A stretch of 64,000 nucleotides of DNA. Source: Antedon mediterranea (taxonomy: Eukaryota > Animalia > Echinodermata). The notes below the pieces were generated by a model. The model had not been told where the DNA came from and did not search any database. It worked only from the letters and a program-made list of their open reading frames with translations. A program made the position numbers and the translations under genes. Below, in pieces: positions 1 through 64,000 of the stretch. Numbering within the stretch: position 1 is the stretch's first letter; every line of letters starts with the position of its first letter. Where the stretch lies: contig NC_092676.1 in assembly GCF_964355755.1 (NCBI RefSeq), positions 8,223,888 to 8,287,887 of the forward strand, in the 5' to 3' direction.

Positions 1-58
1 TAGTCCATTATTAAGCTAGCTCTTTATATCCTACCTATTAAACTATATATTTACTAAC

Positions 59-271
59 CTTAGGTACACGAGCATCGACCATGAGCTGTTTCTTGGTTTG
101 ATTGTCTGCATCGTTGACATAATTCGCTACAAGTTGTTTACCTGCAAGTGGTGGCAGACCTGCTGAATTTTTTACTCCGACCGAGTTCTTGAAATGAGAC
201 CTGTTCTGGATAAGTACTGGGGCAGGTGGTAGAGGGCGCCGTTCTCTAACGTGGCTGAACAGAGGCTGATC
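59..271 (-). CDS. KIAA1549-like exon 12, cytoplasmic (DQPLFSHVRERRPLPPAP...DARVPK)
   Basis: cttcag acceptor, gttagt donor, 213 nt, phase 0-0, open frame; gene continues beyond the window. Confidence 0.8.
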
Positions 272-3200
272 CTGAAGAAAAAATGAAAGTTTATAAGTTT
301 GTAGTAGCAAAAACACATTTCTCAAATTCTTCACACACCAGTAGACTTTTAGATATATTGATAATAATTTTTTTTTATGTTTTTGTTAAATATTTCGTTT
401 TAATGTTACATAATAGGTATTCCCTTTGACTTAAAATTGAAAAAAAAAAAGTCATTTACATGAAAAGAACTTTAATTTAAAGCAAAAAGAAGTTAATTTT
501 ATTACAACTGCCTATACTCATGGTATGTGCTGTATGATTTGATTTGAATTTATATGAAAAATCATTATAAAAAATACCTACAAATTGATAACATTAATTA
601 TTGACTAAACGTAATACATTTTCCAGAATAGCCCCAAAAGCTACAGAATAGAAATAGCCAATGGTTAAAAAATAATATGTGTCTAGTCATGGAGTTCTAG
701 TGTTGTTCTGTGCAAAGTAGGCCTGTGCAGTACAGAACAAATGACAAATCTTCTGAAGAGAAGAGGGAAAGTACATTAGGTATTTATATTGGTTCAGATA
801 TCAAACATAAAATTTAGAATCATAGCCAACAGACTTTATGGAGAGTCTCTGTTATATTGTTTGATAGTGGGGAAGAAAAGGACATACTGCTCTCTATTTT
901 ATTGGTGTACATTAAAGAATCAGAATGATGAAATTCAGTGGCTGTAAAGTTTACAAATAAACAAACCATCTCCGTATGCGACGTTTCTGAAGTGACACTA
1001 GATGATGACGGATGAATCCTTCCACTACGTTTTCGGGATGCTCTAATTTTCACAGGGATATCTTCATCTAGGTCGGTGTCCCTAAAATTAAAGAAAACAA
1101 GAGTTCATTAAACATAATCTCCAGATTTACTGATATCCAAAGATAATGTTGCTAGGATTATCATTGAATCATGGACACTAACACCATTTGCTTATACAGT
1201 AATTATTATATAAATCATGAATTTTTATGAGTTGAATGGGAAGAATATTTATGAATTAAAGGAACACTCTCATTGTCCTAACATAAACTGAAAAAGTCCC
1301 ATGTCATAGCACACATAACATTTTCTCTGTCTTTCTTTTATATAACAGTTTGACCAGGGAGTTGTTATTGTTATTATTATTATTATCTAATAACAACTCC
1401 CTGGTTTGACTTTATAAAATTATGCAAATTAGACTTTACATTCTATTTTGGTTATATATTCGAAAATGTTTAATTAAATTACTAAAAAGCTAAAACATTT
1501 TATGGTCAGACGTTGGTTTTGTATTTATAGAGACGTGATCGATACAATTGAATTTGCATCTAATAGCTTTGTAATGTTTATATATCTGCAAAATGACGAC
1601 AGGTGGTTCATTGGTATAAATCAATATGTACAATGTCTACATATATTTCAACATTATCAACAACCATTGTGCATATTATATCATATGCAATATCATGTCA
1701 GTATGATGACGTACAGTGAATATAAATGTAAATTTACTTAATTTTTAATATTTAATGATTTCATAACCAGGATCCAGTGAGTAAAGTATAATTAAGATAT
1801 CCATAACAAGTTATTGTTATACATTTCATATTTACATTACCAGGCAGAAACTGTTTTTGTCAATTAATAAGCTTTGGATTACCATATTTAGAATAAACAC
1901 TCACCGTGGAATATAAACAGCCCTAGAATAAAGACCCTTTATTTTTTTCTTTGCTTAAACGTCCCACCAGATTCCTATACAGCTGTATTATAACACATTT
2001 TTATTTATAGTATACAGATATTGACTGCTTAGAGGTTAAATATAAGATTTGACATCCCCGAGGGAATGATATTAAGTTCGAAGGAATATATATTTCCCGA
2101 AGCGCCAGCTGAGGAAAATATATATTCCCCGAGAACTTAAGATCATTCCCGAGGGGATGTCAAATCTTATATTTTACCGATATAAAAGGCGATATCTGTT
2201 ATATTATATAGCCAAGAACAAGTCTGCTGGGTTGGGTGAAGCTAGGCTAGGCCTCCTATAGTATTTGTATTGTATGTAAACAAGCCTGCCTAGACACCTT
2301 ACCTTGCGAAGAATAATATACAGATAATTACTAATTAATGATTCCTTGGCAATAAAATATTCACTTAGGCCTAGGTCGTTTAAATTAACAGAAGAATTTC
2401 CATCAATAAGCCTATTAATAATAATATTATAATCAGGTAGGCCGAATAAACAATTCGTCTTCTTCTCTTCGAGGAGCCGAATCGCCGGATGTTCAGCGCG
2501 TACTAGTTACTAGGTTACTACCGTGAGTTTTGACCAATCACAAACGGTGTTTCATCACATTTAGGGAGGACTAATAACAAATGAGGGCGCTATGTATGCA
2601 TAGCTTAAATAGTTTAAAAGATTAATTTCTTCAAGCAAGTTCCGTGGCGCAGCGGTTGAAGCGTTGTCTTGTGATGGAGTGACAATTCCATCCCGAGTTT
2701 AAGATCCAGTAAATTTTGTTTATTTATCGGCAAACGCGAGTGTTGCACACGAAAATTACACAGTCAATATCATCGAACTCGAGAATTTATATGATTAATG
2801 ACAGGGGACACGATAATTACGCGAAAATTACTCAGTCAATATCATCATTCTTGAGGATATATACGATTTACGATCCTCGCAGCGGTAGTCATGTGACGCA
2901 GTTTCAACCAATCACGTTCACGTATTTACATAGGCTATGTAATTGTCGGAGACTGGATTTATTTGATTGTCCAGACCTACTTTGCTGAGGGAGGGATATT
3001 TTATTTTAACGTTACGCCTAGTATGTTTTACAGTTTCTTCTGCGGATGTTTATTTGACTAGTGAGATAGTAATTAGGCTAGCGCGTTCCTCTCACTGAGC
3101 GGGAGATTGAGACTCTGCCTTGAGAGAGACAAGACGTGTCTGGCAGAGACAGATGAGAACCTTGATTATTTACTATTTTATGAGCGTGTAACTTGATGTA

Positions 3201-6200
3201 ATTCGGTACGTTGTAACTTATACTTATTGATTATTGTCTGATTGTATTTTAAGTTCATGATTTAAGGTGTTTAATGACGAGATTATTCATAGCTCGGCCC
3301 AATATTAATTTGTTATAAGATGATATAATGGATGTTCGCCTATGATAGGATTAGCCTCTTGGGATGGTTCGTTTTGATAATACGATCTACTGTTTACTTG
3401 ATTATGATTAATATGAATGCTTATGACTATGTAATTGATTATTGTTAATTCTAATTGCATTTCGATGGCTTTATTCAATCAAAGTAACATTTAGTTATCT
3501 TGTCTTTCATAGAAAATAAAAATTAACAGTAAAAATTATTAAAATAAGAGGGGCAACATTCCTAAAAAGCAAAGCTTGTATAAAGCAGCCCATAGAAAAT
3601 GAAAAAAAAACAAAACAGGACAACACGGGAACCGGAAACAGGACAAAAACAGTAATGAAGACTTTTAGATTCAGGGTACCGAAAAGACTAAATATCAAAA
3701 CTACAATGAGTGAAAGGATAATTAAACATAACTAGATAAGAGGTGCCGTTTCAATTTAAAAGAAAAACTCTTCTTAGACAAAGCACTTTTTATATTAACT
3801 GGTACGTTATCCCAAAGTTTAGGACCAGTGAACTTAATACTATGTTTAAAAGAAGTAGTTTAAAAAAAAGGAATACGTATTTGATTTGCGCTCCGAGTAC
3901 TGTGGTTATGAAAATTAAGATTGAAACTAAATAAATCATCAAAGTATGATGGCAGGATCGAGTTTAGCCATGAATAGAGGAAAACACTTTGTTGAAGATG
4001 GTTAATATCCTGAATTTTAAGAAGACCAAATGAAGAAAATAAAGGATTGGAATGGGATAAAGGAGGAGCATTTGCTATGTATCTTACGGTTTTCTTTTGG
4101 ATCAATAACAGTATGTTTAAGTAGGACGGGTATGTATTACCCCAAATAATATTACAGTAAGTGAGGTAAGGGAGGATTAGTGAACAGTAAAGAATTCGGA
4201 GTATGTTTTGAGGGATGAAAGATGATAATCTATATATGATACCAGAACTTTTGGATATTTTGTTTTCGACTTGAGTAATCTGATGTTTCCAATTTAGCTT
4301 ACAGTCCAGATAAACACCAAGAAATTTAGTTTTCTCAACAATAGGTATTAATTGATCTTTAATTTTTAGTTTAAAAGTACTAGTATTTAGTGGTATTTGT
4401 GAATTTTTGAACACCATACAACAGCACTTCTTTAGATTAACAGAAAGTATGTTAAAATTTTGGGTAGATTTTCGGTTGATATTTTAAAAAGGGAATCTAT
4501 ATTTTCATCAGTGTAAATTAGGGTTGTGTCATCAGCATACAACAGAAAAGAAAACATATTTGAGGCATTATGGATATCATTTATGTATAATAAAAATAAT
4601 AGAGGCCCAAGCAGGGAACCTTGAGGGACTCCACAAATAATAGGAAGAAAATCAGAAAGGGTGTGTTTAAATTTATTATTGGATTTTTGTGACTACGATT
4701 GTTATAGCCTAATTGTTAATTAAATTTAGTTAAGATACGATGTGCGTAGCTGCTTATATGTTGATGATCATTAATTTGCGATGATACTATTATGCCTGCG
4801 ATTGTACATTAAGAATTTGCATTGTTATTGGTTATATTTATTTAGAGCATTGATAAGAACAACGACTGTGTACCAGAGTGGAGTTGACTCTTGATTGTTT
4901 GGCTACTTGTATGAGGGCATTGCAGGTTCGATTTTTTGTTGCTTACTGTAATTATGTATTCGATCTTGTATTAATAGTTAAAAGAGTATTTAAGATGCTT
5001 GAGTTTTATATGAGATAATTGCTATGGAAATATATGCGTTTACGCCTATGGATTATATATGTATTGATAATTTGTGTTAAGCTGTGTAATGGATACGGGG
5101 TTGTATTAGAAGAGATCTATGAGAGATCAAGTTAACCTTTTATTTGGGGGTATCAGTGGTATGTGTAATGATGCACGTATTGATTATTCTCTGTTTACAT
5201 TGTGTTTCAGGGGTGTTTGTACTTTTATCCTTTCGTTTTGCTACATCTGTATCAGTTTGAAGTTGTGTTCCAATAAACGTCTAAACAACGTATCCAGTAT
5301 TTGGTCTATTCCTTTGACGTGTTTGTTCGACTCACGACATAATATTAGAATTTATTGACTGCTTCAATATGATATAGAAATTACAAAGCATTATAGTACT
5401 ACATTTGATAATTTCTTGATATTAAATATGATTTTTTTTACATCATGCTGGCATTCATTTGAGTATATACAGTATATGCTACCGTTTTAAACCCCAAAAA
5501 ATAAATGCCCACCTTGAATAAAAGCTTTTTTTAAATAAACTGCTCCCTAAAACCCTCTTAAACAAATGTCCTGGTAATAAATATGGTTAAACAAATAAAA
5601 AAACTTACTTCATTTGGGTACCTTGACTGTGATGTTTACCATTACGGTACCTTGGTTCATTGAAGCTAGTTTCGCTGGCAATCAGTTTCCCTCGATCAAT
5701 ACTAACTTTAAAACGTCCCAATTCAAGAGCAGATACAGCTCGATCTACCGTTTGCTATTTTGAATAAAAATGTAATCTCAAATAAAATTGTGGAATGCGT
5801 AATTATTATTTTATTTCAGGTATAGGTTATACAAGTAATCAGATGTATCAAACATGTACTAAAAAAAAATCATCTCCATATTGTTTTAAATCAATGATTT
5901 TGCTTATTTTTTTTCAAAATAAGCTACATTTCCCCCTTAAATCTTAGATGATGAAGTAAGTATATCTATAAGATAAAAAGAACAGTTTTTCACTTAAGCA
6001 CTTCTAAACAATCTTGACTTAAGCTAAAAGATTGATAAATGCCAGACCAGACATTTTGGGCTAGTCCAAAAGTGTCTGGCAGTGCGTAACGGCTATGAGT
6101 ATTCACTGGCTAAACCCAGGGCCCCCGGAGCTTACAGGGGCCTCTCAGCAGGGTCTAAAGAAAACAACAGACTTTAGAATAATATGCTGAAAAAGGCTGA

Positions 6201-9200
6201 AAGTGGCCAAGGCTTCCAGCATTGCAAGGTCACTTAGGGTCCCTGAATCAGGGGCCTCTGGCCTCTGCGTTATGCCACTGGTGTCTTGTTTTTAGAAGAG
6301 GTAACTATAGGAGTTTGAAATGGCTTCATATAAAAATAAATATAAATCTTTATTTTAAAATGGAGGCTTTAAAATGTGTTGTTCCACAACGCCGTATCAA
6401 AGAAATACAACTATCACAACTATCAAAATGATGAACAACATCAAAAATCATAAATTGAAAGGAGGAAAAAAAAAGGTATAAATTTATATAATTTTTGGAT
6501 AATAGATTTAAAGTTAGTAGATATAAATTAAACAGAAATGCTAAAATTATAAAACTCAGTTAAATAATTAAGAAGAAATTAATCTTTTGAAATTGTTTAG
6601 GGAACAAGCATTTTTTGTGTTTACAGTATACCAATTTCGTTCCAAATTATTCTGTATTTGGCTTTACTATACACAAACCTTGTATCAAATGAGAATTTAC
6701 TTTGTGTAAATGTATTGGTGTTTATAGAATTCAAATGGTTGAGATATGTTACTGAATCTCGTGAGACAGTGTGAGCAATACATTTACAACATCTATGCAT
6801 AGTCAACAATTAATATTAGATGAATACATGTAAATTTGACGTTTTGGCTTTTTCAATTTCATTAAATCTTAATAAACATAAAATAAGCCTACAATGAATG
6901 ATTTATATATATCCATTTACTTCATCAAAGTTCATCGTTCTTGTTAATAAACCAAGAATTTAAATGACATTATGCTACCGAAATGCTTTGAAGTAGAGGC
7001 TGATAACATCATAAACATTTCACACAGGTTATTTAAAGATATTTGTTGATTGAGCAGATTAACACACTCCTACATGTATTAATATGTAAAGGTTTTAAAA
7101 ATTAAAGAGATCAACGTATTACAAACTGAAAATCACAATAACAAAAATAAATTGAATCAAACAAACAATCTAATGAAATTAATAAATAAATTATAAAAAT
7201 AAATATTGATTTGATTCAAGCTACAGTTATCATAATATGAAATACTTGCAATTTAATTGAATGTTTGCCAATTCTAAAAGTGTTATAAATTAAAGATATG
7301 TTGCTATAGTGTTTTCTCACTGTACAGTCATATTTATGTAAAGTATAAGCAATCCATTCAATAATTCAATTGTTATAGGAAATAAGCAATTCCAATTTCA
7401 AAAGTGGTATAAAATAAATTTAATTTGCAAAAGTGCTGTAATTCTATTATATAAATTTTCAATCGATTTAACTGAGTGAGTGGCCAGGCATTTAAGAAAG
7501 TGGTTCCTTGTAATCCATAGTCATAAAATTGGCATGAGTTTGAGTTGGTGGTAGTATGAAACTTCTCGAACTATATACTGTAGGTCCAGCGTACACAAAA
7601 TGATCGTGTGCACTAAGAACTTTACAGTACATCTTTCAAGACAAGTACAGGGATTACCAAGGTACCAAGTGGTACTTTACACACAGCCACTGTCGTGGAC
7701 AGAGCACCTGAATTTGTACCAATATGACGTGATCAACACAGAGGCCTGAGGCCCCTGGTTTAGGAACCCCAAGTGGCTTTCCAACACTGGCGGCCTAGGG
7801 CGTTTTTAGCCTTTTTCGACATATTTTAATGCCCGTTTTTTCCTCTGGACACTGCTCAGGGGCCCCTTTAAGCTCCGGGGCCCCTGGGTTTGGTCAGTGA
7901 GCGCTCATAACCGTTACGCCACTGGCCGTGATGTGGTAGAAAAGTGCAACATCCAAGTCCACAGCGCCATGAGCATATGATCTTTATTAGCATCACACTA
8001 TAGGTTTATTTTTATAGTAATGTGTTTTGTTTGTGGGTCCCTGCGAGACAAGTTTTAACTTCTAGAAGGGATTCATGATAATAATGACTTCCACTACTTT
8101 ATCTATGTTCACTTTAATATCTTTTTTTTATTTTTGTATATGTTCATTCATTATTATCTGAATAAATGTAATCTGAATCTGAATTTTACTCTAAAATTGG
8201 TTTTATATATTTATATACAGTATACTGTATAAATAGTAGGCATATCCTTTTAATCACATTCGTTTTAGATCCAATTTGATAAAAAATAAATTATATTTGC
8301 GATAGTTTTATTCACTAATTCATATCTTGAGTCATAGCAGCAAGTCATAAATTACAGAATCCATTTAATAACAGGTTACTTCAATACAAGATTAACAAGT
8401 ATACGATCTGAAAAGCGGCACAAAATAAATTAAACTCTGAGGTTTACATTTGCTAATTTGATGCGTCCATATGTATATGACTCACGTTGCACACTCCTAA
8501 AACAATGTTATGTATGGTACTGTATTGCATCTATTGAATAAACCTTGTTGGGAATACAAAGGTAAAACATATGGCAAATTCAGTGGTGGGCGTGGAGACA
8601 TTTTAAATATTTACAAAAAGTGGATAATGCACAGTATTTTCTTGAACAAATAAAGTTGGAAATATTTGATTATGGCGAGAGTTTGTGTTTTTTACCATCA
8701 TACCCATGAGAATCAATATCAAAAGGCTTCAATGAAAATGCAGACCGTCTTTTACGTGACATGTTTCGAGAATTCTATTCTCATCATCGGAACTGTAATC
8801 AACACCTAGAGTACATACCTACTAGCTACACAGTTGTATTTAAATGAGCCAATAATTAACATAATGAAGAATGAGGTAAAGCGGTTAACTTAACAATCAT
8901 ATTGCAAGCTTGATGCCTAAGTTATAGATTTGTTTGTTCGAGGAAGGTTTCTTCCACGTGATGGAAGGCCTTACACCGTTCTGAATCCTGCAGATGTTGA
9001 AAAATGTGAGAAGCCCCATTCCTGAGATGTTCACCCACCCTTATTGATAACCGTCTATTGTTTTCAACAATATACATGGAATTACATCCCATACATTTAA
9101 ATTGAACACAAGAGCGGAACATATCCGGGAAAGGGTCGTTAGACTAAAAAAGTTTGAAATCTTAAATGATTTAAATGCTCATTTGCAACATTAACGTGTT

Positions 9201-12200
9201 ATTTTATCGATTCTTAGTTGTGCGAATTTAGCAAACTGTAAGGAAATTTAAAATAAAAAACATTATTTTGTTCATTAATCATTGCAATAACAGAAAATAT
9301 TATTTAGATATCTATTAATTTTTATTCTTAATCATTCTGAGGGGGAAACAGTTCTGGTGTAAAAAGTAAAATTAAGAATAGAAATGTCATTGCTAAAGCT
9401 AGACCAGAATTATTTAATTTGTAGTCATACTTAGTGGCGCCTAGTATTTGCTTGTTACAGAATATATTCATTGTTTTATATTGATTGCGTTTTGTATAGC
9501 GACACGACAGCATTCTATACCACAAAATAATAAACTTCAGCCGTATTCACCGAAGACATTCATTTATTTGTATTGTCCCACTGAAAAAATAATTAAACAA
9601 TTTTTGTCTGAATATGTCATTTTAATGCAACAAAATAGTTATTCATTTTGAGCAAAAACAGGATTGAAAAAAAAATTATTTACCTGAAAAAAATGTAATT
9701 AAAACAAAAAACAGTCAAATGGGTTTTTGGTTGAATTTAAACATTTATTTGTGATTAAGTGATTAACTTGATTAAAACTACAAAATTATTTTATTACTTC
9801 ATTTTTCATGTTTTTGGGGGACAATGCATCTTTATATAAATTAAATATTTAAGGATTTCTCGTAAACTGGTATTCCTTTTGATACAAACAATTTTAAATT
9901 TTAGTGTACCACTTGGCCTGTTTAAATGGTGACTATAAATATCTACTGCCTATTTGACAGCTCTTATAAAAAAGAGGAAGGTTGTCATATGGTTTTATAA
10001 ACCAAATTCTTCATGTTTCTGTTGAGGCTTTCTTAAGCTCTTAAGCACTATCTACACTACCAAACTTGTAGTAACAAAATAATTTGGGCATGATGACATC
10101 AAATTACTACCATATTTGGGCACATCACATTTTTTTTTTCAAACTAATTTGATAGTGTAGACTGAGCTTTACTCTGTGGAAATAGATCAAAAGTATTTAG
10201 ATTTAAAGTTGGCACTAAATAAATATAGAAATAAGATTTGCTTACCAGAGATGTTATTTCTGTTTTTCCTGTTCGTTTTTTGCAGTAAAAGTAAACTGCG
10301 ATTGCAATGAAGATGAGAATGAAAATAATAACAACAGCCAGAGCTATCCAGAAAGCAATGTAACTTGTTCCTTCTATAAGTAACTTTAACTCCAAGACCT
10401 GGCAAATTTAAAAAGACATTTAATTAGTTTGATCCAACAATGACACAATATGTATTTTGGAGACAGATGTTAGTCCACCTTGAAGCTTTAGAAACAATTC
10501 CAACCGCTGTTAACTATGGATTATTTCATCAATATTTAGGTACCGTATTTATTTATAATAAACGCCCCGCTTTGAATAAATGCCCATCCCCATCTCTCCC
10601 AATAAAAAATCGTTTGGAAAAAAACGCCCCCACAACCCTCAATTAAACACCCCAGGACCTTTATTTTTTTCTCACAAATAAACGTCCCAACACATGCATA
10701 AACACACAATATATTGTATTACAACACATTTCAGTTTTTAGTAGAATTCGTTGACTTCCATTGACATTATTTGTGTAGTATTTTTTCATATCTAGGGAGT
10801 ATTTATTTTATTACACATGTTACCATATTACACGCAAAAATAGAAACGCCTCGAATAAAGGCCCCCTACAAACTCTCCTGTTAATTAAATAATGTAACTA
10901 AAATTATTAATAAAAGTATGATGCAGCAACAATGCAAATACAGCGGCAATTTTAGAAGTTTCTGTTAGTTGGTATGACATGTTGGGGTATACTTTATAGT
11001 TCATTTGATTAATATTCAGGGAACTTTTTGGGCTGAAAGTTAAAAATTAATGGAAATTACAGATGGGAGTAGGGGCATACTGTAAGACCAGTACGCACAT
11101 GTGAGGATCTAGACTTGTGTTTTCACGTAATTGAAGAGTAAAAATTGTCTTAAAAAGAATTTAGGAGCTGGACTAAAGTACTGTACATAAAAAAACTTGT
11201 TGAGATAATATAATTAATTGTGTAATATCACAAACTTGTGTAAAAACAATAAATGTTGATTGAACGAGTTGTGCTGTACATCAGTCCCGTGAATAAATAA
11301 AGTTTATATACGGTATAATTATAATCTATAAATCATACACAAATAATTATTGATGAAGTACGGTACACATTACAATTAAAATTCTTTTATATTCATTGTT
11401 TAAAATTTGTTTACAACATTTTTCTATTATGGCAAAAGATATTAATTTCAATATTTTGTTGAGTTTAAATAACTAATAATCATAAGATGTATTTAATCAG
11501 CTGTTTATTAAAAGACAAATATTACAGAATTTCTGGAATCCATTACAATAAAATCAATACAAAGTTCTTTAAACAAAAACAATTCAAAAAATTGTAAATG
11601 AAGATTAATAGCAAACAAACCACAATTTTGTCAATTCATCAGGTGATTAATAATGGCGTTGTCAATTAATTTTGTTTTATGACACGTTTATCAACTGATA
11701 CATAAACGTAATGCGAGAATATTTTAAAGAGAATCGCATTCAAAATGAAATGAAGAAATCATTGAACTAGTCTCTCCATAATGTGAGCACATTGTTAAAA
11801 AAGAAATCAATATGGAAACGTCCCTAAATACCACACTACATACTGTAAAGTACACTCTTATACTTAATAACTACACGCATATGTTTTAGAATACTAATGC
11901 ACTATAGTCTAGAAAAGAGTATTTAGACTAAGTTAAGATTATGTTAAGTTACATTTAGTAGTAACGTTCATTATATTTAGGGCTTATGTTAATACTAGCC
12001 TGTAGGGTTAGGTGCGTGTGGTACTATATACAGTATAGCATTGTGTAGTGTCATGTGGTGTTTAGTTTAGACTCTGTAAAGCTGTCTACACTATCAAACT
12101 TTATGTGATGTGCCCATATATGGACATGATGATATACCACTGCCATATGGCATATCATTACCATATTTGGTTTACATCACACATTTTTGTCACATAAAGT

Positions 12201-15200
12201 TTGATAGTGTAGACAGAGCTTAAAAGAACATAATAACATTTACTTCATATCCCAGCTGTGCACTCATATCCTCTGTTGTAAGACGTTTGTAGGTGTCTAA
12301 AGCCGTTTCTCCATCAATGACTGCTTGGCTGGAGTAAACAAAGAACTGAATATACACTTCGTCAGAGGTTGAAGTTGTCCTGCGAGAATCAGTGATCTGC
12401 AAGAACAATTAAATTCAAAGAAGAAATGGAAATAAATATTCTCCATTTTCCTCAACATCTGTAAGTGTAACACAATTTAAACCAACTCACATAAATCTCA
12501 TCCGTTTCACTTGGATCATTTGTTGCTCTTTTCTTGCGAATAAAGATTTTCCCATGAGATAAGAATTTAGAAGAATATCGTTTCTCATTTAACATTTTAA
12601 CCGCATTTGATTGGCCAATAGCACGCTTCTTCCTCCTATCACGTCCTTCGGCTTCAATGTAAAGGATCTCCAGATTGTTCTCCAAATCTACAATAGCAGG
12701 TTCTTCTTCATCTCTGTCGACTCTAATCAGCATAACCAGTTGATCCTCGTGGGATGCATGAGGCTCTCTGGTTGGTGCTGAAGTCGTTGAAGGAAGAGAC
12801 ACTGCATAGCTTGGCATTGCCACAACCTATATAAATAATTAAATTTGGATAACTGAATATTCCTTCTTATACAGTATTATTTTATAGTTAGTTTAGTAGC
12901 ATTCTTCAATAATCTATCTTGTTTAAAGGAAAGATTATTAGTACATAAAAAATGAAAATTAAAGTATTGAAAATAATGCACGTAAAAATAAAACTTTTCT
13001 CTGTAAGAGATATTTTTAATTACTAATAATCAAGAAAATGGTATAATTTACAATAGTGTATTGGCATGACATCATGACAGTGCCAAGTACAGTGGATTGA
13101 TAAGTTTCTATAAATAGGCCTACTATATGCCATACACAGCATTAAAAGCCTCATTAATCATAGCCATGTTTCATATAGTTTCACTTACCTTGTAAAAAGT
13201 TCTTTTTAAAAATGTATTTTAAATTAAAATTTTAAAGAAATAAACCAAAATGGAAAGTTTGTGCTCATTTAAAATAAACATTTGGTATCTCCCAACACTG
13301 GCCTGCATCCATGCCAGTAAAAAGGAAAAGGCATCATACAATATCGTAGATACTATTTTAGATCTGTATTCATCAAAATCAACATAACATGTCAACGGCA
13401 CCACAAGGTAAACATCATCATCACGTCAAGACTGGCGTAGTTTAAAGATTTTTAGTTTTAATTTAGCAACATTTTAGAGTGAATGAAAATATATAATAAA
13501 TATTTCAAAGAGTCAATTTCTCTAAAAGAAAATTTACTACACTCTGTTGCCTAATATAACAATTTTAAATGTTGAAAATGCATGATTTATGTTCACTGTG
13601 AAGCGGCAATTACAAATGTTTTCAATGTTTAAATATAGATATTACTGCTTTTAGCTGAATTTACTACTCATGAAAGCGAAACAAGATAATGTATGTTGTC
13701 GCCGAAGGACACTGCCTTTCCATTCAACACATCCTGTGTTGGCTTATAAATAATAGATAAGAAATATTTACTGTTAAAAAGGGTATCTGAAAAAAACTCC
13801 GGAACTTTGACATTTCTGCTACTTTGATCCCCATTAGACCACTGGGGCATACTGTATGACTGATTGGACAACGAACATCTTTCACCCTCAACAAGATAGA
13901 GTAGGTTTGTATGCATTATAGACAATTCAATCCATCATTTATTTCAATATAAGAATAATTAATTGGTAAATGGAAAAACGTCTATTTCATGAATTTAGGA
14001 TGTTACAAGGGCGAGTGGGGGCTAGGGAAGGGAGGGAAAGGATGTTGTAATGCTGTATGGTTGATTGTTGTCCATCGTTGTGCTACTCACAGAGGGGTGT
14101 TTACATTTATACTTTTCTAGTTATGTATGATTCCGCATCAGAGAGGAAATGGTCTATGTCGGTTTATCCAGGTAAGCTTGGCACAAAATATACTTTTTAT
14201 CCATGTAATCTTAAACGCTGATATTGTTTAATGATGACAAAATAAGTGTTACCTATAAAATGTGTTATTTTCTTACATAAGGTAACAATAATGCTTATAA
14301 AAATAATTAATTTACCTCATATGGTAATATATCTGTATAATCACTTTGGTTTAACTGATTATATGCATTTAGTACAGTATCTGCTGGAACAATAGCATTG
14401 TCTTCAACGACATAATAGTTGGCAGTAGTTAGAGTTGCATCATCATCTGCTCTTGTTACACCAGTTACCTGAATAAACATGTTTTGAAGTTATTATTAAT
14501 CTTTATTATTCTCAGGTAGTTTCTATTTTTCACTTTGTACATATTTGTGGATAATTTTACAAGTTGCATCCTTAATTATAAGATGCAGGTACAAACATCA
14601 GACATTATGAAGACATGTACAAGTATACAGAGTTAAATGATTAGTATGGTACTCACAACAACTTCAATATCAGAATTAGGGTCTGACTGCCTAACTTTCC
14701 TTCTGTGTGTTTTCCTAGAGTTGTCTATGTTTCTTTTTACTCTGTCTCTATCACCCACTAGTCCATGAAAAATAAACTCTTGGTTGTTTGCACCACCTAC
14801 ATAATCATGTCGGTGTATAGATCGTCTCTTTCTCCGTGTTTTAACCTCAACTCCTTTAATATATAACTCTTCGAGGTCATAGCTAAGCTCCAGTTTAAAT
14901 GATTCGGACTGTACATCAACGTTCACATCAACACTTAAAGTTATCTTAACTTGGTTTTCTAGTGGTATAGTTGTTTGATCCGGTGTAGTTGGTGGTGAGG
15001 TTTGATCCAGAAGCAGTGTAGTTGGTGGTGAGGTTTGATCCAGAAGCAGTGTAGTGGGTGATAATGTTTGGTTCTGTGGTGTAGTAGGCTGGGATGTTTG
15101 ATTCTGTTGTGGTGTAGTAGGCTGGGATGTTTGATTCTGTTGTGGTGTAGTAGGCTGGGATGTTTGATTCTGTTGTGGTGTAGTAGGCTGGGATGTTTGA

Positions 15201-18200
15201 TTCTGTGATGGTGTAATTGTAGACAACTGTGGTGTAGGGGTTGGCATCAATGTTGATAATGATAGAAATACTGAACTGGTCATTTCAGAAGAAGTCAAAT
15301 CAGAAGATGGCAATTCTGTCATACTTAATAATGAATAAACTGATGATTCCATAATGTCCTCTGTAAGAGTAACATATGAAATTGGTAACGATGTGAAGAG
15401 TGAATCTGTTAACTCAGAATTTAAGGATTTGGTTGGTTGTACAGAAGTTGAATACAACATTTGACTATCTGTGCTTATGTCGAATATTGTTGAATAATCA
15501 AAATATTCTGTGGTTTCCAAAATTTGAGTAATAATTGATTTACTTGATTTTGATGCAGAAACTGAGACAGCTATTGATGATTGAAGTCTTGAAACTTGAG
15601 ACATTTCTGTAGATGGTGTTATATCAATATTTTCAGAAGACAACTCTGGTATACTTGATATTGAATACATTGAAGCAGTATCTGGTATGGAACTGCTTAA
15701 TGATTTGGTAGGTTGTATATAACTTATCATTTCACTGTTAGTGTCTAAAATTGTTGAATAATCAAGTATTGATTCTGTGGCTGTCACAATGTCAGTAAAA
15801 ATTGACTCTGGTGAATCAATTAATTCAGTTAATAAATTGAAATCTGGAGTATGTGTCATTGCAAAAGCTTCTGTTGATGAAACATCATTCGATTGACTCA
15901 TTTCTGATGACAACAAAAGAAATGAGGATACACCAGATGTTTCCAGAGATACTGACGTCACAAGATTTTCAATAACTGTGGACTCAATTATCTCTGTGTA
16001 ATATGATTCAAACTCATACAGTGATTCTGAAGGTGGAATAATAAATAATGATTGAGTTGGAGAAATATTATTTGAAAAATTGGAAGCCCCACTTTCAGTT
16101 GCACTACTTTGGAAAACTTCTCCAACTGTCTCTAAATACTCTACAGTACTTGTAAGTTCAACATAGTCTGTTTCCCCAACTGTTTCAGTAAAAACTGATT
16201 GCATATAAGATTCTAGATCCGTAGTAAAGCTTTCAATTAGTGATGGGGTAGCTGTACGAGGTAAAGAGACATCTATAGATTCTGTCATAAAAATAGTTTC
16301 AACCAACATGGTGAATTCTGATGAATCAACTTCAGTTAATGTTTGGTACGAATTCTGTAGATTACTCGTAACTGTTTCCATCAATTGTGGTATTGAAGTA
16401 CTAGATACCTCCATAGATTCTGTCATAAAAAGTGTTTGTATTTCAACCAATATAGTGCTGAATTCTGATGAATCTATTTCAGTTAATGTTTGATATTCAT
16501 AAGAATTATCTTCTGTTGGAATAATACTAGTAACTGTTTCCATTAATTGCGGTGTAAGTTGAGTACTAGATAACGATACATCCACAGATTCTGTCATAAA
16601 AAGCGTTTGTGTTTCAACCAATATAGTGCTGAATTCTGATGAATCTATTGCAGTTAATGTTTGATATTCATAAGAATTATCTTCTGTTGGAATAATACTA
16701 GTAACTGTTTCCATTAATTGGGGTGTAAGTTGAGTACTAGATAACGATACATCCACAGATTCTGTCATAAAAAGCGTTTGTGTTTCAACCAATATAGTGC
16801 TGAATTCTGATGAATCTATTGCAGTTAATGTTTGATATTCATAAGAATTATCTTCTGTTGGAATAATACTAGTAACTATTTCCATTAATTGTGGTGTAGG
16901 TTGAGTACTAGATAATGATACATCCACAGATTCTGTCATAAAAAGCGTTTGTGTTTCAACCAATATAGTGCTGAATTCTGATGAATCTATTTCAGTTAAT
17001 GTTTGATATTCATAAGAATTATCTTCTGTTGGAATAATACTAGTAACTGTTTCCATTAATTGCAGTGTAGGTTGAGTACTAGATAACGATACATCCACAG
17101 ATTCTGTCATAAAAAGCGTTTGTATTTCAACCAATTCTGTTGAATCAATTTCTGTTTCAGTAGGGTGAAGATAACTAGTTACAAATACTGTACTCCATTC
17201 AGGAAAATATGATTCTGATATTGTTTCATAAAAATATGAGCTTTCTTCTGTAACTGTTGACCACATGTTGTTATCAGAGGCTGCAACTTCTTGTGTTTCA
17301 AAAACAGTACTCCACAAAGATTCAATATCTGAAGTTAGTGATGTGTAGGTTTCCAATTTGTCAGTAGAAGATGTTAGTTGAAAGTCTGTGTTGTATTTTT
17401 CTGAAGACACCTGAAAGACAAAAATAAGTATAATAATATTTGTTCCTAACTTAAGAAAGATCTTAATCTTAAAAAAACATCTATAAACCAGCTAATAGAA
17501 TTTTTCATGGAAAACATACAGAGTATATCAATAAACTCTATTACTTCAGAAACAGTTGTCGCATAACCACCAAAATGTCAAGAATTTCTCAACTTTTCTT
17601 TATTACCTTTCGGAAAAATATGATGTACTACAAACAAACCTGATTTAAACACCATTTCAAGGGTTGTTGTTCATCAAACGTGTAAGTATTTTTAATAAAA
17701 CATCAATGCAATACAATATTCATGCCAAAACTCATGCAATATACAAAATTAAAAACAATATCTACATTCAACAAGCCAAAACAAATTAAAAGCTATTTAC
17801 CCTTTGTATAATCTTACCTTCTGTATTACCAAAGAGGCTGCTGGTGTGACTGATGTCATTTCAATTGTGGATGTGAATGTAATGTATTCAGTCATGAAGT
17901 CAAATGAATCAACACCTGAAGATACCGTTTCTGTCGGTATGGAAATGATAACCAGAGATGAAGTACCAAATGTAGTATAATGTTGTGTGTTGAGTTAATA
18001 GATGTTAGGATGGAGAGAAAACAAATTAGCTTGATGATATGAAATTAAACATCTTCGATAGATAGTGACATATATTACTAAAGATTTTTGGTTAGGAGTA
18101 TAGATAGTAACAGATGTTTAAGATTGTGTGCAAGAACGGCTCACCTGTTTCTTGTATTCTTGTGACGTTTATAAAATCTTCCGTAGTTTTAATAGGTGAA

Positions 18201-21200
18201 ATTACTGAAGAGTCCATTATAGTTATAAACTCGGTTATAAATTCGGTTTCTGTCATTAGTAGGTTGGTAAATGGTGTAGTAGAGTATGATGATGTTTGAG
18301 GAAAGATCACTAAAGAATGAGTGTCTGTTGTTTGTGGTAGAAAACGATTAGTATTTATACTGAAAGAGGATGACGGAGAAGGTGATGGAAAAGTTTCAAA
18401 CTCTAAAGAAGAAAGGGTCTCAATGACAATTTCATTTCCAACTATTTCAGTTGTCATTAGATCAATGTCACCAGTGGACAGTACAGGAGCCGATGAAGGT
18501 GATGGTTGAACTGTTTCAAACTCAATAGAGGATACAATCTCTGTGACAAATTCAGTTTCATATATTTCAGTTGTCATTAGATTAATGTCACCAGATGATA
18601 TAACAAGAGCAGATGTTATTTGATAAATGCTACCAGATGACATAATGGGAGCAGATGAAGGTGATGGTTGAACAGTCTCAAACTCTATAGAGGAAACAAT
18701 CTCTGTGACAAATTCAGTTTCAAATACTTCAGATTTCATTAGATTACTGTCACCAGTTGACATAGCAGGAGGTGACGAAGGCGATGGTTGAACTGTCTGA
18801 AACTCTATAGAGGAAACAATCTCTGTGACAAATTCAGTTTCAAATACTTCAGATGTCATTACATTAATGTCACCAGCTGACATAACAGGAGCAGATGAAG
18901 GTGATGGTTGAACTGTCTCAAACTCTATAGAGGAAACAATCTCAGTGACAAATTCAGTTTCAAATACTTCAGATGTCATTAGATTAATGTCACCAGATGT
19001 CATAATGGGAGCAGATGAAGGTGATGGTTGAACTGTCTCAAACTCTATAGAGGAAACAATCTCTGTGACAAATTCAGTTTCAAATACTTCAGATGTCATT
19101 AGATTACTGTCACCAGTTGACATAACAGGAGGTGACGAAGGTGATGGTTGAACTGTTTCAAACTCTATAGAGGAAACAATCTCTGTGACAAATTCAGTTT
19201 CAAATACTTCAGATGTCATTATATTAATGTCACCAGTTGACATAACAGGAGCAGATGAAGGTGATGGTTGAACTGTCTCAAACTCTATAGAGGAAACAAA
19301 CTCTGTGACAAATTCAGTTTCATATACTTCAGATGTCATTATATTAATGTCACCAGATGACATACTGGGAGCAGATGAAGGTGATGGTTGAACTGTCTCA
19401 AACTCTATAGAGGAAACAATCTCTGTGACAAATTCAGTTTCAAATACTTCAGATGTCATTATATTAATGTCACCAGTTGACATAACAGGAGGTGACGAAG
19501 GCGATGGTTGAACTGTTTCAATAGAAGAAACAATCTCTGTGACAAATTCAGTTTCAAATAATTCAGATGTCATTGGATTAATGTCACCAGTTAACATAAC
19601 GGGAGCAGATGAAGGTGATGGTTGAACTGTCTCAAACGCAATAGAGGAAACAAACTCTGTGACAAATTCAGTTTCAAATACTTCAGATGTCATTGGATTA
19701 ATGTCACCAGTTAACATAACGGGAGCAGATGAAGGTGATGGTTGAACTGTCTCAAACTCTATAGAGGAAACAATTTCTGTGACAAATTCAGTTTCAAATA
19801 CTTCAGATGTCATTAGATTAATGTCACCAGATGTCATAATGGGAGCAGATGTAGGTGATGGTTGAACTGTCTCAAACTCTATAGAGGAAACAATCTCTGT
19901 TACAAATTCAGTTTCAAATACTTCAGATGTCATTAGATTACTGTCACCAGTTGACATAACAGGAGGTGACGAAGGCGATGGTTGAACTGTTTCAATAGAG
20001 GAAACAATCTCTGTGACAAATTCAGTTTCAAATAATTCAGATGTCATTGGATTAATGTCACCAGTTAACATAACGGGAGCAGATGAAGGTGATGGTTGAA
20101 CTGTCTCAAACGCAATAGAGGAAACAAACTCTGTGACAAATTCAGTTTCAAATACTTCAGATGTCATTATATTAATGTCACCAGATGACATAATGGGAGC
20201 AGATGAAGGTGATGGTTGAACTGTCTCAAACTCTATAGAGGAAACAAACTCTGTGACAAATTCAGTTTCAAATACTTCAGATGTCATTATATTAATGTCA
20301 CCAGATGTCATAATGGGAGCAGATGAAGGTGATGGTTGAACTGTCTCAAACTCTATAGAGGAAACAATCTCTGTGACAAATTCAGTTTCAAATACTTCAG
20401 ATGTTATTAGATTACTGTCAACAGTTGACATAACAGGAGGTGACGAAGGCGATGGTTGAACAGTTTCAATAGAGGAAACAATCTCTGTGACAAATTTTGT
20501 TTCAAATACTTCAGATGTCATTGGATTAATGTCACCAGTTAACATAACGGGAGCAGATGAAGGTGATGGTTGAACTGTCTCAAACGCAATAGAGGATACA
20601 ATCTCTGTGACAAATTCAGTTTCAAATACTTCAGATGTCATTATATTAATGTCACCAGTTGAAATAACAGGAGCATATGAAGGTGATGGTTGAACTGTCT
20701 CAAATTCTATAGAGGAAACAAACTCTGTGACAAATTCAGTTTCAAATACTTCAGATGTCATTATATTAATGTCACCAGATGACATAATGGGAGCAGATGA
20801 AGGTGATGGTTGAACTGTCTCAAACTCTATAGAGGAAACAATCTCTGTGACAAATTCAGTTTCAAATACTTTAGATGTCATTATATTAATGTCACCAGTT
20901 GACATAACAGGAGCAGATGAAGGTGATGGTTGAACTGTCTCAAACTCTATAGAGGAAACAAACTCTGTGACAAATTCAGTTTCAAATACTTCAGATGTCA
21001 TTATATTAATGTCATCAGATGTCATAATGGGAGCAGATGAAGGTGATGGTTGAACTGTCTCAAACTCTATAGAGGAAACAATCTCTGTGACAAATTCAGT
21101 TTCAAATACTTCAGATGTCATTAGATTACTATCACTAGATGACATAATGGGAGCAGATGAAGGTGATGGTTGAACTGTCTCAAACTCTATAGAGGAAACA

Positions 21201-24200
21201 ATCTCTGTGACAAATTCAGTTTCAAATACTTCAGATGTCATTAGATTACTGTCACCAGTTGTTATAATGGGAGCAGATGAAGGTGATGGTTGAACTGTCT
21301 CAAACTCTATAGAGGAAACAATCTCTGTGACAAATTCAGTTTCAAATACTTCAGATGTCATTAGATTACTGTCACCAGTTGACATAACAGGAGGTGACGA
21401 AGGCGATGGTTGAACTGTTTCAATAGAGGAAACAATCTCTGTGACAAATTCAGTTTCAAATACTTCAGATGTCATTGGATTAATGTCACCAGTCGACATA
21501 ACAGGATCAGATGAAGGTGATGGTTGAACTGTGTCAATAGAGGAAACGATCTCTGTGACAAATTCAGTTTCATATACTTCAGATGTCATTAGATTAATGT
21601 CACCAGTTAACATAACAGGAGCAGATGAAGGTGATGGTTGAACTGTTTCAATAGAGGTAACAATCTCTGTGACAAATTTAGTTTCAAATACTTCAGATGT
21701 CATTAGATTAATATCACCAGATGTTATAATGGGAGCAGATGAAGGTGATGGTTGAACTGTCTCAAACTCTATAGAGGAAACAATCTCTGTGACAAATTCA
21801 GTTTCAAATACTTCAGATGTCATTAGATTACTGTCACCAGTTGACATAACAGGAGGTGACGAAGGCGATGGTTGAACTGTTTCAATAGAGGAAACAATCT
21901 CTGTGACAAATTCAGTTTCAAATACTTCAGATGTCATTGAATTAATTTCACCAGTTAACATAACGGGAGCAGATGAAGGTGATGGTTGAACTGTCTCAAA
22001 CGCAATAGAGGATACAATCTCTGTGACAAATTCAGTTTCAAATACTTCAGATGTCATTATATTAATGTCACCAGTTGAAATAACAGGAGCATATGAAGGT
22101 GATGGTTGAACTGTCTCAAACTCTATAGAGGAAACAAACTCTGTGACAAATTCAGTTTCAAATACTTCAGATGTCATTATATTAATGTCATCAGATGACA
22201 TACTGGGAGCAGATGAAGGTGATGGTTGAACTGTCTCAAACTCTATAGAGGAAACAATCTCTGTGACAAATTCAGTTTCAAATACTTCAGATGTCATTAT
22301 ATTAATGTCACCAGTTGACATAACAGGATCAGATGAAGGTGATGGTTGAACTGTGTCAATAGAGGAAACGATCTCTGTGACAAATTCAGTTTCATATACT
22401 TCAGATGTCATTAGATTAATGTCACCAGTTAACATAACAGGAGCAGATGAAGGTGATGGTTGAACTGTTTCAATAGAGGTAACAATCTGTGTGACAAATG
22501 CAGTTTCAAATAATTCAGATGTCATTAGATTAATGTCACCAGTTGACATAACGGGAGCAGATGAAGGTGATGGTTGAACTGTCTCTATAGAAGAAACAAT
22601 CTCTGTGACAAATTCAGTTTCATATACCTCAGATGTCATTAGACTTAAGTCACCAGTTGACATAACAGGAGCAGATGAAGGTGATGGTTGAACTGTTTCA
22701 ATAGCGGAAACAATCTCTGTGACAAATTCAGTTTCAAATAATTCAGATGTCATTAGATTAATGTCACCAGTTGACATAACAGGAGCAGATGAAGGTGATT
22801 GTTGAACTGTGTCAATAGAGGAAACGATCTCTGTGACAAATTCAGTTTCAAATATTTCAGATGTCATTAGATTAATGTCACCAGTTGACATAACAGGAAC
22901 AGATGAAGGTGATGGTTGAACTGTGTCAATAGAGGAAACGTTTTCTGTGACAAATTCAGTTTCAAATAATTCAGATGTCATTGGATTAATGTCACCAGTT
23001 GACATAACAGGAGCAGATGAAGGTGATGGTTGAACTGTCTCGATAGAGGAAACGATCTCTGTGACAAATTCAGTTTCAAATACTTCAGATGTCATTAGAT
23101 TAATTTCACCAGTTGACAGAACAGGAGCAGATGAAGATGATGGTTGAACTGTTTCAAACTCAATAGAGAAAACAGTCTCTGTGATGAATTTAGTTTCAAA
23201 TATTTCAGATGTCATTAAATTAGTTGACGTAACAAAAGGTGATTGTAAAAGCGTTTTTAATTTTGAAAGTGAAATTTCGTTGCTATTTGGTGTTGGTGCA
23301 GTATAAAACATAGTATCAAAAACTTCAGAAGTGATGTATTCAGTCTTTACAATAACTTCTTCCTTTTTTAAGTGTAACGGTGACATTTTTTCATCGTCAA
23401 GTGAGTGTGCGTGATTGAGGTTAGCATGACTAGCAATTGAAGAGTGAATGTTAAAAGCAATGTTACCATTTGTGACAGAAAGTGAGTGTGAAGCTGACAA
23501 CACCTGTGAACATTAATGTGAATACATTTACTACACCACAACAAGCATTTCACAACACAGATGCACTGTAAATTGACAATACAAATACAGATCTCTCTAA
23601 AACAGTTATAGCTGGTTTATTAAATTTATGCTAATTTTCAGGTGTCAATATGAATTTCAAATGTACAAACACAGAGATCTATAAACGGATTGTGCAAACA
23701 TATTAAATCTATATATAAAACAATTAGATACTAAAGAATTATTTGGTTGGTTATAACACAAATAGGTTTGTTATTAATAGCGGTAGGAATATTTTTTAAT
23801 TTAAGCTTAAGTATATTAATATTATAATGGCTCAAATAATATTGAAATATGTTATATTAAACTGAACACACATTTTGACTAACAAACATTATTAAAATAA
23901 TAGCATGTACATCAATACAATGTTAACAACAACCATGCATTAACACAACATATAAGTAATTGTAAAGTTACATAAAACATGCACATTTAACAAAGTTAAG
24001 GGTACAAAATGTTCTAAAAAACTGTCATGCATCAATAATACAGTAATATCTCCCTATTACAAATGCTAATTTACGTATGGCTATATTGTGGCTACAGTAG
24101 TTAAATTTGTATGGACAAGATAAAGATGTCCTTTTATGATATGTCACCATTATTCCTGATCTAACGCTTTTGAACTTTTTTCAATTAGAGAAGAAAAACA

Positions 24201-27200
24201 CTATTCAGAAAGAGTGTGTAAAATACTGGTATGTAAATAGAAGATGCTACTGTATGCAAATTAAAATACAGTATTATGATACAGAACCAAATAGGTAAAC
24301 AAAATGTACCTCAGCTGATAGGCTTGGGGTTGCTATGGTGGAAAGATAATGTTCTGTTGTTTCCATTGATGACAATACTTCTATCTCGGTGACATATACT
24401 GTTGACAACAATTCAGTAGTGTTCATGGATAGACTGTCACTTAATTGGGAACCTACAGAGAAAAATAAATGTTTACTCATGCCATTCTAAATAATTGTTT
24501 ATCTATCATAACATACTGAAGTTCTCCTTGGCTATTGTTAGTCGCGTGGAAGCGACTCTATAGTTCACTATGTCGGTCGGTCGGTCTGTCTGTCTGTCTG
24601 TCTGTCGGTCTGTCTGTCGGTCTGTCTGTCGGTCTGTCTGTCTGTCTGTCTGTCGGTCCGGTATCACTATGCGTTTTATCGCTTTATGACCTTATCTTGA
24701 TATCAGTTTAATCTAGCTAAGTCAATTTTTCACAGAATATTCCTTATGGCCAGGAATCGATGTGGTTATGTTTTCACGGTGCGCAATAAAAAATTACGCG
24801 GTCTACGCACGATTTAACGAAATCACGTTTGTAATCATATCTTAAAAACCATGAATCACAATTAAATAAAATTTGGTACTCATAAATTTCAGGGCATAAA
24901 TCATCATATGGCAATACAATTACGTGCGTAGCGCATGTAACGCATGCGTACGCGCGCTTAAAATTTTCAAAATTTATTTTCGATGAAATAAGAGTACGTT
25001 TCAGGCAATTTTAAGCGTTTACAAAATTGCCATGAGTGCGCAGATTTTTGCGCGCGCACTGCGCGTTAAATGTTATTGCGCACTCTTTTTACCCGATTTC
25101 TGTTTTCTTGACTTACTTTTCAACTCGAAATTACGTTATACGAGCACGTCAAAAGTGACAGGCTACGCACGTGTAAATTAAAAAAATATATATGTTTTTA
25201 AACATTTCAACATTTTTAAACATGTTCAGTAATTTCGGTCAGTATAGTTCACTATGTCGGTCGGTCCGTCTGTCTGTCGGTCTGTCTGTCTGTCGGTCCG
25301 GTATCACTATGCATTGTAGCACGCGACTTAATGGCTGTTGGCCTTGTTGGTTTATCCAGGTAAGCCTGACAGAGACAACTTGGCACATGGACCAAGAGTG
25401 GCAGTGCTGTAGCCATGAAAAATAAAGTGGTACAGTGATCGCAAGGAAAGGGAACAATCTCTGTGCAGGCCACATGGTTATCAAACGACTCTGTGAAAAA
25501 GTCAGATGGTACCTTTACCAATCGTACTGTGATTGGCCCATTTAGGCTTAGTTTTTACCCGTTAAGTTGGTTCCTACCTACTAAGTTAGCAATAACTGTG
25601 TCTTATACAGCTTTACCTGGATAGGCCTAAACAAGTCAATCGCCTATTCTCCTCAAAGCGCAACTTAAAACTCAAAAAAAAAAACAAGAATAAAAAATTA
25701 AAACGCCTCAAATGGAGCACCCCACAGCCCACTTTTCAAGACATGGAAAAGTATATATGTCTGACGTACAACTCGCTCTTTGATGAGAACATGATATTGT
25801 AGGTAATCTGCACGAAAAAGACATTCACTACTGATGTCTACTGACGTCATAATTGGCTTATAAAAACAAATATTTATCATGCGTATTGTCAAGCTAGAAA
25901 TATTCAATGTATTGATTTTTCACTCCTTCCGTTTAATTCAGCCACTTCAACAGTAATATCAATTACCGTCTTCATTAAGCAAAGCCGAGTTACGAATTAG
26001 CGAATCATAAAGCAATACCAATAGGAAGGTGTATTCAGGCTGTTAATTAACAGTATGACATGATGATTAAATCTTTCTGAAGAATCAATCAATTTTTCTT
26101 TAGATCTATTATATAAGATTGTATCATATCAAAATATCAGTAATATCAATATCAAATTTAATAGTATATTATGGTTTTGATTGAGATTAAAAAAAATGTT
26201 ATTTGTATCTTTATTGAAATCCAGCCATTGTTGCAAAACGATGTGTTTAAAAGTCACTCTCGAAAATTATGGTATACAAATGCCAACGTTATGTCAATGG
26301 CTACCAAATGGCTCTCTAAAGACAGTTACTTGAACCAGTACCATTGATACCCACAGCACTGTCATTTTTTTTCCTGTAATTTTCTTTCAGATTCAATACA
26401 AAAAATTATCTTATAAGAAATTTATTATTGAACTTTTACATTGCCGACTTAAATTAATTTCTGTATGTGGATGCAGAAACAAATTTTTTTCGGAATTTCG
26501 GCACAAGCTGTGAACTTTCGTAATGCCAACAACCAGAGAATACAGGTAGAATTTTCTCTAAATGTATGTGATGCTTAGTTTTGCTTGTAATTGTCACACT
26601 GTTTTGGTGAATAGCTTTGTTTTCTATTTCAACAAGCAATAGCTCTCACAATAGCAAACATGATGTTATTATCACAACAGCTGCTGTAGTAAGCAATGTT
26701 GTGTCGAAAAAAAAATAAGGTGCAGGCTAAGTACACCGGGGTAACCCCTAGTTGTGCACACAAGCAATGTGTGTACACTAGACCTACGATTTATAGTTAC
26801 AAGAAAAACAAAATTTAAAAAAAAAAATTTATCTGAGAAGAATTGTTCTACCACCATGAAACGAATGAGCCTTCAACCCTTGCTGATGTTGTAGCTGGAT
26901 AACAGTTCCACTGTCTAAACCGCTCGGCCACTGACTCTAGTCATGAAACAGACACAGAAACTTCAATGCGCGTCATTCACGACATCAACAATAGGGTGCG
27001 CATTGGTACTACACACAATTTTGCAGGCCCAACCTATGCCCTTATCAATCAGAAACCGTGCGAGAAATATCACTTCATGTATAATAACTTCCCGCCGGGC
27101 AATACAAAATATGAATTGAATGCAAAGCCAAAATACTGTACATCCAAATATCAACAGAAATGTTCGGGTTTGCTGGATAAAGCCAATATTAATGAAATGG

Positions 27201-30200
27201 TACCCATCCCAATTGTCACTCATATTATTTCATGCTAAAAGAACAAATTAGACTAAATAACAGTGTACATTTTTAATTCATGACAAGTTAAATCTCGCTC
27301 ATCTTGAGCTAACACCTGGTGTGTTCTATATGTCAACAATACACTATACACTTTACTGTACAGTAGTTGGATAGAATGCCAAAGACTTCTTAATATCTTT
27401 ATGTGCTCTAAAATATTGATTACTATACAAACTATATATTATTATTTATGATGTATCAAGTTTGTTTGATGTCATAGTAACAAAATCACAATAATCCTCA
27501 AGGTTTAATTACTACACTTTTCAATTTATTAAATTCTATTTAAATATATGAAAAAAAATGTTACTATATTATTAGTATTTGATGATTAATTGACTGACAC
27601 GTAGTACAGTAGTAGTAATGTAGTTATTCAGCATATTCTTAATTTTTCAATAATTGATATTCTGAAATATTTCTGCTGGTAATGGTATTGTGATTCTACT
27701 GTTTTGTATATCTATTCCTTTGTATTTGCCTTACGTAAATTGTCAACTATTATTTATAAATTAATATTTTTAAGTTTTAATTAATACAGACAAAAAAATC
27801 TGGAAAACGTGTATTTGTTTTGGTATGTACTATTTATATTTATATAACACCTATATAAATTCCTGTCATTTGATTGGACGAATGTGGGTCACATGGCGTG
27901 CAATAGTACGCACTATTCAACGATCGTTAAATAGTACTTTTTGAAACATTTTTGTGTACGAAAAAAAAACGTCTAGATGTTATATAAAACAAATAATGAA
28001 TGTTTTGTATTCGTGTAATGGTACAAATAATGGCACTTGGTGAATGATGAAAGGTTATATCAACTCGGCTTTGCCTCGTTGATATAACCTTTCATCATTC
28101 ACCTCGTGCCATTATTTGTACCATTGCACTCATAAACATTCATTATTTGTATAATATACTATATTACATTTTAATATATAACAGATTTTTTAATACTATC
28201 TGACTGTGGCCATCATTTTTTTCATAATTTATAGAACAAAATGAAACTTGTGTGTGTGATCACCTCTTGAAACACAAAGTAACTTTTAATATTTTCTTTG
28301 TTATAATAGATTCCTTTAAAGAAATTGTACTTGATACATTTTACTTATTAAAACTAATCACATGTGTGATGTTCATAGCCGTAGAAATGAAACATTGAAT
28401 ATACAGTACATAACATTTAATGTTGATAAAAACCTTTTAACACTACTTTATCTGCTATGTTCTATAGTCTAGTGGAAAAAATGTATTTGGTTTTTTTAAT
28501 ATACGGCTAAATTTTGAAAAAAACCAACTAATATCATTTTTTTTTAACTGAGTGAAGAAAAATATGTTCTATGATTCTGTTGTAAAATGCAATTCATTTT
28601 TTTAAATACTATACTTTAAAAAGACAGTATGTAATTCTAAAAATAACTTGTATCCTTAAAAAAAGGAACCACACTCTATGCAACATATTATTGAATAAAA
28701 TTGGCAAATTTAATTTATGGTGTTAAAGATATATTGTCCGCCCAAAACATGAAAAATGAAGATTAATAAAATCTGACGTTGAATAGGTTATTTTATAGTT
28801 TTAACAAAGTTAAATGTTTTCACATGTAAAAAGACAAAATAAACAGTTAAATTCAACAACAAAAACCTATTGGCAGCCAATTTGACTATTTTTTTCCTTT
28901 TGATTATTGTTTTTTTTTCAGGTAAATTATGTGTTTTTAGAATAAATATTATGTGACATTAAAATGGCATATTCAACGAAAAAATGTTTAAAAATTATTT
29001 TTTGTGGGTAACAATACTTTAATTATTATAATTTACAGTAAATTCTGAAACATAAATTACACAAACCAACAGTGGTGTTGGTAGTCTATGAGTGCCGCTT
29101 ACCTGGATAAACCAACATAAGCCTCTCTCTCCGACGAGAGGTAAACATTACGAAAAGAAGAACATTAATAACATTAATTTTTCCCCACCCCCGTCGGATA
29201 ATGGATCAGTCCGCCACCAGTACGCCCTCAAGTGAGACACACCCACTTATCATCGTCATCATTTCTCAAGACCACCTGCCTGAGGGGACGGTAGGGAGGG
29301 CGTTTATCCAGGTAAGCGGCACTCATAGACTACCAACACCACTGTTGGTTTGTGTAGTCTATATCGTGCCTAGCTTACCTGGATAAACCAACATAAGCCA
29401 GTGTAGCACCGGACTAGAGTCTAGTCGGAGGCGGGAGGCAAGGTAAACATTGTCATACGTACCTAGTGCCTGGGCTTCAAGATTGAAGCTGCCACCGTAG
29501 ACTGGTTTGCGGAGGTATCCGACAGGTAGTGGGATGTGAAGGTGGACTGTGATCGCCACCATGCCGCTTGCAAGATGTCTGGAAGGGGCACCCCAGCAAA
29601 CAGCGCCCATGAAGCGGCTATGCCACGCACTTGGTGCATATGTGCCGGAGGAGGCGTATTTGTGGAGTCGTAACCAGCCCGGATGGCTGCCACGACCCAG
29701 TTTGCCAGCGTCGACCGAGCAGCCGGTCGGAAGGGTGCAACAGTCGATACGAACAGATGTGACGCTGAGACCCGAATGGACTCTGTGCGTTTGATGTAAA
29801 ACTTTAGTGCCCGCACTGGGCACCAAAATCTGTCTTCCTCAACCCCTGAACATGCAGCAATGGTGGGAATGAACGCATTCGTTGGAACCACTTTGTGTAG
29901 AGAGTCTGATCTTGGGCGGTATGCTGCCAGAAGGTGCAGATGTAGAGGCCGCATCCTTAACCGGCAGAACGGAACGAGGGCGACGAAGCTGGCCAGTGAC
30001 CCCAAGGTGCGTAGCCAGTCGTACGCCGTCGGAGCCTGAGCATTGATAAGATGTAGCACTGCAGTTCTTGCCTTGGCCACACGCTCGATGGATGGGCACG
30101 CACGGCCCGTAACCAAATTTATTTGGGCTCCGAGATACAGAGGGTTCTGAGAAGGGAGAAGAATAGAGCAAGAAAACGAAGCTAAGTGTAGTAGATCGTA

Positions 30201-33200
30201 ATGTTTACCTCTCGTCGGAGAGAGAGGCTTATGTTGGTTTATCCAGGTAAGCTAGGCACGATATAGACTTTAGTATTGTGAAGGTATTTATGTGTGTGTA
30301 GTTCCATGCCAGTTCAGATATATCATTTTGTTATTGAACCTCCATGGTTGCTTAGTGAGTTGCTATGGAAATTAACAGTTGCTTGAACTTTGGTCAAAAT
30401 CAATTACTCATGTGGGTATATTATACAACCAACAGTTATCTCAGTTACGTTGAGTGTATATTTAATAAACTCTACATGAATATCACACTTTGAATACAGT
30501 TAATTGTTTACAAAATACTATTATTCTATTTACAGTACTTTTGTTTTGGCAACAATCACTTAGTTTTTCTATGGGTTGAACCAAAAGATAGCTTAACGGC
30601 ATTTAAATTTAAATCATTTGTTTTACTGAATATTTTATAGTTTTGCTGGTCTAAATGAATTCCTATCTTTCAGTGCTTTACATCCATTTATGTTTTCAAA
30701 CCAAATTTGAACAAATGCCAAATATTCCAGTTCTGAATTTTTAATTTAAAATTAATATCACAATTATAATTTTGGACTTAAGACAACAAAATAGACAATT
30801 AATGATAATGAAATATTCACCATTCAGTATTCACCAAAAAGTACAAAACAAGTTAACTGGTTGAAGGTTGAAAATCTTCATTAAAAATATTCTGCCTAAA
30901 ATCCTTTGCCATTTTACTTGATCTCTGTTCTACAGTAATTCTCATGAATTCTTCTACTCTCATTGATGTCATCCACCATCATCAAAGCTTTGCGTAGCCT
31001 GTACGCCTTGCGCAGCCTACGCCTTGCGTGTGAACTAGACAGTGGCGTTATTAACGCAACTCACTACGTCACGTCCTTGGCGTTATTAATGACAGCTATA
31101 TACCCATCTTAACTAACGCCACGGACCTAACTCCAGTGATGCTTGAATAATTTTTACCTTAAGATAGTTACCTAAACTTGTTTGTGTTATATGTATTTTA
31201 CTATATGTATTTTTAAACGATACTTGGACAGTTTCGTTTTTTAAAGCCATTTATTAATATACGAAAACACCGTACGTGTGAACAACTTGGCATTTTAATC
31301 CATGGCTTAGCATTGGCATAAGTCATGCCAGTCTTATTATGCCGTACATGTGAACGTACCCTTAATCTTTTTTTCTCTTGGAACCTTCCCTTCCATTCAT
31401 CATTCCAATACTTTAAGTAAAACACACATGTCTCAGAATATATCTATGCCATTAGTTTCTTTTCTTGGTTACAATTAATGGCTTTTTTGTTCAATTGATG
31501 ACGTTCAAAGAGCTCCACATTGGTCAACTTATCTGTTTATTTTAAGTTCTGTCTACACTTTCAAACTTGATGTGCTCATAATAATATGGAACTGATGTCA
31601 TATCATTACCTAATTTGGGCATACATATTTTTTGTCAAATTTGATAGTGCAGATAGAGCTTTACAATAGACAGCGTTAGTTATACTGTTGCTACAATATA
31701 CAGTACTACACTATAACTACTACAAATAAGTGTGATATTTATAATTATATTAGTTTAGTATTAAACAATTACCTGACAAACTGTAATCAAGTTAACAGAA
31801 ACATTATTTTTTTAATTTACTGGTTAAATTTAACAGTTTTAAAATTTTCTTTTTTTTTTACAACACAATCCCCTTTTTCAGGAAAACTGAATAACTTTGA
31901 TAATAAATCTACAAAATGACCTACAGTATTCAAAGTTTGATTTTATTATTAAAGCTCATGTACAAGCATGAATTTTAAATATAATATCTGGTTAATTGTA
32001 TATAAATCAAATATTTGTAACTGAAATCAAGACGAAAAAACATGAATTTCTCTTAATTTGGTCAAATACAAAATTTGGCAAAATTCTGCCATAAAAACCA
32101 GGAAGACTTTTTTTCAGTAGTTAGGTAGTTTAACCTAATGTAATAACATGTCTGGTGACTCCCTAGAAGGTGAAAAAAGATGGTGGATATACGGTGGATA
32201 ATTTTTGCTATAGCATGTAAATAAAAATCTGAATTTGAAAAAAAAGGCCGCACCTAGCCTTTAAATCTTTATTTTTCATGTTTTAGGGAACAAAAATAAT
32301 CATTCTTTCTTATTAATAAGAACATAAATAAGAAAGAAATATAAGATTTATTACATTAACATAGAATTAATTACATTGCTTAACAAATCCTGTTACACTT
32401 TCAACAGATACTAAATTGATATTAATTATCCTATTAAAATAATGCAATATACATGTAACATAAGGACGCTATTGAAGTTGAAACAGACGATGATACGACC
32501 TAATGAAGCAGATGATTCCTAAAACACAAAAGGTGCTTTATAATGAAGAGAGTTGTGTAATGCAGTAAAATCAATACATATTGTACAGCATAACTAAGAA
32601 AATATTGAACTTCTCCATAGACAGAATTAAATGAGCAAATAGTTGTATTCTTAAATAATTACCTGCATGATTTACTACCTTAATGACAGCTTACTGTATG
32701 TAAGTCAATTTGGTATTTTAGGGAAAACATGAAATTATAGTAACTAAGGTTTCTATGTTGTCTATAGTATAGTATAGTATATATAGTACAGCCATCAAAA
32801 AATCTGTCGTATAGTATACGAGAGCTTTTTAGATGGCTGGTGCTAAATATAATTAAAATTAAAAATAACTTTCTAAGCATGGAGTAAGATATATTTTTAG
32901 ATACAGAGTATATATATATATGATTAGTAAAACTAAATATTTAAGGAGAAAATGTTGTAATGTATATTACAGTAAAGATGTATTGTCCCCACAAAAACAT
33001 GAAAAATGAAGTATTAATACCCATCAGATTTTTTAACAAAGAAAGAAAAAACAGTGTCTTCACTTATAAAATTCAACAGAAATTCATTCTATTTTTTTGC
33101 ATTAAATTTCATTTCCTCAGGTAAATAATTTTTTTGTTATGTTGAATTTTTTTTATCAAAGTGAATAATTTAATATTATGGAACATCAAAATGGCCTATT

Positions 33201-34946
33201 AAAAATAAAATGTGAAAAACTTTTATATATGGAACCATGGTTTCTGCAGCCAAACAACAATAACTGTTGATTAAGTTTTTGATAAACTTACATTAGATGT
33301 ATTGTCCCCTAAACAAATTCTTAACAAAATATTGTTGTTGAATATGCCATTTTAATTACATAAAATAATAGTTATCCACTTTGACCAAAAATTGGATCAA
33401 ACAAAATGTATTTACCCAAAAAACTGCAATTTAAAGCAAAAAATAGTCAAATTGGCTGCCAGCCATGGGTTTTTGGTTGAATTTAACTGTTTATTTTGTC
33501 GTTTTATTTCCTTTTCATCATTCATAGAAACAAATTTAAAAACCTTCATATTATACAATTGTCTTAAATGAATGTTATCCCGACCCTGGACTGTACCATA
33601 CAGTAATTGCATTCTACAATTTTGATGCGAAAAGTAAATGCTATAATAAATCCAAAATCAAAAGATTTATTTATAATATAAAAAGCAGCATACAATTTTT
33701 TAAATATCATCGATTTCTTTTCTATTTATAACAATTTTTTTTAAAAAAATGTTGAAAAATCAAATTGGTAAACTGAATTCGTTTTCAATCAATACTTATT
33801 CAGTTGCCATGTAAACCACAAATGTTCCCTGTGTAACATCTGTTGAGCACAGTATCTCATACAATATTGGATTTAGTTATTAGTTTTGTGTTCTCTCTCC
33901 TGTATGTGAATAGTGATATTTACAAAAGAGTCCAGCACAGCTTTTGCATAATCAAAAATCACTATCTGGCCTTTTATGTTATTTATTATACCCTAAAGCC
34001 ATGTATTAATAGTCAAATGGCCTTCCTCTTTTTTCAATGCTTTGCAGTAACTATATTGCGTGCTGTACTATAACCATTGAACATTATGTATGATAAAGCA
34101 ATTCCACATTGTATACAGTTGATTTCTGTACTATTAAATATTCCTAATATATTTTTTATATAGAATAACTTTAAAACAAATCAAGGCTATCTCCAAATAC
34201 ATACTGTATATATATAGAGATGTTATTTATCAATTCAATATATTATTTGAGTACACTAACAAGTTTATCCTATAAAATATTCAGATTTTAACAACTTACA
34301 ATTTAATAACTTAATAATAATACTAATAATAAAATTACAAGACACGTCCCGACATGAAAGCAAAATTAAAAATAAGTACACTGTAATGTTTTTCTATTAA
34401 CCATTTCATCTGTTATAACATGTATTGGCTAGAATGGCAATTTATAACCGACCATTGTTATGAAAAGTTGGGAAATATTTCTATATAGTTTTATCTCATA
34501 TTCAAAAATGAAATGATTACAAAATCTCTAAAGAACCATATGAAAATTTAATCTACAGAATACAAATATGCATACATTTTTTAATATGTAAAAGGGATTC
34601 TTAAGCTCTGTCTTACACACTATCAAACATTACTGTATGTGACAAAAAATGTGATGTGCCCATATATGGACATGATGATGTCACCACTATCCTATTTAAG
34701 CATTTAATTTACTACTTGGGCACATCACATTGTTTTTGTCATATACACTTTGATAGTGTATAGACAGAGCTTTAATATACATATACATTTTCTTTGTAGT
34801 TTACACACACACAATGATAAAATAATATGAAACTAAAACAACAAGCTATTATAGAAAATAAACAGCAACTTACCACAACATGGTATCAACCTTCCAATTG
34901 TCACCAAGACGAAAAAATAGGAAAGGAGCGATTTGGATTGGGACAT
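59..34946 (-). CDS. KIAA1549L: Multi-exon gene model (3'-incomplete): giant Ser/Thr-rich type-I membrane protein, UPF0606/KIAA1549-like
   Basis: Twelve GT-AG exons join in frame: 34946-34874, 24452-24310, 23503-18145, 17915-17818, 17410-14657, 14468-14316, 12826-12491, 12396-12244, 10398-10246, 5754-5609, 1081-967, 271-59 (9,696 nt, 3,232 codons). Architecture is signal peptide, mucin-like stalk, two SEA-like modules, TM helix, Pro/Ser/basic tail. The family name comes from architecture recognition, not a search. Confidence 0.7.
967..1081 (-). CDS. KIAA1549-like exon 11, cytoplasmic (KDTDLDEDIPVKIRASRKRSG...SHTEM)
   Basis: ttttag acceptor, gtttgt donor, 115 nt, phase 2-0, matches neighbouring exons. 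Confidence 0.8.
1355..1403. mobile_element. 49-bp internally deleted MITE remnant
   Basis: TIRs CAGGGAGTTGTTATT / AATAACAACTCCCTG flanked by a 7-bp duplication GTTTGAC (1348-1354, 1404-1410). Confidence 0.7.
2014..2943. mobile_element. Non-autonomous long-hairpin element (tentatively Crypton-like)
   Basis: Imperfect ~185-bp palindrome 2014-2199, then a body bounded by ATTATATAGCC ... GGCTATGTAAT. Mirror image of the architecture at 27840-28155. Confidence 0.55.
2944..5339 (+). mobile_element. Solo LTR (~1.2 kb net) interrupted by a LINE fragment
   Basis: Termini TGTCG...CGACA, 4-bp TSD TAAT (2940-2943, 5340-5343), AATAAA at ~5272 near the 3' end. Confidence 0.75.
3471..4670 (-). mobile_element. 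5'-truncated non-LTR retrotransposon (CR1/L2-group-like) RT C-terminus and 3' UTR
   Basis: Minus strand encodes GVPQGSLLGPLLFLLYINDI...LYADDTTL (~4520-4635), followed after a frameshift by ORF 3860-4417 (KFLGVYLD..LNWK..I...LYCSLILPYLTYCNIIWG...HNHSTR). Confidence 0.9.
5609..5754 (-). CDS. KIAA1549-like exon 10, juxtamembrane cytoplasmic (QTVDRAVSALELGRFKV...SQGTQM)
   Basis: aaatag acceptor, gtaagt donor, 146 nt, phase 0-2, open frame. Too short for the supplied ORF track. Confidence 0.8.
6080..6280. mobile_element. hAT-like MITE (second, inverted partial copy at ~7735-7924)
   Basis: TIRs CAGTG(G)CGTAAC / GTTATGCCACTG, 8-bp near-perfect TSD GTGTCTGG/GTGTCTTG. Confidence 0.7.
7471..7700 (+). 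mobile_element. tRNA-derived SINE, degenerate
   Basis: A-box-like head GAGTGGCCAGGCATTTAAGA. The body is homologous to the inverted copy at 26715-26940. Confidence 0.55.
8690..9330 (-). mobile_element. Penelope-like element 3' fragment (GIY-YIG endonuclease remnant)
   Basis: ORF 8922-9122 reads FKCMGCNSMYIVENNRRLSIRVGEHL...SHIFQHL, matching the CxxC-YIG-T-R-L-R-EH pattern of PLE endonucleases. Degenerate. Confidence 0.8.
8752..8798 (-). ncRNA. Degenerate minimal type-I hammerhead ribozyme motif
   Basis: Minus strand: TTACAGTT-CCGATGA-T-GAGAA-TAGAA-TTCTC-GAAA-CATG-TC-ACGTAA. Core CUGAUGA has a U4C change, stem II is GAGAA/TTCTC, stem III is palindromic ACATGT, and it lies downstream of the PLE ORF. 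Confidence 0.6.
10246..10398 (-). CDS. KIAA1549-like exon 9, transmembrane (FWIALAVVIIFILIFIAIAVYFYCKKR)
   Basis: tgccag acceptor, gtaagc donor, 153 nt, phase 0-0. About 24 hydrophobic residues followed by a CKKR stop-transfer. Confidence 0.9.
12080..12220. mobile_element. ~140-bp MITE family, PIF/Harbinger-like (other copies ~10046-10168, 31545-31661, 34604-34771)
   Basis: TIR AGCT(CT)GTCTACACTATCAAACT in TAA/TTA context; four copies in the window. Confidence 0.7.
12244..12396 (-). CDS. KIAA1549-like exon 8, second half of SEA-like module 2
   Basis: ttgcag/gtaaat, 153 nt, phase 0-0; ITDSRR...YIQFFVYSSQAVIDGETALDTYKRLTTEDMSAQLGYE. Confidence 0.88.
12491..12826 (-). CDS. KIAA1549-like exon 7, first half of SEA-like module 2 with RRKKR and RKKR sites
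   Basis: atatag/gtgagt, 336 nt, phase 0-0; coincides with ORF 12452-12823. Confidence 0.88.
14130..14195. mobile_element. Degenerate DIRS terminal-repeat remnant
   Basis: TATGTCGGTTTATCCAGGTAAGCTTGGCAC closely matches the terminus at 30230-30259. Confidence 0.6.
14316..14468 (-). CDS. KIAA1549-like exon 6, second half of SEA-like module 1
   Basis: attcag/gtaaat, 153 nt, phase 0-0; VTGVTRADDDATLTTANYYVVEDNAIVPADTVLNAYNQLNQSDYTDILPYE, paralogous to exon 8. Confidence 0.88.
14657..17410 (-). CDS. KIAA1549-like exon 5: Ser/Thr/Glu-rich stalk with 60-aa and 11-aa repeats, start of SEA-like module 1
   Basis: tttcag/gtgagt, 2,754 nt, phase 0-0, uninterrupted ORF. Confidence 0.92.
14980..15210 (-). 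repeat. Coding 33-nt repeats (QNQTSQPTTPQ and LLLDQTSPPTT variants)
   Basis: Direct 33-bp tandem copies; the QNQT type carries an NxT sequon in each copy. Confidence 0.9.
16260..17140 (-). repeat. Coding 180-nt (60-aa) tandem repeats, four near-identical plus degenerate copies
   Basis: TLFMTESVDVSLSSTQ.TPQLMETVTSIIPTEDNSYEYQTLT.IDSSEFSTILVE.Q recurs every 180 bp. Confidence 0.95.
17818..17915 (-). CDS. KIAA1549-like exon 4 (GVDSFDFMTEYITFTSTIEMTSVTPAASLVIQK)
   Basis: cttcag/gtaaga, 98 nt, phase 1-0, required to reconcile exons 3 and 5. An alternative in-frame acceptor lies 15 nt upstream. Confidence 0.8.
18145..23503 (-). CDS. KIAA1549-like exon 3: 5,359-nt mucin-like VNTR exon
   Basis: tcacag/gtgagc, phase 0-1, within the uninterrupted 1,803-aa ORF. 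Confidence 0.92.
18440..23220 (-). repeat. Coding minisatellite, ~40 copies of 120/114-nt units
   Basis: Unit TVQPSPSSAPVMSTGDINLMTSEVFETEFVTEIVSSIE(FE); length variants preserve frame. Confidence 0.97.
24310..24452 (-). CDS. KIAA1549-like exon 2 (GSQLSDSLSMNTTELL...SLSAE)
   Basis: ctgtag/gtacat, 143 nt, phase 1-0, same Ser/Thr/Glu composition as exon 3. Confidence 0.82.
24540..25348 (+). mobile_element. Helentron-associated non-autonomous element (HINE/DINE-1-like) with GTCT/GTCG microsatellites
   Basis: Subterminal inverted repeat AGTCGCGTG/CACGCGACT, two internal direct-repeat cores with (GTCY/GTCG)n, short 3' stem-loop GGCTGTTGGCC, TT insertion context. Confidence 0.7.
26715..26940 (-). 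mobile_element. tRNA-derived SINE
   Basis: Minus strand begins GAGTCAGTGGCCGAGCGGTTTAGAC (A box) with a degenerate B box; the body is shared with 7471-7700. Confidence 0.6.
27840..28155. mobile_element. Non-autonomous long-hairpin element (tentatively Crypton-like)
   Basis: Body bounded by TTATATAACACCT / AGATGTTATATAA, then a ~160-bp hairpin 27989-28150 with apex CTCGGCTTTGCCTCG. Confidence 0.65.
29059..30269 (-). mobile_element. Miniature, internally deleted DIRS1-type tyrosine-recombinase retroelement
   Basis: Perfect 57-bp ITR core (29097-29153 / 30196-30252) with different outer extensions. The internal complementary region 29302-29399 is complementary to both termini. GC-rich, with RT-linker and YR coding remnants. 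Confidence 0.93.
29463..30116 (-). pseudogene. In-frame fusion remnant of DIRS pol (RT-RNase H linker) and tyrosine recombinase C-terminus
   Basis: N-part WLRTLGSLAS..LVPFCRLRMRPL resembles the DIRS post-RT region. C-part CPVRALKFYI.RT..LFVS..STLANW..HQVR..SWA..ILQAA.W.S.STFTSHY is DIRS YR. The ORF starts at TTG, not ATG. Confidence 0.85.
34874..34946 (-). CDS. KIAA1549-like exon 1, signal peptide (MSQSKSLLSYFFVLVTIGRLIPCCG)
   Basis: ATG at 34946 (another in-frame ATG at 34964), hydrophobic core, strong G|gtaagt donor, phase 1 matches exon 2. Confidence 0.75.
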
Positions 34947-34964
34947 TGTTCGGTGAACAGTCAT

Positions 34965-35716
34965 TATGAGTGATTCAATGAAGTTCCTTTTTCACTAATA
35001 AGAAAATATCTAGGCCCAGCATAGTACATAGTTTTTGACAAGCAGTGATAGGCTTGTGAATTCTAGGCCTAAGCTTGCTCGTGTTATGAAATTCCACATC
35101 TGTTTTCACCCAGTGTCAAGTGACAAAAGGACACAGGTAAGTCCCGTTCTTATCTGTTTTTCGGACTGTGCTTCCGCTCCGGCATCATCTTCTGTCAGGA
35201 ATGACCAAAAACGTTTTATTACGTAACATTAAAACGGCCTTTCAACGTGACTTCTGAGAATAGTAACTTCATAAAATAAACAACCAAATGGTGATTTTAT
35301 GTAACTTTATCTTTTAAAATATTTTTAAACGTTTCACCGCATCAGTCGTGTCTAAACTGTCAAAGCGTGACACCGTGTGAATTTTTACTCTCTGGTGGTG
35401 GTTGGTTGTTGCTTGTTGTTGCTACATAAAGAGGGCGGAATTTATAATACGCCGACAAAAATAAAATAATATCATTATTTGTTTATTTTAATGAACATAA
35501 ATAGTTAGAGGTATATTTTTTTTCTTTTTCAAAGAACGGAATTTCTCTGAAAAAAAAAGTGAGAAGAGGGGACAAATTGTGTTTAGTAGAATGCAAACAG
35601 ACTTAATCAATGAAGTAAATTCTATTTTACGCTAATGGCGTTCCATACCAACATACACGTGATGAAAATAAAGAAATAAGAACTTCTCCTGGAAAACCCC
35701 AAACAACATCATCATC
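34965..35716. promoter_or_regulatory. Probable shared bidirectional promoter and 5' UTR region
   Basis: Divergent start codons ~750-770 bp apart, locally CpG-richer and TE-free, with a GC-box-like GAGGGCGGAA at 35431. TSSs are not determinable from sequence. Confidence 0.55.
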
Positions 35717-38700
35717 ATGTCTGTTTTATCAAAAAGTGGTTTGTACATTCAGGAAATAGCAGACAAGGATTTTTTGGTTAAGGGTTTTCAAGAAGTAGCG
35801 AAAAACCCCTACCATAAAGATAATAACCCAAAGGTAAATATTTTTAGTTAGGCCTAGGCTAGAGCCTACTGTCGACCCTCTGCTCTGTATGGCACCGACC
35901 GCGGCTCTCTATACTTCTGCCCGGTGACGTTTCAGTCCGGGACGTTTCGACCCATACAACTCAGTTGGTATTTTAGCGTCTATTAGGCCAAAACTAAAAA
36001 ATATAAAATTTACATTTCTCAATAAAAAATGAGGTTCAAGTTTCTTCAAATAAATGTTTATTAATGATGAGAAAACAAATTGATGCAATGTGACAAACAA
36101 AATCCCTATTATTATAAAATAAAAAGGTTCCAGCAGGACGATTCGGCCCTAAAAATTAAGACGATTCAGCCCGGGACTATTCGGCCCACTTTGTGGCCCA
36201 AAACGTCTCACTTTAGACCAAATTCATATTCATTTTTTTTGGTATTTATCAAGTTTTTAAAGGTGTTTAACAATCCGTATTTTATTGATATTGACAATGT
36301 TGATATAATATATATAATAAATTACTAAAAAAACGTCATTTTATATTGAATTTATTACTTCAAAAACCTTGTTTATTTCGTGCATTCACCAAGCGGCCAA
36401 CAGAGTGCCGGGCGTAACTTGTTTACATCGTTCGTGTGACTAAAAAATTATCATTTTCGACAATGTTTTCAAAATGTTTGCTTTATTGCATCTTTATCTC
36501 TAGTAGTACTGCCTCATAGTCTCTCTGAAAATAAAGTTTGTGGAAAAAAGCTTATTTTATGCTTATAAAATGCATATCAAAGCCGATAAATTTAAGTGTG
36601 CTGAATTATCTCAGGGCCAAATTGTCTCGGGGCCGAATCGTCCCGCTACCATTATAAAAGGGCAATTTACACAGACGAGCAGAAAAACATGAAGGTTGTC
36701 CCACACCACGTAGAAATGTCACTTTTCTCAGCGGAAACCGCCTCTCCATTTCAAACTTTGTGTAAAAGGGCATAAGGAATATAAACATAGATTCTATTTT
36801 TGTATGAGTGTTGGCAAGCGAGGCATGTGCGGCACGCCAAATATTTGTGCGAGGCATCATTTTATCATTTTCAAAAGTGCGAGGCATGCGAGGCATGCGG
36901 GACATATATTTAACAATTTCAAAAAGGTGCGAGGCATATCTTAACGTACTATTATGCTATATTATAGGCATAATAATCAATTATTTATATTTGTATAAAA
37001 ATAATAGGCCTAGCGTATCTAAATAGATTCAATACACTCAACATGTTTATTTTTATGTAACTATTGTTTTTTTCATTCAAGTCATATCGTGTCAAATTTT
37101 ACTTTTACAAAAGTGCCAAAACTGTTCAAAAGTTGTGCATCTGTAATTCGGTATGCATTGCACAGTCTTCAACTTTCGATAAACAATAATTGTTATAGCG
37201 ACACTTATCATCAAGTGACTGCCATGTTTGTTGGCATTTCGAGCGTGTTCACTTAACAATTAATTTAACATGTCTCTCGAACATAGCAGAGAGAAAATAA
37301 TATTTTGTCACACCCCCGTGCCTTGATCCGGTAGACCCGAGAGATGGAAAATCCCTCTTTACTATTTAGCAAGTAGCGGCGGAGTGATTCTGCCCTGAGA
37401 GGATTTGGCCTTGTGGCGATTCCCCTCCTATGTAGCACATGGTTTCAGCAGCAACGCACAGACTTCTCTCTGAGCGGCGTGCCAAAGACATTTTTGACAT
37501 TCAATTCTCTAGGAAATCAACACGTGTACCTCTCTCGCAAATAAAATGAACAGCGATGGCCAGGACAAGTACAATAACTGGCGGTGAATAAAAGGTAACT
37601 GATATGCCGATCAAATAACATGCCGCAAAGAAAAAAAATTGTGAGAGAATTCTAGAGCGCGTGTGAGAAAGACTTACGTCCGACAATCGTAATGCTAGGC
37701 CTAAAATTAAACTTTAGCTAATAATATGCTTAGCCCTAACCTAGAGGCCTATGCAGAAAATAATTTAATCAATTTTTATATAATAATAATAATTGGTGTA
37801 ATATTTTAATGATACACTATTCCTGTTTTAGTAGGCTAGGTATATTACGATTTTTATTTATTGTTGTCCATGTACGTACTAATAAACCTGGCGCTAGTTT
37901 CCTTCGCTTGTATTTTGTACTCCAAATTTGATAACTAGCTTTATCGTGTGAATACCACACCTTAGAAGTATACCTCATGAGTACTTTAATGAAAGAATCA
38001 CATAAAAAGTAACAAATAAATCCTTAAATTAATGATTTTACCAGCGTGTTCCTCGCACACTGTTCGCGAATTTCACGTATGTTCAATATTTTTGTTTCTA
38101 CGATAATAGAGGACTAAAACTCAGTGGAATCCGTCAATTTCTCATGCATTTATTGGTGAAAAACACGTTTTATTTCAATATATTTGTTAATCTGTCAATA
38201 AAAATACTGTAATAATTAATGTTACTGCTGATAGGCCTACTGTTCTGTTTTCAAAGAATAATAATCGATCCTAAATCAACATCACTACCTAGCCTAGACC
38301 TAGGACATCCTACTAAGGATATTATGATGAATTGTTCTATTTTATTCTTTAAAAGGTTAACGAAACCGTGTACAGTATCAACAGTAACATTTTTCCTTAC
38401 TGACTGACAAAATCTTCACCAAATAATGCGTTAAATATATAGATTCCACAGAGTTTTTAGCCCTCTAATTAATTTTGCTCTTTTGACGTTCCATAGAAAC
38501 CAAAATATTGAACATTGAGTGTGTGCAAAATTCGCGAACAGTATGCGAGAAAAACGTCTGTAAAATCACCAATTTAACGGATTTATTCTTCATTAAAGTA
38601 GGCTTACTAATTCTAAGGTGTGGTATTCACGATAAAGCATGGTTAACAAATTTCGAGTTGAAATACAAGGCAGGTGCAAAAGGGAACTAGCCTACTAGCG

Positions 38701-40726
38701 GGCCTAGGCTACTTCAATTTTGGTAATTTCATGCCTCGCAATTTGGAGAAATGATAAAATGATGCCTCACATTTTTTGATGATGGTAAAACGATGCCTCG
38801 CATAAATTTGTGACTTGCTGCACATACCTCGCTTCCTCGCACTTTGTTTCTACCCTTTTTTTATTTCTGTTTATTACTGCTTTTCTGTGTAAATTGGTCT
38901 TAACTTTAGTAACATCCTTTTGTAAACACCTTTCTTGATACAGTATCTATACTAGCAATTATAACCGCTCAATGGCGGGTTTAAATTTTAATATTAAACC
39001 TTCTCGATGCAATTCCGATTAATTTGATGTACTTCATAACCCCTGGACGTCAGTATCTCCCCATACTCACCAACCTCCACCCCACACTCGGACGATTTAA
39101 AAAAAATAAATTCTTTCCAGTACAAATTTCAATTCAACAACTACTTTTAGCTTCTTAATGAGAAGGTGTTACATAGCTATGATAGGCCTATGGTTTAAGT
39201 ACTTTGCAAACTGTGTTAATGGATAGGTGTCATATTGGATGATTAAAATATCTAATTTTGATACTGCTGAATTACCTCTACTGTAGACTTCTTTCTCCTC
39301 TCCCCATCACAGCGGCCATTAACATACCTTATATCTCCTCCCCAGACAGACTTTCCTATTACAATTCTGGTCAATTTGATAGTCTACTACCCTTATCCCA
39401 AGCAAAAATCCTCACCATCCACTCAACCCAGCTCCCCTCCCAAACCCCCGGACTCAAGGAATTTTTAAAATGTAGTCTAAAACCTTTCCGTTACAATTGC
39501 GGTCATTTTGATAACCATTATGTATGGTTACGTGCAGAAACAGAAATTTGTATAACGAACAAACATCGAAAGTGGGGAAAAGTGGGGAATTTTGACCCCA
39601 TTTTGGCCCCTAACATGGATCCAAAATGGTGGATGATGTTAAAATATAGTTGAACCTTCCCAGTACTATTGCGCTCTTTTGTTATTTTTTAGGGAATCAT
39701 CAATCTTGGGACAGCGGAAAATAAACTTATGTATGATGTGTTATCGAAAAAGGTAGGGAACTTCAGTTTCATTTTTCATTTTTAAAATAGATCAGTGAGA
39801 TTTCTGTCACAATACAATCTCTCGTGTGATGTATGAAAAATCCCACCTCTCCCTCATTTGGTCAGTAACCCCGTACCTGATATGTTCACGGATAATGGTA
39901 TTTACATCTTCCCTGATTATACTACCTACTGTCATTATAACCTAGTATAGTAGTAATATTTAAAATTTTAACTGCTTTGTTTTTTAGTTGGCTGAACCAG
40001 ATTTACATATATGGAGAAAAGACATGTTGATGTATTCTAATATAGCTGGTTATTATGAGTTTCGAGAAACTATTGCTGAATTTTTAACGAAAAGAACCAA
40101 TGCAGTCACTCCCCTTGATCCTAATAAGGTTTGTGTTATTAACTACAGATATATTTAGGCGTTTTTTGCAACCAACACTAGTTCAGAAAAAAAATACATG
40201 GCACAAAATGTTTGAACCCACCACTCAACTCCAATCCAAATCATTATTTAGCTAACAGGTTTTAGCTCGCGCTACCGCAAATGAAAACAAACACTGTCGA
40301 CTGTTTGAAGAACAAACAATCAACGGTTCCCACATAGAAAATGCGCATTGCAAAAAAAATGTTATGTCGCTGTGTATATCAGCAGAAAAAGTATGCTCCT
40401 TTTGCTGATTTCTGCACAATACATAGGAGTGTCATTCCCGGGCCACCTTAATATAGTGGGAGGTGCCACCTTAATATAGTGGGAGGTGCCATTTATCATG
40501 AATTTTATGTGCAAGAGTACCATTCTGACCATCTAAGGGGGCCTGTGTTTCAAATACTTAGTGTCTTGGCCCCCTATTTCAAAATCTTGGATCCGCCCCT
40601 GAAAACATGAATGTAATAATTAAAAGATGAATTCATTTTACAAAGTAATTTTATTTTAGATGGCTGTTATGAATGGATGTGGATCCGTCATCGAAACAAT
40701 TGCATTTGCTGTTTCAGATGCTGGAG
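35717..40726 (+). CDS. ACCS: ACC synthase-like protein (PLP-dependent aminotransferase class I/II), exons 1-4, 3'-incomplete
   Basis: Exons 35717-35833, 39693-39752, 39988-40128, 40660-40726 (117, 60, 141, 67 nt, all GT-AG) splice to MSVLSKSG...NPYHKDNNPKGIINLGTAENKLMYD...MLMYSNIAGYYEFRETIAEFL...PLDPNKMAVMNGCGSVIETIAFAVSDAG. This carries the ACS signature NP.GIINLGT.EN.L. Confidence 0.92.
35920..36650. mobile_element. Unclassified DNA-transposon-like remnant with ~15-bp subterminal repeats
   Basis: GGACGATTCGGCCC-type repeats on the left, inverted GGGCCGAATCGTCCCGCTACC on the right. Confidence 0.5.
37306..37499 (-). mobile_element. Short solo-LTR-like insert
   Basis: GC-rich 194 bp bounded by TGTCA...TGACA; no clear TSD. 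Confidence 0.4.
37893..38692. mobile_element. Long-TIR (foldback-type) MITE
   Basis: ~250-bp degenerate inverted arms 37893-38140 and 38440-38692, e.g. GCTTTATCGTG..AATACCACACCTTAGAA vs TTCTAAGGTGTGGTATTCACGATAAAGC. Confidence 0.7.
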
Positions 40727-40762
40727 GTTAGTTTTATTATTAGCAATTTTTTTTTAGACATA

Positions 40763-41571
40763 CCGTATATTTCGGTGTATAAGTCGCACCTGTGTATAAG
40801 ACGCACCCCTAACTGAGAGTAAAATATCGGTATTTTTTATATCGTCGGTGTATAAGACGCGCCTTATATTTCATCAAAACAATGTTTTTTTAAATTGTAA
40901 TCAATATTATTGTAATAATATATTTTGTTATATCTGCAACGGCGTCCTTTATTTAGGTTTTTTCTTACCTAGGCTCGGCCGCGCCAAGCCTCAACAGCCG
41001 CAACATCGAGTGCATGACCGTGAGTGTAACACGTACGACGTGTGGGCTAGCCTCGCTCGATCATTTCGAGAGGGCGCACGTTTTCACGGACAATCGTATT
41101 CGATTAGTATCTATGTATCCGAGAAGTGTGTACGCTAGGTCCATGCTATAATCACCTGGAGAATATACTAGTCGAATACCGTACACCATGTGGCCGCCAA
41201 GAAGGGCTTGCGCTGGGGGTACGGCGATCGTGCGTATAACTACTGTATAAATAAATACTATTCCAATCGTACGTAAACGTTTACAAATGAAATTTTATCG
41301 CCATAATGAACAAATCTTTTCATCATATTTAGTATAACATCATGCTAAAATGCCTTGAAAACTAGGCAGAAGCAGGTTGCCGTTACGTTAATTAGTTACT
41401 GTAGCTAGGCCTAGCCTGCTCAGGCCTAGCAAACGAGGTGACGATAGCCTAGGCCTAGGCCTATGTACAATCTGTGTGGTGAGGCATTTATGTTCGGTGT
41501 ATAAGACGCACCCTTAATTTAGAGGTCAAATTTGCGTGTCAAAAGTGCGACTTATACACCGAAATATACGG
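40763..41571. mobile_element. Tc1/mariner-pogo superfamily MITE (~810 bp)
   Basis: Perfect TIR CCGTATATTTCGGTGTATAAGTCGCAC, TA TSD; second copy at 56580-57361. Confidence 0.9.
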
Positions 41572-41623
41572 TAGAGTAAGATGCTTACAGTAGCAAAGTT
41601 ATTTTATTTTCTTCATTTATTAA

Positions 41624-41928
41624 AGATGTATTGTCCCCAAAAAACATGAAAAATGAAGAATAATTAAATCAGAATTTATTTTTTTTTGTAGTTTAAAAAA
41701 AACTTTTGTAGAAAAAAAAAATGGAAAAAAAATAATTTTTTCACTTATAAAATGACAAAATAAAGGGTTAAATTCAACCCGAAATCCATTGGCTGTCAGC
41801 CAATTTGACTATTTTGCTTTAAATTACAGTTTTTTTCAGGTAAATAATTTTACCAATTGCTGTCAAAGTGGATAATTATTATGTGACATTAAAATAGCAT
41901 ATTATTTTTTCAGGGGGACAATACATCT
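41624..41928. mobile_element. Kolobok-type MITE (~305 bp; other copies ~9565-9835, 28726-29020, 32976-33230, 33295-33580)
   Basis: TIR AGATGTATTGTCCCC, TTAA TSD, purine-purine termini. Confidence 0.8.
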
Positions 41929-42149
41929 TTAATATAATAATAATATTTGTTCTTATATAGCACTTATTTCACAATGACCATTATTACCCCGGTCATTTTT
42001 TGGATCAAGCAATTATGGAAACATACCATAATGCAGCTATTAATCAGCACAAAGTTGTGTCTTGATCTACCCAGGTACCCATTTATACATCTGGGGTGGA
42101 GAGAGGCAAACGTACAGTAAGTAATTAAGTAATGCTGCGAGAGTCCAAA

Positions 42150-43630
42150 TGTAGAGTTTGCGCAATGAATAATTAAATCACATTGTTTTAAATGGAATCT
42201 GTACAACTGCCGGTTGACGCATCTTGCACTTAAACATATAGACAATTGTGTAAGATAAGAATTGGCTGATGAGTTTATAGGGATGATGAATGTCCAAACA
42301 TATATTTCATCAGGAATCGTCATCCAACCCATCGTAGAACTAATTGCCATTACTATTATCGAGCTCAGTGAAAACGATCAACCCTAGTTTTTTTGCCATT
42401 TTTAATTGTTCTATTCTTCTCTGTGTTCTGTTGACAGAACGGACAAGAAGATTACAAGGTACCTCACTGTAATTGCAATGAACCCAATGTCGTTAAGTAC
42501 AATAAATATGGCGAATGCATACTCTCAGCCTTGCCAATGACTTTTGCCAGAGGTAGTGCAAGGTACACTCTCTTTGCCATAGTTATTATTCCTAAAATAT
42601 GAAATATTGATAAAGTTTTAGTTCATTTGCTGCTAATGGTGGACAACTCAGCACAATCCATCATAGTAGCCATGCAAAGCCGATAATGATTCTACATTTT
42701 GCACAATTGAAGCGTTTGGTACTAAATGGATTAATAATGTTAATAGCTCGATCAACATTCAGAAAAAATGAACACTGAGCACTGTCCAGAGAGAGTAGAA
42801 ATAGTCCCTGCAAAACTGCAAAGGAAACTGCTTTTCCAATCTCTTGCCATTTTTGCGTACTGTCCATGATAATGTATAACTGCATTCTGCAAGATTAGTA
42901 ATGATTGTGGTTTGGACCTTATTGACATTGTTACCTTTTTAAACTTTTGTGATATGATGACAATCAAATTGCCAATGACATGCCAATGATCATCATTAAT
43001 ACACGGAGAACTTTGCTTTTTAGCAAGTCTTCACATGATGCAAAGGCATCAACGGGTTCGCAGTTCGCAATGACACCAACAACGCAACAGAGACAAGAGA
43101 AATCGGAGTACCTATGAGAGTAAAGTAAATGAATATGAATAGTTTTTTTTTTTTCGGAGGCCCAAATTGTTAACTATCGATCCCAAAAAGAATGAGTAAA
43201 AGTTTAGAATATTCAATGATTTTGAAGTACATTTATTTGATGCTTTCGCATAAATTATGAATACTAAACTACTATCTGTGTAGTATTGTAGCATAATTAC
43301 ACAGAGAGTATAAACATGCCATAGAATGTAACATAGCGGAATTATTATTATACTATTTATTTTAATATAACTATTTAAATTGAACATAATAAAAACATTT
43401 ACCATATTCAAATTATGACATGTAATTTACTTAAGTAAAACTCCGACATGTGTGACATTCAATAAAATGGCTTACTGTACATACAGCAATAAGAATAAAA
43501 CAGTAGCTGCATAATTTTGTATGAACATCTATCATACTTATATCATACTTACAATTCTTTTAAATGTGTCAGTTGTTCAAAAGTTTTATCTCTGTATTTC
43601 CATAAGTTGTTGTTCTCGTTTAACCATCTA
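42150..43630 (-). pseudogene. GRL101/LGR-type LRR-GPCR pseudogene, copy 1
   Basis: LRR exon WLNENNNLWKYRDKTFEQLTHLKEL (~43552-43627). The hinge+7TM exon from 43111 reads YSDFSCLCCVVGVIANCEPVDAFASCEDLL...WQG*EYAFAIFIVLN...IPDEIYVWTFIIPINSSAN, with multiple stops and frameshifts. The 5' extent is uncertain (possibly to ~45640). Confidence 0.85.
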
Positions 43631-43918
43631 AAGGATAACATATTAGAAGTACCTATTAAGCATAGGCTTATGACAATGACAATTGTTGAGTGCATTTTGA
43701 ATTTTGCTGGTCCATTTTTAGAGATAAATACCCTGATCGTGTAATTTATTTAGCAACATAATTTTTGACAATTTGCTTTGTTTGCTACTTATGATGCGTA
43801 CACAAAACTGTAACATTCTTTTATCAATTACAATTAATACTTCCTCTACCGACTTTACCATAAACCATGCAATTTGCAGTGGATTTATTAAGTTTGAGAA
43901 TAAGCTTTAAAAATTTCC

Positions 43919-44164
43919 TGTAAAAGACCTCGATCTAAAGGAGTTCTTAAGTCAGATCTTGGTCTTTTTTTTTTGACAGGAGGTCCAACACCCCCTCCTC
44001 TCTCAAGGACTTGTGTCCCAGAGTGAGGGACTCAGATTTGTTGCCGAGGACATGCGACAGGTTGGATTACATGTCACCAGTGGCAGGGTAGATCTCTCCT
44101 GAGATCCTCGCCCTGACCTGATCCTCGACCAGACAGTAGTATGATTCTGAGTTTACCAATGACA
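43919..44164. mobile_element. Short LTR-like GC-rich insert
   Basis: Bounded by TGT...ACA and sharply richer in GC than its flanks; TSD not evident. Confidence 0.35.
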
Positions 44165-46789
44165 AGTGACAGTTTGAATAATCAAACGGTCAATGTCTTG
44201 CGTTGTGCTTACATCTTTCTGATTGCGTCCTAGTGGGAACCACGCTTTAACGACTGGAGTGTTGAATCTAACCCAAGTAATAAACTGTACAGCATTTTTA
44301 TCGCAAATAATAATACAATATCATCTTGATAACTTGAAAAGGTCATTATAGAGTACGCTTATATGAATGGCTGTCAAATTCTGTGGAAAAGGGCTTGGTT
44401 ATTTTTTGTATAGTTTGTAGTAGTTTGTATAAACACAAGTGGATAAATGCAAGGTGATTTTCCTGTGTCTAGATTGAATCTGAAAGTATTGGAACAATAA
44501 ACAAATAATAACAATTCCTATATGACAATTGTACTGAACGTTTTATCTATTTTTATAACTTATTTTATATTTATAATTTTAAAAAACCCGTTTTCTGAGT
44601 AAAATAGAGAAGTGATTAAGATTAAAAAATACAAAACTGGTTGATAGGATGAACCTCAAAACTTTAATAAAAAGTATTAAACAGAAGAAAGACGAATTCA
44701 ATATAGTAATATAAAAGTTGATGCAGGATTAATAAATATACGTTTATTTCTAATACTGTAGTATTAGAAATAAATGTATTATCAATTATGCACATATCAT
44801 AGTGGCTTTGAAGCAGCAATGGTCGTTGTACAGGAAGTTCAAAATACGCAAGTGGAACGACATTGCCAAGTCAGCCTATCAACAACTCACAACAGTTACC
44901 AAAGATTCAGCCAATCAAATCTAAGTCGAATCTTGTTAATTTTTTAAAGCATTCATTATCAAAGCCATTATGTTATATACATAATTGAAAGCAATACACT
45001 TTACATTATTATTTTCCTGTGTCACTTCAAACTTCAAATCGATATATTAAATTAAGGCTGTTCGTCTTTTAAAGGGTTTTTCACACCTGCAAATAAACCG
45101 GAGCCAGACCAAAGCAAGTGTGAAAGAGGCTTTAGATAATATGAGCTTTTTTAGGGAAATTTTGCAGATTTGTGTACTATTAAATTGTATTAAATATCTT
45201 TTCTATTATTTTCTTACTACAAGAACTTTCTTATATATTCCTCTTTAAGAGCAGGCTGGTTGCCTCCTGGACACTCCCTTTATACTTGATGATATTCCGA
45301 TCCTTTTGGAAATAAGTCCTTACTGTACTTTGATAAGTTCAGTCAATGTCCCACTTTTATTTCATCATCTTTTAAAATATTGAAATACATTGCACATAAT
45401 AAATAAAATAAATAAATATTAGCGTTCAGCTTGATATGATATAAGTGAGTATACAATCTTTGGTAATTGCAGGGAAGAGTGATATTTCCCTCTTCCCTGG
45501 TAATGGTTACAACAAGCTGTATGTTAAAGCAACCGATAGAAAACATCTTGATATACCGTATGGAACAATAGTGTGTGATCCTCTAAAAGCAGATGGTACC
45601 ATTGACGAAACAGGAACAATCAAGCTCACGATAAAGCTTTATTTTAAAATTACTTTTTGTTTGACGAACTGTGTTGTGATGTTTTGTTTGAATTCTCAAA
45701 TTATAACACACTGCCCTCTAATTTATTTTCTTAATGCTGCTTTTAATAGTAATAATAAATATTAATGACAATCAAATACGAATATAATATAATAATGGAA
45801 CTTTGATTAAATACTCCTCAAGTTTTTTGCATTTAAGTTTGGTACTCCTTAAGTTGTTCAAATTCAAAACATCTTATGAAATGAGTACGTCATAACATTA
45901 CCAAACAACATCAATCAATTCTTTCTTTAAATCTACGAAATCGTCAAATAAAATAATAATATTACTAAAATTGATGATTTTAATCTTCACATGAATCTAT
46001 GTAAATTAACTTCTCAAGTCTTTACTCAATGTTGTAGACAATTAATACAACATACTTCAGTACCAATTTTTACCAAGTAACTAAATTCAGGTTTCTTTAG
46101 ATTTGAGTTAAATAATTAGTTATTTGAAGTTAAAACAACTTCATCAAAAAATGTTACGTTTTTAGACACATTTAAAAAAACTAAAATATTCACAAATCTA
46201 CTTATACTGTATATAATACAATTAAGGAATGAAATTCAAAACCTTGTAATCAGATATTAGTCATTATTAAGAATGTAACATGTTTTATTTTCTAACTTAA
46301 ATTTCGGCGTTTTATGACATTTGACTTTCCATACCTCTAGCATACAATGTAATCATATCCATATCTGGTTAAACTTAAATGTTTCTAGTATACTAGGTAA
46401 AGTGGTAAATAAATGGATTGAGAAACAACCAAATAATATTAATTGATACTTCCATAATATTATTTGATACTTTTATGATATACGTATTTAAACGTTAGGC
46501 CTATAAATATCATTTGTACAGATGTCAAACAACTCGTGAGGTCGAGAAATTAAAAGACCTTGAATAATTTATAAAGCGTATTAATATAAACCAGTGAATG
46601 ATAAAATCGTAAAATATAAACAATTAGTGTTTGCCAACTTTAAACGTGCAGTATAATATTTTAAAAGGATTACAATTAAAGATAATCCATTGTTATCAGA
46701 TATCTATATAATATTTTTAAATGCTAAAGATTACATGAATACAATAGATGAAAATTTTGTAAGCGAAAACAAGACCAAATTGCGCAATA

Positions 46790-49700
46790 AATAATTAAAT
46801 CACATTGTATTAAGTGGAATCTGTTCAACTGCCAGTTGACGCACTTTGCACTTAAACATATCGACAATTGTGTAAAGATAAGTATTGTCTGAGAGGTTCA
46901 TAGAAATGATCGATGTCGCTGCCCAAACATATCATCAGGAATCCTCATCCAATCCATCTCAGAACCAATTACCATTACAATTATCCGGAACCAGCATCAT
47001 CATCATCTTCATCATCCACCCTGGTTTTCTTTTTATATTTATTTGATCTTGTCGTTTCATATTCCGTTGAGAGTTGTCCATCATTTCTTATTGGACACGA
47101 ATGCTTTGAGGTAACACACTGCAATTACAATAAACCCAATGCTGTTAAATACAATAGAAATTACAATAAAATCATCCTTTTCAGGGACTTCAGAGGCAGT
47201 GCAATCTTTATATTGCCTAGTCATAATAATTATCTCCAAAATATTATGTGTACAGATTCTCTTAATATTTTTTTTTTTAATTAATTAATTCATTTTTTTG
47301 AATATTGTGTTTACTTTTATGTACGGTATGTTTTGGACTTTTGAAAATATTAAATAGGTCAAGTGTTATAATGTTCTTAAAGCTATAGTTAATTATTTGC
47401 CGTAGATGCAAACAAATGTTTGTGGAACTAGGGTGGTAAATTAGGTCAATGGTCATCGATCCATACCAAAATATTGAGGAAAAACCTCCTACAAGCCACA
47501 TTTTAAACCAAATCTCCACCATCAACTAGAGGTTTGGATTTCTGTATACATTTCATTTTAAGATAGTATTCATACATTTTAACGTTAAAATTGGACACCA
47601 TATCGACTCAATTTATCAACTACTATGAGAAGTACAGTAGTTATTAAAGTAAGCTTCGGCTAATTTTAATCGTCATAACACAACTCCAAGTAACAAAACC
47701 CGTTAATTGTGTGTGTTAATAGGCATTTGTGTGTGTTATATAGGCCAAAATTTAAAAGTGGCATAAACATTTTGGTGGGGGGGGGGGGGATTTTTTTTCT
47801 AACATTGTATATGGTATACTCTATCAGAAAAACCAAAATAAAATTTTCCTATACTTTCTTTCCGCAAATGTGTATATTAACTGTTCTGAACCCAGGCTAC
47901 TAGGTTAATTATGTCTTGCCCATTTTCACTCCACCATGGGTGAGCCACTTGATGGGGATTCTTTGCTTTTTACTAAAACCGTTGTGTGGATTTTGTTTTT
48001 CCTGGACAAAATAAATAAAATGAAAAGAATAAAAATCTATACTTCTCTTGTTTGTTCATCTTTACATGATGGTTGACAGTAATCAATAACGCCTACGAGG
48101 CAACACAGTCTTGAACAATCTGAAGACCTATGAGAGCAAAAGTAAAGACATAGCAAATGAATGTGAATGATTTTTAGTTTCATTTTAACAGTATAAAACT
48201 TGAAGAAAATTTACTATTGTTTGCATACTTGTCGATCATAAAGATGGTGTAGAATATTCAAAGATTTTGAAGGTACATTTAATTGATAACTATTCTGAAT
48301 ATCAAAATATTATGTGTAGTGTTATATATAATATAAATACACAAAGAATAAGAACATACTATCATGAACTATAACATTTAATCGGAATTACTTATTAATT
48401 TTAATATGTTTATTTTAAATTGAACATAATCTAACATTCAAATTATTAATGTAGATTATTTGACATGATTACTGATAACAGCATGCTAAAAATAAAAACT
48501 GACAAATTCAATGACAAAATTGAAACTGGTTAAACAACAGTGCCAACATTGTTTTAAAAAAGGTTTTTAAACCTATTAAAATAGCTGAAAGTTTTTAATG
48601 CAAGTTGCCACTGACGTTTTAGACATAAATTGACAAATTATTATATGATAGAACACCAATAAACATACATGAATTAATTTAATTAACGGACCAATCAAAA
48701 GTGTCATGAGGTGTACTACAGTTGAAAATTGACCTCCTGAATGCAGTTGTACGAATTAAATGAAATTCAAATTCTTTTAAGAATTTAAAAATATTGATTT
48801 TCCTTGAAATAATAGGAAGAGTAACATTGTGTATGCACACCTGTCATATACTTACAAATGTGTTAAGTTGGTTAATTGTTCAAAAGTTTTATCTTCGTAA
48901 TAAAGTAAGCTGTTCCCATCTAAATCTCTAAATAATGACAATGATTAACTATAGTAAATTTTGAAACTATTAACATATCAAAATGAAGGGTTGTACAGGA
49001 TGTTAATAACCAAGAGGCTTTTGTACTATAGGATATCATCCTTGTGAAATAATGGGTGAAGCCAGAAGGAAAATTGGAATGAATATAATCAATGACAAAA
49101 GTACATTGTTGAATGTGTTTTCATTTATAAACTATTTAAACGTACCATTCTAGCGTTGCAATAAATTAAGTTAAGAATCTTGATGAAAACCTAATACATG
49201 TTTACACTTGTTTCTCGTTCAATTCTAGTTGCATTTACATTTCAGAGTAAATAACTAGCTTTGTAATCCTAATGACAACCTGCAGTTTAAATTATTCCTT
49301 AAATAGCTACTTCATGGCATGAGTTATTTAAATTATAAATCATATATTAATATTATGAACTTACAAACGTGAAAGTGATGAAGCAAAAGAAGAAAATGCA
49401 CCTGGTTCTATGGTAGTTATACCGTTTTCCTGTAAAAACCTGTTGGAAGATAAACGGTTTGTTTTTTAATCCTACAAAATTAATATATAATTATTATTCA
49501 ATTGATTTTAAACAAATCTGTGAAAACAGAGATTTACTATTAGACTGGTTATAATACAACAAACAGTGACGTCATTGGACATGAATTAAACAGTACACAT
49601 TGGATCATATAAGATAAAAAATAACTAAATTTGTAAAATCAATCAATAAGAATAATTATTATGTAAGCCAAATATTGAATGCTTTCACACCACAACTATT

Positions 49701-49801
49701 TTAACTGGAAATGTATACTTTTTAACTCACCATCAATTACACTATCTAATTTGTTTAATGTCATAATCAAAGTATTGAATTAAACCTTTGTATGATTCCA
49801 C
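46790..49801 (-). pseudogene. GRL101/LGR-type LRR-GPCR pseudogene, copy 2
   Basis: Phase 2-2 LRR exons 49439-49365 (FLQENGITTIEPGAFSSFASSLSRL) and 48927-48856 (DLDGNSLLYYEDKTFEQLTNLTHL). Hinge exon from 48127 (SSDCSRLCCLVGVIDYCQP). TM1-4 largely deleted; TM5-7 remnants at 46790-47250 are homologous to copy 1. Possible decayed signal-peptide and LRRNT exons at 49500-49801. Confidence 0.8.
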
Positions 49802-50353
49802 TGTAAAACTACGCCAATTAAAACATGGAGTTATTGATAGCGTTAATATTTTACAAAATTATTGGTGCTTGTTCAATATTTTATTAAGTTATTTTCTTTA
49901 TATTATTTATAATCAATCAAACTATAATAATTTATATTAGATGACTACATTTATTTTTTAATTTAATTGTTATTTGTATATGTTGTAAATTCAATATGCT
50001 AACCTATTTGCAAGAAAGAAAGTTTAATGAGTAAAATGTAAACAACAATGTACAATAGAAAGTAGCTATTTGATAATATAATAATAATATGTCAAATTTA
50101 GTTTTTTTATAGCAAATTCTATTTATGTTTTGTTATATTATCATCATTATGTTTTTAATATTATTATTAAAGATATATTGTCCCTCTGAAAAATATTCAG
50201 AGGGACAATTCAGATATTAATAATAAATAATTGATTGATTTTACTACTGCAAAGTGGTTTTAAAATGTTTACTGTATATATTGATTACAATATGAAATGA
50301 TAACATTTTAAAAACAAATTAAACAAGGAAATTAATATGATAAAGATACATAC

Positions 50354-50605
50354 AGGGATATCAGTGCTGTCAAACTATCAAATACATTGGCTGGTCAGGG
50401 AACATTTTCGCCAGTGTAGCATAGCAAAAAGGTATACAAAACAACCTTATTGCTACACATTTTGAAAATTGTGTAGCAAAAAATACTATACAAAACTATG
50501 TTTTCCGACTTAAAAATCAGTTTGATTAGCAATATTGCTAAACAAAATTTTTAAATGAAAATTTTCCCTGCTGGTAATGTACTTATTTGGTTATAGCCCA
50601 AATGC
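50354..50605 (-). pseudogene. LRR cassette exon A (HLGYNQISTLPANVFDSLTALISL), disrupted by a MITE
   Basis: ttttaag acceptor, gtatgt donor; exactly 72 nt after removing the 175-bp insert and its 5-bp TSD. Confidence 0.88.
50396..50570. mobile_element. 175-bp MITE inserted into LRR exon A
   Basis: TIR CAGGGAA(C/A)ATTTTC, TSD CTGGT (50391-50395, 50571-50575), confirmed against uninterrupted paralogous exons. Confidence 0.85.
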
Positions 50606-51911
50606 CTTAAAAGTAAAAACAATGTACAGTAACAATTACATGCAAGCTGTATACAACTTTTATGTTTTACTTTCAGCCAATGAGACATTCTACATAGTAA
50701 ATGCTGATGAGTATACTTTAATTAGTATAAATAAACTATGTTAAAATAAGTAAAGTATTATTCTCATTTAAACACAATTTGTATAACAAATTCTAAATAT
50801 TTGTTATTTTAATATATCTCTTTAAATGAAGACCAATTTTCAATTATTTATATCTTAAAAAAGTGCATAATTTATTGATAATTGTTAAATATTTTACTAA
50901 AGGTTAGAGTCCAAATACCTTCAAAGTAAAAACAATATACCTTCAATTCAACAATGTACATTAAAAATTACAGTTTTCAAGCTGTTTAGAATCTCAACTT
51001 TTATTTTTCATACACATTTTGAATTATTTGTATAGTCTTTCAGTCAATGATAGGGACATTATCTACATAGTAAATGCTATTGAGTATACTTTAATTAAGG
51101 CTAAAATAAACTGTTAAAATAAGAAAGTGTTATTCTCATGAATGAACTCAATTTGTATGACAAATTATTTGTTATCTTAATGTATTTAATATAATAATTA
51201 AATCCCTTTAAATGAAGACCCAATATTATCAATAATATATTTGTATATTGTATGTATTGATCACATTATCTACATAGTAAATGCTATTGAGTATACTTTA
51301 ATTAAGCAAAAATAAACTATGTTAAGATAATTAGAATGTGTTATTGAACATAATTTGTATAACAAATAATAATGATAATTAATGCATATAACCTAATCAT
51401 AAACATTTATTTTTCATATACACTTTGATTTTTGTTATAGTCTTTCAGGGACACGATCTAAATAGTAAATGCTTATGAGCTTACATTAATTAGGCAAAAA
51501 TAAACTGTTAAAATATGAAAAATGTTATTCTCATAAACACAATTTCTTAATGTATTTAATAATTTAATAGTTAAATCTTTTTAAATGAATGTTAAAATAA
51601 TAAAGTGTTATTTTCATGAACACCATTTCTATAGCAAATTCTAAATATTTGTTTTCATTTAAACATATTTATTATTGATATTAATTAAATCTCTTTAATT
51701 AATGACCAATTAACGCTTATTACATTATAAAATTATAAAATGCATAATGTTTATTTTTATAAATGATATTTGTATTTATTTTGAAAAAAAAATTAAACAT
51801 AGAAATAAATAATTGCAAAATACTTAGGCCTACAGCTTTGTCAGTGTTGTCAAACTATCAAATACATAAAATTAAAAAAATTAAAGAAATTGACATGTTC
51901 AAAATACTTAC

Positions 51912-51983
51912 AGGTATTTCAGTGCTGTCAATCTATCAAATACATTGGCTGGCAATGTACTTATTTGGTTACCATCCAAACTC
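51912..51983 (-). CDS. Intact 72-nt LRR cassette exon C (SLDGNQISTLPANVFDRLTALKYL)
   Basis: tttttacttttaag acceptor, gtaagt donor, phase 2-2, one 24-aa LRR. Expression unknown. Confidence 0.85.
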
Positions 51984-53645
51984 CTTAAAAGTAAAAACAA
52001 TGTACAGTAACAATTACATGCAAGCTGTATATAACTTTTATGTTTTACTTTCAGCCAATGAGACATTATCTACATAGTAAATGCTGATGAGTATACTTTA
52101 ATTAGTATAAATAAACTATGTTAAAATAAGTAAAGTATTATTCTCATTAACACAATTTGTATAACAAATTCTAAATATTTGTTATTTTAATATATCTCTT
52201 TAAATCTCTTTAAATCTCTTTGAAGACCAATTTTCAATTATTTATATCTTAAAAAATTGAATAATTTATTGATAATTGTTAAATATTTTACTAAAGGTTA
52301 GAGTCCAAATACCTTCAATTCAACAATGTTCATTAAAAATTACACCATTCAAGCTGTTCAGAATCTCAACTTTTATTTTTCATACACCTTTTGAATTATT
52401 TGTATAGTTAAAAGTGAATTTTCATTTTTATGGACAAATAAAATTTCTTGAATCTTATTGGTGCTGGTTCAATATTTTATTAATTTATTTTCTTTATATT
52501 ATTTATAATTAATCAAACTATAATAATTTATATTAGATGACTACATTTATTTTTTAATTTAATTGTTATTTTTATATGTTGTAAATTCAACAATGCTAAC
52601 CTATTTGCAAGAAAGAAAGTTTAATGAGTAAAATGTAAACAACAATGTACAATAGAAAGTAGCTATTTGATGTCAAATTTACTTTTTTATAGTAAATTCT
52701 ATTTATTTGTTATATTATCATCATAATGTTTTTAATTATTATAATTATATAGGTATTATAACTCTGGACAATTCAGATATTAATAATGAATAATTTATTG
52801 ATAATGTTAAACATTTTACTACTGCCAAGTGGTTTTAAAATGTATACTGTATATATTGATTACATTATGAAATGATAACATTTTAAAAACAAATTAAACA
52901 AGGAAATTAATATGAGAAAGATACTTACAGGGATATCAGTGCTGTCAAACTATCAAATACATAGTTTAGTTAAGAGATAGGGACATTATATAAATAGTAA
53001 ATGCTGATGATACTTTAATTAGGCAAAAATAAACTAATTATTATAATTAAAGGTATTGTAACCCTGGACAATTCAGATATTAATAATGAATAATTTATTG
53101 ATAATGTTAAACATTTTACTACTGCCAAGTGGTTTTAAAATGTATACTGTATATATTGATTACATTATGAAATGATAACATTTTAAAAACAAATTAAACA
53201 AGGAAATTAATATGAGAAAGATACTTACAGGGATATCAGTGCTGTCAAACTATCAAATACGTAGTTTAGTTAAGGGATAGGGACATTATATAAATATTAA
53301 ATGCTGATGATACTTTAATTAGGCAAAAATAAACTGTTAAATTAAGAAAATGTTATTCTCATTAATACAATTGTTTTAGCAAATTCGAAAAATTTGTTAT
53401 CTTCTTTATTAATAAAATAATAATTATATATCTTTAAATAATGACCAATTAACAATTAAAATCTTTAAAAAATGAATAATTAATATTGATGGTTAATATT
53501 TTATTAAACCTAAGTTTAAAACAAGTATATACTGTATGTATTGATCACATTATGAAATTATACAATTAGGCAGTAATATGAATTATTTTATTATGTATTT
53601 TTACAAAAAATTAAACAAAGAAATTGATATGAGCAAAATACTTAC

Positions 53646-53717
53646 AGCCATGCCAGTGCTGTCAAACTATCAAATACATTGGCTGGTAATGTACTTATTT
53701 GGTTACCACCCAAACTC
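53646..53717 (-). CDS. Intact 72-nt LRR cassette exon F (SLGGNQISTLPANVFDSLTALAWL)
   Basis: Same splice signals, phase 2-2, open frame. Confidence 0.85.
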
Positions 53718-54912
53718 CTTAAAAGTAAAAACAATGTACAGTAACAATTACAATATGCAAGCTGTATATAACTTTTATGTTTTACTTTCAGCCAATGAGA
53801 CATTATCTAAATAGTAAATGCTGATGAGTATACTTTAATTAGTATAAATAAACTATGTTAAAATTAGTAAAGTGTTATTCTCAATATCTTAAAAAATTGC
53901 ATAATTTATTGATAATTGTTAAATATTTTACTAAAGGTCCAAATACCTTCAATTCAACAATGTACATAAAAAATTACAGTATTCAAGCTGTTCAGAATCT
54001 CAACTTTTATTTTTCATACACATTTTGAATTATTTGTATAGTCTTTCAGTCAATGATAGGGACATTATCTACATAGTAAATGCTATTGAGTATACTTTAT
54101 TAAGGCTAAAATAAACTGTTAAATTAAGAAAATGTTATTCTCATGAATGAACACAATTTGTATGACAAATTATTTGTTATCTTAATGTATTAATATAATA
54201 ATTAAATCCCTTTAAATGAAGACCCATTATCAATAATATCTTTGTATATTGTATATATTGATCACATTATCTACATAGTAAATGCTATTGAGTATACTTT
54301 AATTAAGCAAAAATAAACTATATTAAAATAATTAGAATGTGTTATTGAACATAATATGTATAAAAAATAATAATGACAATTAATGCATATAACCTAATCA
54401 TAAACATTTATTTTTCATATACATTTTGATTTTTTTTATAGTCTTTCAGGGACACTATCTAAATAGTAAATGCTGATGAGCTTACATTAATTAGGCAAAA
54501 ATAAACTGTTAAAATATGAAAAATGTTATTCTCATAAACACAATTTCTTAATGTATTTAATAATTTAATAGTTAAATCTTTTTAAATGAATGTTAAAATA
54601 ATAAAGTGTTATTTTCATGAACACCATTTCTATAGCAAATTCTAAATATTTGTTTTCATTTAAATGTATTTATTATTGATATTAATTAAATCTCTTTAAT
54701 TAATGACCAATTAACGCTTATTACATTATAAAATTATAAAATGCATAATGTTTATTTTTATAAATGATATTTGTATTTATTTTGAAAAAAAAATTAAACA
54801 TAGAAATAAATAGTTGCAAAATACTTAGGCCTACAGCTTTGTCAGTGTTGTCAAACTATCAAATACGTAAAATTAAAAAAATTAAAGAAATTGACATGTT
54901 CAAAATACTTAC

Positions 54913-54984
54913 AGGTATGTCAGTGCTGTCAATCTATCAAATACATTGGCTGGCAATGTACTTATTTGGTTACCACCCAAATCC
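54913..54984 (-). CDS. Intact 72-nt LRR cassette exon H (DLGGNQISTLPANVFDRLTALTYL)
   Basis: Same splice signals, phase 2-2, open frame. Confidence 0.85.
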
Positions 54985-55123
54985 CTTAAAAGTAAAAACA
55001 ATGTACAGTAACAATTACAATATACAAGCTGTATACAACTTTGTTTTACTTTTAGCCAATGAGACATTATCTACATAGTAAATGCTGATGAGTATACTTT
55101 AATTAGTATAAATAAACTATGTT

Positions 55124-55685
55124 TAAGGGCCCATATATTTACCTACCGTATGTGTTAAACCAAGGGCTCATAAATTTACCTACAGTACTTGTGTTAAACC
55201 AAACTCTGGCAGACTGAGAGATTGGGATGTTTCATTCATCGCAAATCAATAGATTTGTATAATCGTATATTAAATCTATCAAAATAGTATTTTTTAAAGA
55301 AAATCGGCCTGTCTTCAACATTATGATGGTGTACTCTAGCTGTTCAACCGGTTTTCAGCTATTAAAAACAATTATCGTAGGAGGAGATAGGAAAATGCGA
55401 AGCCTCCTCGCATTTTTGTGGCGGGTATTTTTCAAGATGGACCATCCATTAGACAGTGTATACCAGGGTCGGAAAACACCCCTATTTGGGGCAAATCGTT
55501 GAACCTAAATTCGTTTTAATCGTCAATAACTAATTATCTAACTTAATTTAATTAGTAAATAGGGTTACATCAGGTGGTTAAAATCGGTACCGAAAGTACG
55601 AACCAACTTTATATACCATCGAGTAAAAATTATAGAAGTAAGGCGCGATTTACCGAATTTTGCCCTTACGTAAATTTATATATAG
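55124..55685. mobile_element. Unclassified ~560-bp insertion in the array
   Basis: Absent from paralogous monomers and flanked by a duplicated ATAAACTATGTT (12 bp). Confidence 0.6.
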
Positions 55686-56257
55686 ATAAACTATGTTAAA
55701 ATAAGTAAAGTATTATTCTCATTAACACAATTTGTATAACAAATTCTAAATATTTGTTATTTTAATATATCTCTTTAAATCTCTTTGAAGACCAATTTTC
55801 AATTATTTATATCTTAAAAAATTGAATAATTTATTGATAATTGTTAAATATTTTACTAAAGGTTAGAGTCCAAATACCTTCAATTCAACAATGTACATTA
55901 AAAATTACACCATTCAAGCTGTTCAGAATCTCAACTTTTATTTTTCATACACCTTTTGAATTATTTGTATAGTTAAAAGTGAATTTTCATTTTTATGGAC
56001 AAATAAAATTTCTTGAATCTTGAATCTTGAATCTTATTGGTGCTGGTTCAATTTTCTTTATATTATTTATAATTAATCAAACTATAATAATTTATATTAG
56101 ATGACTACATTTTTTTAAAATTTAACTGTTATTTGTATATGTTGCAAGAAAGAAAGTTTAATGAGTAAAATGTAAACAACAATGTACAATAGAAAGTAGC
56201 TATTTGATGTCAAATTTACTTTTTTATAGCAAATTCTATTTATTTGTTATATTATCA

Positions 56258-56326
56258 GGCCTAAAAAAAAAAATTGTTTGTTTGCTGTTAAGTTTTTTTT
56301 TTTGGTAGGGGGGGCGGGTGGAAAAA

Positions 56327-56360
<34 letters not shown>

Positions 56361-57558
56361 GTTAATTTCTCTGTTATTTGCTCGCGAATTTGAGAGTAAC
56401 AAAACACACTGAATAAAACTACGAGCTCAAACATCTATTCATAATTTGTTTCACATTTTAATTCTGTTTTGGGCGCGTTAGGCCCCGTGTCTAAACTAGC
56501 CTAGGCTAGTCCTACTACTACACAGTAGGTCGTTGTTAGCAGGCCTCTAATTAAAAGAAGTTAGTTAGAAGTTAGTGTACCGTATATTTCGGTGTATAAG
56601 TCGCACCTGTGTATAATAAGACGCACCCGACCCCTAACTGAGAGTAAAATATCGGTATTTTGTATATCGTCGATGTATAAGACGGCCGCGCCCAGCCTCA
56701 ACAAGAAGGGAAGTCCCCCATTCCGTCAGTTCTTTCTAACTTGTTATGAATGAGTTTCGCACCCGCAACATCGAGTGCATGACCGCACGTGTGTGTGGGC
56801 TAGCCTCGCTCGATCCTTTTATCGAGAGGCGCACGTTTTCACGGACAATCGTATTCGATTAGTATCTATGTATCCTAGAAGTGTACTGTGTACGCTAGGT
56901 CTATGCTATAATCAACTGGAGAATATACTAGTCGAATACTGTGTACACAATGTGGTTGCCAAGAAGGGCTCGCTCGCGCTGGGGGTACGACGGTCGTGCG
57001 TATAACTATAATACTATTCCAATATCGTAAACGTCGTTTTCAAATGAAATTTTATCGGAGCGCCTAAAACAGCTCCATAATGAACAAATCTTTTCATCAT
57101 ATTTAGTACAAAATCACGCTAAAATGCCTTGAAAACTAGCAGGTTGCTGTTACGCTAGTACACTGTAGCTAGGCTAGGCCTACTCTTTAGACTTTATTAA
57201 TACTAATAGGCCTATCTAGGCCTTACCTTAAAAAGCCCAGGCCTAGCCAACGAGGTGGCGATATCTGTGTTGAGGCATTTATGTTCGGTGTATAAGACGC
57301 ACCCTTAATTTAGAGGTTAAATTTGCGTGTCAAAAGTGCGATTATACACCGAAATATACGCTACGTTATTATTTTTATTGTTTCATCCTCGCACACTCGA
57401 TTTTTACACCTTTTCGGCCCAAAAAAATCATTAAAAAAACTTTTTTTTTTAAAGCGCCCTCAACGTAAAAAAAAAACTTTTTCTTATTTCCGCCCCAAAT
57501 TTTTGGCGAAATTAGGGGCGGCGGATGACAGCAAACAAACTATTTTTTTTTTTTGGCC
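56258..57558. mobile_element. PIF/Harbinger-like non-autonomous element containing a nested pogo-type MITE
   Basis: TIR GGCC-A-run-GTTTGTTTGCTGT, 3-bp TSD TCA confirmed against the empty site TATTATCATCATAATG at ~52711. Confidence 0.8.
56580..57361. mobile_element. Tc1/mariner-pogo superfamily MITE, second copy
   Basis: Same TIR and body as 40763-41571, TA flanks. Confidence 0.88.
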
Positions 57559-59103
57559 TCATCATAATGTTTTTAATATTATATTATAATTAAAGGTATA
57601 TTGTACCTCTGGATAATTCAGATATTAATAATGAATAATGTATTGATAATGTTAAACATTTTACTAATGCCAGGTGGTTTTAAAATGTATACTGTATATA
57701 TTGATTACATTATGAAATGATGGTTACCCCACAAATACCTTTAAAATGAAAACAATGTACAGTAGCAATTACATGCAAGCTGTATATAACTTTTATGTTT
57801 TACTTTCACAGCCAATGAGACATTATCTACATAGTAAATGCTGATGAGTATACTTTAATTCGTATAAATAAACTATGTTAAAATAAGTAAAGTATAATTC
57901 TCATTAACACAATTTGTATAACAAATTCTAAATATTTGTTATTTTAATATATCTCTTTAAATCTCTTTAAATGAAGACCAATTTTCAATTATTTATATCT
58001 TAAAAAATTGAATAATTTATTGATAATTGTTAAATATTTTACTAAAGATTAGAATCCAAATACCTTCAAAATAAAAATGTACATTAAAAATTACACCATT
58101 CAAGCTGTTTAGAATCTCAACTTTTATTTTTCATACACATTTTGAATTATTTGTATAGTCTTTCAGTCAATGATAGGAACATTATCTACATAGTAAATGC
58201 TATTTAGTATACTTTATTAAGGCTAAAATAAACTGTTAAATTAAGAAAATGTTATTCTCATGAATGAACACAATTTGTATGACAAATTATTTGTTATCTT
58301 AATGTATTTGATATAATAATTAAATTCCTTTAAATGAAGACCCAATATTATCAATAATATATTTGTATATAGTATGTATTGATCACATTATCTACATAGT
58401 AAATGCTATTGAGTATACTTTAATTAAGGCAAAAATAAACTGTTAAAATAATTAGAATGTGTTATTGAACATAATTTGTATAACAAATAATAATAATGCA
58501 TATAACCTAATCATAAACATTTATTTTTCATATACATTTTGATTTTTTTTATAGTCTTTCAGGGACACGATCTAAATAGTAAATGCTGATGAGCTTACAT
58601 TAATTAGGCAAAAATAAACTGTTAAAATATGAAAAATGTTATTCTCATAAACACAATTTCTTAATGTATTTAATAATTTAATAGTTAAATCTTTTTAAAT
58701 GAATGTTAAAATAATAAAGTGTTATTCTCATGAACACCATTTCTATAGCAAATTCTAAATATTTGTATTCATTTGAACGTATTTAATAATTATATTAATT
58801 AAATCTCTTTAATTAATGACCAATTAACACTTATTACATTATGAAATGATAAAATGCATAATGTTCAAAATTATATTTTTATTTATAAAAAAAAAAAAAT
58901 TAAACATAGAAATAAATAATTGCAAAATACTTAGGCCTACAGCTTTGTCAGTGTTGAAAAACTATCAAATACCATGGGCTGGCAATGCACTTTTTTTATG
59001 TTCATACAGGAATAACAGTGATATAGTAGTTGGGGTTAAGGTATAGAAAGTGTTAAAATGAGAAAGGGTCATAAGCAAATTGTAAATATTTGTTACATAT
59101 TAA

Positions 59104-62100
59104 GAGCCATTGTCTGTAAAAATCAAAGATTTGGTGGCAGATGTAAAAAAATGGATTTCTCTCAAATTTTTACCATGAATAGACATTTCAATAAAAAGCA
59201 TATCTACAACATTCATTTTAATTTTTAGCCTCCGTTGCCATGACAACGGTCAATTATCCAAATTTTGATGTTTTTGCCATTTTTCACAGATTTTCTATAG
59301 TGAAAAAGTACAAACTTGTATACTTATTTTAACCAAAAATACTTACAGTATACAGTTTTTGTTTATAGCAGTGTAAACAACATGTATTGAGTTCCATTTA
59401 ATGTAGAAAAAAAATAAATTACAAAATGGAGTTTGGTTGATACCATTATTTCAAAAAGGTGTGTTTTTGAAAAATATTTTTTTTATAAAAGTATACCTCA
59501 TAAACGTACCTATAACTTCCAAAGTGGTGTTTTTAAATCAATGAGGTTTTTTAATTTGATAGTCAATAGGTTTGTCAACAATAATCACAAAAAAAATACT
59601 GGGGTAAATTTTGTACATAGGTTTTGTGTTGCCAGGAAAATACAAAAAATACAAAAAATATAACAAAATATCAACAAACAAAACACATGAAACACAATTT
59701 AAATATGGCTAATCCAATAATAAAATGTATATGTGGCTTGTCATAATGCAACTAGAGTCATACGAATAGTTTAGATAAAATAGGAGAATGTGTTGCCAGG
59801 TTTATTTCAATTAATTGCCAGAAAAACAGTATTTTGCATTGAAATATTTAGTTGATGGAAAACAATGTTAAACTTGGAAATAATTGCGTCAATGGTTTTT
59901 ATAAATTTTTAAATCTATTTTGTGTAAAGAGATACAGAAAGACCTCCCAAAAATCTGACCTTGTAAATAGGTCATTTGAGGTCAAAAGGGGTCAGAATGC
60001 AAAACAGGACAGGTCCCCACTTTACTACAACTACAGTATTAATGTTTGATCAAAATTTACAAGATAGTTCATAACAATTTTCATAATTTACCTACAGTGT
60101 TACCTTAGCAACCATTTCTATGTGTAACTAAGGAAAGTAATTTTTTTTTAAACGTAAAAAATGGCGTTTTTATAAATACAAAGAATTGATTGCATTTGTA
60201 ATTTTTCTCAATTTTACTTCTACTGCATTCCATTAATGACAAACTTGACCTTGTAAATTCATTCATTTTGAGGTCAACATTTTACCATAGTAACTGTTTC
60301 TATGCGAAAATTTCAAAAAAATAAGGCGTTTTTCATAAATACAAAACATTTTTTCTACATAGTTTTACGTTTCTACTTTTTGCCAAATTTACTTTAAATA
60401 CTGAATCCTAATAATCTCAGAAAGAAAGTCTTGACGAATCTGAATAAAGGTTAAAAAAAATGACCTTTAGTGTTATCTTAAACCTGTTTATGTAACAAAT
60501 GATATTAAAAAAAAAAAAATTAAATATGGAGTTTCATGAAAAAAAAAAAATTACATATTGAGGTCAAATGACATCAACATTTTACCTATAGTGTATTGTA
60601 GCAACTGTTTCTATACGTAACTAAGTACAATATTTTTAATATGGGGTTTCATGACTACAAACAATTGATTACATAGCTTTACTACCTTTTCCCAAATTTA
60701 CTTATCTACTGTGAATCCCAGAAAATGTCTGACCTTGTGAAAGGGTCATTTGTTGGGTCAAGTTATGTCAAAATGTATTATTTATGTTATCTTAGAACCT
60801 GTTTCTATGCATAACTAAGGATAATTGTTTTTTTAAATACAATTGAACCTCCCGTAAGTGACCTGGAAAAGTGGCGGCTTACGGGCGGTGACCCCTTACG
60901 GGAGGTTCTGCCGGTAAAGGGCCAAAATCACTTATTATGGCTATATACGATATTCTTAACGAAACGAGCCTCTCAATTTTCCAGCTAATTGTAGGCCTAT
61001 TATTATTTATAATCAGGTGGTTTAGTATTTTTTAGCATTTTCAGACAAATTAAAAAAAATGTTATCATATGAAAAATGGTCGGTCGAAATCTGTGTAGTT
61101 TTCTCATCTCTTCATAGTAATGTTTTTAAAACCTCTTCAAAATAAAGCTAATATATAAAGAAATACAATAAACATGCACCTCTAATTCATAAGTCCATGC
61201 AATAAGTATCACTTTTTCGATTGGCCGCTTACAAAAAATCTCATTTTTAGTATAAAAAGGTGCCCGCAGCTGCTTACGGTAAGCACCAAATGCACTAATT
61301 AGATAGGAAGAACAAACAGGCTTTTCAAAGTGCGTCCATTAAGGGAGGTGGCCGCTGTAAATAAAATATGGGGTTTTCATGAATAAAAATAATCACAGAA
61401 GAAAGTGCTTACGAATATGACCTTGTGAAACGGTAATTTGAAAATGCAAATAAGGCATGCCTGCTAATAATCTACAAATTTAAATTTGTATGAGATAAAT
61501 ATGCAAAATCTAAAGAATATCTCATTTTTAGTTACCATAGTAACTGTTGCTATGCATAACTAAGGGAAATTTAATAATTATCAGATAATTATTAATTAAT
61601 AATTAATACTGAATCAAACCATCACAGTAAAAAAAATATAGAATTTAAAACCAATATTTAATAATAAAGTGTGATATTTTACATGCTGACCTTAAATGAA
61701 ATGAAATTTCAAACCAGGGCTTCAATATTTGTTATGTAGCATTAACATACCTGAGTATATCATTGACTTTTGATTGGCTCTATTTTGGGGAGGGGAAAGT
61801 GGTGGATCCAGGACTTTTAAATAGTTAGGGGGTTGAAGGCGAGGGTCTAAAAACTTAACTTTATGTCCTATCTTTTGCATTGCAATTTTTAACTTGGGTT
61901 GGGTGGGGGCTTGGAGAAAGGGGAGGGGGTGGGATGGAGGTGTTTGAATCCGTTTATTCATTGGGGCGATAGTAGCGGCAGTGTGGGTGGTGCTTGAATG
62001 CATGCATTTGACACTCTATAGTGGATGATCGACCAAAGTGTTGCAGTTTATCTTTCTGTGGTTATAGTCGGGATGGGGGGGGGGAGGGAGGGGTGGTAGT

Positions 62101-62992
62101 TGAAAGTGGTGGTGGATGGGCATGTGGGATCTGCTTAGGTTAGCAAATAAAAGAAGTAAACAAATGAAAGAGGAGCTTCAAAATAAGAGAGGAGTAATCT
62201 GTTGCAAAGACTAAAATTCACAACGATCTGATAATTTATTCAAATTTCCAGAGGATATAACCTATAAAATGACATTAAAACTGGAAATTACAGAATCTAT
62301 AATTAAAAATTAATTTTTTTTCTCACAACACAACTAGAACTATATAAAACATTAAGAATTTTTCTGACCAATGAGTTTCAAATCAAATAATCAAAGAAAA
62401 TAAAATGTTTTTACTAATATACCATGTTTTTTTTAATAAAAATGCCTATGTTTCTCGCAACACTGCTTGTAGATTTTAAATTTACCCCAGTATTTTATTT
62501 TAGAAATCAATTATTAAACATTAGAACTACCTATTTGTAATAAATCAGCTAATAAAATACACCACTTTGGGCGTTATGGTGAAGTAAAGTTTAGTTGCAT
62601 TGAACAATTAAAAAAAAGTGAAAAACACCCCTTTTTAAATAAATGGTATCTCCCAAAGTATGAAATAAAAAAAAATAAAAAAATTTGAAACAGGTACACA
62701 ATGCATTGTTATTATGCATACACTAATTATTTTTTATAATTAAATGAACATCACAAAAATATCGTTCATCAAAGTAGTACCAATATCCATTTTTAAAAAC
62801 CTTAAAAAAGGACAAAATTTGTCAAAAACACAAATTTTGCCGTTGCCATGGAAATATACGTGTGAAATAAAGAATACTTCATATTTGATTTCTCTCAACA
62901 CATATATAGCCATGTGCAAAATTTGAAAGAAATCCATTTTTTGAGTCTGCCACTCTTTTTGATATTTCTTTGATTCTTACAGACAATGGCTC
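59104..62992. mobile_element. 3.9-kb non-autonomous Kolobok-type DNA transposon
   Basis: TIR GAGCCATTGTCTGTAA(A/G)AATCAAAGA with extended subterminal similarity, TTAA TSD (59100-59103, 62993-62996), no transposase ORF. Confidence 0.82.
60840..61357. mobile_element. Tigger/pogo-like MITE remnant nested in the Kolobok-type element
   Basis: TA|CAATTGAACCTCCCGTAAG ... GGGAGGTGGCCGCTG|TA with GGCCGCTTACG subterminal motifs. Confidence 0.6.
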
Positions 62993-63253
62993 TTAAGTAT
63001 TTAATAATAATAATTAAATTTCTTTAAATGAAGACCAATTTTCAATTATTTTTATCTTTCAAAATTGAATAATTTATTGATAATTGTTAAATATTTTACT
63101 AATGCTAAGTGATTTTTAAAATATATACTGTATACTGTATGTTGATTAGATTATGAAATGATACAATGCATAATATGCATTGTTATCAATTATTTTATTA
63201 TCAATTTAAAAAAAAAAATTAAACAAAAAAATTGATGTGATCAAAATACTTAC

Positions 63254-63325
63254 AGTGTTGTCAGTGCTGTCAAACTATCAAATACATTGGCTGGCAATGT
63301 ACTTATTTGGTTATAGTGCAAACGC
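63254..63325 (-). CDS. Intact 72-nt LRR cassette exon K (RLHYNQISTLPANVFDSLTALTTL)
   Basis: ttttcacttttaag acceptor, gtaagt donor, phase 2-2, open frame. Confidence 0.85.
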
Positions 63326-64000
63326 CTTAAAAGTGAAAACAATGTACAGTAAAAATTACAATATGCAAGCTTTATACAACTTTGTTTTACTTTTAGCCAA
63401 TGAGACATTATCTACATAGTAAATGCTGATGAGTATACTTTAATTAGTATAAATAAACTATGTTAAAATAAGTAAAGTATTATTCTCATTAACACAATTT
63501 GTATAACAAATTCTAAATATTTGTTATTTTAATATATCTCTTTAAATCTCTTTAAATGAAGACCAATTTTCAATTATTTATATCTTAAAAAATTGCATAA
63601 TTTATTGATAATTGTTAAATATTTTACTAAAGGTTAGAGTCCAAATACCTTCAATTCAACAATGTACATTAAAAATTACAGTATTCAAGCTGTTCAGAAT
63701 CTCAACTTTTATTTTTCATACACATTTTGAATTATTTGTATAGTCTTTCAGTCAATGATAGGGACATTATCTACATAGTAAATGCTATTGAGTATACTTT
63801 AATTAAGCAAAAATAAACTATGTTAAAATAATTAGAATGTGTTATTGAACATAATTTGTATAACAAATAATAATGATAATGAATATAACCTAATCATAAA
63901 CATTTATTTTTCATATACATTTTGATTTTTTTTATAGTCTTTCAGGGACATTATCTAAATAGTAAATGCTGATGAGCTTACATTAATTAGGCAAAAATAA

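Follow-up and report, generated by a model that had tools for sequence, protein, structure and literature searches.

Leucine-rich repeat exons and receptor remnants at the locus

The window, i.e. the whole 64-kb stretch of Antedon mediterranea DNA that was analyzed, harbors an array of short minus-strand exons that each encode one leucine-rich repeat (LRR). When both strands of the window were scanned for LRR-like exons of the form AG, 66-78 nt, GT, seven candidates were obtained: four exons of the array, two further minus-strand exons downstream of it and one unrelated plus-strand match; plus-strand cassettes were not found in the window. The four array exons, E1 (63254..63325), E2 (54913..54984), E3 (53646..53717) and the mosaic E4 (51912..51983), are located exactly where the original prediction had placed them, and each is intact, 72 nt long, preceded by AG, followed by GTAAGT and open in the phase 2-2 frame. 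The Pfam LRR_8 matches of all four are weak (E 0.003-0.013) and fall short of the curated cut-off, which is expected because the cassettes comprise only 23 residues. A protein search with a single cassette as query returned 31 candidates, none of which was scored.

The remaining copies on the minus strand are damaged to different degrees. Cassette E5 (50354..50605) contains 180 extra bases, namely a 175-bp element whose ends are inverted repeats, plus a short direct repeat representing the target duplication (5 bp, if the element boundary is set at the inverted ends); its splice sites are intact. A decayed cassette (58941..59012) is frameshifted, as had been predicted, and also lacks the AG acceptor. 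About ten partial copies had been anticipated and 11 were counted: seven 5'-type fragments within 50900..63648 (starts at 63648, 58063, 57738, 55877, 53946, 52312 and 50918), composed of an acceptor and about 17 exon-like bases, and four 3'-type half-cassettes within 51834..54866 (near 54863, 53257, 52957 and 51862), composed of the final ~30 bases and a donor-like site. The earlier label of a satellite had to be abandoned, as Tandem Repeats Finder reported nothing in this region beyond one 300-bp dimer and a few short units. The array is a nest of 0.3-1.3 kb duplications with identities of up to 97%, interrupted by high-copy insertions, and includes a likely transposon of ~3.9 kb (59077..63021) with imperfect inverted ends and high depth in the DNA runs. 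Its 5' end lies outside the 64-kb window.

Downstream, the array runs into two more LRR exons and then into a broken hinge/7TM exon, which identifies inside the window the 3' partner that had been considered unproven. Both LRR exons are single-copy, intact and on the minus strand: a 75-nt exon (49365..49439), whose homologue in crinoid GRL101-like receptors is the penultimate LRR, and the final 72-nt exon (48856..48927). The original prediction had listed neither of them and had missed the destroyed 7TM exon as well. In copy A, the hinge/7TM exon starts at 48037..48127 (minus strand) with 29 residues, which carry a 5-residue in-frame deletion and cap cysteines at positions 8, 9, 17 and 21 and are followed by a stop (48039-48037). 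A 7TM remnant of copy A, reaching from the second extracellular loop to the C-terminus (46803..47243, minus strand), has 5 frameshifts and 1 stop; TM1-TM4 of this copy had no match in the window. The tandem copy B consists of an open 75-nt final LRR exon (43553..43627, minus strand) and a hinge/7TM exon (42181..43111, minus strand) with 10 frameshifts and 2 stops, showing 82% identity to XP_071956163.1 over 296 aligned residues. None of 36 queries matched another 7TM in window positions 1-42000, and Pfam gave no match on the short 7TM pieces. An intact 7TM, as expected of a working receptor, was present in neither copy, and the locus was filed as a broken or truncated member of the crinoid clade described below.

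The 7TM lesions are bridged by contigs of two DNA runs, X5 and X1, the latter possibly representing the source sample, and long frames nearby (1806 and 952 codons) are open, so an assembly error behind the broken 7TM was rejected. Record 12 of X5, a run with a second organism label, spans 47951-48263 and thereby bridges the hinge/stop junction of copy A. Fusion of the array to a downstream mucin-like gene, which would serve as a stalk like that of variable lymphocyte receptors (VLRs), was rejected, too: this gene is 26 kb off, across two hinge exons, and its exon lacks a strong acceptor in matching phase, the likely acceptors being phase 0 or 1. Run X8, guessed to be RNA, had reads over all 30 bins, introns and transposons included; none of the 15 listed of its 257 joints had splice-type ends, and it was treated as DNA-like and given no weight with regard to expression.

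Variation at the predicted binding face and mosaic cassettes

The strongest signal, missed by the original prediction, is variation restricted to the binding face across a genome-wide family. Among the five window cassettes, which are not independent of one another, 12 of 16 nucleotides in the binding-face class vary, compared with 2 of 56 elsewhere in the exon and 26 of 147 flanking intron columns (Fisher tests, p 9e-9 and 5e-6, respectively). The pairwise difference was 0.45 at the binding face versus 0.021 at other exon positions and 0.030 in the upstream intron. In four DNA runs 165, 339, 250 and 351 contigs were aligned over one 151-base stretch (neither contig counts nor summed depth equal copy numbers). 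Among related contigs, admitted only if at least 80% alike, which favors the conserved scaffold, at least two alternative letters were obtained at 7 of 15 binding-face places versus 1 of 57 others, and the non-reference share was 0.27-0.31 versus 0.007-0.020. The variants are not confined to C to T but comprise many types of base change, and only six indel rows were observed, each in at most two contigs per run, among hundreds of contigs. The intact paralog model XP_071956026.1 shows the same pattern, with 11 different cassettes and an entropy of 1.87 bits at the binding face versus 0.13 bits (p 6e-5). In the AlphaFold model of this paralog, each strand is composed of residues 23-24 of one repeat and residue 1 of the next (pLDDT about 90-98).

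E4 combines two origins: its upstream intron and 5' end resemble E3/E5, while its 3' end and downstream intron resemble E2, and the 18 informative events define clustered partitions that are incompatible with one another (p about 1e-5). The cassettes are mosaics that were recombined through the invariant exon core, with crossing-over or conversion as the putative cause. A recent-selection test of E2 versus E4 (p 4e-4) was withdrawn as confounded by this mosaicism, because the 5' end of E4 derives from another lineage. That the cassettes are diversifiable, as had been proposed, is backed by both the binding-face variation and the mosaicism.

A crinoid GRL101-like receptor family and the reading of the array

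The exon order of the window (cassettes, 75-nt exon, 72-nt exon, hinge, 7TM) is that of the Antedon models XP_071949331.1 and XP_071943925.1, and it recurs in RefSeq models of 'GRL101-like' receptors from Antedon and Anneissia, which form a crinoid clade (27+13 models). Cassette LRRs followed by terminal LRRs of 25 and 24 residues and a cysteine hinge are a feature of this clade and are present in the window; this order, leading into hinge and 7TM, bears out the earlier suggestion of a modular invertebrate LRR ectodomain that feeds an LRR-GPCR. Among 36 queries, XP_071956163.1 and its neighbors gave the best tblastn scores for both 7TM remnants, and the window cassettes are identical to repeats of XP_071956189.1 at 16-17 of 23 residues. 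Together with XP_071956026.1, these two models share domain and exon order with the window copy; they are automatic models, and the window copy lacks an intact 7TM. An LDLa match in Pfam was found in none of the 19 cluster representatives of the clade, many models being 5'-incomplete. In a tree of receptor models (the window 7TM remnants were assigned by tblastn and are not part of it), 20 Antedon and 6 Anneissia models formed one branch (100/97) adjoining LDLa-bearing crinoid receptors, and the Acanthaster, Limulus, Rhodnius and Strigamia rows formed a separate branch, with a midpoint root only and some outgroup rows badly trimmed. Near-identical paralogs of XP_071956026.1 (301-303 of 305 7TM residues) are modeled with two and zero cassettes, counts that come from automatic gene models, many of them 5'-incomplete. 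A metagenome scan gave nine distant loci (29-54% identity), none of the crinoid clade, and a literature search, covering few subscription journals, turned up no publication that describes an expansion of LRR-GPCRs in crinoids.

These results make it probable that the array is the LRR ectodomain of a member of an expanded crinoid GRL101-like GPCR family, with one-repeat exons that vary almost only at the predicted binding face and are likely renewed by germline duplication, unequal crossing-over and diversifying selection, the membrane part being broken here. Units of exon plus intron arose by tandem duplication, and the frame is kept in all of them. Exchanges within the invariant core, putatively by crossing-over or conversion, have joined 5' variable codons from one cassette to 3' variable codons from a different one. 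As the intron is predicted to cut each concave beta-strand, every strand would be the junction of two exons, so that an altered number or order of cassettes should make a new surface. Change is in 15- to 20-fold excess at the binding-face codons, which probably reflects selection for new ligands, with foreign molecules as the likeliest candidates. A varied recognition repertoire is likely from the binding-face differences. At the window locus, the 7TM was lost.

What became of this copy is less clear-cut. It is most likely, though by no means securely, a dead gene that could still donate cassettes; otherwise it might be alive as a secreted ectodomain or decoy LRR protein, a tentative alternative in which the exons would be spliced to the hinge and end before the first membrane helix. 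One frame runs across seven exons with intact splice sites, its first stop being codon 175, after the cap cysteines, and no lesion is found in the 237 coding bases that separate the array from the stop, although about 3 would be expected in a dead gene (P about 0.04-0.05, marginal and post hoc), which argues against the gene being dead. The X5 contig bridges the same hinge junction, and truncated ectodomain splice forms are described for human RXFP1, several of which, however, remain intracellular (PMC7196478). Against a secreted product stand the insertion that splits the last cassette, the frameshift in another, the 11 half-copies, the loss of five hinge residues and the plainly dead neighboring copy B.

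Instead of recognizing pathogens, the family might serve chemosensation, self or gamete recognition or the sensing of endogenous insulin-like peptides, which we regard as somewhat unlikely. The closest solved full-length relative is the relaxin receptor RXFP1 (E 6e-86), GRL101 was proposed as an IGF receptor (bioRxiv 2021.04.15.440029) and the sensory tentacles of starfish show enrichment of it (PMC6267866). The latter source discusses a chemosensory role for GRL101-like genes of starfish, and this was counted against a foreign-ligand or immune reading. On the other side, the former source reports only three insulin-related peptide genes for crinoids, and these cannot drive hypervariable surfaces in dozens of genes, and 12 GRL101-like genes are clustered in a schistosome-resistance region of a snail (PMC12297450).

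A VLR-like anticipatory system, in which somatic recombination or combinatorial splicing in coelomocytes would give each cell a different receptor, is improbable. Among solved structures, VLRs and VLR-derived designs match the cassette profile best, variation lies on the same face as in VLRs, any cassette can be skipped in frame and a single repeat of 24 residues is the whole difference between two RefSeq isoforms from Anneissia; that pair, however, is a model from a gene with unlike repeats. Moreover, each window cassette is an in-line exon that brings its own splice sites and lies on the coding strand, whereas VLR donors serve an incomplete gene (PMC13428168), the base changes are not only C to T, and germline mosaicism accounts for the window. 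We give similarly little credence to an antibody-like repertoire on a GPCR scaffold, with dozens to hundreds of cassettes recombined and spliced in changing combinations, membrane forms signaling via G proteins and copies devoid of the 7TM being secreted, i.e. a convergent VLRA/VLRB-like pair in an invertebrate deuterostome. Least probable of all is neutral junk, a dead LGR with an exon-intron unit expanded satellite-like and repeats free of selection: the 7TM is broken in both copies, half-copies and insertions are many and the scaffold codons differ from one another about as little as the upstream intron does, so that homogenisation alone explains the frozen scaffold, but not why change is limited to the five binding-face codons 1, 3, 4, 22 and 23, why the intact paralog shows the same pattern and why indels are so few.

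Crinoids are the earliest-branching living echinoderms, and the preferred reading, a GRL101-like receptor ectodomain renewed in the germline, suggests that they possess a receptor family that diversifies fast and is apparently undescribed, where a published survey had found only single-copy LGRs. The family is probably undercounted, since annotation pipelines overlook 72-nt cassette exons. What was a scaffold for hormone receptors seems to have become a variable surface for recognition, in which repeat type and variable positions are those that jawless vertebrates use. A long-standing question thereby becomes accessible to tests, namely whether arrays of one-repeat exons represent a stepping stone in the germline or a convergent alternative to diversity of the VLR type.

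Comparison with known systems

Shuffling of exons that each encode one LRR has precedents in brown algae and Tetrahymena. The brown algal ROCO and type II LRR-kinase arrays also consist of 72-nt one-LRR phase 2 exons, with non-coding copies in introns, intragenic recombination and diversifying selection, and the window exons have the register of the type II exons, which showed no shuffling (PMC3341825, PMC11378527). In the window, 72-nt one-repeat exons, interspersed non-coding copies and intragenic recombination are all present. Alternative splicing of LRR exons, a further point of comparison with the algal genes, is hinted at only by the Anneissia isoform pair. The algal partners described are cytoplasmic GTPases or kinases (ROC-COR or kinase domain) and that of the window is a GPCR; ROCO loci have copies on the non-coding strand, whereas none were seen in the window array. 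In Tetrahymena, arrays of phase 2 exons likewise grew by unequal crossing-over and exon number varies among close paralogs, but the exons are 90 nt long, the genes number thousands and the LRR class and partners are different.

VLRs are characterized by an LRRCT, a stalk and a GPI or short anchor, which are absent here, the array leading instead to an LGR hinge and a 7TM remnant. Both systems have a 24-residue typical LRR (LRRV-type), a very similar scaffold and concave-face variation. VLRs are assembled somatically from donor cassettes via deaminase-driven gene conversion that completes an incomplete gene (PMC13428168), and the array is not a VLR because its cassettes are in-line exons spliced at AG/GT sites, in frame into a GPCR hinge. 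Of the VLR likeness originally proposed, the similarity of the repeat sequence stands, as seen from the profile matches, but a special tie to VLRs does not. The accompanying caveat that it may reflect the general typical-LRR class was right, symmetric one-repeat exons being described as ordinary in LRR genes (PMC6642158, PMC11378527).

LRRs, a cysteine hinge and a rhodopsin-type 7TM are common to the crinoid clade and GRL101 (type C2 LGR; Lymnaea GRL101 and orthologues). Canonical GRL101 is reported to have many LDLa repeats and to be single-copy in ambulacrarians (bioRxiv 2021.04.15.440029), whereas the crinoid clade has no LDLa match and near-identical LRR cassettes in variable number. The window locus was not filed as canonical GRL101; LDLa would sit N-terminally, beyond the window. 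The Biomphalaria SudRes2 cluster resembles the crinoid locus in that GRL101-like genes lie in tandem there, with haplotypes that differ in copy number and truncation (PMC12297450). Its genes retain lectin and LDLa domains, unlike the crinoid clade with no LDLa match.

Cassette exons and the receptor they belong to

Four intact exons lie on the minus strand where the original prediction had placed them (63254..63325, 54913..54984, 53646..53717 and 51912..51983; copies 1 to 4), each 72 nt long, bounded by AG and GTAAGT and open in phase 2-2. A blind scan of both strands of the window yielded seven LRR-like exon candidates, namely these four cassettes, two downstream minus-strand exons and one unrelated candidate. 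The exon proposed to be disrupted by an insertion (50354..50605, copy 5) is indeed longer by 180 bases, comprising an insert with inverted ends and a short target duplication. The inserted element (50396-50570) has a 5-bp target duplication if the inverted ends mark its boundary, and it showed very high depth in DNA runs. One frameshifted cassette was found as claimed, and seven 5'-type and four 3'-type fragments were counted where about ten partial copies had been reported. GC content is 40% in the exons and 26% in the region. The feature is thus real and was correctly seen, except for the label 'satellite': the array (50354..63325) is no simple satellite and consists of nested duplications, each unit spanning exon plus intron, with insertions among them. 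Further high-copy insertions occupy array introns at 55127-55680 and 56258-57540, the latter having about 600 bases in common with 40761-41573. As predicted, the 5' end is outside the window; the array continues past the window end.

On the same strand, the array is followed 3' by two LRR exons, of 75 and 72 nt, and then by a hinge exon. A protein search with a 76-residue piece of a 7TM remnant found three proteins among 14 candidates, all Antedon mediterranea 'GRL101-like', and aligning them back to the window gave the order cassettes, 75-nt exon, 72-nt exon, hinge, 7TM and second tandem copy. The suspected link to an LRR-GPCR is borne out in that the 3' partner is a hinge/7TM of GRL101-like type, matching the Antedon models in exon order. 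Judged from these homologues alone, the source animal is most likely a feather star. The 7TM region as query retrieved 45 proteins out of 2445 candidates. Antedon contributed 14 clusters (27 sequences, 8 contigs) and Anneissia five (13 sequences), set apart at 56-100% identity, and no LDLa match was found in these 14 and five clusters. In a midpoint-rooted tree of 45 rows (20 of 27 Antedon, six of 13 Anneissia and 19 others, some outgroup rows being badly trimmed; 14 short or near-duplicate models were excluded), the Antedon and Anneissia models formed one branch with support 100/97, adjoining two LDLa-bearing crinoid receptors. RXFP1 was the best solved full-length match for an intact member of this clade. 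The array locus belongs to an expanded LRR-GPCR clade of crinoids, in which it represents a broken or truncated copy.

State of this gene copy

One frame runs through seven exons and ends in a stop (48039-48037) after 29 residues of the hinge exon. In the first of two tandem hinge/7TM remnants (copy A, 46803..48127) no match to TM1-TM4 was found, and the remaining 441 bases of the 7TM contain five frameshifts and one stop; the second (copy B, 42181..43111) contains ten frameshifts and two stops. In copy B the ten frameshifts occur at just 18% residue divergence from an intact paralog, small deletions being many relative to substitutions. Assembly error as the source of the lesions is disfavoured, because long frames nearby are open and the lesions are bridged by contigs of two DNA sequencing runs, X1 (possibly the source sample) and, apparently, X5 (whose contig spans the stop). 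A plainly dead gene is marginally disfavoured by the 237 coding bases from array to stop, which are free of stops and frameshifts although about 3 would be expected (P 0.04-0.05), and by the hinge cap cysteines retained in copy A.

None of 36 queries gave an additional 7TM match in window positions 1-42000. A large mucin-like gene lies at 12452-23512 (minus strand). Its 1806-codon frame holds some 39 copies of a 120-bp unit rich in Ser/Thr, a 952-codon frame contains units of 171 bp and 33 bp, and two related domains (30% identical) each precede a basic furin-like site; Pfam gave low-complexity matches only. A 262-codon frame in an element of about 1.2 kb with inverted ends (29052-30269) and a 207-codon minus-strand frame (3860-4483), which resemble a remnant of a tyrosine-recombinase retrotransposon and the C-terminal region of a LINE reverse transcriptase, respectively, had no Pfam match at 0.01.

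Variation and diversification of the cassettes

When the five window cassettes were compared, with the insertion in copy 5 removed, codons 1, 3, 4, 22 and 23 were all residue-changing, while the remaining codons held one replacement and one silent site. Variable nucleotides made up 12 of 16 in the class predicted to form the concave ligand-facing surface (defined only after the pattern had been noticed, and including an invariant base from the split leucine codon), 2 of 56 elsewhere in the cassette and 26 of 147 intron columns. By established LRR structure, the variable codons correspond to the x residues of LxxLxLxxN. In an AlphaFold model of an intact paralog, each strand is predicted to straddle the repeat junction, where the intron cuts.

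One exon with flanks matched 165-351 contigs per run in four DNA-like runs (at most three samples, two studies), far beyond what six window copies account for; neither contig counts nor summed depth can be read as copy numbers, and related cassettes probably number 'dozens or more'. Of the variant rows in the contig alignment 36/40 were exonic, codon 3 had all four letters at every place, and at least two alternative letters occurred at 7/15 binding-face places versus 1/57 others. Loose contig ends, judged by eye, showed other cassette types with the donor at the same place. Among automatic models, the intact XP_071956026.1 repeats the pattern across its 11 cassettes, all of them different, and two and zero cassettes are modelled in paralogs whose 7TM part is 99% identical. 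A protein grouping with a scallop model has a weaker version (1.49 vs 0.42 bits), so crinoids are not alone in having this design. This family-level pattern of variation is the finding worth pursuing. One 24-residue LRR is the exact difference between the Anneissia RefSeq isoforms X1/X2 (XP_033096707.1, XP_033096713.1), which at the level of gene models hints at exon skipping in the clade.

Informative sites group copies 1 and 2, or 1 to 3, against the others upstream, 1 and 5 against 2 to 4 in the 5' codons, and 1, 3 and 5 against 2 and 4 from base 52 on. These groupings are mutually incompatible and clustered (p about 1e-5 for 18 two-state events, three three-state sites being dropped and downstream sites lying in T-rich sequence and possibly not independent), so that exchange through the invariant core, probably by unequal crossing-over or conversion, joins 5' and 3' variable halves in new pairs. 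Conservation of the scaffold does not exceed that of the upstream intron, so homogenisation keeps the scaffold alike. To account for the 15- to 20-fold excess of change at the five codons, diversifying selection would be needed, or else old variants would have to be retained. A first test of recent selection was dropped because the cassettes are mosaic. No deaminase-only signature was found among contig variants of the DNA-like runs, base changes being of many kinds.

Comparison with known systems

A literature search found no published account of a crinoid LRR-GPCR expansion. LGR classes follow PMC11863921 and PMC4079206. An ambulacrarian survey gives one LGR orthologue each 'despite extensive attempts' (bioRxiv 2021.04.15.440029), LRRs occur in 5/22 octopus adhesion GPCRs (PMC6408891), and snail resistance is linked to GRL101-like clusters differing between haplotypes (PMC12297450). 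In a metagenome scan, two distant LRR-7TM loci had uninterrupted frames of 1005 and 1509 codons (L001, 212-3229; L005, 1779-6308), the second with a long series in which near-identical LRR pairs alternate, forming a parallel array in another animal.

The proposed likeness of the repeats to agnathan variable lymphocyte receptors (VLRs) holds at sequence level, the best solved matches of the cassette profile being VLRs and VLR-derived designs (57 sequences to E 1). However, VLRs are somatically assembled from incomplete germline cassettes (PMC13428168), whereas the array cassettes are in-line spliced exons. Published work describes one-LRR frame-preserving exons as common among human genes (PMC6642158), phase 2 LRR exons in gonadotropin receptors (PMC11378527), and shuffled LRR arrays with dead copies and selection in Ectocarpus (PMC3341825) and Tetrahymena (PMC6564038). 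The array is not a VLR; it works like known exon-shuffled LRR arrays.
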